58,578 bases of DNA, taken from positions 1 to 58,578 of the IMG/VR virus record IMGVR_UViG_3300026521_000072. One strand, 5' to 3'. Under the pieces are notes generated by a model. That model searched no databases. It saw nothing but the letters and a program-made list of their open reading frames with translations, and had not been told where the DNA came from. Shown one piece after another: positions 1 to 58,578 of the stretch (position 1 is its first letter; the number at the start of each line of letters is the position of its first letter). This DNA comes from a virus. Taxonomy: Duplodnaviria; Caudoviricetes. The translations under genes and the position numbers were made by a program.

Positions 1-16
1 TTTTAAAAGATTATTA

Positions 17-364
17 ATGGAAGTTTTTGAGTTTGAAAAAGAACCAAATGAAATTTTGAGAGTTGCAAGAGAAGGAAACAATATCATACTCCGTCACAGA
101 TATAGAGAAGATATAATCATCAACATCTATGAATTAGCACATAAGTGTAAAGAATGGGCTTGGAAAACAGAGAATGTTAGGTTAGAGACTGGAAGAATGT
201 ATGGACTTACAACAGAAGCACATAATTGTCGTATTGATGTGTATAATGGTCATAAATTCTATTTTGATGGACGGTGGAAGGATTTTACAGCAAATACAGA
301 ACCAGAAGCAATCTTCAAAGCTTGTATTTGGATTTATAAAGAAACTAAAAACCTTAAGAATTAA
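17..364 (+). CDS. hypothetical phage protein
   Basis: 115 aa ORF on the coding strand of this arm; no recognised motif. Confidence 0.6.
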   Translation: MEVFEFEKEPNEILRVAREGNNIILRHRYREDIIINIYELAHKCKEWAWKTENVRLETGRMYGLTTEAHNCRIDVYNGHKFYFDGRWKDFTANTEPEAIFKACIWIYKETKNLKN

Positions 365-377
365 TTAAGGGCTTTTT
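352..377 (+). terminator. possible weak intrinsic terminator
   Basis: CCTTAA/TTAAGG hairpin followed by TTTTT at the end of ORF 17..364. Confidence 0.3.
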
Positions 378-417
378 AGTTGTAATTTTTCTATAAAATG
401 AAAAAGGAAAATATATC

Positions 418-1026
418 ATGACAAAAGAACAAGTAGAGAAACATGGGGAAGTTATTAAATGGTTTGTTGACAATCCAGATAAAGGGGTTTGGACAAAAAG
501 ATTTAATAGTGATGATGACGATTGGACATTAATTGCTGAACCTAGTTGGTTGACTAATTGGCAATATATACAAAACGATGAAAAAGCTGAGTTACGTAAA
601 CAAGTAGCAGATGGTGCAATATTGCAATATTACGATAATGGTAAATGGAAAGATGCTACACACATTAGTGCAACATTTAGTGAATGTAAGTTAGAAAATT
701 TACGTATTAAACCACAATTTAAAGTGGGTAGTTGGGTAGTTAATATAAAGTATAAAATTATTTTTCAAGCTACAAAAGAATGGGTAATTAAACGTCCAAA
801 CGGTAATACCCATTTTACAGGTAAAGACGAAGATTTCATATCTTGGGAGCCTAAAAAAGATGAATTATGTATATTTTGGAACAATCACACACCTAATGAA
901 TATATTATAGCTCACTATACACATGTAGTAAATATAACTGATGCTAGTATGTATAGTAAGGCTTATTGGGATAATGTTGCTCCACTTGAGTTTATTAAAA
1001 CATTAAAGGAAAACCGTACTAAATAA
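418..1026 (+). CDS. hypothetical Trp-rich phage protein
   Basis: 202 aa ORF, AAGGA RBS upstream. Confidence 0.7.
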   Translation: MTKEQVEKHGEVIKWFVDNPDKGVWTKRFNSDDDDWTLIAEPSWLTNWQYIQNDEKAELRKQVADGAILQYYDNGKWKDATHISATFSECKLENLRIKPQFKVGSWVVNIKYKIIFQATKEWVIKRPNGNTHFTGKDEDFISWEPKKDELCIFWNNHTPNEYIIAHYTHVVNITDASMYSKAYWDNVAPLEFIKTLKENRTK

Positions 1027-1242
1027 CATATTTAATGCTTTAATAGATAAAGTAAAATTATAGTAACTCATTTTTTAAAGCATGGTTAGCTTATTTATCT
1101 ATTTTAAGCATAAATATAGATATACTTGTAGATATTGCAGCTTTTATTAACTTTAATTTATCTTCATGGTTTATACATCTAAATATTATATTATTACCAT
1201 TATCTTATGACTACTATTTACACATATAAAAAGGAAAGTAAA

Positions 1243-1428
1243 ATGACTGTCAAAAAAGCTATTAAGAAACTTAAAATAATTAAGAAGAAATACGGAAATA
1301 TAGATATTGGTTATATAGAATCAGGATTAGGTAATTACGGTCAAAGCAATATCAAATTTCTTGTCAAAGACTGTCAAAGATATTGGCAAGATTATGAAGA
1401 AAAAATTGTAATTATGGAGCAGAAATGA
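1243..1428 (+). CDS. hypothetical protein
   Basis: AAGGA RBS before ATG 1243; stop overlaps thyX start (ATGA). Confidence 0.55.
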   Translation: MTVKKAIKKLKIIKKKYGNIDIGYIESGLGNYGQSNIKFLVKDCQRYWQDYEEKIVIMEQK

Positions 1429-2297
1429 ATACTAAAACAGTAGCAGGTATTGAATATTCACTACCACAAGTATATTTATTACAGGAAACAGGTATCGGTA
1501 CAGCAGAATATGCAGCTCGTACAGCATATGATAGCTTCGATAAAAGTGAAAATACTATAGTAAAAACTATAAATGAAGAAGTTAATGCAGAAGCAAGTCC
1601 AGTAATGATAAAAGAGGCTTATTCGGATATGCTAAACAATATTGAACACTCAGATTTACTTGACTCTTTAGCTTGGGTACATCATCATCATAGTGTTCTT
1701 GAACATGCTAACCTTACATACCTTATCAAAGGTACAAATCGTGGTACACTTCAAGAACATGCTCGTCACCGTATTCAAGCTATCACAGTACAATCAACTC
1801 GTTATACTATGTCGCCTATTATTAATGCTTTTGTAGCTACTATGCATAAAGGTGGGTTACCTGAATTTACAAATATACTTGATAAATTAGATTTTTTAAC
1901 TATTACAGATTTTGCAGCTAACTTAGAGATAAAGCATATTTGGGAAAAACTAGATTTACAACTAATGGAGTTAGGTGAAGAAGAGTTCTTAAAATTGGCA
2001 TTATCTAAATCAAACTTAAAAATATATAATGACTGTTTAAATACACATACAACAGAAGAAATGTATGATTTACTACAAAGAGGTAAATCTAAACGTAATG
2101 TTGGAGACAATTTTAAATGGATTGTTACAGATAATTGGAAAGTAGATATGGTTGTCACTTTCAATTTAAGAAGTTTGAAAAACTACTTTACTCTGCGTGA
2201 GAGCGGTGCGGCATATTTTCAGATACGATGGCTTGCTCAGGAGATGATGAAGGTTACTCCAAAAAAATATCTTGATTTAATTGTAAAGAATAAGTAA
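1425..2297 (+). CDS. thyX: FAD-dependent thymidylate synthase ThyX
   Basis: HHSVLEH, RHR-x7-S signature (RHRIQAITVQSTRY), NLRSLKNYFTLR. Confidence 0.93.
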   Translation: MNTKTVAGIEYSLPQVYLLQETGIGTAEYAARTAYDSFDKSENTIVKTINEEVNAEASPVMIKEAYSDMLNNIEHSDLLDSLAWVHHHHSVLEHANLTYLIKGTNRGTLQEHARHRIQAITVQSTRYTMSPIINAFVATMHKGGLPEFTNILDKLDFLTITDFAANLEIKHIWEKLDLQLMELGEEEFLKLALSKSNLKIYNDCLNTHTTEEMYDLLQRGKSKRNVGDNFKWIVTDNWKVDMVVTFNLRSLKNYFTLRESGAAYFQIRWLAQEMMKVTPKKYLDLIVKNK

Positions 2298-2530
2298 TGT
2301 TTAAATTTAAATACGCATGTGAATACTGCGAATATGAAATTCTAGCTCTTCTAACAGAAGTATCCGAAGTTTGTCCAGTTTATAATGATACTGGAAATAC
2401 AAGGCCAAATATTGAAATATATAAATGTACTGATTGTATACATTACATAAATAATGATGAATGTAATCTTGCGTTAGGGTACAGCATTAATGACATAAAA
2501 TGCCCAAAAACATGTAATAGTAATATGTAG
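2297..2530 (+). CDS. small Cys-rich (zinc-binding) protein
   Basis: CEYC, CTDC and further Cys in 77 aa; TAATG coupling to thyX. Confidence 0.6.
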   Translation: MFKFKYACEYCEYEILALLTEVSEVCPVYNDTGNTRPNIEIYKCTDCIHYINNDECNLALGYSINDIKCPKTCNSNM

Positions 2531-2594
2531 AATAGCTATAAATTTTTTGTAAAAAGTATACAAATAAGACAGACATAAAAAAAAAAGGAAAATT

Positions 2595-2793
2595 ATGAAA
2601 CTAACAACAGCTAAAACAGTGATTAAAACAAATATCAATTCACAAATTAAAGGCAAACCTACACAACCATTAGTTATTGCAGGTAGTCCAGGTCTTGGTA
2701 AAACTCGTACTATTGAAACAATTACTCGTGATTTATCGTTAGGCCTTGTTCATTATAGTGTGCCTGAGCTTACATCGGAACTTTTAAGCGGGT
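2595..2793 (+). CDS. MoxR-like AAA+ ATPase, exon 1
   Basis: Walker A GSPGLGKT; ends ...ELLSG+T at predicted 5' splice site. Confidence 0.85.
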
Positions 2794-3056
2794 TAACAAC
2801 ACTTACGTATGCCTAATATTTAATTTACTATGATGAAAATAAACAAATGATAGTAGTAAATTAATGAAGGAAAACGTATTTAAGTTACAGCCCCTTCATA
2901 CCGTGAGGTATGTCGAATAATCTCTCTAATTGCTGGAAACTCCTTAGAGCCTTAACACCACAATATATCAGAAATGAGTATATGAAGGTTTGAAAAGTTA
3001 AGGATTGGACAATCAGCAGCGAAAGAAGGTATTTAATAGTCGATTAATACTGATTA

Positions 3057-3065
3057 TGGTATACT
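3057..3065 (+). promoter_or_regulatory. extended -10 promoter for intron HNH-AP2 ORF
   Basis: TGGTATACT followed by RBS AAGGAG at 3076-3081. Confidence 0.5.
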
Positions 3066-3086
3066 CTTATATATAAAGGAGACCAT

Positions 3087-3644
3087 ATGAAAGTATACAA
3101 TTACACATACATTGAAGACAAAGAGTATTTTAAAATATTAGTAACTAGGTTAGATGATACTTCCTACTTAAAAGAAATTCTAGTAGATAATTCTATTAAA
3201 GAATTAGTTAAAGAAAGAAATATCAGGATAGTAAAGTCAGGGTACGCTGTATTAAGAGGTAAAGGATGTTTCTTTTTACATCACTTAGTACTAGGGCATA
3301 CAAGTAATATGTCCACAGTAGTGGATCATATAAACGGTAATAGACTTGACAATCGAAAATCTAATTTGCGAGTACTACCACAAGCAGATAATGCTAACAA
3401 CAGAACTAAAAATTCTCGATGTAATACAGGAGTTGTAGGGATAGCTAAAAGAAGTAAAGGTAATTATAATTACTTCAGAGCTACCGTCAGTGATAGGGTT
3501 ACTATTGTAGAAAATAGTAAAGCTAAGTCACAAACAAAAAGATATTCTAGACAATTCAATATTAATAAACTCGGTGAAGACGAAGCTATGAAACAAGCAA
3601 AAGCTTGGTTAAAGCAGAAACGTACTGAGTTTGGTTATGTGTAA
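3087..3644 (+). CDS. HNH homing endonuclease with AP2-like C-terminal domain (intron P6 region)
   Basis: LHHLVL...VVDHINGNRLDNRKSNLR; NTGVVGI...RQFNINKLGEDEAMKQA AP2-like tail. Confidence 0.88.
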   Translation: MKVYNYTYIEDKEYFKILVTRLDDTSYLKEILVDNSIKELVKERNIRIVKSGYAVLRGKGCFFLHHLVLGHTSNMSTVVDHINGNRLDNRKSNLRVLPQADNANNRTKNSRCNTGVVGIAKRSKGNYNYFRATVSDRVTIVENSKAKSQTKRYSRQFNINKLGEDEAMKQAKAWLKQKRTEFGYV

Positions 3645-3721
3645 AGAGATTATTAAACCGGACCCGTTCAACGACTAGTCGAAAGACGTAGAGTTCAAGT
3701 GAACTCGAAATGGGAGAAATC

Positions 3722-3750
3722 TTGATTTATTTATAAAATTCTGATATACT
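3722..3750 (+). promoter_or_regulatory. sigma70-type promoter for intron NUMOD4-HNH ORF
   Basis: TTGATT-17 nt-TATACT with TG extension. Confidence 0.55.
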
Positions 3751-3776
3751 GTTAAAAATTCACAAGGAAATTAAGT

Positions 3777-4445
3777 ATGCCAGAAAAAGAAATACATGAA
3801 CAACAACCAGAAATATGGAAAGCACTAAAATCTCCTTATAATGTGAAATATTCTGTATCTAATAAAGGTCGTCTTAGGGTAAAAACTAAAAATGGCTATA
3901 AATATAGAACAGGTTCTTTAACATCTAATTATACACACACTAAATATGTTAAGGTGACTGTTTCACATAAAGGTAAAAGTAAAACATTAATGATGCATAG
4001 GTTAGTTGCAGAGGCATTTATACCAAACCCTGATAATAAACCTATGGTTAACCATAAAGATTTAGATGGTTCTAACAACAAAGTAGAAAATTTAAAATGG
4101 GTAACAGCTTCTGAAAATATGCAACATTCGGCTGATAATAGAGATAACAAACAAAAAGAATTAGCAGAAGCTAACAGATTACGCACAGTATTTAATAATA
4201 AATTTTTAGAAAATAAAGATTTAATTGGTACAGTACTAACTGGGAGAACTCTAATAGGGATTTGTTATCTACCTAGTAAAGCTATAGAATGGCATGGCAT
4301 GTTTGCGTGTCATAAATGTTTAAAAGAGTTTAGTGCACCTTTATTACAATCATTTAGTAGACATGATAAAGGTGCTACTCAATATTGTAATAATTGTTCA
4401 AGTAAAGAAAAAGTTAAAAATATAAATAGAATTAATCAAGATTAA
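3777..4445 (+). CDS. NUMOD4-HNH homing endonuclease with C-terminal Zn finger (intron P8 region)
   Basis: EIWK...YSVSNKGRLR; HRLVAEAFIPNP...VNHKD...NNKVENLKWVTASEN; CHKC/CNNC. Confidence 0.9.
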   Translation: MPEKEIHEQQPEIWKALKSPYNVKYSVSNKGRLRVKTKNGYKYRTGSLTSNYTHTKYVKVTVSHKGKSKTLMMHRLVAEAFIPNPDNKPMVNHKDLDGSNNKVENLKWVTASENMQHSADNRDNKQKELAEANRLRTVFNNKFLENKDLIGTVLTGRTLIGICYLPSKAIEWHGMFACHKCLKEFSAPLLQSFSRHDKGATQYCNNCSSKEKVKNINRINQD

Positions 4446-4526
4446 GATATAGTCTCGTCTGCATAGAAATATGTAGCAGTCTTTAATTAGACGGCATGGA
4501 AGTAACGACTCTATGTGAAGATAACG

Positions 4527-5467
4527 TACCAAGCTTCATTGATGCACCAGATATGGCTAAGTACAGTAAAACCAACTCCACTTTAGCACAAGCTACTGAT
4601 TGGACTGTACCAATGATGTTACTTGAAGCTAATCGTTTAGCTGAACAAAACGGAGGTTGTGTGCTATTTCTCGACGACCTTCACATGATTAATATGTCTG
4701 TAGCACCATACCTATATGGCCTTCTTGAAGAACGTGCTTTAGGCTCATATAAGCTCGATTCTCGTGTAGCTATTGTATGTGCAATGAATAATTCTGATGA
4801 AGCAGGTTTTAATGGTATGCAATCTCCTATTAAGGACCGTTGTTCTATCTTACCAATCGAATTTGATTTTGATTCATGGTATGATTCTCACGGTAAGTAT
4901 CTTAACTACTTTGTATCATCATTCATCAAGCTTCATCCACAGTACATCCAAGAAGATGAATCTACTGCAATCGAACAGTTCTTAACTCCACGTTCATGTA
5001 CATATTTAGGTTATGAACTTAATGAATATGATTTTAATTTCATTCTTGAAAATGCTATGGAATTAGCTAAAATGAAAATGTCTGAAACAGCAGCAATTGC
5101 CTTTACTAAACATATAGAATATTTAAATAAAATTGATTTTAGCTCTATTGTAGCTAAACGTGAAATTATTGATATCAGTAAATTAAAACCCATTGACGAA
5201 ATTCTATATGCTTATATTATAAATTATATTGAAACAGAAGATGATGCAAAATTTTTACTTGATTTAATAGAAGCTAATATCGATCAAGCTTCATTTTTAG
5301 GGTTTTTAACAGGTGAATTGTATACTAAATTTCAATTACAACAAGCAGGTAAACCTATTACTAAAGGGGTAAAAGCAATTTTACAAACACTCCTTGAACC
5401 ACAAAACACTAAACTAAAAATGAAAAGTAGAGAAAAAATATATGAGTATATTATAGAATTTATGTAG
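4527..5467 (+). CDS. MoxR-like AAA+ ATPase, exon 2 (spliced product 379 aa)
   Basis: Walker B VLFLDD, sensor AMN, DR arginine finger, TPRS; VWA gene nearby. Confidence 0.85.
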
Positions 5468-5476
5468 AAGTGAATA

Positions 5477-6012
5477 ATGAAACCAATAGTATTTACTGAG
5501 CAAATTATTGATTGTAGTCTAATTGATAAACAACATATGTACGGTTCTCGTCGTCTTGGAGTACATACATCACAATCAGATTATGATTTGTTTTTCCATA
5601 GTAGCGAAATTGCTACTATTGGTTTAGATATTTTTCAATTAAAAAAAAAAAAGAAAAAAAGTTAATAAATAACAGTAATTATCTTTCAAGTAAACCTTTA
5701 TACGGTACAGTTAAATTAATAAAAAACATGAAAACAGTAAATAAATATAGAACAGCTGATATACTTATATTTTCTGATAAACGTGATATTGAAATAATGA
5801 ATAAAGCATTAAATTATCTTGAAAATGGCGCAACACTATTGTATGATAAAAGTTTACGTATTAATGTGTATAATTATGCATTACAACATTTTGGTTTTTT
5901 ACCGATAAATGATAAAACATACCTTATGTATACTAAAAAAGTATTTGACTTAATAGGTACTATAAAAAAATCTAATGATATACATATTAATAGTAATTTT
6001 GAAGTAATATAG
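5477..6012 (+). CDS. Pol-beta-type nucleotidyltransferase, split by a -1 frameshift in a poly-A tract
   Basis: YGSR...SDYDLF (GS/DxD); the -1 frame is open from the A12-G-A7 tract into ORF 5728..6012 (TADILIF). Confidence 0.6.
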
Positions 6013-6081
6013 GTATAAAAGTATTATATATCACATCAATATAGTAAGTATAGTCAATATAAATAAAGAAAAGGATTCTTT

Positions 6082-7500
6082 GTGGAAGAATATCAGTATA
6101 AAATAACTAAATACGTTTATAAAGAAATAGTAAAAGAATTTAATGAAATCTATGGACAAGATAAAACAGCTCCATTAGCTACAGGTATATTTCTTAAACT
6201 TCCTATTGAAGTACGTCTCGTAAAACAAGATAAAATAGATTATAGCGATCTAATGAAAGCTTTTAGTGCGTATACAAAACTAGGAAATGAAACGAGTGTG
6301 TACTTTGATTTTTTCTACTCATCTGAAAACGATTTACCAGAATTATTTAAACTAATAGAAACTAATAAAACTTTCTGGGCTTATGTATATCAGCATGAAG
6401 TATTACATATTTTACTTAAACATGTTACTAAACCTTTTCAGTCTCGTATGTTACGTATAGTAAAAGAAATTAAACCAGATATGGATGAATATACAGCACA
6501 TCATTTTATAAATAATGCTGAAGACTACTTCATTAATTATTCTATTAAAGACTTAACCGAATCGTGTAATTCAATTGGATTACAAATGTTATTAGATAAA
6601 GGCTTATATAATTATGATTATCATAATAGTCAACTATCTGATATTCAAATATTAAAAGATTTACTACAAAATAGTAAAGTACAAATACAACCGATAAACG
6701 AATCTTACGAATTAATTGTAACGACTAATAGTAAAGACAATAGCACTGTAATTATCAAACCAACTGATATAAATAACACAGAAAGCAGTGATACTAAAGA
6801 TAAAGTTGAAGGTATTGATTCACAATTAATAGATTTAGCACAATCAATTAATTCAACTATTCAGTCACAAGCTAAAGGCTCTAAATCAGCTACAATGACT
6901 AACAAACTATTTGAATCGATTCAAGTATCAACTGATTGGTTCAAAAAGCTCAAAACATCATTCAAACGTGACGTATATTATATGACTCACGATTATTACA
7001 CTAAGTGGACTAATCTTAATAACAAGTACCGTCAAATATTCAAATCACCAAAGAAATATTACCTTGACTCTAAGCTAGAGATTATTTTATCTATTGACCA
7101 ATCAGGAAGTATGCCACAAGACAGTCTACAAAAGCTACTATACATCCTTGAACAAGAAGGTAGTAAAATATCTAAGCTTACTGTTCTTATTCATGATGTA
7201 GGTATCTCTAAAGAATTTATACTTGAGTCTGACTACAATATCACTACTAATCCGCAATTCAAAGCGGCATTAGCAACTCGTTATCAATCAGGTGGTACAT
7301 CTCATGACGCAGTATTTGAATGGTTACAAAACAACGTAAAAGACCCGACTAAGACAATCTATATCTCATTCAGCGACAACTATAGTGATATTGAAACTTC
7401 ATTTTTCGATTATCCTATTATGCGCAAATTGAAATCATACTTAGTATGCCCGGTAAACAATCCAATGAAAGTACCAGTAATAAACATTACAATGGAGTAA
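6082..7500 (+). CDS. metallopeptidase-VWA domain protein (MoxR partner, DUF2201-like)
   Basis: HEVLH zinc motif; MIDAS DQSGSM, GGTS, FSD. Confidence 0.85.
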   Translation: MEEYQYKITKYVYKEIVKEFNEIYGQDKTAPLATGIFLKLPIEVRLVKQDKIDYSDLMKAFSAYTKLGNETSVYFDFFYSSENDLPELFKLIETNKTFWAYVYQHEVLHILLKHVTKPFQSRMLRIVKEIKPDMDEYTAHHFINNAEDYFINYSIKDLTESCNSIGLQMLLDKGLYNYDYHNSQLSDIQILKDLLQNSKVQIQPINESYELIVTTNSKDNSTVIIKPTDINNTESSDTKDKVEGIDSQLIDLAQSINSTIQSQAKGSKSATMTNKLFESIQVSTDWFKKLKTSFKRDVYYMTHDYYTKWTNLNNKYRQIFKSPKKYYLDSKLEIILSIDQSGSMPQDSLQKLLYILEQEGSKISKLTVLIHDVGISKEFILESDYNITTNPQFKAALATRYQSGGTSHDAVFEWLQNNVKDPTKTIYISFSDNYSDIETSFFDYPIMRKLKSYLVCPVNNPMKVPVINITME

Positions 7501-7780
7501 TAGCGCAAATTCATATAAACGAACTAGTAGAAACTATAAAATTGTGCAATAAAAATATAAATCTAATTAATAAAAAAAAACAAATTAATTTATAACATCA
7601 TCGATTATGCTTACTGATAAATCATTAATACTGTTTAGTTATTATACTTTATTAAATAAAACTTTTCTCTATATAACAAGTAGTTATAGTATTAAAAAAT
7701 TAATGCTTAATAATGATCTTATTAACCAAATTTGGGAAAACATAGAATTTAAACAACCACAATAAATTAAAGGATAAACA

Positions 7781-8563
7781 ATGGCATTTGGATTAGGAAA
7801 TGAAATTAATAAATCAATCATTACAAACAAAGAAGTATATGGTAACGTATCAGAGAAATACATTAATACATCAACTGAGGACATTATCACAGAACTGAAC
7901 AAGTACATGGTAGTTAAACCAGTAGGTTTCGCAGCTAGTAACGTACGTAAACTTGATAAGCAGAACAAACAAAAGCATGTGATTATGCTCGAACCTGAAG
8001 ATGCACAAATGCCAGAAGGTACTTTGCGTCTTGTATTATTCAATTCTCTTGATCGTTCTACTGGTATTCGTATCTACCTCGGTTATTATCGTGACGCTTG
8101 TGCTAACGACTGTGTGTTTGGTGACGATATTATGCAACCAATTCGTATAAAGCATACTTACCGTAACTGGCAATCAGTAATCGCTAAAGTAGCAGACGAA
8201 TATCAATCAGCTAAATATCGTACTGAACAAACTATCGATCAGATGATGAACAAATATCTATCATATGGCCAACAAGGCTTACTCACAGAGCAAATCGCAG
8301 ACATTATCAACAAAGATATCACTGGACGTATTATTGACCCGTTACAACTAAATGTAGCACACCGTATTGAAGATACGGGTAAAGACGTTTGGCATACTTA
8401 TCAACGTATTCAATATAATGTAATGAACGGCGGTATTGAGCGTATTGTTAATCATGATAAAGAACAGTTAGTAAGTAAAACGCATAAAGTAACCGATCAG
8501 CATAAACAACTCAAATATAATCTTGAAATATATAATAAGTGTAAAGAGTTATTAAAATATTAA
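7781..8563 (+). CDS. DUF932/DUF945-like phage protein
   Basis: KHVIML, LFNSLDRS, GYYRDACAN, IKH, DVWHTYQRIQYNVMNGG. Confidence 0.75.
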   Translation: MAFGLGNEINKSIITNKEVYGNVSEKYINTSTEDIITELNKYMVVKPVGFAASNVRKLDKQNKQKHVIMLEPEDAQMPEGTLRLVLFNSLDRSTGIRIYLGYYRDACANDCVFGDDIMQPIRIKHTYRNWQSVIAKVADEYQSAKYRTEQTIDQMMNKYLSYGQQGLLTEQIADIINKDITGRIIDPLQLNVAHRIEDTGKDVWHTYQRIQYNVMNGGIERIVNHDKEQLVSKTHKVTDQHKQLKYNLEIYNKCKELLKY

Positions 8564-8616
8564 TAATAAAAATATATAATTTACCGTAAAATATAAATAA
8601 CATCTTAAGGAAATAT

Positions 8617-10062
8617 ATGGAATCATTAACATTAGAACAACAAGCTATACCAGAGTATTTAAAGAATAACGATGGTATACTTCTTGTTGACGCTAAAGCA
8701 GGTGTAGGTAAATCGCATACAGCGTATAAAACAGTAGAATACCTTAACCCAAATAAAGTATTATACACTGCGTTTAACAAAGCTATTATTCAAGAAGGTA
8801 AAGAATTATTTCCTTCTAATGTAGAATGTCGTACACTTCATTCATTAGCATTAGCAGCTGTAAAACCTAAACTACCTATAGAAGACTTTACATATACTTG
8901 TATTAAAGAAGACATTAGCTACTTTTATAAAGGTATAATTATTAATGCTATTGATGAGTTTTATCGTTCTTCAAGTACTAACGCATTCGAGTTTGTTTCT
9001 AATTATATTAAAAATAAATTAGCTAATAATGAATTCCTTAAAGAAGAGAATGAACGTAAAAAAATAGAATTCTTATTAACTAGTATAGCTAACAACTATA
9101 TAGATAAAATGATTAATGATGAAATCAATCCAACATTTAACTATCTTCTTAAATGGATGCATGTACTATTAGTAGATGGTGAACTTAATCTTGAATACGA
9201 TCTAGTAATATTTGATGAAATTCAAGATAGTACTGGAGTAGCTTTAGAAATATTTCAACTACTATCAGCACCTAAGAAATTAGGTCTTGGTGACCAACAT
9301 CAATCAATCTACTTATTTATGAATTTAGTAAATGGGTTTGAAGTAATCAAAGATGTACCTATTTTACCAATTACTAAAACATTTCGCTGTAGCACACAAA
9401 TAGCTAAAGAAGTTCAACATTTTGGTAAACAGTACTTAGACAAGCATTTCCATTTCGAAGGTATAGATAATCCTGCACATGATGGTAAAACAGCATATAT
9501 CACAGCAACTAATGCATCTATTATTGGAATCATTAACAACCTTCATCGTGAAGGTAAGGGCTACATTCTAACTCGTCCGATTAAAGAAATTTTTGCAGCA
9601 CCTCTTGCAGTATTAACGGCTAGTAAAGGTAAAGCAGTTTACCATAAAAAGTACAAATTTTTAGAAAACGAATACAAGCAATTTCGTAAATCTCAGTATA
9701 CATCATTCTTTAAATACCTCTCTGTAGAAGTAGCAGAAGAAGAAATCAAATCTACTGTTAAATTACTTCAACAATTTAATCAAAAGCGTATCAATATATT
9801 TGATGTAATGAACGAAGCAAAAGTAGCGAAACGGGATCCACGTATTACAGTAGGTACCGGTTTCAGCCTTAAAGGACTTGGATTTGAAACAGTACATATC
9901 CATCAAGATTTAAACAACTCTCTAATTCGTATCATCGAACAAGGTGGTATTCAATCTAAAGAAGATTTAGTAGCTTTTAAATTGTACTATGTATCATGCA
10001 CAAGAGCAAGATGCAATCTATATAATGCAGAATTGTTAAAAACTATTAATATAACACTATAG
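8617..10062 (+). CDS. superfamily 1 (UvrD/Rep-like) helicase
   Basis: AKAGVGKS, FDEIQD, GDQHQSIY, TFRC, KGLGF, YVSCTRA. Confidence 0.9.
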   Translation: MESLTLEQQAIPEYLKNNDGILLVDAKAGVGKSHTAYKTVEYLNPNKVLYTAFNKAIIQEGKELFPSNVECRTLHSLALAAVKPKLPIEDFTYTCIKEDISYFYKGIIINAIDEFYRSSSTNAFEFVSNYIKNKLANNEFLKEENERKKIEFLLTSIANNYIDKMINDEINPTFNYLLKWMHVLLVDGELNLEYDLVIFDEIQDSTGVALEIFQLLSAPKKLGLGDQHQSIYLFMNLVNGFEVIKDVPILPITKTFRCSTQIAKEVQHFGKQYLDKHFHFEGIDNPAHDGKTAYITATNASIIGIINNLHREGKGYILTRPIKEIFAAPLAVLTASKGKAVYHKKYKFLENEYKQFRKSQYTSFFKYLSVEVAEEEIKSTVKLLQQFNQKRINIFDVMNEAKVAKRDPRITVGTGFSLKGLGFETVHIHQDLNNSLIRIIEQGGIQSKEDLVAFKLYYVSCTRARCNLYNAELLKTINITL

Positions 10063-10070
10063 GATATAAT

Positions 10071-10445
10071 ATGTCACTACAAGAAGTATTATCTACTTTA
10101 CGTAATAACGTACCTAATTATTATCAAGTAAATTTTTATACTAGTTCTGAATTAAAAAATACAATTAGAGTGGTGACAACAACAAATAAAAAACATACAG
10201 AACAAATATTGTCTAAAATTCATAACTTATTAAAATCACTACCTATTAACTATGAAACATTAAAACTTCCATTTAGAGACGAATTCCATTTATTTATTAT
10301 TAATGATAAAGAAGATACAATTCGCTTCTATGAAACAACTCTGTATTACCAAATGAAGCAATTAAAAGCTATTAAAGACCAAGAGCTGCCTTTAATGGAA
10401 GAAATGCTCAATATAGTCAAACTTATAAAACAATTAAAGGAGTAA
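10071..10445 (+). CDS. hypothetical protein
   Basis: 124 aa ORF with AGGA RBS. Confidence 0.65.
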   Translation: MSLQEVLSTLRNNVPNYYQVNFYTSSELKNTIRVVTTTNKKHTEQILSKIHNLLKSLPINYETLKLPFRDEFHLFIINDKEDTIRFYETTLYYQMKQLKAIKDQELPLMEEMLNIVKLIKQLKE

Positions 10446-10446
10446 T

Positions 10447-12657
10447 ATGTCTCAATCGACACTAGACATCACACGCAACTACTTAACCGAACGAGGAGCG
10501 TTTACTCCTACTATCCACGAAGTAGTAGATGTAACTATGCAAACAATCAGCGGAGATATACCGACACATTTAAAATTATCTATTACTTTATCTGAACTTA
10601 TTACTCTTACTTCACATTTACGTAAAAATATTAAATTATATGATGGAACTATTGTACCTTGCAATGCTATTTCTATTGCTCTAGCTGCTAGTGGTGTAAG
10701 TAAAGATTCGTCTATGAATAAAGTACGTAGAGCACTTCAACCTGCATATGATTTACTTCATACTAAACGTAAACGTATTGCACGTGAACAAGCAGAACAA
10801 GCAGCATTAGATGATGGACAATCTTCTGAAGAATGGATTAACTACTACGAATCACCACCAGCTCTACAAGTAGGCCTCGGCACAGTAGAAGGTATGGTTA
10901 AACATTTTTCAATGCTTGAAGAGAGTGAATTAGGTTCAGCATCGATTAATGCGTCTGAAATCGGTTCTGAACTTCAGTCTAATCAATCATTTCTTGATAT
11001 TATTAAAACATTAGCTATTGGGTTTGACCTTGGTAAAGTACCTATTAAATTAGTTAAAGCAGTAGAAAACCGTGTTGGAGCTATTAATTCACTACCTATT
11101 AATGCCTTAATGTTTGGTTCTGAAGATGGTATTCTATACGATAATGCTATTAAAAATAAGTTTAAACTAATGTTTAATACTCAACTAGCTAGACGTACTA
11201 TCTTCAGTTTTAGTAGAGAAAAGCCTAAACCACGTGAATATAAATCTGTAAATGATGTTTTACAGTATCACGAAATTCAACGTACTAATAGTAAAACTGC
11301 ACAATCAAATATTGAACAGTATTTAATGGAGATGGTTGAATTTACAACTACTGAGCCATTAACTTTATCAAAAAAAGCACAAGCAGCTTTTGACGTATAT
11401 CTTGAATATAATAACAATTTAGCAGAAACTATAAGTCATCAATTACCAATTAGTAAATTATCTCGTAAACATAAACAATGGTTAGCTCTCAAACTATCTG
11501 GTAATTACGCTATTCTTGACGGTGAAACAGAAATTAATGAACAGAATTATATTCTAGCTATTAACACTATTGAAGAACTAGCAAATGATTTAGTCGATTT
11601 TGAACGTGAATTAATTAAAGAAATGTACGAACAATTTGCAGATTACTGTAAACTAAATATCAACGATGAAGAACGTTTATACTTATCAATACATGAACTA
11701 CGCAAACTAGGCTATATCCCAGCAGTATCTAACTATTTACCAAAAGTAGATGAACTTACCCATTTAGCTAGTATGTATGATGCAGAAGGTGTATATACTA
11801 GATGTGATGACGGTATCTGTTACGAACCTATTATCAATAATGATGAGTGTGGACTATCACTTTTACCTTTTAAACGAAATGAAACAGAATCCGATACTGA
11901 ATTTAAACAACGTATGGCTAAATCTTGTGATAAAGGTTATAAATTCTACGAATCTGATTTTAAATCACTATCAGAAGTACTAACTAAGTATGCTGCATAT
12001 TCTCCATTTTTGTTTCGTAATGGTAAACGCTCTAAAGCTAATCTTGAAGGTAAAACTAAATGGATAGTATTAGATGTAGATAACTCAACTATTACAGATG
12101 AAGAAGCTCATCTGTTGTTATCTGATATTAACCACCATATAGCTCGTACAAGTGACTCAACTAATCCGTTTAAATTTCGCATATTAATTGAATTGGATAT
12201 GCAAATAGATGTATCAGCAGATAATTGGAAATATTTTATTGAATCTATTAATAACGAGTTAGGTATTGAATCTGATATACTATCTAAAGCACAAATTTAT
12301 TTTGCGTATAATACAGAAACAGTATTATCAGTGACTGATGCTTCTCCATTATCAGCTAAACACCATGTAATAAACGCATCACAACATAAACGAGTTGAAC
12401 GTCCAACAGCTTTACCAAAAAAGCAGAAGGAAGCGGCTCTTAACGACAAACGAGAAACATTCGCATATGCATACGAAGCTTTAGATGGTGAAGGCTCTAG
12501 AGCACTTATTAAAGCTGCTTATCATGCACGAGATCTAGGAGCGGATACTGATTTTATTATACACTTAGTTGAAGATATAAATAACTATTGGACTGTACCT
12601 TTAAACAGCGACAGGTTACAACAAACAATAATTTCTCAAATATTAAGATGGAACTAG
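10447..12657 (+). CDS. P-loop helicase-like (DUF3987-like) / primase-polymerase (AEP) fusion
   Basis: N-terminal ASGVSKD Walker A-like; C-terminal WIVLDVD, ARTSDS, KFRILI and PriCT-like helical tail. Confidence 0.7.
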   Translation: MSQSTLDITRNYLTERGAFTPTIHEVVDVTMQTISGDIPTHLKLSITLSELITLTSHLRKNIKLYDGTIVPCNAISIALAASGVSKDSSMNKVRRALQPAYDLLHTKRKRIAREQAEQAALDDGQSSEEWINYYESPPALQVGLGTVEGMVKHFSMLEESELGSASINASEIGSELQSNQSFLDIIKTLAIGFDLGKVPIKLVKAVENRVGAINSLPINALMFGSEDGILYDNAIKNKFKLMFNTQLARRTIFSFSREKPKPREYKSVNDVLQYHEIQRTNSKTAQSNIEQYLMEMVEFTTTEPLTLSKKAQAAFDVYLEYNNNLAETISHQLPISKLSRKHKQWLALKLSGNYAILDGETEINEQNYILAINTIEELANDLVDFERELIKEMYEQFADYCKLNINDEERLYLSIHELRKLGYIPAVSNYLPKVDELTHLASMYDAEGVYTRCDDGICYEPIINNDECGLSLLPFKRNETESDTEFKQRMAKSCDKGYKFYESDFKSLSEVLTKYAAYSPFLFRNGKRSKANLEGKTKWIVLDVDNSTITDEEAHLLLSDINHHIARTSDSTNPFKFRILIELDMQIDVSADNWKYFIESINNELGIESDILSKAQIYFAYNTETVLSVTDASPLSAKHHVINASQHKRVERPTALPKKQKEAALNDKRETFAYAYEALDGEGSRALIKAAYHARDLGADTDFIIHLVEDINNYWTVPLNSDRLQQTIISQILRWN

Positions 12658-12660
12658 AAC

Positions 12661-12996
12661 ATGGATGTAGTACATTTATATCATGTAAGTAACCCACTTT
12701 ATAGAGAGAGTATAATCAAAGAAGGGTTAGTACCAGGAGTAGGACCAAGTTATAAAGCTCACTATGATACTGGTACTGATACAGCACTAACACCTAAGGT
12801 ATTTGTATGTACACATAATAAATATGACTCTACATATAATGATGATAGATGGTTAATAACTTTACCTATTAAAGTATACAATAAGCTAGAATTCAAATTA
12901 GATAAAGATGTACTAGGTGTTTTATATACAACTCAAATAATAAATAACGAATACTTAAAATTAATATATTTAGGTACAGGTTTATCTATAATATAA
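12661..12996 (+). CDS. putative ADP-ribosyltransferase-fold (Tpt1/DUF952-like) protein
   Basis: LYHVS...SIIKEGL.P...VFVC pattern. Confidence 0.5.
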   Translation: MDVVHLYHVSNPLYRESIIKEGLVPGVGPSYKAHYDTGTDTALTPKVFVCTHNKYDSTYNDDRWLITLPIKVYNKLEFKLDKDVLGVLYTTQIINNEYLKLIYLGTGLSII

Positions 12997-13004
12997 GGAT
13001 AACA

Positions 13005-13223
13005 ATGACTGATGAACAATATACAATAACGCTACAAATAGGAAATGCTATTAAAGCAAAGAACGAACTATTAATATCTCATATATTTCTAACAGACAGT
13101 GAAAAATGTGAACTTATCAATAAATTAATTACATTTGAGAATAGTCATATTATTGCTAACTGTTTTAATGATGACAGTGTAGCATATTCATTATATCAAG
13201 AATTAAAGACTAAATATGAATAA
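13005..13223 (+). CDS. hypothetical protein
   Basis: AAGGA RBS, overlaps next gene. Confidence 0.55.
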   Translation: MTDEQYTITLQIGNAIKAKNELLISHIFLTDSEKCELINKLITFENSHIIANCFNDDSVAYSLYQELKTKYE

Positions 13224-13788
13224 TTATAATTTAATAGTTAAACAAGACCAGTATCCTGAATCACCTCGTAAATGGGACAACTTAGGTACATTCATTATGC
13301 AGCATAGAAGATGTGAATTTGGAGACAGACTTTTTGAAACTGATGATAATAGTGTATCATTTAAAGAAGATTTTAAACACCACCTTAACTATGTTGAAGA
13401 TTGTTCTATTAATAACGTAATCTACTTACCTGTGTATATGTATGACCATTCAGGTATAACTGTATCAACAACACCTTTTAGCTGTAATTGGGATAGCGGA
13501 CAGATAGGGTACATTTATGCAACTAAAGAAAAAATACGCAATGAATACAATGTTAAACGCATATCAAATAAACTAAAAAACACAGCACTATCAGTACTTG
13601 AATCTGAAATAAAACTATTAGATAATTACCTAACAGGTAATATGTATTGTTACGAACTATATAAAGATAACAATCTAATAGATTCATGCTGTGGCTTCTA
13701 CGGTAACGATTTTAAAGAACAGATGAAAGAAGGTTTACCTAAAAAAATACATAAACTATTAGAACAGACGGAGGTAACTTATGAATAA
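13216..13788 (+). CDS. conserved phage hypothetical protein
   Basis: SPRKWDNLG, LPVYMYDHSG, WDSGQIG, DSCCGFYG motifs typical of a widespread phage family. Confidence 0.75.
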   Translation: MNNYNLIVKQDQYPESPRKWDNLGTFIMQHRRCEFGDRLFETDDNSVSFKEDFKHHLNYVEDCSINNVIYLPVYMYDHSGITVSTTPFSCNWDSGQIGYIYATKEKIRNEYNVKRISNKLKNTALSVLESEIKLLDNYLTGNMYCYELYKDNNLIDSCCGFYGNDFKEQMKEGLPKKIHKLLEQTEVTYE

Positions 13789-13793
13789 TTATT

Positions 13794-14264
13794 ATGAAGA
13801 TGGAAAGACTAATGATTAACACTCTATCATACCAAGAAAATTACTGGGTAGGGCCGGACGGTAAACACGTTCATTCCCATTCAGATTTACCAGATAACTG
13901 TACAGACATAGTCTATCTATTACAATTTGAATCTGGTCGTAAGTATATTGGAAAAAAATCAGTACGTTCTATTCGAAAGAAAAAACCTACTAAAACTCAA
14001 TTAGCTATTCGTAAAAATTACTCTCGTAAAGAGCTCACTAATCTGCCTTTTATTAAGTATACAGGCTCATCCAAAGAAAATGAAAATGAAGTAGTTATAG
14101 CTAAGTATATTCTTTACTACTGCTCTAACAAACGTACAGCAACTTATTTAGAAATGGCAGAGATGGTGTTACGAGAAGTACTATTTACAGACGAATATAC
14201 AAATAAGAATATTAGTGGTCGTTTTTACGATAATAGTTTAGATGGGTTGATAGAGGAGTTTTAA
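13794..14264 (+). CDS. GIY-YIG-like (Seg-like) endonuclease
   Basis: IVYLL-x-GRKYIGKK, YTGSS, E, YTNKNISG. Confidence 0.7.
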   Translation: MKMERLMINTLSYQENYWVGPDGKHVHSHSDLPDNCTDIVYLLQFESGRKYIGKKSVRSIRKKKPTKTQLAIRKNYSRKELTNLPFIKYTGSSKENENEVVIAKYILYYCSNKRTATYLEMAEMVLREVLFTDEYTNKNISGRFYDNSLDGLIEEF

Positions 14265-14761
14265 TGGCAAATTGGAGTAATTGTGAAATAAGTATTCAAT
14301 GTTATGATATTTTTGCCTTAAAATTTATCAATACTAAAATACAACGAAATACACAAGATGAGTATTTTCATTCTACTATCACAGAGAGTGAAATGGTAAT
14401 AGACGACTATTTTATAGATAATAGTGTTATTTATATTAATGGACAAGGTAGATGGTCAGGGCCAGAAAGTTATTTTAGAAAACTGGCACTAGAATACCCT
14501 AATTTAATTGAACAATTAGTATATACAGATAGTGAAGGGGGCTCTAACTATTTCACTAAATTTATTATCCAAAACGGCGAAATAGTAGAAGAAATTGATA
14601 CAGAACACTTTTCACCAGAAGCTGTACGAGAATACGGATTCGACTATTTTGAGTATCAATATGATATTTGGTGTGACGATGATACAGATATTGAAGAGAA
14701 ACAAGATATATACGATGTCTTTTTAGAAGCAGATATAAATTTAAATAAGGATGTAATATGA
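14264..14761 (+). CDS. hypothetical protein (DUF1281/YubB-like)
   Basis: MANWSN start, WSGP, acidic tail. Confidence 0.55.
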   Translation: MANWSNCEISIQCYDIFALKFINTKIQRNTQDEYFHSTITESEMVIDDYFIDNSVIYINGQGRWSGPESYFRKLALEYPNLIEQLVYTDSEGGSNYFTKFIIQNGEIVEEIDTEHFSPEAVREYGFDYFEYQYDIWCDDDTDIEEKQDIYDVFLEADINLNKDVI

Positions 14762-15258
14762 AAGAAATTACAGTAACATTAACAGGTAATAAAGCGTTAG
14801 ACTATATAGATAACCAACATACTGATTATAAATCAATGTATGAAAGTCTAATAGAAAAAAATAAAGTACTTTTAGAACGTAATCAGGAAATAACAGTTAA
14901 AAACATAAATTTACAAAAAGAGTTAGAATGCTATAAAATTAATAAACATATTCATATAGTAAAAAACTGTAACAGTGATAACAAAGATGTTCAACAAACA
15001 GTAAATTTAGTAAATGATACAACAACAACAAAAATCATTGAGACTAATCCTATTAAGTTTCCAGCAACTAAAAATTCAAAAAAGAATGGTACTAGGTGGA
15101 AAAATTGGGAACTTGCACATATTGAAACAACTAGTATTGGAGATAGTTTTTCTAACCTTCGTATTAAACTTCACGACCGCTCTGAAGCAGCTATCCGTTC
15201 TAAGTTAAACGAATATGGTGTAGGTGTGCGCAATGATAAAATTATTAAACTAAAGTAG
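14758..15258 (+). CDS. coiled-coil protein with C-terminal Myb/HTH-like domain
   Basis: RWKNWE...LHDRSEAAIRSKL. Confidence 0.55.
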   Translation: MKEITVTLTGNKALDYIDNQHTDYKSMYESLIEKNKVLLERNQEITVKNINLQKELECYKINKHIHIVKNCNSDNKDVQQTVNLVNDTTTTKIIETNPIKFPATKNSKKNGTRWKNWELAHIETTSIGDSFSNLRIKLHDRSEAAIRSKLNEYGVGVRNDKIIKLK

Positions 15259-15263
15259 ATACC

Positions 15264-15839
15264 ATGGAAGCGTGTAAATCACAATATGCTTATACAACAC
15301 TTGTTGAAAATTACATAAAACATAATGTAAATAATACAATATACGAAGAAAAGCACAGTAGTACAGCAAATAATAGACTGTCTTTTTCTGGTAGTCATCT
15401 ATATAGTTATAATACATGTATAGCTAATTTTACAACTATAGGTAGTAAACAGTGGTGTTTTATTACTAATGAGTATTATAGTAGTACAACTAGTAGACAA
15501 ATAGGACAACTTACAGTACAACTTACAAACTGGGATGTATCTTTTGTAAAGACATCTAGTATATTTACAAACGCAATCGGTTCAGTATTTGATGAAAAAT
15601 ATGATAAACTTATTATAATATATAAGTCATTACATACTAAACGCAATATGCAAAAATATAAAAACCAAATAGAGGACATTATTAAGTTCTTCCGTACAGA
15701 AACAGATTTTTATCCAAACGAAGTAAAACCTTATCTAGATAATATAAATAAACTTCCTAATATACCTAAAGAAATGAACTCTTTTACACGTACTGCATTC
15801 AAATCAGAACTTAAACGAATAGGATTATTAGATGATTGA
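15264..15839 (+). CDS. conserved phage hypothetical protein
   Basis: LYSYNTCIA...YSSTTSRQ motif. Confidence 0.65.
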   Translation: MEACKSQYAYTTLVENYIKHNVNNTIYEEKHSSTANNRLSFSGSHLYSYNTCIANFTTIGSKQWCFITNEYYSSTTSRQIGQLTVQLTNWDVSFVKTSSIFTNAIGSVFDEKYDKLIIIYKSLHTKRNMQKYKNQIEDIIKFFRTETDFYPNEVKPYLDNINKLPNIPKEMNSFTRTAFKSELKRIGLLDD

Positions 15840-16314
15840 GATTGAAATAAACGTAAAAGAACTGTTAGATACTGAAGAAGTAGAAGATTTCTATAGTACT
15901 ATCTTTACTACCAAAGAAAAATTTGCACATAAAGTTAACCCAGATAACCCTACTAAGGCTGATTTATTAAATGAAGCAATTTACAATGATGAGTATTACT
16001 CTAATACATTAATTTGCTACCTTTCTGGAGCTACTTCGTCATTCATATGTGATATAGATAGTTTTATTATATATGCTAGCAACACTTATGATAGAGAAGA
16101 GGTATATAATGAACATGTAAAAAGTATGGTAGAAGAACGTATACATGATACTATAGGTAAAGATGGAATATGGTTAAAGTACTACATAGATGAAGATAGT
16201 ATTATAGATGACTATAAAGAAGATTTAACCTACGCTGATGTGTTATCTTGTGATGGTGCAGAATATGAATGTAAAATTGATGGTATAACGTTTTATGTAT
16301 ATAGGGTTTATTAA
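15832..16314 (+). CDS. acidic hypothetical protein
   Basis: 160 aa, strongly acidic; coupled to neighbouring genes. Confidence 0.6.
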   Translation: MIEIEINVKELLDTEEVEDFYSTIFTTKEKFAHKVNPDNPTKADLLNEAIYNDEYYSNTLICYLSGATSSFICDIDSFIIYASNTYDREEVYNEHVKSMVEERIHDTIGKDGIWLKYYIDEDSIIDDYKEDLTYADVLSCDGAEYECKIDGITFYVYRVY

Positions 16315-16988
16315 TGATAAAAGTAAATTATGAAGTAGCTAGTACTACTTTTAAAATACAAACTTTTTTAGAAAAATTATCTTCTTACGATATTATTTCA
16401 TTTGATACAGAAACTCAATCTATCTATACCAAAGAAGAACGTAAACAAGCAGATAAACTAGTGCAATTATGGAAAAAAGATAAACAAGCAGAAGCTGAAT
16501 ATCCTCGTAATGAACAGAAACTGATACGACAAATAGCTAAATCTTCTGGTCTATCTTACCCAGAACTAGTTAAAGTAACACATTTTATATTTGGAGTATC
16601 TGAGTCATTTAGTTATATAGTAATTTGCTATGACATACAGACAGAACTACTAATATGGAATTGGCTAAATAACTATAAAGGTAAAATAGTGATACATAAC
16701 GCACTATTCGACCTAAAAATAGATTACCATCGTACAGGCAAGTTACCTAAAAACTATGATGATACACAGTTAATGGCTAAAGTACTACTTAATGATGCTG
16801 ATGAGTTTGAAGGAAAAACAGGACTTAAACATCTTATGGGTTCGTATTATGACCCTAAATGGACAATGTTAGATGAAGATGGGTATGATGTAGTTGACTA
16901 CAAGAATGAAGCATTTCTACGCTATTGTGCGATAGATGGCTGTAGCTGTTATTTACTTCATACCTTACTTATAAAAAAGGACAATTAA
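16314..16988 (+). CDS. stand-alone 3'-5' exonuclease domain of split DNA polymerase A
   Basis: ExoI FDTET, ExoII HNALFD, DDTQLM, GLKHL, ExoIII YCAID. Confidence 0.85.
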   Translation: MIKVNYEVASTTFKIQTFLEKLSSYDIISFDTETQSIYTKEERKQADKLVQLWKKDKQAEAEYPRNEQKLIRQIAKSSGLSYPELVKVTHFIFGVSESFSYIVICYDIQTELLIWNWLNNYKGKIVIHNALFDLKIDYHRTGKLPKNYDDTQLMAKVLLNDADEFEGKTGLKHLMGSYYDPKWTMLDEDGYDVVDYKNEAFLRYCAIDGCSCYLLHTLLIKKDN

Positions 16989-17140
16989 TGAAAATAGAAA
17001 TGCCGATACTAGATTATATTTGGTTACAAAGAGTTTTAGCACAGTTACAAGTATCAATAGATGATAATGCACCAGATTGGCTAGAAGAGCAAGCTACAGA
17101 TATAATACAAATGTTAGATAATTTAATAGTAAATAAATAA
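16988..17140 (+). CDS. small hypothetical protein (50 aa)
   Basis: read from sequence: MKIEMPILDYIWLQ...LIVNK; AAGGA RBS, TAATG coupling. Confidence 0.55.
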   Translation: MKIEMPILDYIWLQRVLAQLQVSIDDNAPDWLEEQATDIIQMLDNLIVNK

Positions 17141-17144
17141 ATAA

Positions 17145-17375
17145 ATGTATTCATATGCAACTAAAAATGGAAAAGTACTAGATTGGAAATTTAAAAAGAT
17201 AAAATATGGCTATGAAGCTTCATTAGATAATAAAGCTAAATTAGGTCAGATATTTAAATTTAAAGATTATTGGATAGCTATTTCTTATGTACAACCAAAA
17301 TACAGGGTTTCTGGATTTAAGTATAGATATTTAGCTATGGGATATTTAATAAAATTATATGATAAGGATAACTAA
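17145..17375 (+). CDS. hypothetical protein
   Basis: 76 aa ORF coupled to polymerase start. Confidence 0.55.
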   Translation: MYSYATKNGKVLDWKFKKIKYGYEASLDNKAKLGQIFKFKDYWIAISYVQPKYRVSGFKYRYLAMGYLIKLYDKDN

Positions 17376-19261
17376 TGTCATTAATGCGACCGTGGCAATA
17401 TTTACCAATTCCAATGCCAAATGAATATGACCCAGCTGAAAAAGAGCCATTATGGTTCTATAATAACATTGGTAAACATTTAGTAGAAGACTTTATTAAA
17501 ATGATGTGTAATGGACTGCTTATTGATGATGAGAAAGTAGAAACATTACGTAGTGTATTAGATAGTAACCTAAATATAGTTAAACACACATTAACTAATA
17601 ATGCTCTAATTAAGCAATTTCTTGAACAAGAATTTAAAGAAAGTAAAACCAACTTAATCAAGGAACAGCAATCTAAGTTTCGTACTATTGACTATTACTT
17701 AAAACCTTATAAACATTCTGATATGACATATCGTACGTACTTAGTTAATGAAATACTAAAAATGGAAGGGTTATCATCCGATATTCGTACTAAATGGACT
17801 ATGAATGATTTAAAAAAGTATAATAAAATCAATCATCTAGCAATATTCGATAGTATCATAGATAAATCTATTGACCCAAATCATCAAACTGTACAAACAG
17901 CTATGCAGAAATTAGCACAAGAAAAACTAGACATTTATAATAAGTCTAAAATGTTAAAAGTAGATGAAGCCAACATCGAGACTTTAGTAGGTGAGTTTAA
18001 CCCAGGTAGTAGTGTACAAAAGTATAAATTGCTGACAGATATGCTTGGATATGAATCCGGTAAAGAGAGCAAAACGTATTTAGACTATCGTAAGCAGCTA
18101 TCATATGGCAAAACACCCACAGATAAAAATGGTAAACCTAAGCGTGAACCTAATCAATGGAGTTGGGGACGTGACCAATTAGAAGATTTATTAAAAACAT
18201 TGCCAGAAGAAAATAATAAAGACCTTATAGAACTATTACAAGCATTAGTAGATTATTCATTTAGTTCTATTATACGCACTAACTTTATAGAAGCATTTGA
18301 TTCATTTACTATAGATAACTATCTACACGGTAACATAAAACTGCTAGGGGCAGTATCAGGTCGTAATACATCTAATGCACCGAACATGTTAAATATGCCT
18401 TCTACTAAGTCTAAATTTGCTAAGCCGGTTAAAGAGTGTTTTATAGCACCAGAAGGCTACTTAGTGTTTCAAGCAGACTTTTCAGCTTTAGAGGAAGTAT
18501 GTTTAGCTAATCTATCTAAAGATAAAAACAAATTAGCAATATTTCAAGATGGGTTAGATTCTCACTGTTTTAATAGTTACGGTTACTATAAAGATGAAAT
18601 CGAAGCTATATTACCACGCAATAATAATGAGTCTACTAATGACTACATTAAACGGTATAAACAAGAAGTTGATAATATACCTGAATTAAAAGCAATACGT
18701 CAACGTTCAAAACCTGTTTCATTTAAACTCAATTATCTTGGAATGCCCGACATAGATAAAGGCGGTGTTATTACGCCAGAGATGTACAACAGATTTTGGA
18801 ACGAGTTATACAAGGATGTTAAAGTATTCTTAGATGAAATGATAGTCAACCATAAACGAAATGGCTACACCCACCTCGGTCTTGGTTTTCGTATCTACAG
18901 CTCAAATATTGATAAGCATTTTCGAACCATCTGGAATGCATATGCAGGCCAGTTTTGGAGTATATTATCACTAATAACAGTAAATGAAATGCACTATAGA
19001 ATTAACGAAGAAAACTTATCTGATGATATTATTTTTAATTCAACCATATATGATGCCTGCTATGGTTACGTAAAAAAAGACGCTAAAACCGTTAAATGGT
19101 TAAATGATAACTTAATAGAAGTAATGACTAAAGACTGGTTAGAGAAACAACCTATCAAAAACCAGGCTGATATGGAACTTGGTAAATCGTGGAAAGCAGA
19201 AATAACCATACCAAACAATGCTTCGTTAAAAGATATAGAACAAATATTAAAGGATTTATAA
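17375..19261 (+). CDS. polA: DNA polymerase family A, polymerase domain
   Basis: FNPGS, SGRNTSNAPNMLN, motif A ADFSALE, motif B RQRSKPVSFKLNY, motif C TIYDA. Confidence 0.92.
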   Translation: MSLMRPWQYLPIPMPNEYDPAEKEPLWFYNNIGKHLVEDFIKMMCNGLLIDDEKVETLRSVLDSNLNIVKHTLTNNALIKQFLEQEFKESKTNLIKEQQSKFRTIDYYLKPYKHSDMTYRTYLVNEILKMEGLSSDIRTKWTMNDLKKYNKINHLAIFDSIIDKSIDPNHQTVQTAMQKLAQEKLDIYNKSKMLKVDEANIETLVGEFNPGSSVQKYKLLTDMLGYESGKESKTYLDYRKQLSYGKTPTDKNGKPKREPNQWSWGRDQLEDLLKTLPEENNKDLIELLQALVDYSFSSIIRTNFIEAFDSFTIDNYLHGNIKLLGAVSGRNTSNAPNMLNMPSTKSKFAKPVKECFIAPEGYLVFQADFSALEEVCLANLSKDKNKLAIFQDGLDSHCFNSYGYYKDEIEAILPRNNNESTNDYIKRYKQEVDNIPELKAIRQRSKPVSFKLNYLGMPDIDKGGVITPEMYNRFWNELYKDVKVFLDEMIVNHKRNGYTHLGLGFRIYSSNIDKHFRTIWNAYAGQFWSILSLITVNEMHYRINEENLSDDIIFNSTIYDACYGYVKKDAKTVKWLNDNLIEVMTKDWLEKQPIKNQADMELGKSWKAEITIPNNASLKDIEQILKDL

Positions 19262-19599
19262 TGAGTTACTATAGTAATATCTACATTAAATGTAAAAAAG
19301 AAAAAGCATTTGAATTTAAACATTTTTTAGATACTTATAAAACAACGTATAATACAGATTTATGTACTAGTGAAGAGTTTTATACTACTGACAACTACTT
19401 ATATCTAATACTATATGATTGGAAATTTTATGATAGCTATTCAAATGTTAAAGCAATTATAAATTTTGTAGATAGTACTAAAATGAAGGGGCATATAGGA
19501 ATGCTAATTATAGGAGAAGATTACCTAACAGATGAATATGGTGATTGTTATGAATTAAATCTATATCCAACAGTAATAGCAGAAGGAATGGATGAATGA
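19261..19599 (+). CDS. hypothetical protein
   Basis: AAGGA RBS before MSYYSN; WKFYDSY. Confidence 0.6.
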   Translation: MSYYSNIYIKCKKEKAFEFKHFLDTYKTTYNTDLCTSEEFYTTDNYLYLILYDWKFYDSYSNVKAIINFVDSTKMKGHIGMLIIGEDYLTDEYGDCYELNLYPTVIAEGMDE

Positions 19600-19835
19600 A
19601 AATATTTTTAGTCTCACAAAATGAAAATAATGATTATGATACATATGATTCATTTGTATGCTATGCAAAATCAAAAGAACAGGCACGTAATATGTTACCG
19701 TCTAAATTTGCAAAATGGGGAACAAGTTTTAGTACATGGGCATCATCATCGAATAAAGTTAATGTAAAATATTTAGGTAAAACTAAAAAAGACGTAAAAG
19801 CAGGAGTAATCTTAGCTTCATTTAATGCAGGATAA
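19596..19835 (+). CDS. conserved phage hypothetical protein
   Basis: YDTYDSFV...VILASFNAG motif. Confidence 0.7.
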   Translation: MKIFLVSQNENNDYDTYDSFVCYAKSKEQARNMLPSKFAKWGTSFSTWASSSNKVNVKYLGKTKKDVKAGVILASFNAG

Positions 19836-19839
19836 TAGT

Positions 19840-20031
19840 ATGACATTACAAATTAAAAACATTCAGTACTTTGAATGGAAAGTACCAGAGGAATTATATA
19901 AAGATTTAAAATCAGATGATTATAATAAACTGCAACAACTTATTGATGAGTATTTTGTATCAAATGATTTATCATCAGTAAAACAAATATCTGATGATTA
20001 CTATGAGTTAGAGCAATCTTATGAAAACTAA
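19840..20031 (+). CDS. hypothetical protein
   Basis: AGGA RBS, short acidic ORF. Confidence 0.5.
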   Translation: MTLQIKNIQYFEWKVPEELYKDLKSDDYNKLQQLIDEYFVSNDLSSVKQISDDYYELEQSYEN

Positions 20032-20221
20032 ACAAGAACGTATACAATAATGTATAAATGGTGAATCTTTTTGGGTATGTTTTGAATGTGCTAATAAATA
20101 TAGCAAAAATCAACCATATCAGTACCCGTATACTGCACATAACAATGAATGTTACATATGTAACCAACATAAGATGATAGGGCCAAGTAGAAAATTATTT
20201 GGTTACTACAAACCAATATAA
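20021..20221 (+). pseudogene. small CxxC-CxxC protein with in-frame TAA
   Basis: MKTKQERIQ*CINGESFWVCFEC...ECYIC...; single stop at 20048-20050. Confidence 0.5.
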
Positions 20222-20231
20222 AGGATATTGA

Positions 20232-20477
20232 ATGACATATCAAAAAACATGTGATATACGAATTGATTGTTACTCTAAAGATGCTTTCTTTAATAACAAA
20301 AAGAAAACGTATGACACTTCAATTAATTTAAATTTAAACAAATTTATAGGTACTAAAAACTCTTTTTCAAATCAAAAAATAGAATTGATGGTAGATGATA
20401 AAAAATACTATGTACCTTTATACGATTTACAACAAGCACTTAAAATGCTTAAAAATATACATAACGCAGGAGATTAA
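20232..20477 (+). CDS. hypothetical protein
   Basis: AAGGA RBS, 81 aa. Confidence 0.6.
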   Translation: MTYQKTCDIRIDCYSKDAFFNNKKKTYDTSINLNLNKFIGTKNSFSNQKIELMVDDKKYYVPLYDLQQALKMLKNIHNAGD

Positions 20478-20478
20478 A

Positions 20479-20661
20479 ATGGTAATCAAATTAACACTTA
20501 AACAAAAAACAAAACTTAAGAAAGTTACATGTATGAATGTAAAATTCATTACATTTGAAAAACAGTATTTAGTAGTTACTTACGATACTATGGTAAAAAA
20601 TGAAAAATCACAACATGATTATTATCGTTTAAATACAGTATTAGCTGTTGAGGAGCATTAA
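20479..20661 (+). CDS. hypothetical protein
   Basis: AGGAG RBS before ATG 20479. Confidence 0.55.
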   Translation: MVIKLTLKQKTKLKKVTCMNVKFITFEKQYLVVTYDTMVKNEKSQHDYYRLNTVLAVEEH

Positions 20662-21480
20662 ATGAATAAACAAAAAACTAAAGAATACTTAACATATTTC
20701 GACGGTAGACATGAATTACCGGATAATGCCTTCCGTATTAGTGCATCTAGTTTTAGTAGTTTTATTAGTACACCATGGAACTACTATAGACAACAAGTAT
20801 TAGGTTTTGACCAATTCTCTGGGAACACGGCAAGTACGATTGGGACTATTATTCACGCAGTAGCTGCTCTTAAAGCAGAAGGTTTAGAACCTGATTTAGA
20901 GGAAATAGAACAATATATTACCAACCAAAAAGACAACATAGATATAGATACATATATAGTTGAACAGTCTTGGAAATCTATGGCTATGAAGCTAGTAAAC
21001 GATTATGTACTGCCTAATCAGAAATCCTATACGTCAGTAGAAGAATTTGTTACCTACGATTTAGGTGACAATATTTATGTAGGTGGTTCTATCGATGCTA
21101 TCCAAACTAATTCTATGATTGTAGACTACAAAACATACAACTCATCTACCAAACCTAAAGCTATTCCATCATATTACAAACAACAACTATTAGTATATGC
21201 TTGGGTACTTAAACAGTTAGATAGACCTATGGAACGTATTAGGTTAGTATATATCTCTAGAGAGCAAGATACTCGTCGTATAAGCGAAAAAACTGGTAAA
21301 CCGATAGGTAAGCTTACATTACCTGAGTTAACTGTCCTAACAGAAGATATACAACAATCAGATTTAGATTTTATTGAATCACAAATTATGTTATGTAAAG
21401 AAACTTTATTAGCTACTGAACAATACCCACATTTACGACATATAATTTGGCACGATATGCGCATTAAAAACGAAACTTAG
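20662..21480 (+). CDS. PD-(D/E)XK (Cas4/RecB-like) exonuclease
   Basis: ISASSF, GTIIH, GSID...IVDYKT, QLLVY. Confidence 0.85.
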   Translation: MNKQKTKEYLTYFDGRHELPDNAFRISASSFSSFISTPWNYYRQQVLGFDQFSGNTASTIGTIIHAVAALKAEGLEPDLEEIEQYITNQKDNIDIDTYIVEQSWKSMAMKLVNDYVLPNQKSYTSVEEFVTYDLGDNIYVGGSIDAIQTNSMIVDYKTYNSSTKPKAIPSYYKQQLLVYAWVLKQLDRPMERIRLVYISREQDTRRISEKTGKPIGKLTLPELTVLTEDIQQSDLDFIESQIMLCKETLLATEQYPHLRHIIWHDMRIKNET

Positions 21481-21481
21481 C

Positions 21482-21841
21482 ATGATATACCCAGTAAATT
21501 CATTTGATTTAGAAGTACACTTTAAAGATGAACCTTCTAATACATTTAAATTTCCTTGTTTAGTAAGAGGTATGCGTAGTCGTATTAGTCGTAAAAGACC
21601 TATTAGCTACACTTTACATTTATCAACACCTACTAGATTAGATTTTGATAACTTAGCTAAGAATTTAGATACTATGCAATATTCTTTAGACATAACTAAT
21701 CGTAAACCTATAACTATAGAAATAAATGGAACTTATATTAATTGTATAGATACAGATAAGTGCTTCTTTGCCATCAAATTATCACCTTATTACTATAATG
21801 GTGTACTATATAAAAATTTAAAGGGTATAGATGAAAACTAA
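21482..21841 (+). CDS. hypothetical protein
   Basis: 119 aa ORF in operon. Confidence 0.55.
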   Translation: MIYPVNSFDLEVHFKDEPSNTFKFPCLVRGMRSRISRKRPISYTLHLSTPTRLDFDNLAKNLDTMQYSLDITNRKPITIEINGTYINCIDTDKCFFAIKLSPYYYNGVLYKNLKGIDEN

Positions 21842-22109
21842 CTTTACTGCATATCGTAAATACAAACTTACTGATGACTTATCTATTAGATATTTCTATC
21901 AATTTGAAACTAAACCTGAGTATACAGATAAGTGGGTAATTAAGAGCCATGAACGCAAAGAATACTCTATCATATCCCAATATACTGCTGAACTTATTTT
22001 AGAGTCTCATGGACTTAGTATGCACGATTATAAGCATATAGCAGGGTTAGTTGATAGTTGTGGTATATATTCTAAATATACATTAGCATCTATACCTATT
22101 GAGTTGTAA
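21831..22109 (+). CDS. hypothetical protein
   Basis: 92 aa ORF overlapping previous gene. Confidence 0.55.
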   Translation: MKTNFTAYRKYKLTDDLSIRYFYQFETKPEYTDKWVIKSHERKEYSIISQYTAELILESHGLSMHDYKHIAGLVDSCGIYSKYTLASIPIEL

Positions 22110-22322
22110 CGCTCACTCTGGTAAGCCATACACACAATACTATTCAGTATTCAAGAACCTGTCAACCTTCACTACATTCAGGTCAGACGTCGGTAACTCT
22201 TTTTACTTCACTGCGTTTCGTAAAAACAGCTTTGCCGGGTCTGCCTTTCAGGTGACAGAACCTTTCATACTTCATACGTGTATGTGATGGCTACCATCCT
22301 TTCGCAGACGAGTGAGCTTACG
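22088..22322 (-). other. structured non-coding element (ncRNA or ssDNA origin candidate)
   Basis: closing stem GCTCACTC/GAGTGAGC, nested TGGTA-GCCAT/ATGGCTACCA; GAAA and GNA loops on - strand; TATAAT on - strand at 22334-22339. Confidence 0.5.
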
Positions 22323-22405
22323 TACTTGTATTTATTATATTCTTATATAGATGATTTTTTAATTTTAGCCACAAACATCGATAATAAGGGGTTTAAGGTG
22401 AGTTT

Positions 22406-22454
22406 TATTACATTCGTGTTACAACACCTTTACATTCATGGGACGAATGTAATA
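22406..22454. repeat. 12-bp perfect inverted repeat plus internal TTACATTC copy
   Basis: TATTACATTCGT 22406-22417 / ACGAATGTAATA 22443-22454, upstream of wHTH gene. Confidence 0.7.
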
Positions 22455-22472
22455 ACTATAAAGGTATTGTAA

Positions 22473-22904
22473 ATGGAAATTGTTACTAAACAACGTATTA
22501 TATCAGAAAAAATCTTAAACAAAGATACAGGGCAGTTAGAAGATATAATATTTACTGAACAACATAAATCAAAGAAAATAAGAGGTGGGTTCAATCTTAT
22601 GTATCACAAATCCTATGAAGAAGTAACAGAACAAGTAATAAAATCTAATAAAGATGTGAGATTGTTTAATTGGATAACTAATCAATTTACCTATGCACGT
22701 ATAGAAGTACCCTTGGTATATTCACAATGTGATATAGAAGTATCACAGCCTCAATTTTCTAGGATGATTAAACAGCTATTAGAGTTAAACTATATTAAAC
22801 GAATATCACGTGGTATATATCGTCTCAATCCGTTTGTGTATGTACCATTTCGTGCCAATGCTGAGGAATTGCAACACGAATGGGACGAACTATCTAAACA
22901 ATAA
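22473..22904 (+). CDS. RepL-like winged helix-turn-helix protein
   Basis: VSQPQFSRMIKQLLELNYIKRISRGIYRLNP. Confidence 0.7.
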   Translation: MEIVTKQRIISEKILNKDTGQLEDIIFTEQHKSKKIRGGFNLMYHKSYEEVTEQVIKSNKDVRLFNWITNQFTYARIEVPLVYSQCDIEVSQPQFSRMIKQLLELNYIKRISRGIYRLNPFVYVPFRANAEELQHEWDELSKQ

Positions 22905-22925
22905 TCGCATCTACTACTTATGTAT

Positions 22926-23060
22926 AAGCACGTGCGGGTGACAAGCTACACAATCTGACGAGGTGCGACATAGGAGCACATGTCTGAGTCAGTTGTGTAG
23001 TGTAGGCACATAGCTACGTGCGTTTATCAGCATAGCTGTATTGTTAGCCTAGCGCAGCTT
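22926..23060. other. GC-richer multi-stem non-coding element
   Basis: GCACGT/ACGTGC enclosing CTACACAA-CTGAC/GTCAGTTGTGTAG and GACAT/ATGTC; AGC-GCA-GCT mini-hairpin. Confidence 0.5.
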
Positions 23061-23082
23061 TGAGAATCTACAAAGGATTATA

Positions 23083-23337
23083 ATGAAATACGATATAGAT
23101 ATAAAATATCAGAAAAACTAGGATATGCAGCGTGCAATACCAATATTACAAGTTATTATTATAAAAATAAATAATTTACATATACCTATAGATACTTCAA
23201 ATAAGTATATGTTAGAATTACCTAATTCTCTGTATGTCAGTAGAATAGATACTAAAGAGTATATAATACATACAATTAAAAATGAACATGCAACATTATT
23301 AGATAAACTAATTTTTATAGCTAAAGCAGCACAATAA
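23083..23337 (+). pseudogene. hypothetical protein with in-frame TAG near the N-terminus
   Basis: AAGGA RBS + ATG 23083, TAG at 23119-23121, same frame continues as ORF 23125..23337. Confidence 0.45.
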
Positions 23338-23344
23338 CAATAAA

Positions 23345-23467
23345 GCTATAAGTCATATGTAGCTGTATCAGAATAATTTTCACATATACTACCCCCTTCT
23401 AAAGACATATTTGAACTATTTATTCTACAAATTTCAATTTCTGATACAGCGACCTATGGCTTATAGT
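23345..23467 (+). ncRNA. long stem-loop, candidate small RNA or leader
   Basis: 29-nt imperfect arms GCTATAAGTCATATGTAGCTGTATCAGAA / TTCTGATACAGCGACCTATGGCTTATAGT. Confidence 0.45.
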
Positions 23468-23492
23468 CATATAAACAATACAAGGAGGCAAT

Positions 23493-23717
23493 ACGCCAAC
23501 ATGGAAAAATAGATATGTAAATATCGAGCAACAAGTAGGAGACGGTTATTGGGCTAAACGTAAAACAAAATACAGATGGAAACTTGTAAAAGCAGACAGA
23601 TGTCCAAATAGACCGTTAAAACACGATGTAGTTCAAGCAATCGGACCACAATCTGAAAAACGCAGAAAACTACTAGAAAAAAGGATGATCAATGCCCAAC
23701 AAAAAAGAAGCAGTTAA
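23493..23717 (+). CDS. basic 74 aa ORF with ACG start (non-canonical or mutated)
   Basis: AAGGAGG at 23482-23488 then ACG CCA ACA TGG...; open to TAA 23717. Confidence 0.45.
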   Translation, partial: TPTWKNRYVNIEQQVGDGYWAKRKTKYRWKLVKADRCPNRPLKHDVVQAIGPQSEKRRKLLEKRMINAQQKRSS

Positions 23718-24477
23718 ATTACTGATTAATGGGGAAAGCGGCGTAGGTAAAACTGAACTACTACGCTCTCTTGGTAAAGAAACATTTGTAATATCAAGAG
23801 ACTCAAAGAAATTTGCACTACCATTACCACACATGTTAGTAGATACGTATTATGATATGGATACTTTACTATATGGAGGAAAAATACAGACCGAAGAAGG
23901 TGAAGAGTACATAGAAGGAGTAGTAGATAAATTAGAAAAATACGTTGAACGCTTTGGAGAATACCCAGAAAACGTAGTAATCGATACAGTATCACAAATA
24001 ACTATGGACATTATTGAATCAGCATCAGACATTCCAACAGCATGGGGAGAACAAGGCGCATTCATTACTAAAGAGCTAGCTACATTTACTAAGTTTATTC
24101 ATGAGTATTTAGAGCTAAATAATGTAACAGTAATCTTGCTCAATCATGTAATTCCTGAAAAGGAAGATGGTAAACTGACAGGAGCATACACACAATTTGG
24201 ACAAGGAAAATTTCTTAGTAAAGGAGGATTCTACAGTACAACAAACGAAGCTATAACCTTAGTTGTTGAAAGTTCTAATCGTGTAATATATACGAGTAAT
24301 ATAAAAAAATTAGCTCGTACAATGCTAACAAATATGCCAGAAAAATGGTATGTAGAAAACATAAAGAATCCAGAAAAAAGCAAAAAGCTTAAAGATGGAG
24401 AGACATACTTTGTACTCAGCGAATACCTCGATCTTCTAAGAGACTTCCAAACAGTATCAGAAGAATGGTCAATCTAA
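23692..24477 (+). CDS. Sak4-like / AAA_24 ATPase
   Basis: GESGVGKT, VVIDTVS, VILLNH. Confidence 0.8.
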   Translation: MPNKKEAVKLLINGESGVGKTELLRSLGKETFVISRDSKKFALPLPHMLVDTYYDMDTLLYGGKIQTEEGEEYIEGVVDKLEKYVERFGEYPENVVIDTVSQITMDIIESASDIPTAWGEQGAFITKELATFTKFIHEYLELNNVTVILLNHVIPEKEDGKLTGAYTQFGQGKFLSKGGFYSTTNEAITLVVESSNRVIYTSNIKKLARTMLTNMPEKWYVENIKNPEKSKKLKDGETYFVLSEYLDLLRDFQTVSEEWSI

Positions 24478-24725
24478 CTGCTGAGATAGATAGTCACATA
24501 ATTAATTTTAGCTATGAGACATATTTTGTGGCAGATATTTTAGGTAGAAAAGTACATATATCAATACATTCTATAGATTATATAAATATAGATACGCTGC
24601 CACAAGCAAAAATTGATACTAATATGTTAATATCTTTAGACTGGGATCATAAAATAGTTGAAAAACTTATAGAAGAAAACTCTAACTTAGATAAACTTCT
24701 ATTTTTAGCTAAAGCACAAGCATAG
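24465..24725 (+). CDS. hypothetical protein (paralog of 23083..23337)
   Basis: shared C-terminus LDKL(L/I)F(L/I)AKA. Confidence 0.55.
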   Translation: MVNLTAEIDSHIINFSYETYFVADILGRKVHISIHSIDYINIDTLPQAKIDTNMLISLDWDHKIVEKLIEENSNLDKLLFLAKAQA

Positions 24726-24813
24726 TTTAAGTATACTCCGTGTATACTTTTAACCCTAAAACAGGATGTCCACCTAACCAGAATTTATAAATCAACCATA
24801 AAGGAATTTAAAC

Positions 24814-25503
24814 ATGGCATTATTTTCAACAAAAAGAGACGCTGCAGCAGTAGCAGAAACAAGCGGAGGAAACTCTAAGTATATTAACAAACCTGGTATT
24901 TACGACGTAGAAGTATTAGCAGCATTCGTATCACAGAAAGCTGGTAGTGAATCTCTAGTAGTTGACTTCTTTATCGAGAAAGACGAACAACAACAACCAC
25001 TATATGGTAATTTACGTATTACTAATAACGATGGTAAAGAAAACAAAATTGGAGCAGCTACTTTCAACAAACTATTAGTTATTCTTGATGAAGATGAAGC
25101 AGCTGATCCAGAAGAAGCAACACTGCCAATTGGTAAAGACGGTGCGGATAAAGACGTAGCTGTCATCACTAATCTAACTGACTTTTCTATTAAAGTATGG
25201 GTAGCTATTGAGTATGGTAAGTACAACGGTAATATTACCGAAAAGAAAATTATTCGTAATTTTTATCGTGCAGCAGATGGTGCTTCAGCAGAAGAAATTG
25301 TAAATGAAGCAGAACCAGGTAAACAATACACTAAAGACCTTGAATACCTAGAAAATTCTGATAGTAAAGGTTACGTATACAAAGATGGTGTAACAGCTGA
25401 AGAAGTACAGCAATGGATTGCAGATGGTCGTCCTAAAGGAAGTGCAGGTTCTACAGCTACAGCGTCAAAACCAAATTTTACAAAACGTAGATTCGGTAAA
25501 TAG
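24814..25503 (+). CDS. putative single-stranded DNA-binding protein
   Basis: KPGIYDVEV OB-like start, follows Sak4-like gene, strong RBS. Confidence 0.6.
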   Translation: MALFSTKRDAAAVAETSGGNSKYINKPGIYDVEVLAAFVSQKAGSESLVVDFFIEKDEQQQPLYGNLRITNNDGKENKIGAATFNKLLVILDEDEAADPEEATLPIGKDGADKDVAVITNLTDFSIKVWVAIEYGKYNGNITEKKIIRNFYRAADGASAEEIVNEAEPGKQYTKDLEYLENSDSKGYVYKDGVTAEEVQQWIADGRPKGSAGSTATASKPNFTKRRFGK

Positions 25504-25519
25504 TTTTTATTTATACTTA

Positions 25520-25672
25520 AGTGCTCTATTCATCTTCATCAGAGCACTATAATCAAACTGTTAAGATGCGATAGTTTAGCCTCACTAGCGTTAATACAAA
25601 CGAGGTTTTTACAAACGACGTACCTATCTGTATAAAGACAGCTAAAGCAGCAATACATGACGTACGTCTTTT
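25520..25672 (+). other. intergenic cluster of four hairpins
   Basis: AGTGCTCT/AGAGCACT, AAACTGTT/GATAGTTT, CCTC/GAGG+T5, GACGTAC/GTACGTC+T4. Confidence 0.45.
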
Positions 25673-25694
25673 AATAAACATAAAAGGAAATTAA

Positions 25695-25871
25695 ATGGAA
25701 ACATTAAAAGAATATAAACAACTAATTGAAAAAGTACTAGAGGAGATTGAAGCATACGAGAATAAGCCTACAAAAGCATGTTCACTTCGTATTCGTAAAT
25801 TATCTAATCAAATCGGTAAAGATGGTGTACAATTACGTGCAACATTAGTTCAAGCTGATAAGGCTTCTTAA
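25695..25871 (+). CDS. Hc1-like (histone H1-like) small protein, 58 aa
   Basis: read from sequence: ...YENKPTKACSLRIRKLSNQIGKDGVQLRATL; AAGGA RBS, TAATG coupled to nrdA. Confidence 0.6.
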   Translation: METLKEYKQLIEKVLEEIEAYENKPTKACSLRIRKLSNQIGKDGVQLRATLVQADKAS

Positions 25872-28111
25872 TGCAAAACATAACGGTTACAAAGGCTAAC
25901 GGCTCTACGGAACCGTTAGATATATCGAAAATCCATGCACATCTAACATCAGCTGCAGAAGGTAAGTATGACCATCTAATTAGTTCAATCGAACTAGCAG
26001 CTAAGTTACATTTTTATGATAAAATCCCTACTTCATACATTAATGATGTGATTATTAAAACAGCTAAAGATATGGCAACTATAAGAGATATAGGGTATGA
26101 TGTTATTGCTAAAAACCTTATGATATATAAAATCTACAAACAAGTAGGTAACTCTTCTACTCCTAGCAGTTTACTAGAAATCTTAACAGAAGGCTGTAAT
26201 AAAGGAGTTTATTCACCGGCATTACTTAATTCTTTCACTTTAGATGAACTTAATAAACTTGATAATGAGATAGACTATACTCGTGATTTTAATTTCACTT
26301 CTGCTGGTATTGAGTTCTTACAGTTACGCTATATGAAACAATTTAATAGTAAACTAATCGAACTACCACAACATATGTTTATGCTTATAGCTATGGATAT
26401 ATTTCGTGATTATCATAAAAATCGTATACATTATATCAAATTAATGTATCACAAATTATCAACTTTTGAAATTACACTACCTTCACCAGAAATGGACGCA
26501 CTACGTACAGTATCAACTGACTATGCATCATGTGTATTGATAAAGACAGGAGATTCACTTGATTCATGGGTAGAAGCTTCTAAATCATTAGTTTTACATA
26601 CAGCAGCATCTGCAGGTATAGGTAACGACATATCAGCTATAGCATCTATTGGTGACTTAGTTAAGAAGGGTTCTATTACACATGGAGGTAAAATACCTGT
26701 GTTAAAGTCTATTGATGCAGATATTCAAAAAGCAGTACAAAACGGTAGACGTGGTTCTGCAACACCTTTCATCAATTTCTTTGACCCAGAAATAATAACT
26801 ATATTAGCTATTAAATCACCCCGTACATCTATAGAAAAACGTATTAATGACCTTTCTTATGGTATAAAATTACGTGAATTAGTATATGAACGTGCAGCAA
26901 ATGATGATGTGATTACATTATTTTCTACTCGTGATTCTTTAGAACTTTATGAAATATTTCATTCAGGTACGGCAGAAGAATTTAGCACATTATATAAACA
27001 ATGTGAAGAACAATTTCCATCAAATCAACGTATTTCAGCAAAGAAACTTATAGAATTACTGAATACAGAAATGTTTGAAAATAGTGCTTATTATGTACTA
27101 AATATAGATGAAGTAAATGCTAACTCACCTTATACAGAAACAATATATCAATCAAATATCTGTATGGAGGAAGTATCACCTACTAAAGATCTATCTTGTA
27201 AACGTACACATGAACCTGATATAGCTATTTGTGTACTAGGTAACGTAAATCAAGGTAAAGTATCGATAGATAAGTTACCTGAAACTGTAGATATATTACT
27301 GCGTGCACAAACACATATTATGACACGACAAAAACACCCTACTACTCAAGCACAAGCTTATGTAGAACAGTATAGAAGTGTAGGTTTAGGTTTTTCTAAC
27401 CATGCTTATTGGTTAGCTAAACAAAATCTTAAATACGGTGCTAAAGAAGCTCTTGAACTACATGATGAGTGGATGGAGTATTTTCAGTACTACTTAATAA
27501 AGTCATCTACTGACATTGCTGAAGAAACATCACCAGCACCTAGATTTTTCACACATTCAACATACGCTAAGGGTGTTATGCCTATAAACCGTTATAATAA
27601 ACATGTAGACGAATTAGTTCCATTTAAAATTAGACTAGATTGGGAAAGTTTAAAACATCGTGTACAAACAGTAGGTATGGCTAACGTAGCTTTATCAATG
27701 GTACCTCCAGCTGAATCTTCAGCAGGACCTTCTAACCAAACTAACGGATTAGAACCTGTTAAAGATTTCATTACATTTAAAGAAAATAAAACATCTGTAA
27801 TGAAACAGTTTGCTCCAGAAGTGAATAAGCTAGCTCATAGATATGAATTAGCTTACGAAACTAAAGATATGACTAAACGTTATTTAATGCATGTAGCAGT
27901 AACACAAAAATGGATTGATAAATCAATTAGTACAAATAGATTTTACAATCCTGAGCTGTTTAAAAACTCTAAGGTACCTCTTAAATTATTAATTGAAGAT
28001 ATGTATTTTGCTAAATATTATGGAGTAAAGTCTTTATACTACACTAATACTAGAGTACCAGATGTAGAAGATCAAAAACAACAATGTGAAGGAGGCGGCT
28101 GTGAAGTATAG
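25871..28111 (+). CDS. nrdA: ribonucleotide reductase class Ia alpha subunit
   Basis: ATP cone, ASCV, SNICME, ICVLG, PPAESS, SLYY, C-terminal CEGGGC. Confidence 0.95.
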   Translation: MQNITVTKANGSTEPLDISKIHAHLTSAAEGKYDHLISSIELAAKLHFYDKIPTSYINDVIIKTAKDMATIRDIGYDVIAKNLMIYKIYKQVGNSSTPSSLLEILTEGCNKGVYSPALLNSFTLDELNKLDNEIDYTRDFNFTSAGIEFLQLRYMKQFNSKLIELPQHMFMLIAMDIFRDYHKNRIHYIKLMYHKLSTFEITLPSPEMDALRTVSTDYASCVLIKTGDSLDSWVEASKSLVLHTAASAGIGNDISAIASIGDLVKKGSITHGGKIPVLKSIDADIQKAVQNGRRGSATPFINFFDPEIITILAIKSPRTSIEKRINDLSYGIKLRELVYERAANDDVITLFSTRDSLELYEIFHSGTAEEFSTLYKQCEEQFPSNQRISAKKLIELLNTEMFENSAYYVLNIDEVNANSPYTETIYQSNICMEEVSPTKDLSCKRTHEPDIAICVLGNVNQGKVSIDKLPETVDILLRAQTHIMTRQKHPTTQAQAYVEQYRSVGLGFSNHAYWLAKQNLKYGAKEALELHDEWMEYFQYYLIKSSTDIAEETSPAPRFFTHSTYAKGVMPINRYNKHVDELVPFKIRLDWESLKHRVQTVGMANVALSMVPPAESSAGPSNQTNGLEPVKDFITFKENKTSVMKQFAPEVNKLAHRYELAYETKDMTKRYLMHVAVTQKWIDKSISTNRFYNPELFKNSKVPLKLLIEDMYFAKYYGVKSLYYTNTRVPDVEDQKQQCEGGGCEV

Positions 28112-29204
28112 TACATTTTCAACCGAAAATATTGAGTTTACAAATGAGCCATTATTCTTAGGTAAAGGGAGAAATGTAGCTAGATTGGATTTACCTATTG
28201 AGCAAGAAATACAAAAGCGTACAGATAAGGCGTTAGGACTTATGTGGTTTAAAACTGACTTCTCTTACAAAAAAGATGGTGAAGATTACGCAGTAATGGC
28301 ACAACCACTTAAAACACTATTTGATAAAAACCTTAAATTTCAAACAGTAGGAGATAGCGTAGCAGCTAGGTCTGTAAGTGAAGTATTTGGCCCTATAACT
28401 ACCAACCCTCAATTAGAGGAATGGTGGTTTCAGCATGCTTTTTATGAAGGAGTTATTCATTCACCTACATATGCAGAAATCCTTAAAAGTTTACCAGTAG
28501 ATGCTAAAGAAGTATTCGATGATATTATTATAAATGACCATATTATTGAACGTGGATTAGCAATAGCTAACGTATTTGATGATACTATAGCATGGAATAG
28601 TAAAATGGTGCTACAAACTTCAGATTATGATGAGTACAGTCATATGAAATCAATCGCACTTTCACTGTATGCTTTAAACATTCTTGAAGCTGTGTTCTTT
28701 AAATCTTCATTTGTAACTACTTTTGCATTCGCTGAAAACCATATAATGGAAAGCTCAGCTAAAGCTATTACTAAAATTTCTATGGATGAAATTATGCATT
28801 ATCAGATGACAGTGTATGTAATTAAACGTCTTAAAACTGATACTGAGTGGGCAGCAGCATTTGCAGAAGTAGAAGACCAAGCAGTAGCTATGTATCAACA
28901 AGCATATAACACAGATTTAGAGTGGATTGATTATTGTTATTCTGAGAATGAACATGTACCGTTATTAGGTGTAAGTAATTCTATTCTTAAACAGTATGTA
29001 CAATATAATATGTATAATGTAATGACAAATGTTAAATTACCTCATATAGTAAAACGTACTAAAAATCCTTGTATTTGGGTTGATAAGTACTCTAATTTAT
29101 CTAATGTACAAGTAGCTATGAAAGAGACAGATAGTGCTAACTACTTATTAGGTAAATTAGATACAGAAGCTTCTAATGAAGACTATAGAAAGTTTTTATT
29201 ATGA
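28101..29204 (+). CDS. nrdB: ribonucleotide reductase class Ia beta subunit
   Basis: FQTVGDS, EGVIHSPTY, LEAVFFKSSF, DEIMH; GTG start after GGAGG. Confidence 0.93.
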   Translation: MKYSTFSTENIEFTNEPLFLGKGRNVARLDLPIEQEIQKRTDKALGLMWFKTDFSYKKDGEDYAVMAQPLKTLFDKNLKFQTVGDSVAARSVSEVFGPITTNPQLEEWWFQHAFYEGVIHSPTYAEILKSLPVDAKEVFDDIIINDHIIERGLAIANVFDDTIAWNSKMVLQTSDYDEYSHMKSIALSLYALNILEAVFFKSSFVTTFAFAENHIMESSAKAITKISMDEIMHYQMTVYVIKRLKTDTEWAAAFAEVEDQAVAMYQQAYNTDLEWIDYCYSENEHVPLLGVSNSILKQYVQYNMYNVMTNVKLPHIVKRTKNPCIWVDKYSNLSNVQVAMKETDSANYLLGKLDTEASNEDYRKFLL

Positions 29205-29413
29205 CGCTTAAACAAACATTACAAACATTACAAACATTAACATTATTAAATGAATGTAAAATACACCCTAAGTACTATAAACAAGTTGAACGTATTATGC
29301 TGCAAGAAGCTACTACGCACAATATAAAAGAAGCATCTGAGCTTCTCAGCACTATTGAATCAAATTTAAATAACTATGAGACTAAGTGTATGTATCATAC
29401 AAAGGACAGTTAA
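29201..29413 (+). CDS. hypothetical protein
   Basis: 70 aa, overlaps nrdB stop; contains CAAACATTA x3. Confidence 0.5.
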   Translation: MTLKQTLQTLQTLTLLNECKIHPKYYKQVERIMLQEATTHNIKEASELLSTIESNLNNYETKCMYHTKDS

Positions 29414-29589
29414 TGACTGAATATGAAATCAGACAGAAGATTGAACAATATCGAGTATCAGATGCTCCAGTACACATTAAAGAGGCTGCTATCCGAGAAC
29501 TAGAGAAGAAATTATCTTCTAGTGTAGAAATAGCTTATAACATGTATTTGGAAGCTCTTCCAGATACATCAGACATAGGAGAAAATTAA
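29413..29589 (+). CDS. hypothetical protein
   Basis: AAGGA RBS, TAATG coupling. Confidence 0.55.
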   Translation: MTEYEIRQKIEQYRVSDAPVHIKEAAIRELEKKLSSSVEIAYNMYLEALPDTSDIGEN

Positions 29590-29591
29590 TA

Positions 29592-30056
29592 ATGAAATTT
29601 AAAAAATTTAAACAAAAAGTAAGAGAGTTAGAGAAGTCTTTACCAGAAAACATAACAAACAAATTATCTACTGAAACTCTTAAAGAAGTACCAAAAGATT
29701 ATAGAGTACTCTATATTGTTTCGCTTAAAAAAGTAATAAGTGAACTATCTTTAGAACATAGTGTAACAGAAGATAAATCAGAAACAGATAGAATTTTAGC
29801 TGAACGTGGTGCTAACTACGGTAAGTTTACTAACCATGCTAAGTTATCGCAAACGTTAAAAACAGCATTTGATAATCATGTACGTGAGTACGGACAACCA
29901 GAACTATTTACAAACACGATGAATGAAGCCATTGAGATGGTATTTCATAAATTAGCTCGTATCGCAAATGGAAATCCTACATATAAAGATAACTATGTTG
30001 ACATTATTGGTTATACACAACTAGTTTTAGATGAACTTAACGGTATAGAACGTTAG
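29592..30056 (+). CDS. DUF6378-like phage protein
   Basis: ILAERGANYGKF...HKLARIANGNP...DNYVDIIGY. Confidence 0.75.
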   Translation: MKFKKFKQKVRELEKSLPENITNKLSTETLKEVPKDYRVLYIVSLKKVISELSLEHSVTEDKSETDRILAERGANYGKFTNHAKLSQTLKTAFDNHVREYGQPELFTNTMNEAIEMVFHKLARIANGNPTYKDNYVDIIGYTQLVLDELNGIER

Positions 30057-30057
30057 T

Positions 30058-30267
30058 ATGGACTATCTATCATTACATTTTTTACTATATATTGGTAGAT
30101 GGTTATTATCCGCATTTGTTATGATGTTGCCTTTATACATACTGGTACATTATAAATGCTGTACTAACACTAAATATATGGAATATATTCACTTAGTGTT
30201 AATACAACTTATAGGAGCTTTTATATTCTATAAACTAGATTACTATATTTTTAAAGGAACACATTAA
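30058..30267 (+). CDS. small two-TM membrane protein
   Basis: two hydrophobic stretches in 69 aa. Confidence 0.6.
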   Translation: MDYLSLHFLLYIGRWLLSAFVMMLPLYILVHYKCCTNTKYMEYIHLVLIQLIGAFIFYKLDYYIFKGTH

Positions 30268-30407
30268 TGCAACGATTTCTTAGTTTACTTGCTATTATTA
30301 TACTAATTACAGCAGCAGCATGTGCAATAACACACCATACAGATTACGCTATACTGGGTATTATCATATACTTAAGTATGTTACAACTAAAATACGAGGA
30401 TAGTTAA
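30267..30407 (+). CDS. small membrane protein (46 aa)
   Basis: read from sequence: MQRFLSLLAIIILITAAACAI...; AAGGA RBS. Confidence 0.5.
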   Translation: MQRFLSLLAIIILITAAACAITHHTDYAILGIIIYLSMLQLKYEDS

Positions 30408-30438
30408 ATGGACATCCATACAATCACAAAGGAACAAT

Positions 30439-30828
30439 ATGAGTAAACCATTAGTAGATATTATGAATTTAAATCTAGATAGATATGGTAAAAATTTCGA
30501 TTTAGAGAAGTTTAAAAAAACATTTTATGAAGAAGTAGATGAAATGTTTAGAGGTATCGAAAATAACGATATCAATGAAACTATAGATGGGGCAAACGAT
30601 GCTATCGTAGTTCTCGCAGGACTTATAACACAACACGGCTATAATCCTGAATTGACTCTTAAACAAGTAGTTAAAGAGATTAAGTCTAGAGAACAATCAA
30701 AAGAACAACGTAAAAGATGGAAAGAAAACCCTAAATTACAAGATGTAGAAAAGTGGGAAAAAGATAGAACACAAGACCCATCTACACTATATAAAGCAGA
30801 TTTTAGTACATGTAGACTTGGTAACTAA
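30439..30828 (+). CDS. MazG-like NTP pyrophosphohydrolase
   Basis: EEVDE...ETIDGAND acidic motifs. Confidence 0.7.
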   Translation: MSKPLVDIMNLNLDRYGKNFDLEKFKKTFYEEVDEMFRGIENNDINETIDGANDAIVVLAGLITQHGYNPELTLKQVVKEIKSREQSKEQRKRWKENPKLQDVEKWEKDRTQDPSTLYKADFSTCRLGN

Positions 30829-30844
30829 ATACTATACAAGTACA

Positions 30845-30873
30845 TTGAAAAATAAATTTTATTATAGTATAAT
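30845..30873 (+). promoter_or_regulatory. sigma70 promoter
   Basis: TTGAAA-17 nt-TATAAT. Confidence 0.7.
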
Positions 30874-30879
30874 AAAATT

Positions 30880-31238
30880 TAGTTCCTACACATAATATAA
30901 AGGGTCGGCTGCTTTAGTAGAGCGAAGACAACTGTTAGATACTACTAATATCGTGAACAGTGACTGAAGGTAAGTATCACTTCAAACGGTAGAGTGCCAT
31001 AAATATCAAATCTCTACCATTTAATAGAAATAGCCAAGTGTCCAAGGTTTTGTTAGTTCTGAACCAGCGTAGCAAATCAGACTATAGACGAGGGATAATG
31101 CGTCAATAATGGACTATTTCTATATTTACTACATGTACAGTTAACATAATCGGAATGATGTTAATCCTCAAGTACAGGCGAGGTCAAAACTACATTGTCC
31201 AGAATAGTAATATTGGTTCAAATCCCATCTTCTCTACT
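30880..31238 (+). ncRNA. ORF-free structured transcript with tRNA-like elements
   Basis: downstream of near-consensus promoter; multiple stems; GGTTCAAATCC T-loop at 31215-31225. Confidence 0.45.
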
Positions 31239-31239
31239 A

Positions 31240-34200
31240 TTAGTACCCATCTATCAAGTGTGTAATCGGTACATCAGCTGCACCACTTATCAAACTTTCA
31301 GTATTATCTAACCAACTAAACGGATTTAATCTCTTACCCCATCTAAATATAATTGAACTATCTAACACATCATTAGGGATATCTAAGTATTTTTTACCTA
31401 AGCTATCCATCACTACTTTAGTAGTATTAGTTTTTAATAGTTTTAGATTAACTCTTTGTATATTAGCAAAATATTTCCAGAACGCTTCTGGCCCCATCTT
31501 ATCTAACCATTGAACTACTTTACTATTTATTACTTTACTGTAGTTTATAAAATTATCAGTAACTTCTCTTAAAGCTTTTTCCTTACTTACTCCATTTTCT
31601 ATAGCATTCCAATAAATAGCAGCTCTAAAGTGGAAATCACTTTCTTGTGTTACATGCAACAATAGCTGTCCTAATGCACTTTTCCTAGTTAAAAACGCAG
31701 TATTTACTACTTCTTTTATAGTCTTATTGTTACCAATTACGCTATCTTCTAACTTCTTTTCTACCCAATTTACAATTTTATTACTATCTTCTTCTAAATT
31801 TATATCTTCAACAATTGTCTGATACAACCCTTCTTCTAATAAAGGTATTAATGGATTATCTTTTATTTCAGCAGCTAAATCAGCTAGTTTTTTACGCACT
31901 TTATCTCGTTCAGCACCTTCAAGCATATCTACTTTACGTTCTAAGTTTCTACGTTTTTTCTCATCTTCTTTCCACTTATCTAAGTTTCGTTTACTTATCA
32001 ATAAATACTTAACTGCTTTATTTATAGGCATACCACTAAACCACAGAAATTTAGCATTACTCACTATATTACCTATTATAGTTCTAGGTAATTTTATAAC
32101 TACCATACTTTTAGCAATAGCTATAATATCTGCAAAGCCTTGTTCAATTAGTCTAACTTTATGTTGAATACTCAGAGGCAGTCTTTTTATAAGCGAAGAG
32201 TTACTAACCATTGCCTGGTTATACCCAAACAATTGTTTCATTAAATCTTTACGTATATATATTTCTCTACGCTCTTTAGGGTTTTTCACACCTTTAGCTA
32301 GATCTTCTTTTTTATTCATCTCAACTATATATGCTCTAGTTTTAGGAGGTAGCAAACCCCATAACTCCTCTCCTTCTGTTTTAGGCATAAATCGTGCAAC
32401 ATCAGCTTCTCCTACTTTACCTTTTAACTCTGCAGTCGTAAGCCTATTTTCAGTAGCATACACTCTTATAAATTCATTATCTAATAACTCTTTAGCTAAA
32501 TTTTCATCTTTGATACTTTTTAAAGTTTCTTTAGTATCTCGTATTATAATATCAATTAACTCCTCATTATTCGTGTCAGTATACACTTGTGTATCTTTTT
32601 GCCCAAAGCTTCTAGCTAATAAGTCTGTACCTCTTTTTTCTAAATCTATATGGGTCTCCATCTCAGATAGAGTAGGCTCATACCTAAAGTCAATTACCCT
32701 CCCATACTCATTATATATAGGGTACATATTATTATAGTTACTATGCTTAGCTGCATGTCTAATTGCTTCACGAATTTTATTGTTTATGCGTTCATTAGAT
32801 AAATGCTCGTTCTCTACTCTTACTTTTTCACTTAATGTCAAACCCTTAATAGTTAATCTTTGCAAACCTATTGCACCATCAACTCTTTTAGTTAACCCCA
32901 CATTGTCATTTACGTACAAACCATACAGCATTTTACCAGTATCTCCACTATCCTTTCTCATAGTACGAATTAGTCTATAACCTAGATTTTCCATTTTATT
33001 ACTAGTAGCTTTATCAAATGGAGCAAATATTAACTCTTTACTATAGTCGGTATTCTCCTTCATTTGTCCTTTAACCATTTCCTGTAACTTACCATTAAGC
33101 TCCCAATCACTTTTAGTAGCTACTTGTACACCTTTACTGTTTACTAAATAGTTTGTAACACCTTCTACATCTAAGTCTATTAGCTCTACCATACGCTCTT
33201 TATACTCAGAGTCTATGTCCTTTAAAGCGTATAATGTAATCAGTCTATCAATCATATTTTCAATCTTAACTACGTTATACTCTGCAACTAACTCTCCTCC
33301 GTCTGGAAACGCTAGGACACTACCAAAGTTTCTAGCGATATTATGAGCATTGCTGCGTAATCCTTTTTTAGTAAGCATGTACTTAGCTACACTTTTAGCA
33401 TTACGTACCATAGCATTACCCAGTACGTAGTTGCCATGTTTAATAGATTTTATACTTTTTTCTAATTTATTTATTTCTTTATCTAGTATATTACTATCTG
33501 TTAAGTATTTTCTTAACACTTTAGCATCGGTACTAACGGCTTGAAAGTCTGTACGCATAATAACTCTGTTTAAAGCGTGGTTGTATTTTAAGTTTTTATT
33601 AGCGTACATGTCTATGTTCTTAAACCCTGTTTGAATATCTCTTAAAGCTCCTTTGAAATGCATATCTCTCATACGGTCTAAATGACTTTTGAATTTCATA
33701 GTTATATCTGTTATCTGTACTAAAGTTTTTCTACCTGCCGTAAAATCCGCTATTAAGTCTTTTAAGAACTCATAGTACTTACCATACATTTTTTTAAGTA
33801 GATAATCTAATTGAATTCTGATTTTTAAGTACTCATCACTGTTATAGTCACCTATAATTGTATAGAGTCTAGTTATAGCTGGAAACATTTTAGCAATATG
33901 CCATGTCTTACCTAGCACACCACTATTACGAGCAAGTTCTGCTTCTTTATTTATGTACGTTAACAGTTTATGGACTCTAGTTAGCTCTGCTTCTTTATAC
34001 TTATGTTTATCTGTTTTATTATCTATAACACTAAAACGCTCTAGTACATTATCCACAACCTCTTTTACCGCTTTATCTACTTCTTTAGATACTTTATCTA
34101 AACCTTCATTAAACTTTTCGTCAATAACTATACCGATGTGTTCTTTAGCTTTATTGCCGTATTTGTTATTAACTTCTCCAAGTGCTATACTTAACCTTAG

Positions 34201-35418
34201 TAGCTCAGTCTCTATGTCTTTACCACGATTTCTCATGTGCGTTAAATCAAACACTAATTTATTCAATTTGTTTAATAGACCATAGAAAGTTTTACTGAGC
34301 CAAGAAGCACTGTCAGGTACTTTTATTTTTCTGTATTCTAATGGGGTGTTTTGCAGAGCTTTTTTTACATGCTTGTTAGTTAAACCATAAACTATAAATT
34401 CTTGTAAACGTCTATCAGCATCTTTATTTGTAAAATCATCTAACTTTCCGGTAAATATGTAATCATACATACTTTTTGCTTTAGCGGTTTCTTCTTTAGT
34501 GTAAGGGCCTTCTCCTTCAGGTAGCAAATCTTTGTAAGTCATTCTACTTTTAGCTACTGTATAAAGTCTTCGTAAATCATCCTTTACATCTTGCCCCAGC
34601 ACACCAAGCGATTTATGAAACAGTACATCTAAGTATGCATGTGTAATTTCATGTACTAACGCTTCCTCGTTACCCATTAGAAATCTATTATTCGCTTTTT
34701 CTGCTAGGTCACTTGGAAGTATACGTACCTTACTCCCTTTTACATTCGGATTGAAGGATGCTGCAGGCTCTGATAGTACATTAAGCATACTCTTGCTTAC
34801 ATCTATTTTTAAGGCACCAATCTCTTTAACTAGTCTATACATTCTCTTTGTAAGTTTTCGTAGATGTTCTGTATGCTCAGTATCCTGTACTACATTAGGA
34901 GCTTTCTCGTCTATACTTACCATCTCAGCATGTATTTGTTTTAAGTTACCACTCATAACGTTTTCACTGCTACCAAACATCTTGTTCATAGCATCTTCGT
35001 CCATATCAACGTTAAATAATGTATCTAAGTCGTCTTCGTGTCTAGGAGAGTTTTTAATAGCATTTTCTATTACATCAGACTGTACGTTACCTACAACTCT
35101 ACTACCAACTTCTTTAAAGTGTAAATCGATGTCACCATCAACAGTGTAAAATGTTATATTCCCTTTAGCATCAATATTGACTCTATCTATAAGTGTGGAT
35201 TGTCTATCAGAATTACCATTTTCATAGTATTCTACACTACCACTACCTAAACGCATGTCTATATTGATAGCTCTGTTGTGTAGTACAATAGCTTCTCTTC
35301 CTAGAGCATCAAGTTCTTTATCTGAGGTTTGTGGGTATTCCTTTCTAAGATTCTGCTTAACTTCTTTTAAATCTTCATTTGTAAGCATTAAACCCCTAGC
35401 ATATGCAGTACATTTCAT
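31240..35418 (-). CDS. virion RNAP subunit C (N4 vRNAP C-terminal-like, zincin motif)
   Basis: HEITH, QEFIVYGLTN, VVIK...NIVSN, QESDF...R, FINY resemble the N4 gp50 C-terminal region; single Cys at residue 3. Confidence 0.75.
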   Translation of the reverse strand: MKCTAYARGLMLTNEDLKEVKQNLRKEYPQTSDKELDALGREAIVLHNRAINIDMRLGSGSVEYYENGNSDRQSTLIDRVNIDAKGNITFYTVDGDIDLHFKEVGSRVVGNVQSDVIENAIKNSPRHEDDLDTLFNVDMDEDAMNKMFGSSENVMSGNLKQIHAEMVSIDEKAPNVVQDTEHTEHLRKLTKRMYRLVKEIGALKIDVSKSMLNVLSEPAASFNPNVKGSKVRILPSDLAEKANNRFLMGNEEALVHEITHAYLDVLFHKSLGVLGQDVKDDLRRLYTVAKSRMTYKDLLPEGEGPYTKEETAKAKSMYDYIFTGKLDDFTNKDADRRLQEFIVYGLTNKHVKKALQNTPLEYRKIKVPDSASWLSKTFYGLLNKLNKLVFDLTHMRNRGKDIETELLRLSIALGEVNNKYGNKAKEHIGIVIDEKFNEGLDKVSKEVDKAVKEVVDNVLERFSVIDNKTDKHKYKEAELTRVHKLLTYINKEAELARNSGVLGKTWHIAKMFPAITRLYTIIGDYNSDEYLKIRIQLDYLLKKMYGKYYEFLKDLIADFTAGRKTLVQITDITMKFKSHLDRMRDMHFKGALRDIQTGFKNIDMYANKNLKYNHALNRVIMRTDFQAVSTDAKVLRKYLTDSNILDKEINKLEKSIKSIKHGNYVLGNAMVRNAKSVAKYMLTKKGLRSNAHNIARNFGSVLAFPDGGELVAEYNVVKIENMIDRLITLYALKDIDSEYKERMVELIDLDVEGVTNYLVNSKGVQVATKSDWELNGKLQEMVKGQMKENTDYSKELIFAPFDKATSNKMENLGYRLIRTMRKDSGDTGKMLYGLYVNDNVGLTKRVDGAIGLQRLTIKGLTLSEKVRVENEHLSNERINNKIREAIRHAAKHSNYNNMYPIYNEYGRVIDFRYEPTLSEMETHIDLEKRGTDLLARSFGQKDTQVYTDTNNEELIDIIIRDTKETLKSIKDENLAKELLDNEFIRVYATENRLTTAELKGKVGEADVARFMPKTEGEELWGLLPPKTRAYIVEMNKKEDLAKGVKNPKERREIYIRKDLMKQLFGYNQAMVSNSSLIKRLPLSIQHKVRLIEQGFADIIAIAKSMVVIKLPRTIIGNIVSNAKFLWFSGMPINKAVKYLLISKRNLDKWKEDEKKRRNLERKVDMLEGAERDKVRKKLADLAAEIKDNPLIPLLEEGLYQTIVEDINLEEDSNKIVNWVEKKLEDSVIGNNKTIKEVVNTAFLTRKSALGQLLLHVTQESDFHFRAAIYWNAIENGVSKEKALREVTDNFINYSKVINSKVVQWLDKMGPEAFWKYFANIQRVNLKLLKTNTTKVVMDSLGKKYLDIPNDVLDSSIIFRWGKRLNPFSWLDNTESLISGAADVPITHLIDGY

Positions 35419-35420
35419 TG

Positions 35421-38400
35421 TTATCCTTTACACTTTGTGTTGCTGTTATCTATAACAGTCTTTGTTGCTATTATACCTGTTTCTAGCATAGAATCATCTG
35501 AATTGCTAGAACTATTCTCTACTCGTCTAATCATTATAATCTGGTCTCCAGTATTGCTTATCACTTCAAACCCATATTTACTGTACCAACTTATTAGTTT
35601 CTCTTCATTGGTAGTATCGTCCATAGGAAGCACCTCTAACAGTATATCTTCATTACCGTACTCATTAATTACACGTCCCATGACAGCATCAGCATAACCT
35701 AATCCTCTCTCATTTGAATGTATCATGTTAAGTGTGCGGTATACCTTAGTCTTATCTACATCGTCACCTAAGTAATCATTCCAGTTCAGCATACCGTTTA
35801 TCTTAGCCTTACCTAAGCTAGCATAAGCAACAACTTTATCGTTTTTATACAACTCCACACGTTTTACATTTCTATTTTTATTATTTGGGTCAACAACTAA
35901 CTCTCGTTCTTTTATTTGAGTTTCTAGTGCATCTTCTACTATACTATCTACAGCCTTCACTACGTAGCGAGTATCTACACTCCACAGTTTACCTAACACT
36001 TTCTTTATAGTATTCAGCACGTTGTTTACACTTATGGACTCATTTTGTGGGAACTGTTTAATAAACGCTCTACGTACACTAGGTTCACTACTTAGTACAG
36101 CTACTAACTCAGCTACCTGAGTAAACTCATCCTTTCTACTAAGCACATAGTCTAGTCTTTGACGAAGGATGTTACCCTCTATATCATGTCCAGGGTCAAA
36201 GTCTTTTAAACTCTCTAAACTTTTAGCTAAATACTTATATTGTTTTCTGTGTTTACCGTCTTGTAACCATTTATATGTAATTGCATGTTTAATCTCATGT
36301 GCTACATAAACAGCTCTATCTTTCGGATTAGCTTCTGCTACTATAGTTATGCTATTATTCTCTGGGTCGTACATAAACTCTTCACCAAATTTGATTTTAA
36401 TGCCATATTTCTGTATATACTGGTCATTTAGCTTATCAATCTGCTTAGCTTCTTCATTACTAATCAGCACTTCTGGTAGATAATCATCAGCAGCTTTTAA
36501 ATTTTGCGTGATTTTAAGTTTAGTATTGTCGAGTTTTCTAGTTATACTTTGTATTACATTTTCACTGGTAGTTTTTGTTTCGTATTTAGTAGGTTCGTAC
36601 TCATACTTAGCACTTACTTTATTGCCGTTCTTATCTAGCGTTTCAGCATAGGCATGTTCTACGTACAGTGTCTTGCTAAACAACTTCTCTCTATTAGTTT
36701 CAGATAGTTTTTCAATCCTACTCAGATCAGTTATATATTTCTTAATTTGGTCTGCATACTTTAACTTGCTGCCTGGTTTGCTATACTCCTCATTCAACTC
36801 TTTTAGTATATCTTCTAGCACACCATCTTCTAGCCTACTGTTAGTAAACGTCTTAACCACTGATTGCATAATTTCATGTACTAAGTGATAGTCTTTATTT
36901 AAGTTAATCCAGTGTTTGTTATAGTCTTTAGTACCTTCTATAAACTCATCTATAGAGAAATAGTTAGCATCATGCACTCCGAGTGCTACTCTACTTTTTA
37001 GTACTTCAGCTTGCACACTACCATCAAAGAAGTGTATAGGTACAACTGCACCTGAACTGTATGCCTCAACTAACTTATACAACTCTATGGCACCATGTGT
37101 AAGCCTATTACCGCTACTTTTAGTTCTTAAGCCTGGGCTAGCAATATTACCAAGCAACTCAACGTCACCCTCTTTAGTAGACACCCTCTGACGTTTAGCT
37201 ATTAGAAGTTTAGAAGTTATACCGTCATCAGTCTTAAGCACAGAGTTGAGTACTGGTAGCACATAGGACATTTCCTGTACCAAGGCTTGCATTTCTTTTT
37301 TATTTATAGGAGGTACTAGTCGTGAAGCGCGCTTATACTCAGGGCTATCTTCTTTAACAGCATCATCTACTAATTTTAGCACTTTAGTTTTATGTAGTTC
37401 TTTTATTCTCCTGTCTAGTAATTTTCTAGCAATCCTAAACTGTACTGTAAATAGCTCATTTGTAGTTCTAGTTAGTTCTATGAAGGGTTTATACTTCTTT
37501 GTTAGTACTACTTTTAAAGCGTTACCGAATGTAGGCTGTCCTTCTAATTCTTCATCTGCAGCATATACATAACCGATTAGTGTTGTACGCTCATCAGGGC
37601 TCAGTTGAAACTTACGTAAAGCTTCTAAATTTTTCGGCAAATCTCGCTTCTTGTCAGACTGTAGTACATGCAGAATTTTATTTATTCTATTATACTCATC
37701 ACCCAATTCTCGCTCTATTTCGTAGTCAGGATCTTTCGGGTTGTAGTCAGGACTAGAGTAGTAATTTTTAGCTTTTATGTAGTAGGTATTTATCATGTTA
37801 TATAAATTATCTACCGTTAAGTTAGCTGTAGATTGTATGATTGAATTAATGGCACTACCGTAGTTGAGTACCATAAACGGGTTTTTCATAAAATTACGAC
37901 TAAATCCTCTATCTTCATCATACTTAGGGTCTATAAGTTTTAACACCTCTAAAGGTACATCATAGCTATTTTTACGCAATTCTTTTGTTAGTTCTTTGGC
38001 AGGGTCCTCATAAGAATCTAACGCATCTGTATCATCATTTCTAGCACCATAACTTTTAGAAGCCTCTGTAAACACTCCCATTTTCTCTAGTTCTTTTATT
38101 TGAGCATCTATATTGGAGCCGAATAGGATTGGGATTTGCATGTTTTTAATTGCATACCCAGACGTAATAGCGTCTGTCTCTATACTAGATTCAGTGTAGT
38201 AACTCTCTGCAGTACCTCTACCAGTATAATTCCAGTTTAATAGCTCACTGATACCACTCAATAGATGTTCTGGCTCTCCTAAATTGTATTTACCTTCTTT
38301 AGCTACTTCTAGTAGTATTTTTGCATGCTCTGCATAAGTTTCACTATTTTGGTACTCTTCTAATGTAGCGTATTGTGTAGCTTCGTCTATATCATAACTA

Positions 38401-39914
38401 CTTGATAATTTATCTATAATAATATCTATTTCATTGTTATTAGCTACTAATAGTTTTTCTGCTGTTTGTTTATCTACGCTGACACCGAACGATTGTCCAA
38501 GCATAAGTTTAAATCCGTTTTCGTTACTTTTAGTGACTTCAACTTTTCTATTATACACTGCATACCGGTGTAGTTTCTTATCTTGCCAATTTAGTTTGTT
38601 ACTATCTATCATAAATCTATTATTAGTAATTACTTTCCATCTTGCATACATATCTTTATCTAAACCAAATTCATCGTAAGCTTCTTGTAAGTAGTTGATA
38701 GAATCAGCCAGCATATTGTTCTTACCACGTACAGCTTCTAGCTTAACATCTAACACATCTTCTTCATTTTTATAGCCTAACAATTCTAGTAGTACACCAT
38801 CCTTATGAAGCTTTTGCACAAGCTTGTTAAACCCATTCTTCATACGATACGGCGTACTGCTTTGTTTTATTACAGCATCTTTGTGAGCAGAACTGACTAC
38901 ATCCCCTAACTCACCACTCGGACCTTCATTAACTATTTCACTTCGTTTAGGTACTGCATCACTTTTAGTTGTAAATACTCCATATTTAGTCGGTTCGCCT
39001 ACAACACTGTCATACAATTTTCCTGCACTATCTTTTACAGTCTTGCTACTAACTAGTACTTCTACCCCACCTGCAATGACATACAACGACATATCACCGT
39101 TACGTCCTACTTTGCGTTTATTGTTAAAACTAACTACTTTTATGCCTTTCCTAGTATCATCTATATCAGTCTTTTTTACTGTAAGCATACCAACATTTTC
39201 TAGACCAGCTAAACTAAGCATACCAAGTTCAGCTTTCAATTTAGCTTCTAGTACATGATTGTTGATAAGGTTTGTATCACTGTCAGCTTTAATACCTAGC
39301 AACTTATACGCTTTACTACCTATGGTATTTATACTTCTATTATATAACGTATCAAATCCGTTCAACTTTTCGTACATTTCTGTAGTAATAGTGTCTTTTT
39401 TATCTATTCCTAGTATAGCTCGAACTGTATCAGGATGTCGATGCTCTGCTAAGTCAGATTCAGCATCATTGACTAGCCAATCAGTAGTAGCTATACTTAC
39501 AGCTTTAGCAACTTCATCATTTAGTGTGTAGTGTGTAATCTTACCATACTCATTTTTATGTGCTTTATACAGCAGTCCAATAATACTTTGCCAACCTTCA
39601 GTTATATTATTATTGCCTGTGTACATAGGGTCAATGAGAAAATTATCATAAGTATCTGCTTGAACAACACCTTCTTTAGTTACATAGTTTTCTATCACAT
39701 TTTTTAATGTAAGTGCTATAGTGTCTTGAATTTGAGTTTCTACTAGCTTAGTGGTAGCTTTAGGGTTCGCTTTAAAGTATGTACTAAGTGTTGCATTCAG
39801 TGCTGTGTGATTTCTTATATCGTGTATAACCTTACCAACACCATTTTCATTTTTCAGTTTATATAGTGCTGGTAATACTTTTGATACATCTTTTAACGCT
39901 TCAGTACATTTCAT
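35421..39914 (-). CDS. virion RNA polymerase catalytic subunit B (T7/N4 single-subunit family) with zincin and GNAT-like tail
   Basis: NNRFM...WQDKKLHR, motif A ETDAITSG, motif B RNFMKNPFMVLNYGS, motif C GVHDA; HEIKH; RGLGYA...WYSKYGF. Confidence 0.88.
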   Translation of the reverse strand: MKCTEALKDVSKVLPALYKLKNENGVGKVIHDIRNHTALNATLSTYFKANPKATTKLVETQIQDTIALTLKNVIENYVTKEGVVQADTYDNFLIDPMYTGNNNITEGWQSIIGLLYKAHKNEYGKITHYTLNDEVAKAVSIATTDWLVNDAESDLAEHRHPDTVRAILGIDKKDTITTEMYEKLNGFDTLYNRSINTIGSKAYKLLGIKADSDTNLINNHVLEAKLKAELGMLSLAGLENVGMLTVKKTDIDDTRKGIKVVSFNNKRKVGRNGDMSLYVIAGGVEVLVSSKTVKDSAGKLYDSVVGEPTKYGVFTTKSDAVPKRSEIVNEGPSGELGDVVSSAHKDAVIKQSSTPYRMKNGFNKLVQKLHKDGVLLELLGYKNEEDVLDVKLEAVRGKNNMLADSINYLQEAYDEFGLDKDMYARWKVITNNRFMIDSNKLNWQDKKLHRYAVYNRKVEVTKSNENGFKLMLGQSFGVSVDKQTAEKLLVANNNEIDIIIDKLSSSYDIDEATQYATLEEYQNSETYAEHAKILLEVAKEGKYNLGEPEHLLSGISELLNWNYTGRGTAESYYTESSIETDAITSGYAIKNMQIPILFGSNIDAQIKELEKMGVFTEASKSYGARNDDTDALDSYEDPAKELTKELRKNSYDVPLEVLKLIDPKYDEDRGFSRNFMKNPFMVLNYGSAINSIIQSTANLTVDNLYNMINTYYIKAKNYYSSPDYNPKDPDYEIERELGDEYNRINKILHVLQSDKKRDLPKNLEALRKFQLSPDERTTLIGYVYAADEELEGQPTFGNALKVVLTKKYKPFIELTRTTNELFTVQFRIARKLLDRRIKELHKTKVLKLVDDAVKEDSPEYKRASRLVPPINKKEMQALVQEMSYVLPVLNSVLKTDDGITSKLLIAKRQRVSTKEGDVELLGNIASPGLRTKSSGNRLTHGAIELYKLVEAYSSGAVVPIHFFDGSVQAEVLKSRVALGVHDANYFSIDEFIEGTKDYNKHWINLNKDYHLVHEIMQSVVKTFTNSRLEDGVLEDILKELNEEYSKPGSKLKYADQIKKYITDLSRIEKLSETNREKLFSKTLYVEHAYAETLDKNGNKVSAKYEYEPTKYETKTTSENVIQSITRKLDNTKLKITQNLKAADDYLPEVLISNEEAKQIDKLNDQYIQKYGIKIKFGEEFMYDPENNSITIVAEANPKDRAVYVAHEIKHAITYKWLQDGKHRKQYKYLAKSLESLKDFDPGHDIEGNILRQRLDYVLSRKDEFTQVAELVAVLSSEPSVRRAFIKQFPQNESISVNNVLNTIKKVLGKLWSVDTRYVVKAVDSIVEDALETQIKERELVVDPNNKNRNVKRVELYKNDKVVAYASLGKAKINGMLNWNDYLGDDVDKTKVYRTLNMIHSNERGLGYADAVMGRVINEYGNEDILLEVLPMDDTTNEEKLISWYSKYGFEVISNTGDQIIMIRRVENSSSNSDDSMLETGIIATKTVIDNSNTKCKG

Positions 39915-42900
39915 TATTTACATCCTATTATTTTTTTCAATTTACTAATTATTCTTACATCTAGAGTTTTTAGGCTAGCGGCTATTAAATCTTGTATAAT
40001 TTGCTCATTGCTAATTTCTAAAACTTTTTCTGCTGTTATTGTAGCAGTACTACCCTTAGTTTTACTTAACATCTCCTGTAAGTATTCTAGTTTTTTTGCA
40101 GTAGTTTTTACTTTAGAGAGCCCATTATCTAAGTCATGTACACCTGCTTCTGTAAGTTCTCTATATAACTCATCTATCTTATTCTGGTTATCTAACTCTT
40201 CAATATCTTCGCTACTCATATCTTTATAGCTAGACGTATCAGGCTCGGTAATTGGTTTTTCTGCTTCAGTATTATGTGTAGATTTTTCTATAACATCTTC
40301 AGCAGATTTGTTTTCTATCGGCTCTACGTCACTACTCTTACCACTATCAGGATATTTTAGGTTGTTTATTGATACTGTACCATTTCCAGCTTTTGCTATG
40401 TATTTAGTACCTTTTAGTACTTTATTTACCCTATGCGTTAACCTACTCTTACCGCTCCTAGTAGTAAATTCTGGGTATAACTCTACATATCTATTTAGCA
40501 CCTTATCAACAGCTGCTAAGTATTTAACTACGGCTGTTTGATTACTACCATAACTGTTAATATCCTCATACAATTTTTGTACGTTCTCTGCTAGTAAGTT
40601 TACTTCTTCGAGGAGTTCTGCTTCTTCTCTAGTATACTTTGTAGTTTCTCTCCCTGACTCTTTAACCTTAGTAGTTCTGCTTTTATCGCTTTTAGTTCTT
40701 TCAGTCTGTTCATTTTTTTCTTCTCCTTGTTGTTTTTCATCTACAGTAAACTCTGACTGTGTATCAGTACTACTATCTAGTTTGATATTACCGGCACCAT
40801 CAAACTTATTATTAGTTACTATATCGTATACCTTTTGAAATAGTTCTACTTCTTTTTCTATCTGTTCTATTCCCACATTGGACTGTGGTCCGTGATATTT
40901 ATATACAGCAGGACTACCATCAGAATACTGCCCGTATTGTGCTTCTATAGTACCATCACCTTTTTTCCACTTATTGGCTAGCACTCTTGCAGCTTCAAGC
41001 TTCTGCTCTTGTGTTCTCATAAAGTTTTCTAGCCTACTTTGTAGTGCTTCTTTATTTTTGTAATTTGGGTCTAGCAGAGCCTGTACATACTGATATAAAC
41101 CCATTCTATACTTGCCATAAGTGTCGAAGCCCCCGTACACTTTCATTGTTTGTGTGTCTTTATTTATAGCTTTTTTACCTACATCTAGTGCTACCCCTCT
41201 TTCATCAGCTAGAGGTACCACACCACTTTCAGCTATTAGTTTTTCTACTTGCAGTGCTTTCTTTTTATCAAGCATTTCAGCGGTAGGTTCAGTAGTAGAG
41301 GATAGTTCTTTATCCACCTCAGCTAGTTCTTTTTCTATCTCTTTTATTGGTCTGTTATTATATACAGCACTACTACTATTACGGAATGGTTCTAAATCAT
41401 TAGCTATCGCGCCTATTGTGTTAACTAAATCTGCCTTTAACACTTCTAATTTCGACAATCCCTCTGCTGTCTGCTTTTGCATACTTGCTAGCTCTTCAGC
41501 AGTATAAGGAGTACCATCCTCTTTTATAACAACTTCACCAGTTAGTAGTTTTTCTTCATTATCTTTTAACTGCCTCTCAGCTGCTAGTACTTTTTGCAAC
41601 TCGGCTTCATGTGTCTTAAGATTTCTCTCATATACATCTTTAACTAGAGCTTCATCGTGTCTACTAAGTACACCTTCCTCTCCATTAGTGATTGCTTGTA
41701 CATGCTTGCTAATGTCATTATCAGATAACTTTGAAGCATAAATAGAATCTTTAACTTCATCAGGCATTTCATCTAAATGTTTTTTAATTTCGCTAACATC
41801 TAGTGTGTCAATTTCTTGTAGATTTTTGTATGCGTTATCTATGTCTGCAGCAGAGGTATCAGTTGTGCCAGCATCACTACTACTATCACTTACAACTTTC
41901 GCTTTAACATTACCTATAGCTTCTTTAACTGTATCGTTCTCTTTAGCTGCAGTTTTTATAGTGTTAGCGACAGTTCCAGTTCCTTTAGCACCTGTACCCA
42001 TAACAGCACCGAGGAATGCGCTAAACTTATTTGTATCAGACGTTGCTATGTCTTTTATATTTTTAGTGTTTTCATTTTGTGTAGCCCAGTCTTGACTTAC
42101 CCCTTCTAGATACTCTTGTAAACCTTCCTCTCCACCAGACTTTAGAATGCTTATAGCCTTATTTACAACTCTTTTAGTTGGCTTGAATACTTCTTTAGCA
42201 CCACTCTTAACTACAAACTTTTCTAAATTCAGAACAGCTAGTTGTTCAAGGAATGTCTCAGCTAACTTACTCTTACTCATTCCTTTATTGTTATTCTCTC
42301 TATACTGGTCGTTATATTCTTTAGTTCTGATAGCTGCTAGCCCTAATGTACCTCCTGGTAACATAATAGCTGCCATCTCTCCTGACGATTGTGCAAATAC
42401 TTCTGGAAGCATTTTAAGAGATGTTATTAAAGCTTTTGTGTAGTTACCTTCTTTGAATGCTTTTTCTGCTGTAACCATCTTATCATTATAGTCTTTAATA
42501 GTCTCATCTTTAACCCCAGCATACTTCATAGCAGTGTTTAGGTCTTGTAATTCTTTACTTTTATCGGCAGTACCAAATAAACCTCTATCGGTATCTACGA
42601 CTTTGTCATAACCTTCAACTATATCTCCTAGTACTGTACCTTTAATACTATCTTTTACTGCATTAGTACCTCTAGCCCATATATTGTACAGAGAACCTTG
42701 CACCTCATCTACTAACTCTCCTACATACCCGTCTTTATCACTAGTTTGCATTTCTTTATCGAAATCATCTAGTATAGAACTAACTGTGTTACTTTCTTCT
42801 TCTATATAAGTATTGCCAGGTCTTAGTGCTTGTTCCGCTGTTAAGTCGTGCTTACCGCTAATATCACGCAGAAATTGTACTCTTCTGTTATGGCTACTTA

Positions 42901-43522
42901 TATCTGTGTCAGCTACTTGAACTGGAATGTTTAACGGATTTTGCGAATCACCTAGCATAAGCGGATTGTTAACTACATCGTACTCAATAGGCCCTGGAGT
43001 CCATTCAGTACCGTCAGGGTTTTTAGGTCTACCCATAGCAGTATACAAAGCGTCAAGTTTATCTAACTCACCTCTTGTATAAACTACTTTTTCTTTATCC
43101 GCAAATGGTAAGTCTTCACTTACCCCTATTTGCCTAGCTTGTCTGTTTATACGTTCTTTGTGGTGTGTATCTCCTGCCCATGGAGTACCATCAGTGTTAA
43201 GGTGTGCTACTTCTCTAGAGTCTACCCATCCTGCAGGCCCTTCTATATTAGGAGCTCCGGCTAGTCTAGAATCAGCAGTTTCTCCTTGTATACGGAACGA
43301 ATCACCGTCTATAACTGACTGCAGTTGTGCTTTTCTGAACTGCACATTACTACTTAGCACGTCATTAGCTATCTGTTCACCTAAATTATTGTTGCCGTTT
43401 AATCTTTGTAGTTTTTCTTGTGTTTTGTTTTGTAGGTTCTGTATTTTAGTAGTTGTTGGTGCTGTTGTGCTATTTATCGCATCAGCAACACCGAGGTCAC
43501 CAGCTAAGTCTAAATCAGTCAT
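39914..43522 (-). CDS. virion RNAP subunit A / large ejection protein (N4 vRNAP N-terminal-like)
   Basis: position upstream of RNAP, EEGLQEYLEG motif, Gly/Ala-rich hydrophobic segments, single Cys at penultimate residue. Confidence 0.65.
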   Translation of the reverse strand: MTDLDLAGDLGVADAINSTTAPTTTKIQNLQNKTQEKLQRLNGNNNLGEQIANDVLSSNVQFRKAQLQSVIDGDSFRIQGETADSRLAGAPNIEGPAGWVDSREVAHLNTDGTPWAGDTHHKERINRQARQIGVSEDLPFADKEKVVYTRGELDKLDALYTAMGRPKNPDGTEWTPGPIEYDVVNNPLMLGDSQNPLNIPVQVADTDISSHNRRVQFLRDISGKHDLTAEQALRPGNTYIEEESNTVSSILDDFDKEMQTSDKDGYVGELVDEVQGSLYNIWARGTNAVKDSIKGTVLGDIVEGYDKVVDTDRGLFGTADKSKELQDLNTAMKYAGVKDETIKDYNDKMVTAEKAFKEGNYTKALITSLKMLPEVFAQSSGEMAAIMLPGGTLGLAAIRTKEYNDQYRENNNKGMSKSKLAETFLEQLAVLNLEKFVVKSGAKEVFKPTKRVVNKAISILKSGGEEGLQEYLEGVSQDWATQNENTKNIKDIATSDTNKFSAFLGAVMGTGAKGTGTVANTIKTAAKENDTVKEAIGNVKAKVVSDSSSDAGTTDTSAADIDNAYKNLQEIDTLDVSEIKKHLDEMPDEVKDSIYASKLSDNDISKHVQAITNGEEGVLSRHDEALVKDVYERNLKTHEAELQKVLAAERQLKDNEEKLLTGEVVIKEDGTPYTAEELASMQKQTAEGLSKLEVLKADLVNTIGAIANDLEPFRNSSSAVYNNRPIKEIEKELAEVDKELSSTTEPTAEMLDKKKALQVEKLIAESGVVPLADERGVALDVGKKAINKDTQTMKVYGGFDTYGKYRMGLYQYVQALLDPNYKNKEALQSRLENFMRTQEQKLEAARVLANKWKKGDGTIEAQYGQYSDGSPAVYKYHGPQSNVGIEQIEKEVELFQKVYDIVTNNKFDGAGNIKLDSSTDTQSEFTVDEKQQGEEKNEQTERTKSDKSRTTKVKESGRETTKYTREEAELLEEVNLLAENVQKLYEDINSYGSNQTAVVKYLAAVDKVLNRYVELYPEFTTRSGKSRLTHRVNKVLKGTKYIAKAGNGTVSINNLKYPDSGKSSDVEPIENKSAEDVIEKSTHNTEAEKPITEPDTSSYKDMSSEDIEELDNQNKIDELYRELTEAGVHDLDNGLSKVKTTAKKLEYLQEMLSKTKGSTATITAEKVLEISNEQIIQDLIAASLKTLDVRIISKLKKIIGCK

Positions 43523-43552
43523 ATATTATCCTATACAGTATTTTAGTACCAT

Positions 43553-43561
43553 ATTATAACA
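43553..43561 (-). promoter_or_regulatory. extended -10 promoter for the vRNAP operon
   Basis: TGTTATAAT on - strand about 30 nt upstream of ATG 43522. Confidence 0.6.
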
Positions 43562-43591
43562 TAATAACTTTAAGCTAGTTTTTTAAGTAAG

Positions 43592-45088
43592 CTACTCTAC
43601 ACCAAATAGTCTTTTTATCCAGTTATCAACTGCACGGCCTTGAGGTTCTTTATTTTTATTGTTGTACTGTTTTTTAGCTACTGTATAAGCGTGAATTGAC
43701 GGGTAGTCTTCTAAAGTCATACCAGGTCGGTATTCAGGCATCAGTACCTTTCTTGATACTTTTTTTGGTGCTTTTCTTGATACTTTTCTATTTTCTAGCT
43801 TTACACCTTTTTCCACACTTTCAGCAGGTTTTTCGTTTTTTACATTACGTGTACTAACTTTCTTATACGCACTGTGTTTCGGTGTGGACGGTCTACTGTC
43901 TATACCCAGTATGTCATCTAGTTCTTTGTCTGCAAACTTTCCTAGAGCTTCTCTACGTGAGTTTTCTATGTCAGCTGCTGTTAGCATACGTTTAGGTAGG
44001 TATTTTGAAGCATCTAGTTTTGTAAAGTCTTCACTCCCCTTAGTTGAGCTGCTATAACTACCAGTGGTATTTGTACCTCTACCAGCATATTGTTTAATTA
44101 GGTTTTTAGCTTTAGCTTTCCACTCGTCTACATCTTTTAACTCTAAGTCTGTACCCATACCGAACATCTTATTAGTATGCTCTACACTGGAGTGTAGTAG
44201 ATTACTAGCAACATCTGCAGGTACACCGGCTTGCTGCAATAAAGGTAATGTTCGTTGTATCACATCAGTACTTTCTGGGTTTTTATTTAATGCTCCATAA
44301 TAAGGATCAGTTAACAATTCTTTACTAAGCTGTGCATAACCACTAGCGTTTTTATCTCGCTTACTAGAACTCGCTTTTATACGACTACTCGCCACTTTCG
44401 CACTGTTACTTGCATTAGCTTTATCAATATCAAGTCTCATACTAGCATTTTTGTAAGCTAATTCATTTGCTTGTTTAGCTGCAGCAGTATTAGCGCTTGG
44501 TCTGTCTACTAAGTTTTTAGTTAACTCATCTGCTAATGTTAAAGCTTTATCAGCACTTATACCTTCAGCTCCTGCACGTTGTAGTATATCTTGCCTAGCT
44601 TCACTTTTACTCATAGTGTTACTATCAAATATATTTTGCAATCTAGCATTTTGTACATCAGCATCTTTACCGCCATACATCGCTTCATCGTATGCTTTAG
44701 CTATCTTATCTCCATCACCTTTTTCAGCATCCCAACCATTAGCTGCTATCTTTGCTTCTGCTTTTGCATTAGCTTTATTAAAGGCTTCAGCTATTCTATC
44801 TTGTTGGTTTTCCAATCCTGTACTATTACCTAGGTTAGGGTTCCAAGTGCTAAGCAAATCACGCATACTCTGCTGTTCAGTTTTACCTTCTTCGTAATCT
44901 TTTTGTTTTTGCTTAAACAGTAGTTCAGCACGTTCGTCTGCTTTTGCTTGTCTAGCTTGTTCAAACTGTAGAGCTTTAGCTTTATCTCGTGCTTCCATTA
45001 TACTACTAATACTAGTAGCTACCCGTTGTAAGCTTTCTGTAGGGTCTACTAATCTACCTGTGTTAAAGTCTAATTTAGGAGTACTCAT
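43592..45088 (-). CDS. putative internal virion/ejection protein
   Basis: Ala/Lys-rich, Cys-free, in the position of N4 gp51. Confidence 0.6.
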   Translation of the reverse strand: MSTPKLDFNTGRLVDPTESLQRVATSISSIMEARDKAKALQFEQARQAKADERAELLFKQKQKDYEEGKTEQQSMRDLLSTWNPNLGNSTGLENQQDRIAEAFNKANAKAEAKIAANGWDAEKGDGDKIAKAYDEAMYGGKDADVQNARLQNIFDSNTMSKSEARQDILQRAGAEGISADKALTLADELTKNLVDRPSANTAAAKQANELAYKNASMRLDIDKANASNSAKVASSRIKASSSKRDKNASGYAQLSKELLTDPYYGALNKNPESTDVIQRTLPLLQQAGVPADVASNLLHSSVEHTNKMFGMGTDLELKDVDEWKAKAKNLIKQYAGRGTNTTGSYSSSTKGSEDFTKLDASKYLPKRMLTAADIENSRREALGKFADKELDDILGIDSRPSTPKHSAYKKVSTRNVKNEKPAESVEKGVKLENRKVSRKAPKKVSRKVLMPEYRPGMTLEDYPSIHAYTVAKKQYNNKNKEPQGRAVDNWIKRLFGVE

Positions 45089-45102
45089 TATGTAACCTTC
45101 CT

Positions 45103-45618
45103 TTACGCTGTTGCAAATTTAGCGGCTAAACCGTTACTATTAACTACACCATCTTTAGCAGTACTAGCTGCTTTAGGGTTGAACACGTTTAGTATATGTT
45201 GATTATCTGCTCTAGTTTTACGCATAGCATAATCGTTATTAGCATACTGTTGATCCATCAATGCTCTTTGTTTATCTGCTGTTTTTTTGTTATCTAGGTA
45301 ACTCATAAGCCCTAAACCTAACTGTCCTACACCTAGTGCTAAACCACCTACACCACTCATACTAAATGGGTCACTCCCGCTAGTAGTATTACCACCACCG
45401 TTATATAATCCTTTTGATTGTAAGTCTGCAAAGTCTCCGCTATACATAGAATCTACATCAGACACACTCAGTTTGTTAAGGTCTATGCCATTATCAACCG
45501 CATAAGCTGCAAAATCAGGATTACTCAATGCACTAGCTGTATTACCGCTCCATGCTCTAATATTATTTAAATTTGTCGCTGCAGGGTCGACTATATTTGT
45601 TGTAGGTTGTGTCGCCAT
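45103..45618 (-). CDS. putative ejection protein (N4 gp52-like)
   Basis: GGLALGVGQLGLGLMSYL hydrophobic helix then coiled coil; Cys-free. Confidence 0.6.
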   Translation of the reverse strand: MATQPTTNIVDPAATNLNNIRAWSGNTASALSNPDFAAYAVDNGIDLNKLSVSDVDSMYSGDFADLQSKGLYNGGGNTTSGSDPFSMSGVGGLALGVGQLGLGLMSYLDNKKTADKQRALMDQQYANNDYAMRKTRADNQHILNVFNPKAASTAKDGVVNSNGLAAKFATA

Positions 45619-45651
45619 TTTAAATCTCCTATTACTTTAACTATTATTGCC

Positions 45652-45660
45652 ATTATACCA
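45652..45660 (-). promoter_or_regulatory. extended -10 promoter
   Basis: TGGTATAAT on - strand upstream of 45618. Confidence 0.6.
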
Positions 45661-45666
45661 TAACTA

Positions 45667-47532
45667 TCATAAAGCGTCATAGTACTTACTTAAAGTCTCT
45701 CTCATTAGACCTCTAGTAGTCATGTTACTAGGCATACTATCCATTAGCTCGTTCATTTCACAGAATTGGTAACTATCAAACTGCATACGTTTTACCTCTA
45801 TATCTTCGACATGCGCAGGAATTCCTTCACTTTCTGTAGGTGTATTTGCTCCAGCTGGTTTTTGAGTATGCTGCATCCAAGTAGTGTATACCTTAAATCC
45901 TTTACTAAGCCAATCCACTATTGTGTTTAACGCTCTAAGTGGCGATTTTGTTATAACGTTAAAGGCATCCTCAAACATACCGACTACTGAATTAAATGCT
46001 TCATCTATAAAGTCTGATATTGTAGGTTGTACAACTTCTACACTAACTTCATTTACTACTGAACTTGCAACCGTAGTCTCTGCTACATTTGTAGAGGTAG
46101 CAGCAGCAGTAGAAGTGGCGGCAGCATTACTAGCCATACTTCCAGCAGCACTACGAAAAAAGTTAAACCAACCAATAAACATTGTTAAGTATCCTACTAT
46201 CTCGCTAAACTTACCAAGCACTGTCAGTGACCTACCAAATGCTATAGCCATACCGTACTCACCGTTTTTTGATAGATACTTCCCTACCCCTGCCATCACT
46301 AGCGTACCTACTGTAAGTGTTAGCGATAGTCCACCGAAGAATGCTAGTGCAGAACCTTCCGCCATACCCATTAACACTCCAGCAGCAGGCGCAAAGTATA
46401 CAGCTAAAATTATGACAATAAACATAAACACTACAGCTATAACACACTTCCAACCTTTGCAATCCTCTTGTTCATATCCTACATCTATAGCCTTTAGTAT
46501 CATAGTACTGAAGTCAGCAGGTTTCAGCTCTCCTGCTGCGTCTTTTCTTATATACTGAGTCTTATACTCATCTTCATCATCATTAATAAATCCGTTAGTG
46601 TTACTGTAGGTAGCTAGCAACTCTCCAGGAAGTACAGGGTTATACTCTCTCAGTAGATTTTGTAACTGTCTTGCAAAGCTGTAAGGGTCTTTAGGGTTAC
46701 TGAGAGCTATATTTTTTATTTCAGTAACATATTCAGAATCCTCTATATCTACCGCATTAACCTTTCTTTTAAATTTATAGCTAATCGTAGCTCGTATCGT
46801 ATAATCCCGATACTCTAGGTAGTTGTAGCTGTAGAATTTTTCTTGACCATCCGTCCTAGGGTTCACTTCTACTACACTTCTACTAACTACTTTTGAACTA
46901 CTTTCAAATAACTCGTCATCGGTGTCCATTAGGGAAGCAAACGTGACGGGACAAGGCTTAGTGTCAAATGTCATCATACTAGTTTGGTATACAGGTTTTT
47001 CTCCTACTTTTTGTAACTCCTCATCTTCAGGCACAATCTCTTCAGGGTTATACATACTGTTATAACCACTCTCTACTAACTTAATTATTTGCTCATTAGT
47101 TATGTGATTACTGGCTGTTATTTTTGTACTAGAGAATTCCTGTGTGTACTGTATTCGTACTTCATACTCTTTTCCTAGCTCAGAATTATTATCTATATAC
47201 TCTGCTACTTGATGGTTAGTTAGTTCAAGTGTAGTATCATCTACTTTAAAGGGTTTTAGGTAGAACCAGGCAGAATCTACATGTTGCCAGTTTTGTGTAA
47301 ACAACTCATTATACGACGTACCTATCAGTTTATATAGCTCTTTATAAGTGCTGTTATAAGGTAGTACTCCGCCCATATATATTATGAGTTTATCAAATAC
47401 TTCAACATCTTCATCAGTATCAGCATCATGTATTATCTTAGTAGGCCAATAACGCATGATAGTATTTTTTATTTTTAAGTTGCGGACATACATGTTCTGT
47501 TTCGGTGTATATATGTCCAGTGTTAAATACAT
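45667..47532 (-). CDS. structural protein with transmembrane segments (N4 gp53-like)
   Basis: long hydrophobic block after CKGWKC; synteny. Confidence 0.6.
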   Translation of the reverse strand: MYLTLDIYTPKQNMYVRNLKIKNTIMRYWPTKIIHDADTDEDVEVFDKLIIYMGGVLPYNSTYKELYKLIGTSYNELFTQNWQHVDSAWFYLKPFKVDDTTLELTNHQVAEYIDNNSELGKEYEVRIQYTQEFSSTKITASNHITNEQIIKLVESGYNSMYNPEEIVPEDEELQKVGEKPVYQTSMMTFDTKPCPVTFASLMDTDDELFESSSKVVSRSVVEVNPRTDGQEKFYSYNYLEYRDYTIRATISYKFKRKVNAVDIEDSEYVTEIKNIALSNPKDPYSFARQLQNLLREYNPVLPGELLATYSNTNGFINDDEDEYKTQYIRKDAAGELKPADFSTMILKAIDVGYEQEDCKGWKCVIAVVFMFIVIILAVYFAPAAGVLMGMAEGSALAFFGGLSLTLTVGTLVMAGVGKYLSKNGEYGMAIAFGRSLTVLGKFSEIVGYLTMFIGWFNFFRSAAGSMASNAAATSTAAATSTNVAETTVASSVVNEVSVEVVQPTISDFIDEAFNSVVGMFEDAFNVITKSPLRALNTIVDWLSKGFKVYTTWMQHTQKPAGANTPTESEGIPAHVEDIEVKRMQFDSYQFCEMNELMDSMPSNMTTRGLMRETLSKYYDAL

Positions 47533-47541
47533 AAGTATCCT

Positions 47542-49185
47542 TTATTTTTTAAATGCTATTGCTAACATTTTAGTTTCAATGTGTATATTATCCACATCGC
47601 TACCCCTTATAAGTTGCAAATAGTAAGTGTCGTCATGCGGTGAATCTGGGCCAACTAGTGATATGCTGTAGTAAGCTTTGTGGTCATCATCATCGCTTTT
47701 AGGTATATTTACTAAATCCATGGTAGCTATTACAGTACTGCCTCTTAGAAGTTCAAATGTGGCACTAAATACTCCACCAACATCATCCATATATAGATAT
47801 CCTGTACAGTTAGCTGTAACTAGTGTGTAAGCCCCATCAGCATTATCTATATCTCCAATTTTCAGTTTTGCATTGAACTCATAAGTATCATTTATACTTT
47901 TAAAAGCGGTTTGCGTTAAGTCACCGCTATTGATTGTATCTACGTTTAATGTCCCACTATTAATAGTTACAGCTTCAATAGTCGTGCCTTCTATAGTGCC
48001 CCCTTTTATGTAGGAACCTTCTATGTTAGGCTCATCACTTGTACCAGCAGCAGTACTATCTAGTGTGAAACCGTTATCCTCATTGTACATCTTTATCTGA
48101 TTGTTAGCTAAGTCGAAATAAGTAGAAGCATCTTCACTTTCAATCTTACCAGTAGCTATTAAGCTACCGTTTATTGTTGTACTGTCTCCATTTATACCTA
48201 GACCTGCAAAAGATACATTACCAGTAAATTTCAACTTACCAGTTGTTGTGTCTACTTCAATAGGTGAGTAGGCGCTATCTGTAGCCTGTATTTTAAAGGT
48301 ATCAGCTTTAAATGTTAAGTCACTCGTCTTACTTACACCATCATCTATTAACGATGCAGTCCAGCCTACCACCGCTCCGTCACCGTCAGATAGAAACTTA
48401 CTAGCAGTAGCTGTATAGTCACCATCTTCATCTATAGTTATAGTATCTTCACTATCTATACTTACAGTTTGAGTACCCATTGATACTGCTATTTTACCTA
48501 GCTCCCCTGCTCCTGCATTTAGTGTGCCATCATCATTCAAGCCTACAGTGGTATATCCGGTTTTTATTATATCAGCAGTAGCTTCTAATCCTGTATCAGG
48601 GTCGTTTATTGAGCTAGCTAGAGCTGTGGTAGCTGTAGTATTAGCGTTTATACTATCTGCGTATGTTTGTATATTCTCTAGGAACCAACTGCTAGCTACA
48701 TCACCACCAGTACCTGCAAACTCACTGCCTACTGCCTGTTCTGCTATCGCTGTAGCAGAATCTGCATCTACTTTTGTTAGCTGTAAATCACTAATAGCAG
48801 CTATATTATTATCGTTTGATGTTTTAATTGTAGTGTACAGTGCATTTAAATTTTCGTCTGCATTATGCAAGTTTACTATACTTTGGTTTACCCCATCTTC
48901 CATGTTTTGTACATACGTAGTCAAGTCACTGAGTGCCTGACTGAGTGTTACTGTACCATCAACTATCTTAGCAGTAATCGCTTCATCTAACCAGGTAGGT
49001 ATGTTACCTGTCATGCTACCAGTGTACATACCTGTAGATGTGAGTACGTAGTTATTGCCTTGCACATCAACAGTTTTAGTGCCATTAGTAGTAGTATTTA
49101 CTGTATCACTACCAGCTATTGTTAGTACTTTATCAGTAACTACCTCTACACTGTCTGTGTGTACTTCTACATCTACTGCAGCCAT
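47542..49185 (-). CDS. tail fibre / tail tip protein
   Basis: Thr/Ser/Gly/Asp-rich, coiled coil, FKADTFKI and TTINGSLIATG. Confidence 0.65.
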   Translation of the reverse strand: MAAVDVEVHTDSVEVVTDKVLTIAGSDTVNTTTNGTKTVDVQGNNYVLTSTGMYTGSMTGNIPTWLDEAITAKIVDGTVTLSQALSDLTTYVQNMEDGVNQSIVNLHNADENLNALYTTIKTSNDNNIAAISDLQLTKVDADSATAIAEQAVGSEFAGTGGDVASSWFLENIQTYADSINANTTATTALASSINDPDTGLEATADIIKTGYTTVGLNDDGTLNAGAGELGKIAVSMGTQTVSIDSEDTITIDEDGDYTATASKFLSDGDGAVVGWTASLIDDGVSKTSDLTFKADTFKIQATDSAYSPIEVDTTTGKLKFTGNVSFAGLGINGDSTTINGSLIATGKIESEDASTYFDLANNQIKMYNEDNGFTLDSTAAGTSDEPNIEGSYIKGGTIEGTTIEAVTINSGTLNVDTINSGDLTQTAFKSINDTYEFNAKLKIGDIDNADGAYTLVTANCTGYLYMDDVGGVFSATFELLRGSTVIATMDLVNIPKSDDDDHKAYYSISLVGPDSPHDDTYYLQLIRGSDVDNIHIETKMLAIAFKK

Positions 49186-49187
49186 AA

Positions 49188-49553
49188 CTATACTCCTGTA
49201 GGAGCTACCATTATACGCTCAATAAGTACATTTATACTTTCTGTATCGTCTGTGAATGTGACTGTCATACTTGCTTGATACCCAGGTTTAAGATAGTAGC
49301 CATCTTCAGCAGGACCTCTATGGACCGTAAGCTTGCTAGTCTCAGATGCAGGAATACTACCTTTTAGTACACCATTACTCGAATCCAGTACAGTTAGTGG
49401 TGTTGTTGTTACAGCTTCTTGTGTAACTATACCTAAAATAGTTAATGTAGCAGTATCAACATTTTCTAGGTTTTGCGCTAAAAAGCTATCTTTTTCCATA
49501 ACTTTTATAGTGAACTCAAATTCTTTCCCTTTAGGTATAACTAAATCTGTCAT
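49188..49553 (-). CDS. putative tail-associated structural protein
   Basis: beta-rich 121 aa ORF in structural operon. Confidence 0.55.
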   Translation of the reverse strand: MTDLVIPKGKEFEFTIKVMEKDSFLAQNLENVDTATLTILGIVTQEAVTTTPLTVLDSSNGVLKGSIPASETSKLTVHRGPAEDGYYLKPGYQASMTVTFTDDTESINVLIERIMVAPTGV

Positions 49554-49561
49554 TTTATTCC

Positions 49562-50410
49562 TTAGTCTGTTGTATCATTCAAGTAATCAATTGCTGTACG
49601 CCACTTAGTTACGTCTGCAGAAGTCAGTGCGCCTGGGTCACTAGCGCTAAGAAGTAATCCAATCATATTAGCAGAACTATTTGCAGCGTGTTGTACCTTA
49701 TTATCGTCAAACGCTTCTTTCTGTCTTATAGCTACCTCTTCTTGGCGTTTAGTTAATCCTGGAGTTCCTGGGGCTAAATCTGTAATCGTGTTTATCTTAT
49801 TAGTACTATCATCTACTGTCCAACTAACTACACCGTTTTCTCTGTAGCTTTTAGCTAATGTAGCATACACACTCATTTTAGTTTGTTGCATTTGCTCCCA
49901 TTTTAAACCTTTATCAGCTACAGCAGTGTCTGGTAACTTTACAGTATCTAATGAAGGCAAATTATCTAGAACCACTCCGAAGTCTTTCGACATACTAGCT
50001 TGCTCCATCCAACCTTTGAGTATCATCTCATCTTTTCTAGCATCAAGTAGGCTACCTTCTTTTACAGCATTATCTGTATCCGCTTCAAGTTTAGCTCTTT
50101 GTTGTTGTTTAAGCAGCGTATCTTCACGCATCGCTGTAAGTTCATATGGACCGTCACGATTCTCTTTAGCTATAGCTACAGCATTGGACATAGCTGTGTC
50201 TGTAACTGCTCCAACCATTTGAGTAAGCATACCACTTAATATAGTAGCTTTCTCTGGATCTGTCATATTACTGTCTTTGAAGAACGCCTCCATAGTCTCT
50301 TTAGCATGTATATATATGCTATCTTGACTCATAGAGGCAGACATTAAATTTTTATATATATTTATAACGTCTAAATCATTTACTACTTCTTTTTGATATA
50401 TCACTGCCAT
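49562..50410 (-). CDS. structural protein (N4 gp54-like)
   Basis: GLTKRQ...RQKEAFDDN motif; synteny. Confidence 0.6.
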   Translation of the reverse strand: MAVIYQKEVVNDLDVINIYKNLMSASMSQDSIYIHAKETMEAFFKDSNMTDPEKATILSGMLTQMVGAVTDTAMSNAVAIAKENRDGPYELTAMREDTLLKQQQRAKLEADTDNAVKEGSLLDARKDEMILKGWMEQASMSKDFGVVLDNLPSLDTVKLPDTAVADKGLKWEQMQQTKMSVYATLAKSYRENGVVSWTVDDSTNKINTITDLAPGTPGLTKRQEEVAIRQKEAFDDNKVQHAANSSANMIGLLLSASDPGALTSADVTKWRTAIDYLNDTTD

Positions 50411-50472
50411 TGTTTACCTTTTAATATGTATAATAGAACTGTAAGTAAAATTACAACTCTATATGCATAGTC

Positions 50473-50994
50473 TTATTTGCTTGTATCTATGTCTTCATAA
50501 CTAATAGTGTAGCGTTTACGCATTTCAACTCTACTTAGTTTTGTTACTCTATCTTTTACGTGCATAGGGATTTCTACCTCTTTAAGTACGTTTAGATGAC
50601 CTACCATAACTTCAACTGGCGTGTTCAAAGGTAGGATAATCTGCCCTAGTTCAAACCATTCATTACCACAGTTTACCGTACATGTTGTAGTTTGATTGTT
50701 CTCTCTATTGTCATTATCGATAATTGTTACAACTCTAGTCTCTCTAGCACGTGCTTCAGCTTCTTTAGCTTTCTGGCCGATAGTTTTCTCACCAGATTTC
50801 TGTACTGTTACTTTATCTTTAGTCTTTTTTTCTGCTTCTACTTGTTCTACAGCATCTTCTATTTCTTTTTCAGATGTCTCTTGTTTAGCGTAGTAGCTTT
50901 CAATCTTTTCAGCTAGCTTACTCTCTCCGATATTAGGGCTAAATGTAATACCTAGCTCTGTAGCCTCTTGTTTTAGTTGGTCAAGTTTTGCCAT
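50473..50994 (-). CDS. N4 gp55-like protein
   Basis: LKQEATELGITFSPNIGESKLAEKI, directly after major capsid gene. Confidence 0.7.
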   Translation of the reverse strand: MAKLDQLKQEATELGITFSPNIGESKLAEKIESYYAKQETSEKEIEDAVEQVEAEKKTKDKVTVQKSGEKTIGQKAKEAEARARETRVVTIIDNDNRENNQTTTCTVNCGNEWFELGQIILPLNTPVEVMVGHLNVLKEVEIPMHVKDRVTKLSRVEMRKRYTISYEDIDTSK

Positions 50995-51028
50995 TCTAAT
51001 TCCTTTATGGTTTTTTAGTTTACGCTGT

Positions 51029-51036
51029 ATTATAGC
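51029..51036 (-). promoter_or_regulatory. -10 promoter element
   Basis: GCTATAAT on - strand upstream of 50994. Confidence 0.45.
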
Positions 51037-51101
51037 TAATGGAGTCTTACTATAAACTTAAGTGTTCTTTAATATAGGATTTTCTTTAGTGTGAAAGGTA
51101 G

Positions 51102-51123
51102 TATAGCACCCTTCGGTGCTATA
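51102..51123 (-). terminator. hairpin after major capsid gene
   Basis: perfect 9-bp stem TATAGCACC/GGTGCTATA with 4-nt loop; weak U tract. Confidence 0.55.
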
Positions 51124-51134
51124 AGTGTGGGCTA

Positions 51135-52301
51135 CTATTTACTAGCAGCAACATTGATACAAAGTAGTTTTTCTGGTTCAAGAATAATACCAGCATACCA
51201 CATATTGTATGAGAAGAAACCAGTAGTACCGTAAGGGTTAGCATTCTCTACGTCAGCAGGTGATTTACTGTTAAATTTAATTTTACCTTTACCTTTAAGA
51301 CCAACAGTTGCAAACGCACCTTCAGTTGGGAATAGGATAGGGAATACATCAAATTTACTACCGTCGTTTTGTAGAACACCAGCGTAATCTGAAGGTACAT
51401 CTGCACCAGCACCACGATAAACTACAGCACCCTCCGCTTCGATGAAACGAACTTCATGCATCGCACCAACTTCACCTTCAGCAATGTTAGTAGCAGAACC
51501 GTATTTTTCGACTGGACGATATACGAACTCTTTCTCGTAACCAGAACCACGAGTAAGGTTTTCTAAGTCAGACTTAACATCAGCACCGATAATTGCATAG
51601 TATGCTTTAGCTACCGGAGTAGTTCCGATTTTAGTTGAACCAGATACTAATTGAGTGTTTTTCTTAGCACGGTTACGTACAAGTTTACGAACACCTTTAC
51701 GAACTAAATCGTAACTTACTTTCCAGATATCGTCTTCTGAACCATCAGCAGCAATACCATCACAAACTGTAGCTTTACTAGTAGCTGTACCAGAATACAT
51801 TACAGTAGATGTACCAAGCATATCTAACTGAATTAAATCTTCAACTCTTGAGTTAGCTAGTTCACCAAGCTCTTCACGATATTTAGTTTGAATGTAATCT
51901 TCTGAGAACAACTCTACTTCATCAGTATAGTCAATCATCTCACCATAACGTGCAAGTGAAGTTTCCATTGTAACTTTTTGTAGTGAGCGCTTATTAACAG
52001 CACCAGCACCTTCAGCTAATGAAGCATTAGTTAATGCAGCAGAAACAGCAGCAGCATCACGAGCAGTTAAGTAACCTTTTGTCGCAAACTCAGTGTCAGA
52101 CAGGTCTCTATCATACATATGCATGAACTTACTGATTTTAAACGTTTTACCCATTTTAGTAGGCATAGTCTTACGGTCAGCAAACTGTCCGTACACATTT
52201 ACTCTATTTGCAGCTTTAATACCAGCACGGTCATAAAAGTGTGTGATTGTGTTAGCACCCGCAGTTGAGTTTGTTCCATTACCATAAACATTTGTAGCCA
52301 T
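51135..52301 (-). CDS. major capsid protein (N4 gp56 family)
   Basis: MPTKMGKTFK, SLAEGAGAVNK, GEVG...RFI, DVFPIL...AF.TVG, NPYGTTGFFSYNMWY. Confidence 0.93.
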   Translation of the reverse strand: MATNVYGNGTNSTAGANTITHFYDRAGIKAANRVNVYGQFADRKTMPTKMGKTFKISKFMHMYDRDLSDTEFATKGYLTARDAAAVSAALTNASLAEGAGAVNKRSLQKVTMETSLARYGEMIDYTDEVELFSEDYIQTKYREELGELANSRVEDLIQLDMLGTSTVMYSGTATSKATVCDGIAADGSEDDIWKVSYDLVRKGVRKLVRNRAKKNTQLVSGSTKIGTTPVAKAYYAIIGADVKSDLENLTRGSGYEKEFVYRPVEKYGSATNIAEGEVGAMHEVRFIEAEGAVVYRGAGADVPSDYAGVLQNDGSKFDVFPILFPTEGAFATVGLKGKGKIKFNSKSPADVENANPYGTTGFFSYNMWYAGIILEPEKLLCINVAASK

Positions 52302-52333
52302 TTATTTGTCCTTTAAATATATACTAGGAAAAC

Positions 52334-53518
52334 CTAGTATTTTTCTTGAAGGCTTGCATACCACTTTTCGAAGTCTTCATCAGAATCATCTAAGTAGTCT
52401 GTCTTACCTTTAGTTGTTCCTGCACCTTTTTTAGTAGGTACAGCACGCTTACGTTTTTCGGCCTTTTGCTTTACGGTATCTCTTTTAGCAGCTTCAGCTT
52501 GAACCCTCTGCAGTTCAGCTTCTTTCGCCATTCGAGCTTCCTCAGCCTTAGCCTTAGCAGCTAGCACTTCTTGCTCAGCTTTACTCTGTTCTGCAAAATA
52601 CACTTTAGCAGCTTCCTTATAGTAATCCAGGTCAGTCTTACGACCACCATCATATACTTTTAGTTTAGCAGCGATTGGCTGTACTTTATCATACATACCA
52701 GTTTTCACATCTACATGTAGAGCTTTCACCATCTGTGGGTCTTCTGTAATCATACTCCAAGAAGCTTCATCCCAGTCGTTAGTAAGCACTCTTTGTGTTA
52801 CATTATACTCAGGGTCTACACTAATCTCTTCAATTACATCTTTAAGCGCTAAGGTCTTTTCATCACGACCATAATCCTTTGGTTCATAGTTCACGTTTTC
52901 AGTATCTAAATCGAGGGCATCAATACCTGTTCTTTTTAGTAACTCTCCAATCGCTTCCTTATCACCCTTCAGTACATCAATAGCTAGGTTTATATCATCC
53001 TGGCTAAGTTTAGCTTGTTCAATTGCATCAATAGTCTTACGCCAAGGTTTGATTTGTTGCATTTTCTTAGTATAGTCCATAGCCTGTCCAAATACTGTAG
53101 GAAACTGCGCTTTAATCTCTTCCTCTGTAAACTCGTATTCCATACCGTTTGCTTTAAACTTATGCTTTTGTACTGGTTGTGTATTAGTTTCCTTAGACTC
53201 TTCTTCAGACTTAGCTTGTTCCTCTACTTCAGAGCTGTCTTCGTCAAGTTCAGCATCTTTAGTTTCAGAGTCCTCATCTTCGTTTTCATCTAATTCATCA
53301 TCAACATCAGCATCATCATCGGATTCCTGTTCATCAGGTTGTTCCAAATCTAGTACTTCATCTTCATCATCTACGTCAGTATCTACTAACTCTTCGTCAG
53401 GCTGTTCAGCTACTGTAGGCTCATCGTCAATCTCAGAATTAACTTCATTAGCTTTAGCCTCTTTATAGGCAGCTTCTAAAGCATCATCATCCATGTCGTA
53501 AAGGTCTTCTTCAGTCAT
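52334..53518 (-). CDS. scaffold-like protein (N4 gp57-like)
   Basis: acidic N-terminus, FKANG, MDYTKKMQQIKP; directly upstream of major capsid gene. Confidence 0.8.
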   Translation of the reverse strand: MTEEDLYDMDDDALEAAYKEAKANEVNSEIDDEPTVAEQPDEELVDTDVDDEDEVLDLEQPDEQESDDDADVDDELDENEDEDSETKDAELDEDSSEVEEQAKSEEESKETNTQPVQKHKFKANGMEYEFTEEEIKAQFPTVFGQAMDYTKKMQQIKPWRKTIDAIEQAKLSQDDINLAIDVLKGDKEAIGELLKRTGIDALDLDTENVNYEPKDYGRDEKTLALKDVIEEISVDPEYNVTQRVLTNDWDEASWSMITEDPQMVKALHVDVKTGMYDKVQPIAAKLKVYDGGRKTDLDYYKEAAKVYFAEQSKAEQEVLAAKAKAEEARMAKEAELQRVQAEAAKRDTVKQKAEKRKRAVPTKKGAGTTKGKTDYLDDSDEDFEKWYASLQEKY

Positions 53519-53521
53519 TTA

Positions 53522-53854
53522 TTACTCCTCAGTCGTTTCTTCATCTTCGAAGTCTTCAACCTCAGCACCTAAACTTTTAATAGTTCCGAAGTAATCCTCT
53601 AACTGACTGATACCTACTAGTTGTTCCATCACAGTAGGACGTAACCCGTTTTGGCGTACATAGTCTGTGGCTAATAAGCTAACACCATTAACTGCTCTAT
53701 CTTTAAAGTAACCTTCTTTAATTACTCTGATGAAGTGTTCGTTCTTTTCTAACGCTTCTAGTGACTCACGCATACTAGTCCAGTATACATTTTCTACTGA
53801 CTCAATAGAAGCTCCGTCTGCTTCTTCAATACTTTTTACTTGGTTAATCATCAT
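53522..53854 (-). CDS. N4 gp58-like protein
   Basis: LEALEKNEHFIRVIKEGYF; synteny. Confidence 0.6.
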   Translation of the reverse strand: MMINQVKSIEEADGASIESVENVYWTSMRESLEALEKNEHFIRVIKEGYFKDRAVNGVSLLATDYVRQNGLRPTVMEQLVGISQLEDYFGTIKSLGAEVEDFEDEETTEE

Positions 53855-53910
53855 TATATGATTCCTTTGTGTTTATTTTAGCTCTGACGTGTTATGGTCA
53901 AATCATCGTA

Positions 53911-53936
53911 ATTATATAGTACTTAAACTTAACTTA
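53911..53936 (-). promoter_or_regulatory. promoter for capsid operon
   Basis: TTAAGTTAAGTTTAAGTACTATATAAT on - strand. Confidence 0.5.
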
Positions 53937-53939
53937 ACC

Positions 53940-54209
53940 TTATTGTAGGCTTAATTCAGCTAATCCTGCGTTCTGGTTAGTACTATTTTGTTGAGTATTA
54001 ATCTGTAGCATAGCTTCGGCTTTAGCAACTACCTCTTCTGGGACACCTTGTTCAATTAACTCTTGTGCTGTCACACCTTGCTTTAGTAGTTCTACAACTT
54101 TTGCTAAAATTTCTTGCATACTCTTGTTATCTGGTCCAACAGCTTCTTGCTCTGCTATCATACCTTCCTGCCCTGCTTGTACACTCTGTTCCGCTAATCC
54201 GTAGTCCAT
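53940..54209 (-). CDS. hypothetical virion-region protein
   Basis: 89 aa, GGAG RBS. Confidence 0.6.
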   Translation of the reverse strand: MDYGLAEQSVQAGQEGMIAEQEAVGPDNKSMQEILAKVVELLKQGVTAQELIEQGVPEEVVAKAEAMLQINTQQNSTNQNAGLAELSLQ

Positions 54210-54211
54210 GT

Positions 54212-54616
54212 TTACACTCCTTGTACTGTTTGAGCAGCTAACCCGTCTCTAGGGGCAATGCTGCCATTATTGATTTTTTCTAATGTTTCTAATTTTCTCA
54301 TATTGTCAATATCCTTAGCATCTACACTATCTACACCATACAGTTCTTTCGCCTTCTGAACCTCTTCATTTGTAATATTTACACCAGGAGGTACAGTTAC
54401 ACCATCACCATAAGCATAACTTTTTTTAAGCGCAGCAGCTAACCCATCATCCACACCTAATGTATGTACATGTTCCAGCTCATTAGCACGTTCAGCTTGC
54501 TTTTGAGCTTCTAGCGTTCTTGCACCTACTTCTGCTAACTTTTGCAACTCTGCTTCTTTAGCCGCAAGGATAGCTCTTGCCTGTTCTGTTCTATCAGCTC
54601 TATCCAGTATTGTCAT
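54212..54616 (-). CDS. hypothetical virion-region protein
   Basis: 134 aa, overlaps portal stop. Confidence 0.6.
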   Translation of the reverse strand: MTILDRADRTEQARAILAAKEAELQKLAEVGARTLEAQKQAERANELEHVHTLGVDDGLAAALKKSYAYGDGVTVPPGVNITNEEVQKAKELYGVDSVDAKDIDNMRKLETLEKINNGSIAPRDGLAAQTVQGV

Positions 54617-56577
54617 TGTATTACTCCTATTTGTTTGTCTCCAGCTTGTTGTTGGTATTGCATACTAAGTAAATTTATCTTAGCTTTTAAGTCTTCCAAC
54701 TCTATTTTGTTTTGATGTTCAATATTACTGTTTTCTTTGATAAATTTCAAGTCAGTCATATCCTTATCGCTAACTAACTTATCCGCTTTTGCGTTTTCAA
54801 CTCTAGCTTTAGCATATTTAAGTTCAGCGTCTATTTTATTTTCGCCTACTTTAGCATACAAATCTTCTATCTGTGCTTGTAGTTTTGTATTCTCTAGTTG
54901 TATACGTTGCATCTCTAACTGTTTTGCTTGTTCTGCTGCAGGATCTTGTTGAGGTTTATAGTTCTCAATCTTATTTGATAGCTCAGGCATTTTATTTAAT
55001 CTAGCTATATCGGATAGAATTATTTGCATTAACTCTGTACCCATACTGTTACCTATAGTCTGTAACAAGAAACTGAGTTGTTGTGCTTTAGCGTTGTTAT
55101 CTTCTACTGTACTAATTGTAATGTCTATATCTATTCTACCCTCTAGGTCATCTCTACGAATAGGTACAAACTTTTTATTAGTCACTCTTACTACTTCTTC
55201 CTCTTCAAGGAACTCAGCATTATAAGCCATCCATTTACGCATTAGTGGTTTCATTAAGTTTTCAGCTAAGTTTCTTACTAAGTTTAACTTACGCATTCCG
55301 GTAGCGTCCATAGCAGCTCTTGCACCAGTAGCTGTACTACCCATACTGCCTGAACTAATCCCTCCACTGAAACTTTTAACCCCTGTCTGACTCTCTATAT
55401 CATTATTCATCAGTTCTAACATATTAAATGCACTGCTAGGGATTTGGTTATAACTGCCTTGCCAGAAATCTGTAGGACTGCCGTTAAACTCAAAGTTTTT
55501 ACCAGCTAGAAATTTCTTTCTATCTGCAACACTTAACGCCCCTTTACGAGTACCTACTTGTCCATTATTAGACCTAGCCATATTATCTATCAAGCCACGA
55601 GTAATAGCTGTTTTAATTTTTTGGTTATCTCCAATATTTTCAGCTAAAGCTTCACCCTCTAGTTGAAAAGGGATAGGAGTAAACGGCACTACTAGAAATG
55701 GAGGTTTTTTATCTGGGTATGGATTATCTTCTAATCTGATAATAATGTTATCACCAGTCCATACACACACGATAGGCTCTGCAATACCATCATCATTGAT
55801 ATCATAATTTCCCCAATACTCATATACAATTATCTTTTTTCTAGCGGCGTCACTAAACTTAAAGTAAGTATCATCTTCCGGTCTATAGTCGTAATCGTCT
55901 TCCATAAGCTTTTTAGCTACTTGTTTGAGGTTTTTGTACCTACCGTCTTTACGTAATGTACTTAAATCTGTTTCATATCTATAGATAACAAACTGGGCTT
56001 TATCTAGGTCACCCATACATGTAGGGTCTACGTATATGTCCTCTCCCCTACATACATGTGCTGTAGGTTTATTTACAAGTACTTTTACACTTTCAACTTC
56101 AGTTACTGTTATATACTGTTCACCAGTAATTTCATCTATCTCGACAGTCTCTACCTCTTCAGTTACAACTTTATCTTCATAATCCCAACCAGTCTGTACT
56201 ACACAAGTACCCTCTGTAGCCAGTACTCTTGCTGCTCTATTAATAAAGTTATACCTGTCAAATTTTCTAGTAAACTGTGTATTTAGTAATAACTCATTTT
56301 GTCTAGCAGCTTCTACATCTTCAAATGTGATAGGATTACATTTTATCACATCCGGAGTACTTAGGAATGGGTCTGTCATACCTGGTATTAACCACTCAAG
56401 CTGTCTCTTTATGTCTTTACTGACTATACGAGATCTACCTTTCTCCTCATTACCGTACGGATGTCCGTAGGTTTCAGCTACCCATTGGTCTCTTTTAGCA
56501 ACCCAGTCTTTCTGGTGTACTTCAGCAGCTTTCTTATCTGATAGTAAATCATCTAGTAATTTTTGTTTGTTTATCAT
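54613..56577 (-). CDS. portal protein (N4 gp59-like)
   Basis: GRSRIVSKDIKRQLEW, ARQNELLLNTQF, YEYWG, PYPDKKPPF, TGVKSFSGG. Confidence 0.9.
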   Translation of the reverse strand: MINKQKLLDDLLSDKKAAEVHQKDWVAKRDQWVAETYGHPYGNEEKGRSRIVSKDIKRQLEWLIPGMTDPFLSTPDVIKCNPITFEDVEAARQNELLLNTQFTRKFDRYNFINRAARVLATEGTCVVQTGWDYEDKVVTEEVETVEIDEITGEQYITVTEVESVKVLVNKPTAHVCRGEDIYVDPTCMGDLDKAQFVIYRYETDLSTLRKDGRYKNLKQVAKKLMEDDYDYRPEDDTYFKFSDAARKKIIVYEYWGNYDINDDGIAEPIVCVWTGDNIIIRLEDNPYPDKKPPFLVVPFTPIPFQLEGEALAENIGDNQKIKTAITRGLIDNMARSNNGQVGTRKGALSVADRKKFLAGKNFEFNGSPTDFWQGSYNQIPSSAFNMLELMNNDIESQTGVKSFSGGISSGSMGSTATGARAAMDATGMRKLNLVRNLAENLMKPLMRKWMAYNAEFLEEEEVVRVTNKKFVPIRRDDLEGRIDIDITISTVEDNNAKAQQLSFLLQTIGNSMGTELMQIILSDIARLNKMPELSNKIENYKPQQDPAAEQAKQLEMQRIQLENTKLQAQIEDLYAKVGENKIDAELKYAKARVENAKADKLVSDKDMTDLKFIKENSNIEHQNKIELEDLKAKINLLSMQYQQQAGDKQIGVIQ

Positions 56578-56609
56578 AGCTGGGTATACTCCATATTTTA
56601 TTATTCGTT

Positions 56610-56618
56610 ATTATACCA
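56610..56618 (-). promoter_or_regulatory. extended -10 promoter for portal
   Basis: TGGTATAAT on - strand, preceded by TAAGT. Confidence 0.6.
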
Positions 56619-56627
56619 TAGTTTTAC

Positions 56628-57803
56628 TTAGTTACTCTCTACCATACTGATAGGTACAATTGCTCTATTCACTTCTCCGTACTTTTCATGATAAGTAATA
56701 GCTACTGTTTGTTTATTGCCTCTATAACCAGCTCCTTGCGCCCAAGCATCATTTCTAGTATTGTTACGAAAACTTTCTACTCTTGCTATAGGATTATCTA
56801 TAACGCTATCTTTGTGTACATGTCCAGTAAGCCAGTATCGGTAACTAGTTTTACTGATATCTTTTTTTCTATCGTACACCATAACTTCTGGTAGTTTAGC
56901 CATAGGAGTCGTATGTCCGTGATGAAACCCTAATAAAGTCTCTCCGAATCTAAGATATTTATGTAAGGCTACATTTTCGTCTACTGCAAATCTTGGCTCA
57001 TTTCTGTAGTACGCTTTCAGCATAGCTACTATATAATGACACACTAAATCACTATGATTTCCTGCAACTGTGACATACTTAACCGTCTTATGTTTACGTA
57101 GTAGGCTATCAATCATCTTGATTTTCATATCAACTAACATCTCAAATATCCTAGCATGTCTGGTATCTACGTCTAACTCATGCCCACTCTTAGTTCTATT
57201 TGCATCTGTACTAGAGTGTAAAGTATCTCCTAAGTCAACCAGTACACCAGTTTCGGCAATAGGAGTAGTAGCTAGTAGTATATTATTAGCTTTTATAGTA
57301 TTATTATATACTATTTCAGCGTTAACATTATTACCTGTTTCCTTATCCCAGGAGTACTGCCCTAGGTGTAAATCAGTATTCACGTACACAACCATTAAAG
57401 AAGTTTCAGCAATTACAGGAGGTGTAGCAGCTTCACACCCAATGACAACACTAGCTAACTTTTCTGTGTATCTCTTAATACTTTCTAGCTCATTATTCTC
57501 AACTTTAGTTTTTACCCATTGCATTACTTCAATTTTGTTACCAGTCTCTTCATCAACTTTATATAACGTACTCGTAGCTTTTAGCTCTTGACCGTCTGCA
57601 ATTCTGGTATCCAGTTCGTCTTTCATAGCCAGTTTTTTAGCTCTTCTTAATGTACTTTGTAGTGTACGTTTATTTATACCTAATGCTGCAGCAGTGTCTT
57701 TTATAGTGCCAAGTTTCTTCAGCAACTCTAAACACTCCCGTTGCCTAACACTAATAACAGTGCTAGCTAATAGGTTTTCTATATCATATTCATGTGATGC
57801 CAA
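56628..57803 (-). CDS. HTH + calcineurin-like metallophosphoesterase
   Basis: IKDTAAALGINKRTL; DLHLG, DLGD, GNH, HHGH, GHVH. Confidence 0.85.
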   Translation of the reverse strand: MASHEYDIENLLASTVISVRQRECLELLKKLGTIKDTAAALGINKRTLQSTLRRAKKLAMKDELDTRIADGQELKATSTLYKVDEETGNKIEVMQWVKTKVENNELESIKRYTEKLASVVIGCEAATPPVIAETSLMVVYVNTDLHLGQYSWDKETGNNVNAEIVYNNTIKANNILLATTPIAETGVLVDLGDTLHSSTDANRTKSGHELDVDTRHARIFEMLVDMKIKMIDSLLRKHKTVKYVTVAGNHSDLVCHYIVAMLKAYYRNEPRFAVDENVALHKYLRFGETLLGFHHGHTTPMAKLPEVMVYDRKKDISKTSYRYWLTGHVHKDSVIDNPIARVESFRNNTRNDAWAQGAGYRGNKQTVAITYHEKYGEVNRAIVPISMVESN

Positions 57804-57812
57804 ATTAAACCT

Positions 57813-58247
57813 TTAGTGTTTTTTAATTCCGTAAGTCCAACTTCTAAAATCACCAGAAGTTCCACGTTTAGTATCAATATGTAATCTGGTATCAGTTCCT
57901 GCACCAACCCATTTACTACCTTGCCCAAAACCTGTAAACCCTGCTTGAATTGCACAAGAAAGAAATTTGAAATAGTCTTCTTTAGTTTTAAATGTTTTAT
58001 TTTTAACATCAACTCCAGAAGCACCATCTCCTTTATCTATGTGAGCGCTAGTTTCTTTTCTACCAACTTTGTTTATGCTGTAGTCTTTACACGTTCCACC
58101 TTGCTCAACAAAAACAGGTTTCCCATAAAGATCTCTTGTTTTATCTAGTTTATTTACAGTATCTTGAGAAAGTGTAGCTCCACATCCACATGGACAAGTT
58201 AATACACCTCCTTTAGCTAACTCATTTTTAAAATATTTTGTTTCCAT
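57813..58247 (-). CDS. peptidase M15-family endolysin
   Basis: CPCGCG, SAH...VD, LHIDT. Confidence 0.8.
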   Translation of the reverse strand: METKYFKNELAKGGVLTCPCGCGATLSQDTVNKLDKTRDLYGKPVFVEQGGTCKDYSINKVGRKETSAHIDKGDGASGVDVKNKTFKTKEDYFKFLSCAIQAGFTGFGQGSKWVGAGTDTRLHIDTKRGTSGDFRSWTYGIKKH

Positions 58248-58486
58248 TATTTACATACCTCTTCATTATGTTTCATTTCGACTATACATTCCATCATCGC
58301 ACTAACAACACCGGTATATGTAGTTCTATTAAAGTCGCACTCTGTTTCAGGTACAACACACTTTACAGGAATATATACATCTTGCGTCTTAGTTACATAC
58401 CTTATCTCTGGTTGAGTGCTACAAGCTGTTAATATTAATGTGCTTAATGATATCAAGCTGAGCTTTAATGTCTTTACACTCATCAC
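58247..58486 (-). CDS. outer-membrane lipoprotein, o-spanin-like
   Basis: signal peptide with lipobox LTAC; next to endolysin. Confidence 0.7.
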   Translation of the reverse strand: MMSVKTLKLSLISLSTLILTACSTQPEIRYVTKTQDVYIPVKCVVPETECDFNRTTYTGVVSAMMECIVEMKHNEEVCK

Positions 58487-58578
58487 TTTGTACCTCTCTT
58501 ATTTTAGTTATAGTTTTATATTTAACCTGCGGTTTCTGACTTTTCCACTTTTTAAGTTCTTTAAGTTTCAACTCATTA
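58419..58578 (-). CDS. partial i-spanin-like gene (5' end outside window)
   Basis: open frame ...KPQVKYKTITKIREVQSDECKDIK...NSL* overlapping the lipoprotein gene. Confidence 0.5.
   Translation of the reverse strand, partial: NELKLKELKKWKSQKPQVKYKTITKIREVQSDECKDIKAQLDIIKHININSL

Follow-up and report, generated by a model that had tools for sequence, protein, structure and literature searches.

The T4 td intron, which encodes I-TevI, belongs to subgroup IA2, defined by the additional hairpins P7.1 and P7.2 that lie between P7 and P3'; its ORF is looped out of P6 and is preceded by a promoter-like box. The Bacillus phage SPO1 DNA polymerase intron is an IA-type, single-ORF intron encoding the HNH enzyme I-HmuI, a nicking endonuclease. 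The Escherichia phage rV5 terL intron (DQ832317), which scores 84.9 bits with the Rfam model RF00028 and lies in a CDS annotated as a three-piece join, likewise carries one ORF only, the HNH homing endonuclease ORF65. Group I introns with two endonuclease ORFs (biorfic introns) are described from fungal mitochondria, namely Podospora nad1-i4 and cox1-i7 and Hypomyces aurantius cox2-i1, and the extra ORF is taken there to be a mobile element in its own right that invaded an intron with one ORF (PMC4964425). Our literature searches returned no report of a two-ORF group I intron in a phage.

Here we describe a locus in a 58,578-nucleotide stretch of DNA (the window) from an uncultured hydrothermal-vent phage. 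It very probably represents one mobile IA-type group I intron within an AAA+ ATPase gene, with predicted splicing that restores the gene, a resident endonuclease ORF (ORF2) and a second ORF (ORF1) that invaded later. The locus resembles td in its P7.1 and P7.2, in the endonuclease ORF in P6 with a promoter-like box, and in its position within a conserved motif of a nucleotide-handling enzyme; it differs in that the host is an AAA+ ATPase rather than thymidylate synthase, the enzymes are HNH rather than GIY-YIG, a second ORF occupies P8, and P1 bears a 96-nt extension. Its likeness to the rV5 terL intron (88.5% identity over 52 nt, window 3665-3716, covering J6/7, P7, P7.1, P7.2 and P3') is limited to the core; the two are unlike in host gene, phage group, peripheral helices and the position of the ORF. 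As in SPO1, an HNH enzyme sits in a phage IA-type intron, but ORF1 is only weakly similar to I-HmuI, in the HNH motif alone, and the DNA-binding domains differ. With the fungal biorfic introns, the locus shares two endonuclease ORFs in one group I intron; those introns are organellar with LAGLIDADG or GIY-YIG enzymes, whereas the window is phage DNA with two HNH ORFs in P6 and P8. With this locus, the genes known to host phage introns come to include an AAA+ ATPase from N4-like vent phages, and a two-ORF stage previously documented for fungal mitochondria is provided. An earlier note on this DNA had called both the host gene and the double cargo unusual, and within the literature searches made this holds. 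The features are as follows.

2595-2793, + strand: exon 1 of the AAA+ ATPase gene; 66 codons and the first base of Leu67; Walker A GSPGLGKT (ORF list, Pfam P-loop matches)
2790-2797, + strand: P1 5' strand; exon GGGT and intron TAAC, predicted 5' splice site after T2793; paired by RNAalifold with GTTA..GCCC
2794-4526, + strand: IA-type group I intron, 1733 nt; starts TAAC, ends G4526; boundaries by alignment with seven orthologous introns
2798-2883, + strand: P1 extension hairpin; stem rich in compensatory changes
2884-2893, + strand: P1 3' strand and internal guide, GTTA-CA-GCCC; GCCC 2890-2893 faces exon GGGT 2790-2793
2897-2912, + strand: P2 hairpin, CATACC-GTGA-GGTATG; 6 pairs, 5 of them changed on both sides; paired in 8/8 introns
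2921-2926 (TCTCTC) with 3712-3717 (GGGAGA), + strand: P3; 6 pairs, 3 compensatory; paired in 8/8
2930-3019, + strand: P4-P5 domain; P4 TTGCTGG 2930-2936 with TCAGCAG 3013-3019, enclosing P5 and its extensions
3021-3668, + strand: P6, 648 nt; closed by a long stem, 3021-3057 with 3631-3668 (RNAduplex -16.5 kcal/mol)
3087-3644, + strand: ORF1, 185 aa; HNH, putative AP2-like C-terminal domain; P6 loop, between Q and R
3667-3677, + strand: J6/7 and P7 5' strand, TTCAACGACTA; GACTA at 3673-3677; conserved in all 8 introns
3678-3687, + strand: P7.1, perfect hairpin GTC-GAAA-GAC
3691-3706, + strand: P7.2, perfect hairpin GAGTTC-AAGT-GAACTC
3718-3727 (AATCTTGATT) with 4434-4443, + strand: P8, a perfect 10-bp complement; covaries among relatives
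3777-4445, + strand: ORF2, 222 aa; NUMOD4-HNH with C-terminal zinc ribbon; P8 loop, between P3' and P7'
4450-4454, + strand: P7 3' strand, TAGTC; invariant in 8/8, inside an RF00028 match at 4442-4474
4459-4476, 4479-4492 and 4494-4516, + strand: P9, P9.1 and P9.2; 18 pairs, 14 compensatory
4527-5467, + strand: exon 2 of the AAA+ ATPase gene; the remaining two bases of Leu67, 312 codons and a stop

All of the core features claimed in the earlier note (P3, P7, two hairpins after R, and the ORFs) were found at the positions given, and helices P2 to P9.2, placed via Rfam-validated relatives, follow in canonical order with a P3/P7 pseudoknot. We compared the window with the seven orthologous introns (L003, L005, L006, L007, L020, L033 and L044), and the comparison bore out a single ribozyme with HNH ORFs between Q and R and between P3 and S. 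RNAalifold on the ORF-excised cores of these eight introns gave 98 pairs, 58 of them compensatory (changed on both sides), of which the window forms 88; in the contiguous references, 39 of 61 pairs in the 5' part and 14 of 18 in the 3' part were compensatory. Seven of the ten pairs missing from the window fall in P7.1 and P7.2, where its hairpins differ in length and were misaligned; their counterparts in the relatives have other sequences with the pairing kept, and their position is conserved in 8/8 introns. The intron is placed in IA2 by the presence of these two hairpins between P7 and P3'. The P5 helices covary, whereas P7 and P4 are invariant (P4 in 8/8) and so provide no covariation evidence. 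In the relatives, P6 is a hairpin of 23-33 nt, which was folded alongside the window, and the terminal G aligns in all eight.

P1 is short, with four base pairs and a distal four. The pairing of exon GGGT with GCCC, including the U-G at the splice site, agrees with the first reading and is supported by the U-G in 8/8 sequences and by covariation of TAAC/GTTA in L033 and L044, but the 7-bp version proposed there contains one C-C mismatch. By eye, no convincing P10 pairing of the 3' exon with the guide region was seen. Within the P1 extension, a 24-nt apical element (2831-2854) is nearly invariant and conserved in 8/8; separately, a sensitive Rfam scan gave weak C/D-box snoRNA look-alike matches at 2824-2860.

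At gathering thresholds, Rfam gave no match in the whole window, and an RF00028 search of its own IMG/VR record returned nothing. The sensitive scan with RF00028 detected 4442-4474 (E=0.0022) and 2931-3060 (E=1.4), and the best partial matches in the window reached 23.8 and 14.4 bits against a gathering threshold of 50. The miss is attributable to the two ORFs (558 and 669 nt), which split the core. Six of the seven distinct orthologous introns, L003 (91.2 bits), L005, L006, L007, L020 and L033, passed gathering, and L044 stayed below it; the proposed check with group I models was negative for the window at gathering and positive for most relatives, and the signal exceeds what chance would give. 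Introns of this kind escape standard RNA-family scans and gene callers: here, the callers report a truncated 323-aa ORF starting at ATG 4496 instead of the whole ATPase, and several relatives in public protein sets are likewise truncated.

Joining T2793 to T4527 restores the host frame and yields an ATPase of 66+1+312 = 379 aa, as first predicted, which is exactly the length of 13 intronless homologs; the predicted ligated junction reads AGCGGGT + TACCAAGC. Exon 1 is 89% identical to exon 1 of an intronless allele (L009), and exon 2 is 81% identical to the closest intronless homolog (P0002, 379 aa), which reads SELLSGLPSF across the junction position. The two exons are contiguous in 23 of 47 related loci and lie within 3-9 nt of each other in seven more. 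The intron interrupts the conserved ATPase motif LSG[L/I]P, and the intronless homologs align without gaps at SG|LP, the point at which contiguity had been set beforehand as decisive. The gene had been read as a MoxR-type AAA ATPase. Its AAA+ nature stands, by the Pfam P-loop matches, and the intronless homologs carry precomputed PF07728 and PF00004; the putative label 'MoxR-like' comes only from a sub-threshold AAA_5 match to exon 2 (20.3 bits, Pfam cut-off 22) and from the GenBank names of phage homologs that tblastn finds at 23-30% identity to exon 2, exon 1 giving two weak matches. Megablast of 2400-5600 against phages returned only a 52-nt core match, indicating that the locus has no close cultured relative.

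Inserts of 496-1404 nt occupy the same ATPase site in 9 of the 47 loci, on seven distinct contigs, and these orthologous introns share the ATPase motif, the ribozyme and the guide sequence with the window. Their cargo varies. L005, L006, L007 and L020 have one ORF, a P8 NUMOD4-HNH as in the window; L003 and L044 have an intron without an ORF; in L033 the ORF is of another kind, a DUF723 protein with a zinc finger; and, unlike the window, none of the seven has an ORF in P6. This allele series (no intron, no ORF, one ORF, different ORF, two ORFs) allows a direct test of stepwise invasion by endonuclease genes.

The window intron is inserted one nucleotide downstream of the site used by all seven relatives (GGG-T^TA versus GGT^ATT or GGT^CTT). 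This displacement is a new observation and was absent from the earlier note. The insertion point follows the pairing of GGU/GGGU with the guide rather than codon position, and the intron brought no donor exon sequence with it. The offset could record an integration guided by the ribozyme, in which the intron reverse-spliced into the ATPase mRNA and was then copied back into DNA, rather than ordinary endonuclease-driven homing; we consider this possible but, on balance, doubtful. If true, a protein-coding gene of a phage would here preserve a natural trace of mobility by reverse splicing. The offset also offers a concrete case for asking whether guide pairing, and not only endonuclease specificity, can select an insertion site in a protein gene.

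Both ORFs encode HNH proteins, as had been proposed: they match Pfam HNH_3 (PF13392) above its cut-off of 24.8 bits (ORF1, 30.9; ORF2, 34.4) and PHROG HNH families (E=1e-16 and 5e-35, respectively). The accessory domains assigned to them fared less well. AP2 (PF00847) matches the ORF1 protein weakly (E=0.07; 13.9 bits, cut-off 33.3), and the AP2-like assignment is instead suggested by its relatives, 5 of 19 aligned family members matching at E<=0.01 (best 1.3e-5). The ORF1 structure model shows three strands followed by a helix at residues 119-181; Foldseek with the whole model against the PDB gave no match at E<=0.001, probably on account of its elongated multi-domain chain. Throughout the ORF1 family, D80, H81, N89 and N93 do not vary. 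NUMOD4 (PF07463) in ORF2 scores just under its cut-off (22.7 bits, E=1.2e-4, against 23.4), and the L005 ortholog reaches 23.6 bits. ORF2 shares 47-49% identity with its P8 counterparts in L005, L006, L007 and L020, and the P8 3' strand (4434-4443) is made up of its final codons. For ORF1, no homolog occurs in any of the 47 related loci. Its close relatives are 60-78% identical, P0078-P0088 among them at 66-78%; a related-loci search with the ORF1 sequence alone found no relative, and the same search with the family alignment gave best matches 49% and 37% identical. Genes of the family adjoin group I introns in two further loci (L048 and L049).

A TGnTATACT box and a ribosome-binding site precede both ORFs: AGGAG lies 7 nt before the ORF1 ATG with TGGTATACT at 3057-3065, and TTGATT-17-TATACT with TG lies at 3722-3750 before ORF2. 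The proposal that each ORF has its own promoter was not confirmed: a sigma-70 scan flagged 17 sites against 18.7 +/- 3.6 expected and, of the two ORFs, marked only ORF2. The window contains 10 copies of GRTATACT where 7.9 are expected, so that this is not evidently a phage-wide promoter word.

These observations suggest the following scheme. In the pre-mRNA, exon GGGU and guide GCCC would form P1, and the P3-P9 core would fold around the two looped-out ORFs, closed by the long P6 stem and the 10-bp P8. Free guanosine would attack after U2793, and exon joining after G4526 would give the 379-aa ATPase. ORF2, in P8, would be the resident homing endonuclease of the intron family, cutting or nicking intronless ATPase alleles of co-infecting relatives, with repair copying the intron in. 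ORF1, in P6, would be a second, unrelated HNH gene that invaded an intron already bearing ORF2, and most likely spreads as a selfish unit of its own, targeting ORF1-less intron copies or this same region of the gene. That ORF1 arrived late is suggested by only eight sampled alleles.

ORF1 might instead be the working partner of ORF2. HNH enzymes of this kind are often nickases, and two nicks on opposite strands would make a double-strand break. ORF1 resembles I-HmuI, aligning to its catalytic region (chain 1u3e, E=0.013), both ORFs remain open in two strains, and both are preceded by the identical box and ribosome-binding site; another nicking endonuclease, I-BasI, is the subject of published work. 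Against this, four or five related introns have the ORF2-type enzyme alone, which shows that a partner is not required, and the DNA-binding modules differ (AP2-like versus NUMOD4 and a zinc ribbon), which suggests different targets. We regard a partnership as unlikely, and the independent late arrival of ORF1 remains our preferred reading.

The sequencing runs bear on whether the intron is alive. An independent DNA run from another study (X4) gave contigs over 2582-2951, 2994-3691 and 3688-4884, gapless relative to the window and representing a near-identical strain; ORF1 was seen only there and in the window. Among its 36 listed differences, both endonuclease ORFs stay open, and substitutions at 4495 and 4498 preserve the P9.2 pairing. 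Each endonuclease ORF has four non-synonymous against two to three synonymous substitutions, so constraint on these genes is weak. Two X4 joints, 3023-to-3665 and 3030-to-3657, were considered as an ORF1-less allele and rejected; their shorter side is 22-27 letters, and they are read as the conserved cores of other introns. Runs X1 and X2 gave short pieces only.

A dead, non-splicing insertion, in which the ribozyme is a relic and the ATPase is inactivated or made as two polypeptides from a fractured gene, would account for several of these data. No 2793-to-4527 joint was listed in the contigs of the four runs, although contigs cannot show its absence; a 1724-nt contig from the metatranscriptome run X3 is unspliced across the 3' splice site, although that library may hold DNA; and the gene callers' ORF would fit the second polypeptide. 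However, the core is intact and pairs like that of the Rfam-passing relatives, the splice-site U-G and the terminal G are retained, and strong purifying selection acts on exon 2 between the two strains (12 synonymous against 2 non-synonymous changes). In addition, ATG 4496 lies inside P9.2, and a product from there would lack Walker A. We therefore judge a relic highly unlikely and favor an intron that splices.

A twintron or tandem arrangement, in which P6 would house another group I intron that bears ORF1, is extremely improbable: it has a reported precedent in phiNIT1, whose DNA polymerase gene was colonized sequentially by two introns encoding different endonucleases (PMC11878797), and a parallel in L049, where three RF00028 matches fall within about 1.6 kb beside an ORF1-like gene, but the non-coding flanks of ORF1 inside P6 are only 66 and 22 nt and pair together as one long stem, and the sensitive Rfam scan found no further RF00028 match in 3021-3666 and no other in 2700-4650, so there is no second ribozyme core.

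Elsewhere in the window, a candidate split DNA polymerase at 17375-21480 was rejected, as the ORF for the polymerase is uninterrupted and is followed by a gene for a PD-(D/E)XK nuclease.

The insert in the AAA+ (MoxR-like) ATPase gene (2794-4526) is a true mobile group I intron in a good state of preservation and of an ordinary kind; its unusual features are the host gene, the two different HNH endonuclease genes carried in P6 and P8, and a one-nucleotide offset of the insertion site relative to its orthologs. The relevant features are as follows.

2595-2816, plus strand: 73-aa ORF with a Walker A motif
4496-5467, plus strand: 323-aa ORF with the C-terminal half of an AAA_5-type domain
3087-3644, plus strand: ORF1, 185 aa, HNH_3 (30.9 bits)
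3777-4445, plus strand: ORF2, 222 aa, HNH_3 (34.4 bits), NUMOD4 (22.7 bits) and a weak zinc ribbon
2931-3060: partial RF00028 match, model positions 60-138, 14.4 bits, E=1.4
4442-4474: partial RF00028 match, model positions 219-251 (P7 3′ strand and P9), 23.8 bits, E=0.0022

Rfam at the gathering score found nothing in the whole window, and the two partial matches came from a sensitive scan of 2700-4650. Comparative evidence was decisive for the predicted intron. Exon 2 as the query retrieved 76 homologs, 13 of which are exactly 379 aa, the predicted spliced length. As the earlier note had anticipated, intronless homologs are contiguous at SGLP: the closest one (P0002, 81% identity) reads SELLSGLPSF, against SELLSG / L / PSF in the window, and when both exons were placed by tblastn in 47 related loci, including three pairs from one contig each, they were contiguous in 23. 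The exons were 3-9 nt apart in 7 loci (indels in distant homologs), exon 1 was not found in 8, mostly at contig ends, and 9 loci, representing 7 distinct contigs, carried an insert at the same site. These inserts measure 496 nt in L003, 580 nt in L044, 1082-1090 nt in L005, L006, L007, and L020, and 1404 nt in L033. Six of the seven orthologous introns pass the RF00028 gathering score (L003, 91.2 bits; L007, 57.6; L033, 55.9; L020, 50.3; L005 and L006, 50.2 each), and L044 falls below it. Many public predicted proteins of the ATPase family are 304-324 aa long, their start being the first Met downstream of the intron site (P0011, P0014, P0019, P0056, P0057, P0060, P0065, and others among the exon 2 homologs). 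Since the intron is present at least in the contigs behind the P0056/P0057/P0065-type proteins (L003, L007, L005), gene callers truncate this gene systematically.

A re-check of the sequence located every motif named in the earlier note at the coordinates it had assigned. The window intron aligns with its relatives over two stretches, one running from the 5′ splice site through P4 and the other from J6/7 to the 3′ end. With contiguous references, RNAalifold recovered P1 (exon GGGU with GCCC, intron UAAC with GUUA), P2, P4, and P5, with changes on both sides in 39 of 61 pairs of the 5′ part; the same was true of 14 of 18 pairs in the 3′ part (P9, P9.1, and P9.2), and the splice-site U-G occurs in 8/8 introns. 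In a core alignment from which the ORF loops were excised by script and the three aligned segments concatenated, 58 of 98 pairs were compensatory, and the window forms 88 of the 98, versus 90-97 in the other introns. Seven of its 10 unformed pairs lie in P7.1 and P7.2, where the perfect hairpins of the window differ in length and are misaligned; we take these two hairpins to mark an IA2-like intron. P3 shows covariation, with TCTCTC/GGGAGA shared by the window and L020 and TCCCTT/GGGGGA in the others, and P4 and P7 are invariant and therefore uninformative either way. In P8, 3718-3727 and 4434-4443 pair perfectly over 10 bp, and the final codons of ORF2 supply the 3′ strand of this helix. Window 3665-3716 shares 88.5% identity with the core of the rV5 terminase intron, an intron that has a spliced-gene annotation and an RF00028 score of 84.9 bits. 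The P1 extension is capped by a 24-nt element (2831-2854, TGATGA..AATA.ACAAA.GATAGT) that is nearly invariant in the 8/8 introns compared (the window, L003, L005, L006, L007, L020, L033, and L044), and the stem beneath it covaries freely. This element, which accounts for weak Rfam matches resembling C/D-box snoRNAs, may make a tertiary contact, form a kink-turn-like motif, or bind a protein.

All seven related introns are in phase 0, separating the Gly codon GGT from the codon that follows, whereas the window intron comes after the first base of a Leu codon (GGG-T^TA), an offset that the earlier note missed. All eight introns can be aligned at the terminal G and at the U of position -1, and both junctions are the same, with no indels, in a near-identical strain (DNA run X4), so the offset is real if canonical splice rules hold. 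Phase-0 placement in the window would put G, not U, before the splice site, and the intron lies directly 3′ of GGGU, the partner of the guide GCCC. Relative to plausible intronless relatives, the spliced sequence shows synonymous changes only, and no donor exon sequence is evident around the intron. The offset could have arisen through two compensating homopolymer indels or through illegitimate double-strand-break repair (Parker et al. 1999, among the references of PMC3984707). Reverse splicing into mRNA, a proposed route in rDNA (PMC1299323), is another possibility.

The relatives have a P6 hairpin of 23-33 nt. In the window, P6 extends over 648 nt, with 3021-3057 and 3631-3668 forming a long closing stem (-16.5 kcal/mol), and contains ORF1 with non-coding flanks of 66 and 22 nt. 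A twintron was rejected, because these flanks are too short for a second ribozyme and the sensitive Rfam scan gave no further RF00028 match within P6. ORF1 belongs to a large family of ~185-aa HNH proteins (363 matches). Among 19 aligned members, 5 have a C-terminal domain that matches Pfam AP2; ORF1 of the window itself gets no further than E=0.07. In its AlphaFold model (mean pLDDT 83.5), the C-terminal three strands followed by a helix would fit AP2, and a Foldseek search with the model returned nothing significant. The two nearest placeable ORF1 relatives adjoin group I introns. On a 130-kb viral contig (L049), three RF00028 matches (83.2, 54.9, and 32.5 bits) in ~1.6 kb (1590-3157) surround or adjoin an ORF1-like HNH gene and could represent a tandem or nested intron array.

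ORF2 has orthologs (47-49% identity) in P8 of L005, L006, L007, and L020, with a partial one in L021, and ORF1 has no homologs in L001-L047. On our reading, therefore, ORF2 is the putative resident endonuclease and ORF1 invaded later, in parallel with the biorfic introns of fungal mitochondria described in PMC4964425. At 3780-3850, the ORF-less L003 intron retains the conserved TATACT box, the ribosome-binding site, and the ATG that belong to the P8 endonuclease gene, with a deletion behind them; it is a derivative after gene loss rather than a primitive form. In L033 (4059-4925), the P8 cargo is an unrelated 288-aa protein that matches DUF723 and treble-clef zinc fingers and lacks an HNH domain. 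The ribozyme and ATPase site are the same as in the other orthologous introns; within this one intron family, the endonuclease gene has been exchanged. L003, a 102-kb relative, has a second group I intron (9641-9937, RF00028 63.6 bits) in another gene, ~5 kb downstream of the ATPase.

X4 comes from a study other than the probable source of the window. Its contigs run without gaps from exon 1 to P3, through all of P6 with ORF1, and from ORF2 to exon 2, so the architecture did not arise through misassembly. The differences from the window comprise 36 that were listed and 12 others; all 36 listed leave ORF1 and ORF2 unbroken, and those listed in exon 2 comprise 12 synonymous and 2 non-synonymous changes. 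In P9.2, C-G to U-G and G-U to A-U both stay paired. No spliced form was seen in the sequencing-run contigs; an unspliced contig from the RNA library X3 spans the 3′ splice site and proves neither splicing nor its absence. The earlier note assigned each ORF its own promoter. TGnTATACT and a Shine-Dalgarno sequence do precede both ORFs, and the TATACT box is kept before the P8 ORF in relatives, but a consensus scan gave sites not above chance and the window shows no enrichment of the octamer, leaving the case for separate promoters weak.

Literature searches found no relevant report of a group I intron in a phage MoxR gene and no phage intron with two endonucleases, in keeping with the earlier view that host gene and double cargo are unusual. 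A 2014 review of bacterial group I introns contains none of the phrases "two ORFs", "two homing", "two open reading", or "more than one". In the accessible parts of a 2025 survey of 45 Bastillevirinae introns, 3 have several ORF matches, one being two successive introns and two a frameshifted single gene, and no single ribozyme has two intact different endonucleases (PMC11878797).

The 58.6-kb window, which makes up an entire IMG/VR virus record estimated to be about half complete, encodes an SU10-type portal, ribonucleotide reductase, family A DNA polymerase, and ThyX, and the sequencing runs containing it are only hydrothermal-vent and biofilm metagenomes. Near the portal gene (54613-56577), three consecutive giant ORFs (1392, 1497, and 1202 aa; 31240-43522, minus strand) have no Pfam match at E<=1e-5; because the ATPase relatives are N4-like, these ORFs might encode parts of a virion RNA polymerase or else large tail proteins.

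Follow-up and report, generated by a model that had tools for sequence, protein, structure and literature searches.

The window analyzed here, i.e., the whole 58,578-nt stretch of a Caudoviricetes virus (IMG/VR record IMGVR_UViG_3300026521_000072), encodes what is, by sequence comparison, an N4-type virion RNA polymerase (vRNAP) split into three polypeptides, A, B and C, whose only four cysteines lie at the ends that face each other across the two gene junctions. This placement is conserved and strictly tied to split junctions, and the homologous sequences surveyed below indicate that the facing-Cys pattern is a general rule, found in more than 100 distant relatives. We favor the hypothesis, to which we assign a probability of about 0.75, that inter-subunit disulfides rejoin A, B and C into one threadable chain.

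The split polymerase of the window

Genes A (39914..43522, 1202 aa), B (35421..39914, 1497 aa) and C (31240..35418, 1392 aa) lie next to each other on the minus strand; the stop of A overlaps the ATG of B (TAATG), two bases separate the stop of B from the ATG of C, and the reading frame changes at both junctions. Translation and counting bore out what the sequence-only reading had claimed for them, namely three adjacent ORFs of these sizes, exactly four Cys in 4091 aa with none internal, and outer ends (the N-terminus of A and the C-terminus of C) devoid of Cys. Specifically, the sole Cys of A is its penultimate residue (Cys1201, ...IIGCK*; codon at 39920..39922), B carries Cys only at positions 3 (MKCT start; 39906..39908) and 1495 (the third residue from its end, ...TKCKG*; 35430..35432) of its 1497 residues, and the sole Cys of C is Cys3, also in an MKCT start (35410..35412); all four codons are minus-strand TGT. 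Cys accounts for 1.05% of the residues in the other plus-strand ORFs of the window (86/8182 aa, 34 ORFs) and 0.45% in the other minus-strand ORFs (21/4658 aa, 15 ORFs), and the corresponding expectation for 4091 aa is 34 or 18 Cys, respectively, with a probability of observing four or fewer of 1e-10 or 6e-5. If four Cys were placed at random, the probability of one landing in each of the four 3-residue ends next to a junction would be about 7e-12. That is, both the scarcity and the placement of Cys in A, B and C are beyond chance.

In agreement with the family assignment proposed earlier, B and C both match phrog_2206 ("virion RNA polymerase", the N4 gp50 family), B with an E value of 3e-76 over profile positions 1025-1959 of 3406 and C with 2.8e-113, its best stretch being 3028-3401; further, a profile built from C-type subunits aligns to residues 2224-3446 of N4 gp50 (whole-sequence E 2.4e-69), and C corresponds to the gp50 C-terminal domain. 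With B as the tblastn query, hits fell in proteins annotated as vRNAP from 118 phage records, with identities of about 21%. B consists of a T7-like single-subunit RNA polymerase domain (approximately residues 1-1158) and a C-terminal extension (1151-1497). Three blocks within 36963..38180 (minus strand), ETDAITSGY (579-587), RNFMKNPFMVLNYG (673-686; R..K.PFM..NYG) and HDAN (981-984), are invariant across 15 homologues of B, and we take them to be motifs A, B and C of T7-like polymerases; Cys3 and Cys1495 are likewise invariant in this 15-row alignment (A1). The extension comprises an HExxH module (HEIKH, B 1206-1210; 36285..36299, minus strand), whose H56, E57 and H60 are invariant in alignment A4, and a weak GNAT-like stretch. 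B 1151-1330 shares 39% identity with a free-standing 360-aa link of locus L022. A module that the window carries as a fused part of B thus exists in other phages as a separate, Cys-capped protein. A second HExxH motif lies near the start of C (HEITH, C 256-260; 34639..34653, minus strand), and the corresponding HELxH block of C-type subunits is invariant in alignment A3.

A, the first link, gave no PHROG or Pfam match, and its relatives (phmmer) are located upstream of B in loci L001 and L003, with Cys1201 invariant in a 12-row alignment of such upstream partners (A2); from its position and these relatives in split loci, we treat A as occupying the place of the N-terminal domain of N4 gp50. 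Directly upstream of A are Cys-free ORFs of 498 aa (43592..45088) and 171 aa (45103..45618), both on the minus strand, which showed no PHROG match and are counterparts of N4 gp51 and gp52, respectively, by position rather than by demonstrated homology. Related loci carry a Cys-free ORF of 377-993 aa and small Cys-free ORFs at the same two positions. N4-type portal, head protein, DNA polymerase and primase genes are found elsewhere in the window. The split vRNAP is presumably carried by the virion and ejected into the host cell; for split forms, the evidence on this point is that the polypeptides of Alteromonas phage AD45 were seen on gels (PMC3821669).

Cysteines at split junctions of related phages

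We surveyed 150 diverse homologues (representatives), 126 of which have a full polymerase domain; 93 of the latter are split, in a sample that is biased toward the query, and split forms are thus not rare. Representatives that combine A and B and lack the C-terminal domain carry a C-end Cys in 49/49 cases, an N-end Cys in 0/49 and no internal Cys, and those that combine B and C and lack the N-terminal domain start with M-x-C in 7/7 cases, with a C-end Cys in 0/7. B-only forms have a Cys at the N-end in 30/37 and at the C-end in 35/37 cases; some of the Cys-less ends, seven N-ends (P0042, P0074, P0090, P0102, P0107, P0110 and P0128) and two C-ends, may be truncated gene calls. C-type subunits have Cys at position 3-5 in all 24 cases. 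Among 18 homologues of B, 14 are split forms with Cys3 and a Cys among the last six residues, three are longer A+B forms with a single Cys at the C-end, and one is a 5'-short form that carries the C-end Cys. Altogether, the 150 representatives contain 144 terminal and 7 internal Cys in 317,593 residues.

The expectation that terminal Cys would be missing from fused homologues was also borne out: none of the 33 fused representatives has one, and two proteins with a near-identical polymerase domain differ in exactly this respect, the split P0087 ending in ...KDC and the fused P0089 having no Cys at all. The exclusion of Cys from fused forms is not absolute, however, as the fused L015 ends in ...SCDC, the fused L052 has five internal Cys, and P0091 and P0123 also carry internal Cys. 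Mapped onto the polymerase tree, transitions between the split and fused states number at least 7 at the B|C boundary and 17 at the A|B boundary.

At the level of genes, Cys was present on both sides of 36/36 junctions from 21 loci; the genes are spaced by -47 to +223 nt, the adjoining residues vary and both codons are in use (TGT 67, TGC 8), meaning that, as the sequence-only reading required, the terminal Cys is kept as an amino acid. Several loci (the three-part L022, the four-part L024 and L029, and L030) encode chains with a free-standing middle module, and these modules have exactly two Cys, one per end; four-part chains thus also follow the rule. The rule further holds for partner genes that are 2-3 genes apart, e.g., in L078, where an upstream partner of 1413 aa has Cys1412 and the downstream protein starts with MAC, and distant partners are paired in the same way in L056, L073, L045, L050 and L057. 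An acidic residue often precedes the C-end Cys (D 23, E 19 of 103). Of 34 M-x-C starts, 30 have a small second residue (S, A, G or T), which makes removal of the initiator Met probable.

A few breaks lack Cys. The break in L013 coincides with 9 N, and the low-quality contig L031, which serves as a negative control, has two proper junctions with Cys along with Cys-less breaks of frameshift geometry; the Cys-less breaks of both loci are probably artefacts. In L074, whose frames are broken, the upstream partner ends in Cys and the following pieces have none.

A disulfide-linked chain and its alternatives

Under the hypothesis that we favor, A would be the N-terminal, envelope-spanning part, B the polymerase with accessory modules, and C the C-terminal domain, each Cys-free apart from the single Cys that lies 1-3 residues from any neighbour-facing end, a Cys avoidance that parallels all ejection proteins of this phage group. 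The pieces would dock end to end inside the infected cell and be packed together, and once the virion is in oxidising surroundings the facing Cys pairs would close to form A-S-S-B-S-S-C, a near-linear chain whose pieces overhang each bond by just a few residues, and in which the bonds would take the place of the flexible linkers found in the unsplit polymerase. During infection, the chain would thread through the tail and the envelope conduit as beads on a string, exposing no free thiols to periplasmic oxidases, and the reducing cytoplasm could subsequently uncouple the pieces. All computational tests that the sequence-only reading had named for this idea came out in its favor; the bond itself and its release in the cytoplasm are inferred.

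Structure prediction hints that the end of A may dock with the start of B. For A 1003-1202 with B 1-330, the median score over three runs was 0.55 (0.44, 0.55 and 0.71) and the best of three controls scored 0.00; the runs share at least 53% of contacts, with a partner pLDDT of at least 73. The mark used for complex prediction was reached by 58/80 solved complexes and 2/110 mismatched pairs; of these, 7/80 solved complexes and both passing mismatched pairs reached it at 0.60 or below.

Some observations count against the disulfide chain, including the exceptions already described (B-only forms without an end Cys, the Cys-less breaks, L074, and Cys in fused forms). Virions are assembled in the reducing cytoplasm and, therefore, the disulfides must form later; further, the end motifs at different junctions resemble one another and 6-Cys chains occur, which leaves the choice of the right partner unexplained. 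The gels of Alteromonas phage AD45 (below) show separate bands of 270 and 175 kDa, with sample reduction unstated in the portion of the paper available to us (PMC3821669). Also against it, the sequencing runs of the window carry the label hydrothermal vent metagenome, and such surroundings are not oxidising throughout.

Alternatively, the facing Cys might link the pieces through a shared metal ion (Cys-metal-Cys plus carboxylates) or other reversible thiol chemistry, in which case the logic of the chain would be the same and only the bond would differ. The acidic residues that often precede the C-end Cys fit such a link, and the two conserved HExxH motifs make it probable that metal is present in the chain; however, each end has a single Cys and no conserved adjoining His, and the only solved analogue shows a disulfide (PMC12002296), so we consider this version unlikely. 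It is slightly harder still to credit that each terminal Cys bonds with a like piece (giving A-A, C-C or B-B polymers) or anchors its protein to another virion protein in the head. Like ends could meet, given that N4 virions hold 4 +/- 1 vRNAP copies (PMC13434306), and the fused L015 protein ends in ...SCDC with no partner visible downstream, but the Cys occur in facing pairs at every one of the 36 junctions and never at the outer ends of A+B, B+C or fused forms, an anchor need not vanish upon fusion as it does between P0087 and P0089, and the bonded pair of phage A4 is heterologous (PMC12002296).

No more probable than such like-end bonding is docking that is non-covalent only, with the terminal Cys serving as a redox sensor, a folding aid or a processing site. 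The weakly predicted contact between the end of A and the start of B would also suit this explanation, and the small residue 2 of M-x-C starts hints at constraints on the mature N-end; yet none of these other roles explains why Cys should sit on both facing ends, whatever the domain, and be lost on fusion. Finally, we reject as having next to no chance the possibility of a nucleotide-level signal (translational coupling at TGTAAATAATGAAATGT) or of false stops in one fused gene. It is true that upstream Gly-Cys codons (GGATGT) occupy a possible ribosome-binding-site position in the window and its closest relatives, and that TGT dominates (67/75), as expected in AT-rich genomes. However, both codons are used, neighbouring residues and gaps vary as described above, and partner genes can be kilobases apart. 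Sequencing errors, which the sequence-only reading had named as a way for its idea to fail, do not account for the stops either: the frame shifts at both junctions, and a contig from an independent study spans both with its frames intact, differing over 4.9 kb by 198 substitutions and a single in-frame 3-nt insertion, which shows that the stops are real. The corresponding stop of phage AD45 was also confirmed by PCR re-sequencing, and both of its polypeptides were seen on gels (PMC3821669).

Hence, the disulfide-linked chain is the reading that we prefer, and it bears on a broader issue. How a protein of ~3500 residues leaves the phage head through a channel of ~35 Å is an open question for N4-like phages (PMC13434306). 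The facing-Cys rule implies that selection protects the continuity of the chain: where it is cut, Cys appear on both ends, and where it is rejoined, both are gone. The gain of Cys at cuts and their loss at fusions are hard to explain unless the pieces must travel as one thread, and the rule therefore provides genetic support for the beads-on-a-string model of ejection. It also gives annotators a simple test by which genuinely split vRNAP genes can be told apart from frameshift errors. Should the bonds open in the cytoplasm, the release of the injected enzyme would be timed by redox state, and the arrangement would amount to a natural solution for passing several proteins through a single narrow conduit.

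It is tempting, though the odds are somewhat short of even for the proposal taken as a whole, to go further and view Cys pairs as a general modular coupler of podophage ejection, with modules (polymerase, HExxH module, SF1 helicase module, GNAT-like modules) either fused or "cysteine-clasped" into disulfide cargo trains that would traverse the tail as a single thread and be uncoupled by the reducing cytoplasm. Arrival might then be sensed chemically, the polymerase being freed, and perhaps activated, from membrane-bound and auto-inhibitory parts. Such couplers may have arisen repeatedly, through many gene fissions and convergently with the unrelated gp27-gp26 pair of phage A4.

Comparison with known systems

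The window resembles N4 (Schitoviridae) in the homologous central T7-like polymerase and C-terminal domain of gp50, in the gene order of the gp52-gp51-gp50 operon, where the polymerase follows small and medium Cys-free ORFs, and in the avoidance of Cys in ejection proteins. N4 gp50 (3500 aa) indeed has no Cys, as had been claimed, and neither have gp51 (644 aa) and gp52 (150 aa); across the gp71 homologues of 191 schitoviruses, Cys amounts to 0.00075% (PMC11445570). In contrast to the single 3500-aa, Cys-free chain of N4, the window has three ORFs in different frames and four Cys, all terminal; its identity to cultured schitoviruses is only about 21%, and A shows no detectable match to the N4 N-terminal domain. 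N4 gp50 forms three globular units with flexible linkers at residues 907-1007 and 2102-2123 and is thought to traverse the tail as beads on a string (PMC13434306); terminal Cys pairs stand here in place of these two linkers.

In crAss001, inter-subunit disulfides of tail and portal-vertex proteins form despite assembly in the cytoplasm, but, according to the portion of the report available to us, these bonds are non-terminal and stabilise fixed parts of the tail and capsid rather than joining ejected proteins end to end (PMC10172136).

The sequence-only reading knew of no description of such an arrangement. This holds for the facing-Cys rule of split vRNAPs, for which our literature searches returned none, but two papers come close to it in part. 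The cultured Alteromonas phages vB_AmaP_AD45-P1 to P4 have their vRNAP in two genes (Garcia-Heredia et al. 2013, PMC3821669), i.e., A+B followed by C, compared with three in the window. Our translation gives a 2481-aa protein with its sole Cys at 2479 and a 1409-aa protein with its sole Cys at 4, the same facing-Cys rule as in the window, in a region that GenBank labels "potential frameshift". The authors noted the split and "two cysteins" in ORF127, which they took to mean that the protein is not injected; the terminal, facing placement is not remarked upon in the part of their text available to us (PMC3821669). The present interpretation reverses theirs, and AD45 offers a cultured system in which the disulfide idea can be tested.

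A solved precedent comes from the second paper, a cryo-EM study of cyanophage A4, in whose packed ejection complex an analogous disulfide joins gp27 Cys1715 to gp26 Cys5 (PNAS 2025, PMC12002296). Neither gp27 (1717 aa) nor gp26 (1114 aa) contains any other Cys in the A-4L record. As in the window, the C-end of an upstream ejection protein faces the N-end of the next-encoded one: the upstream partner has a C-end-proximal Cys (residue 1201 of 1202 in A, where it is the only one, 1495 of 1497 in B and 1715 of 1717 in gp27), and the downstream partner an N-end-proximal Cys (Cys3 in B and C, Cys5 in gp26). The A4 structure (Saffermanviridae; a cyanopodophage pre-ejectosome) comes from another family and has a single link rather than a chain, and in the part of the article available to us it is neither generalised into a rule nor described as substituting for a peptide bond (PMC12002296). 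A-4L gp26-gp29 gave no match to the B or C profiles at E <= 10, and the likeness between the two systems, as judged from these comparisons, is one of mechanism and not of descent.

The window polymerase genes and their neighbourhood

The window enzyme is a split variant of the N4 virion RNA polymerase (vRNAP) family, encoded on the minus strand by three adjacent genes: A (39914..43522, 1202 aa), the putative N-part; B (35421..39914, 1497 aa), the polymerase with a C-terminal extension; and C (31240..35418, 1392 aa), the C-terminal domain (CTD) subunit. Translation and counting gave four cysteines in the 4091 residues of the three products, at A1201 (...IIGCK, then stop), B3 (MKCT), B1495 (...TKCKG, then stop) and C3 (MKCT), which agrees with the ORF positions and cysteine codon coordinates of an earlier sequence-only reading, the source of the proposal that the facing terminal cysteines form disulfides joining A, B and C into one chain for ejection. 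Elsewhere in the window, cysteine makes up 1.05% of residues in plus-strand ORFs (86/8182 aa) and 0.45% in the other minus-strand ORFs (21/4658 aa), from which 18-34 cysteines would be expected in A, B and C together (P(<=4) = 6e-5 to 1e-10), and the probability of the observed placement arising by chance is about 7e-12. The stop of A overlaps the start of B (TAATG), two bases lie between the stop of B and the start of C, and the reading frame shifts at both junctions.

The family assignment draws on PHROG 2206 ('virion RNA polymerase'), which was matched by B over profile positions 1025-1959 of 3406 (E 3e-76) and by C up to position 3401 (E 2.8e-113); A had no match in PHROG or Pfam, and none of the three products gave a Pfam match above threshold. 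The matches of B were exclusively annotated vRNAPs of cultured N4-like phages (118 records, ~21% identity), while C matched 426 records. Searching the phage collection at the DNA level with the region of B gave no near or distant match, and phmmer of B against PDB sequences returned a single antibody match (E 0.78) that we put down to chance. Three invariant blocks are retained in B in the alignment of homologues, and we take these to be motifs A, B and C of T7-like polymerases. Because our own B profile did not reach N4 gp50, the one-piece vRNAP, in hmmsearch, the placement of the junctions on the N4 linkers draws solely on coordinates in the PHROG profile and on the C profile, and no exact positions are claimed. 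A nuclease-like reading of the N-end of A (DGDSFR) was dropped, as Pfam gave it no support in 12 A-type proteins.

The remaining window is N4-like as well, with portal, head protein, DNA polymerase, primase, helicase and class I ribonucleotide reductase; no terminal repeats and no tRNAs were found in it. Directly upstream of A lie two Cys-free ORFs of 171 aa and 498 aa, which by position occupy the places of N4 gp52 and gp51, although neither gave a PHROG hit; N4 gp50, gp51 and gp52 are all Cys-free. The ribonucleotide reductase subunits (25871-29204, plus strand; phrog_84, phrog_86) are of the class I, oxygen-dependent type, and the runs containing the window are labelled hydrothermal vent metagenome, two observations that bear on whether the virions meet oxidising conditions.

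That the stops might be sequencing errors in one fused gene was one of the refutations foreseen by the sequence-only reading, and it is not borne out. Contigs from four public runs were aligned to window positions 35200-40100, and X3, an 18,315-nt contig from another study, covers the full stretch and differs from it by 198 substitutions and a single in-frame insertion of 3 nt, so that the frames are kept; X2 is consistent with X3, and X4 covers the stretch in parts only. Among the differences listed there is no indel beyond that insertion, none at the A|B junction, and no difference of any kind at the B|C junction. For the cultured Alteromonas phages AD45, which have a two-part vRNAP, the passages on this gene in PMC3821669 state that the authors re-sequenced the stop and detected both polypeptides on gels. 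In the GenBank records of AD45-P4 (L004) and AD45-P1 (L036), the only annotation of the vRNAP region is a misc_feature, 'potential frameshift', without a CDS, so that databases of proteins derived from these records lack the two AD45 products.

Cysteines at gene junctions and in homologous proteins

Wherever the chain is cut, a cysteine lies on either side; re-joining removes both, and cysteine is otherwise avoided. At the gene level, 36/36 junctions carry Cys on both sides in a set of 21 non-redundant loci, made up of the window, AD45-P4 and contigs of viral or metagenome origin, which leaves aside same-contig duplicates (L017, L019, L021, L026, L028, L034, L035), near-copies (L023, L032) and problem contigs (L013, L031). 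The terminal cysteine is kept as an amino acid, the first of two points raised by the sequence-only reading, since both TGT (67) and TGC (8) are used as junction codons; the flanking residues are variable and gene spacing ranges from -47 to +223 nt. Longer chains occur in L024 (1038, 1515, 374 and 1435 aa), L029 (1102, 1460, 1239 and 1434 aa), L022 (2393, 360 and 1442 aa) and L030, and the middle proteins in these four loci have exactly two cysteines each, one per end. Homologues of these middle proteins occur in other phages as extensions of B, joined to it by peptide fusion (window B 1151-1330 shares 39% identity with the free 360-aa link of L022), and hence the cysteines track chain ends rather than homologous position.

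Where the junction of N-part and polymerase is the only split in a lineage, the partner is encoded two to three genes upstream and has its sole Cys near its C-end: Cys1412 of 1413 aa in L078, Cys1309 of 1311 aa in L056, Cys1328 of 1331 aa in L073, and the second-last residue in the 836-845-aa partners of L045, L050 and L057. Whole genes, some of them Cys-rich, separate the partners in L045, L050, L057, L056 and L078, and in L003 a 62-codon Cys-free ORF (10534-10722) stands between the A-type and B-type genes.

The homologous proteins show the same rule. A word-index search with B found 18 homologues at 26-47% identity; the cysteines of the 14 with the length of a split form are Cys3 and one within the last six residues, except that P0016 has two close to its end, three longer forms (2154-2515 aa) have one Cys, at the C-end, and one 5'-short form retains the C-end Cys. 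A HMMER search with B 1-1190 against 1.84 billion representatives gave 279 hits, the best 150 of which were classed by domain content with our own polymerase and CTD profiles, counting as terminal any Cys in the first 6 or last 7 residues. Among these 150, proteins comprising the N-part and polymerase without a CTD (n=49) had a C-end Cys in all 49 and none at the N-end or internally; those comprising the polymerase and CTD without an N-part (n=7) had an N-end Cys in 7/7 and a C-end Cys in 0/7. The second point of the sequence-only reading, that fused homologues should lack the terminal Cys, holds as well: 0/33 fully fused proteins carry one, and their internal cysteines number three, in two proteins. 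Polymerase-only proteins (n=37) had an N-end Cys in 30 and a C-end Cys in 35, leaving seven and two without, respectively, and partial proteins (n=24) had four and 18. Altogether, across 317,593 residues, the best 150 of the 279 hits contain 144 terminal versus 7 internal cysteines. Position 3 holds the N-end Cys in 34/41 cases, with S, A, G or T as residue 2 in 30/34 of these M-x-C starts, and in 68/103 cases the C-end Cys is followed by at most one residue. C-type subunits have Cys at position 3-5 in 24/24, with one additional Cys in two, and complete fused ORFs of 12 further loci contain none.

Fission, fusion and the modules of the chain

On a FastTree phylogeny of 126 polymerase domains, which is unrooted and excludes 24/150 representatives with partial domains, the split/fused state changed at least 7 times at the polymerase|CTD junction and at least 17 times at the N-part|polymerase junction, the latter count being upper-leaning because some 'B-only' proteins may be truncated A+B calls. 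A split protein, P0087 (ending ...DLKDC), and a fused one, P0089 (3036 aa, no Cys), have near-identical polymerase domains and begin to diverge ~20 residues before the end of P0087, which looks like a module swap with the cysteine accompanying the split. Four proteins of 781-848 aa (P0093, P0094, P0098, P0104) have an M-G-C start and a C-end Cys and lack the first third of the polymerase domain, covering its profile from ~336 onward, which points to an additional, putative Cys-flanked split within the catalytic domain. Relatives of P0081 and P0094 were searched for among the loci and none was found, and the contig of P0092 begins 1.85 kb upstream of the gene, placing any partner outside view.

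Breaks lacking cysteines were seen in L013, within the polymerase domain on a contig with 9 N and two overlapping frames, and in L031, which has five such breaks with open frames overlapping by 35-110 nt, TTG/GTG starts or long gaps, whereas at its two junctions with Cys on both sides the genes start with ATG and are 1-2 nt apart. We take the Cys-less breaks of L031 to be indel errors or decay, and they provide a control within this contig; the break in L013 is probably an artefact as well. In L074, the partner upstream ends in Cys and is followed by broken Cys-less frames. Among the complete fused ORFs seen, only one clearly departs from Cys avoidance, a 4394-aa vRNAP-like ORF (L052, 3353-16537) with internal Cys 1599, 2171, 2695, 2814 and 3621. 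In L015 (5606-15865), a fused 3419-aa vRNAP has as its sole cysteines two at the very C-end (...SCDC), and the remaining 490 nt of the contig hold no partner ORF.

The extension of B (residues 1151-1497; 35424-36464, minus strand) gave an AlphaFold2 model with mean pLDDT 53.5, reaching 65-85 only at its residues 1-138, and no fold was assigned, Foldseek against the PDB giving no match at E <= 0.001; a minimal metallopeptidase (selecase 4qhi) ranked 23rd (E 0.27). HExxH motifs kept in relatives occur in the extension (HEIKH, 36285-36299, minus) and near the start of C (HEITH, 34639-34653, minus), and could reflect the duplication of a module that binds zinc or resembles a peptidase. The far end of B has a weak GNAT acetyltransferase likeness (Acetyltransf_7, E 0.004-0.037, under the Pfam cut-off), with a clearer GNAT match in 1/12 A-type partners (E 5e-5). 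An SF1 helicase domain is found in a free-standing, Cys-capped 1239-aa link of L029 (13193-16912; AAA_30 E 9e-18, UvrD_C_2) and, fused to the polymerase subunit, in L008 (9029-17494), which suggests that further enzymes may travel in the ejected chain.

Probable disulfide joining and comparison with known systems

We consider it probable, at roughly three chances in four, that the facing cysteines form inter-subunit disulfides in the virion. The bonded pieces would exit the head as a single thread, with side stubs of a few residues at most, and the disulfide pairs would stand in for the flexible linkers of N4 gp50, which PMC13434306 places at residues 907-1007 and 2102-2123; the cytoplasm might then reduce the bonds. 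Predicted docking of the end of A with the start of B scored 0.55 (best control 0.00), lending weak support to a docking step that would come ahead of oxidation.

Parts of this picture are already published, namely Cys avoidance in schitovirus ejection proteins (as stated in the relevant passages of PMC11445570), the AD45 split vRNAP, whose 'two cysteins' are taken in the corresponding section of PMC3821669 as a sign of non-injection, and one end-to-end disulfide in cyanophage A4. In the open-access PMC and bioRxiv literature, we found no prior description of a facing Cys pair at every vRNAP split junction, of Cys loss upon fusion, of three or four modules clasped into a chain (with L030 hinting at longer ones), or of pairing between non-adjacent genes.

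Cyanophage A4 provides the strongest outside support for the disulfide reading. Cryo-EM of its packed ejection complex (PMC12002296) shows gp27 Cys1715 and gp26 Cys5 joined by a disulfide. In the A-4L record (L087, Anabaena phage, KF356198; 16766-25269, minus strand), the gp27 and gp26 genes are adjacent, gp27 (1717 aa) has its sole Cys at 1715 and gp26 (1114 aa) at 5, gp28 has two (1036, 1039) and gp29 is Cys-free; by these counts, the published disulfide links the sole cysteines of two neighbouring ejection proteins. Since gp27 and gp26 have no detectable relationship to the vRNAP profiles, we regard the likeness to the split vRNAP as convergent. The window vRNAP and the gp27-gp26 pair would thus be alike in their proposed working and unrelated by descent, and the cysteine rule may extend far beyond N4-like phages.
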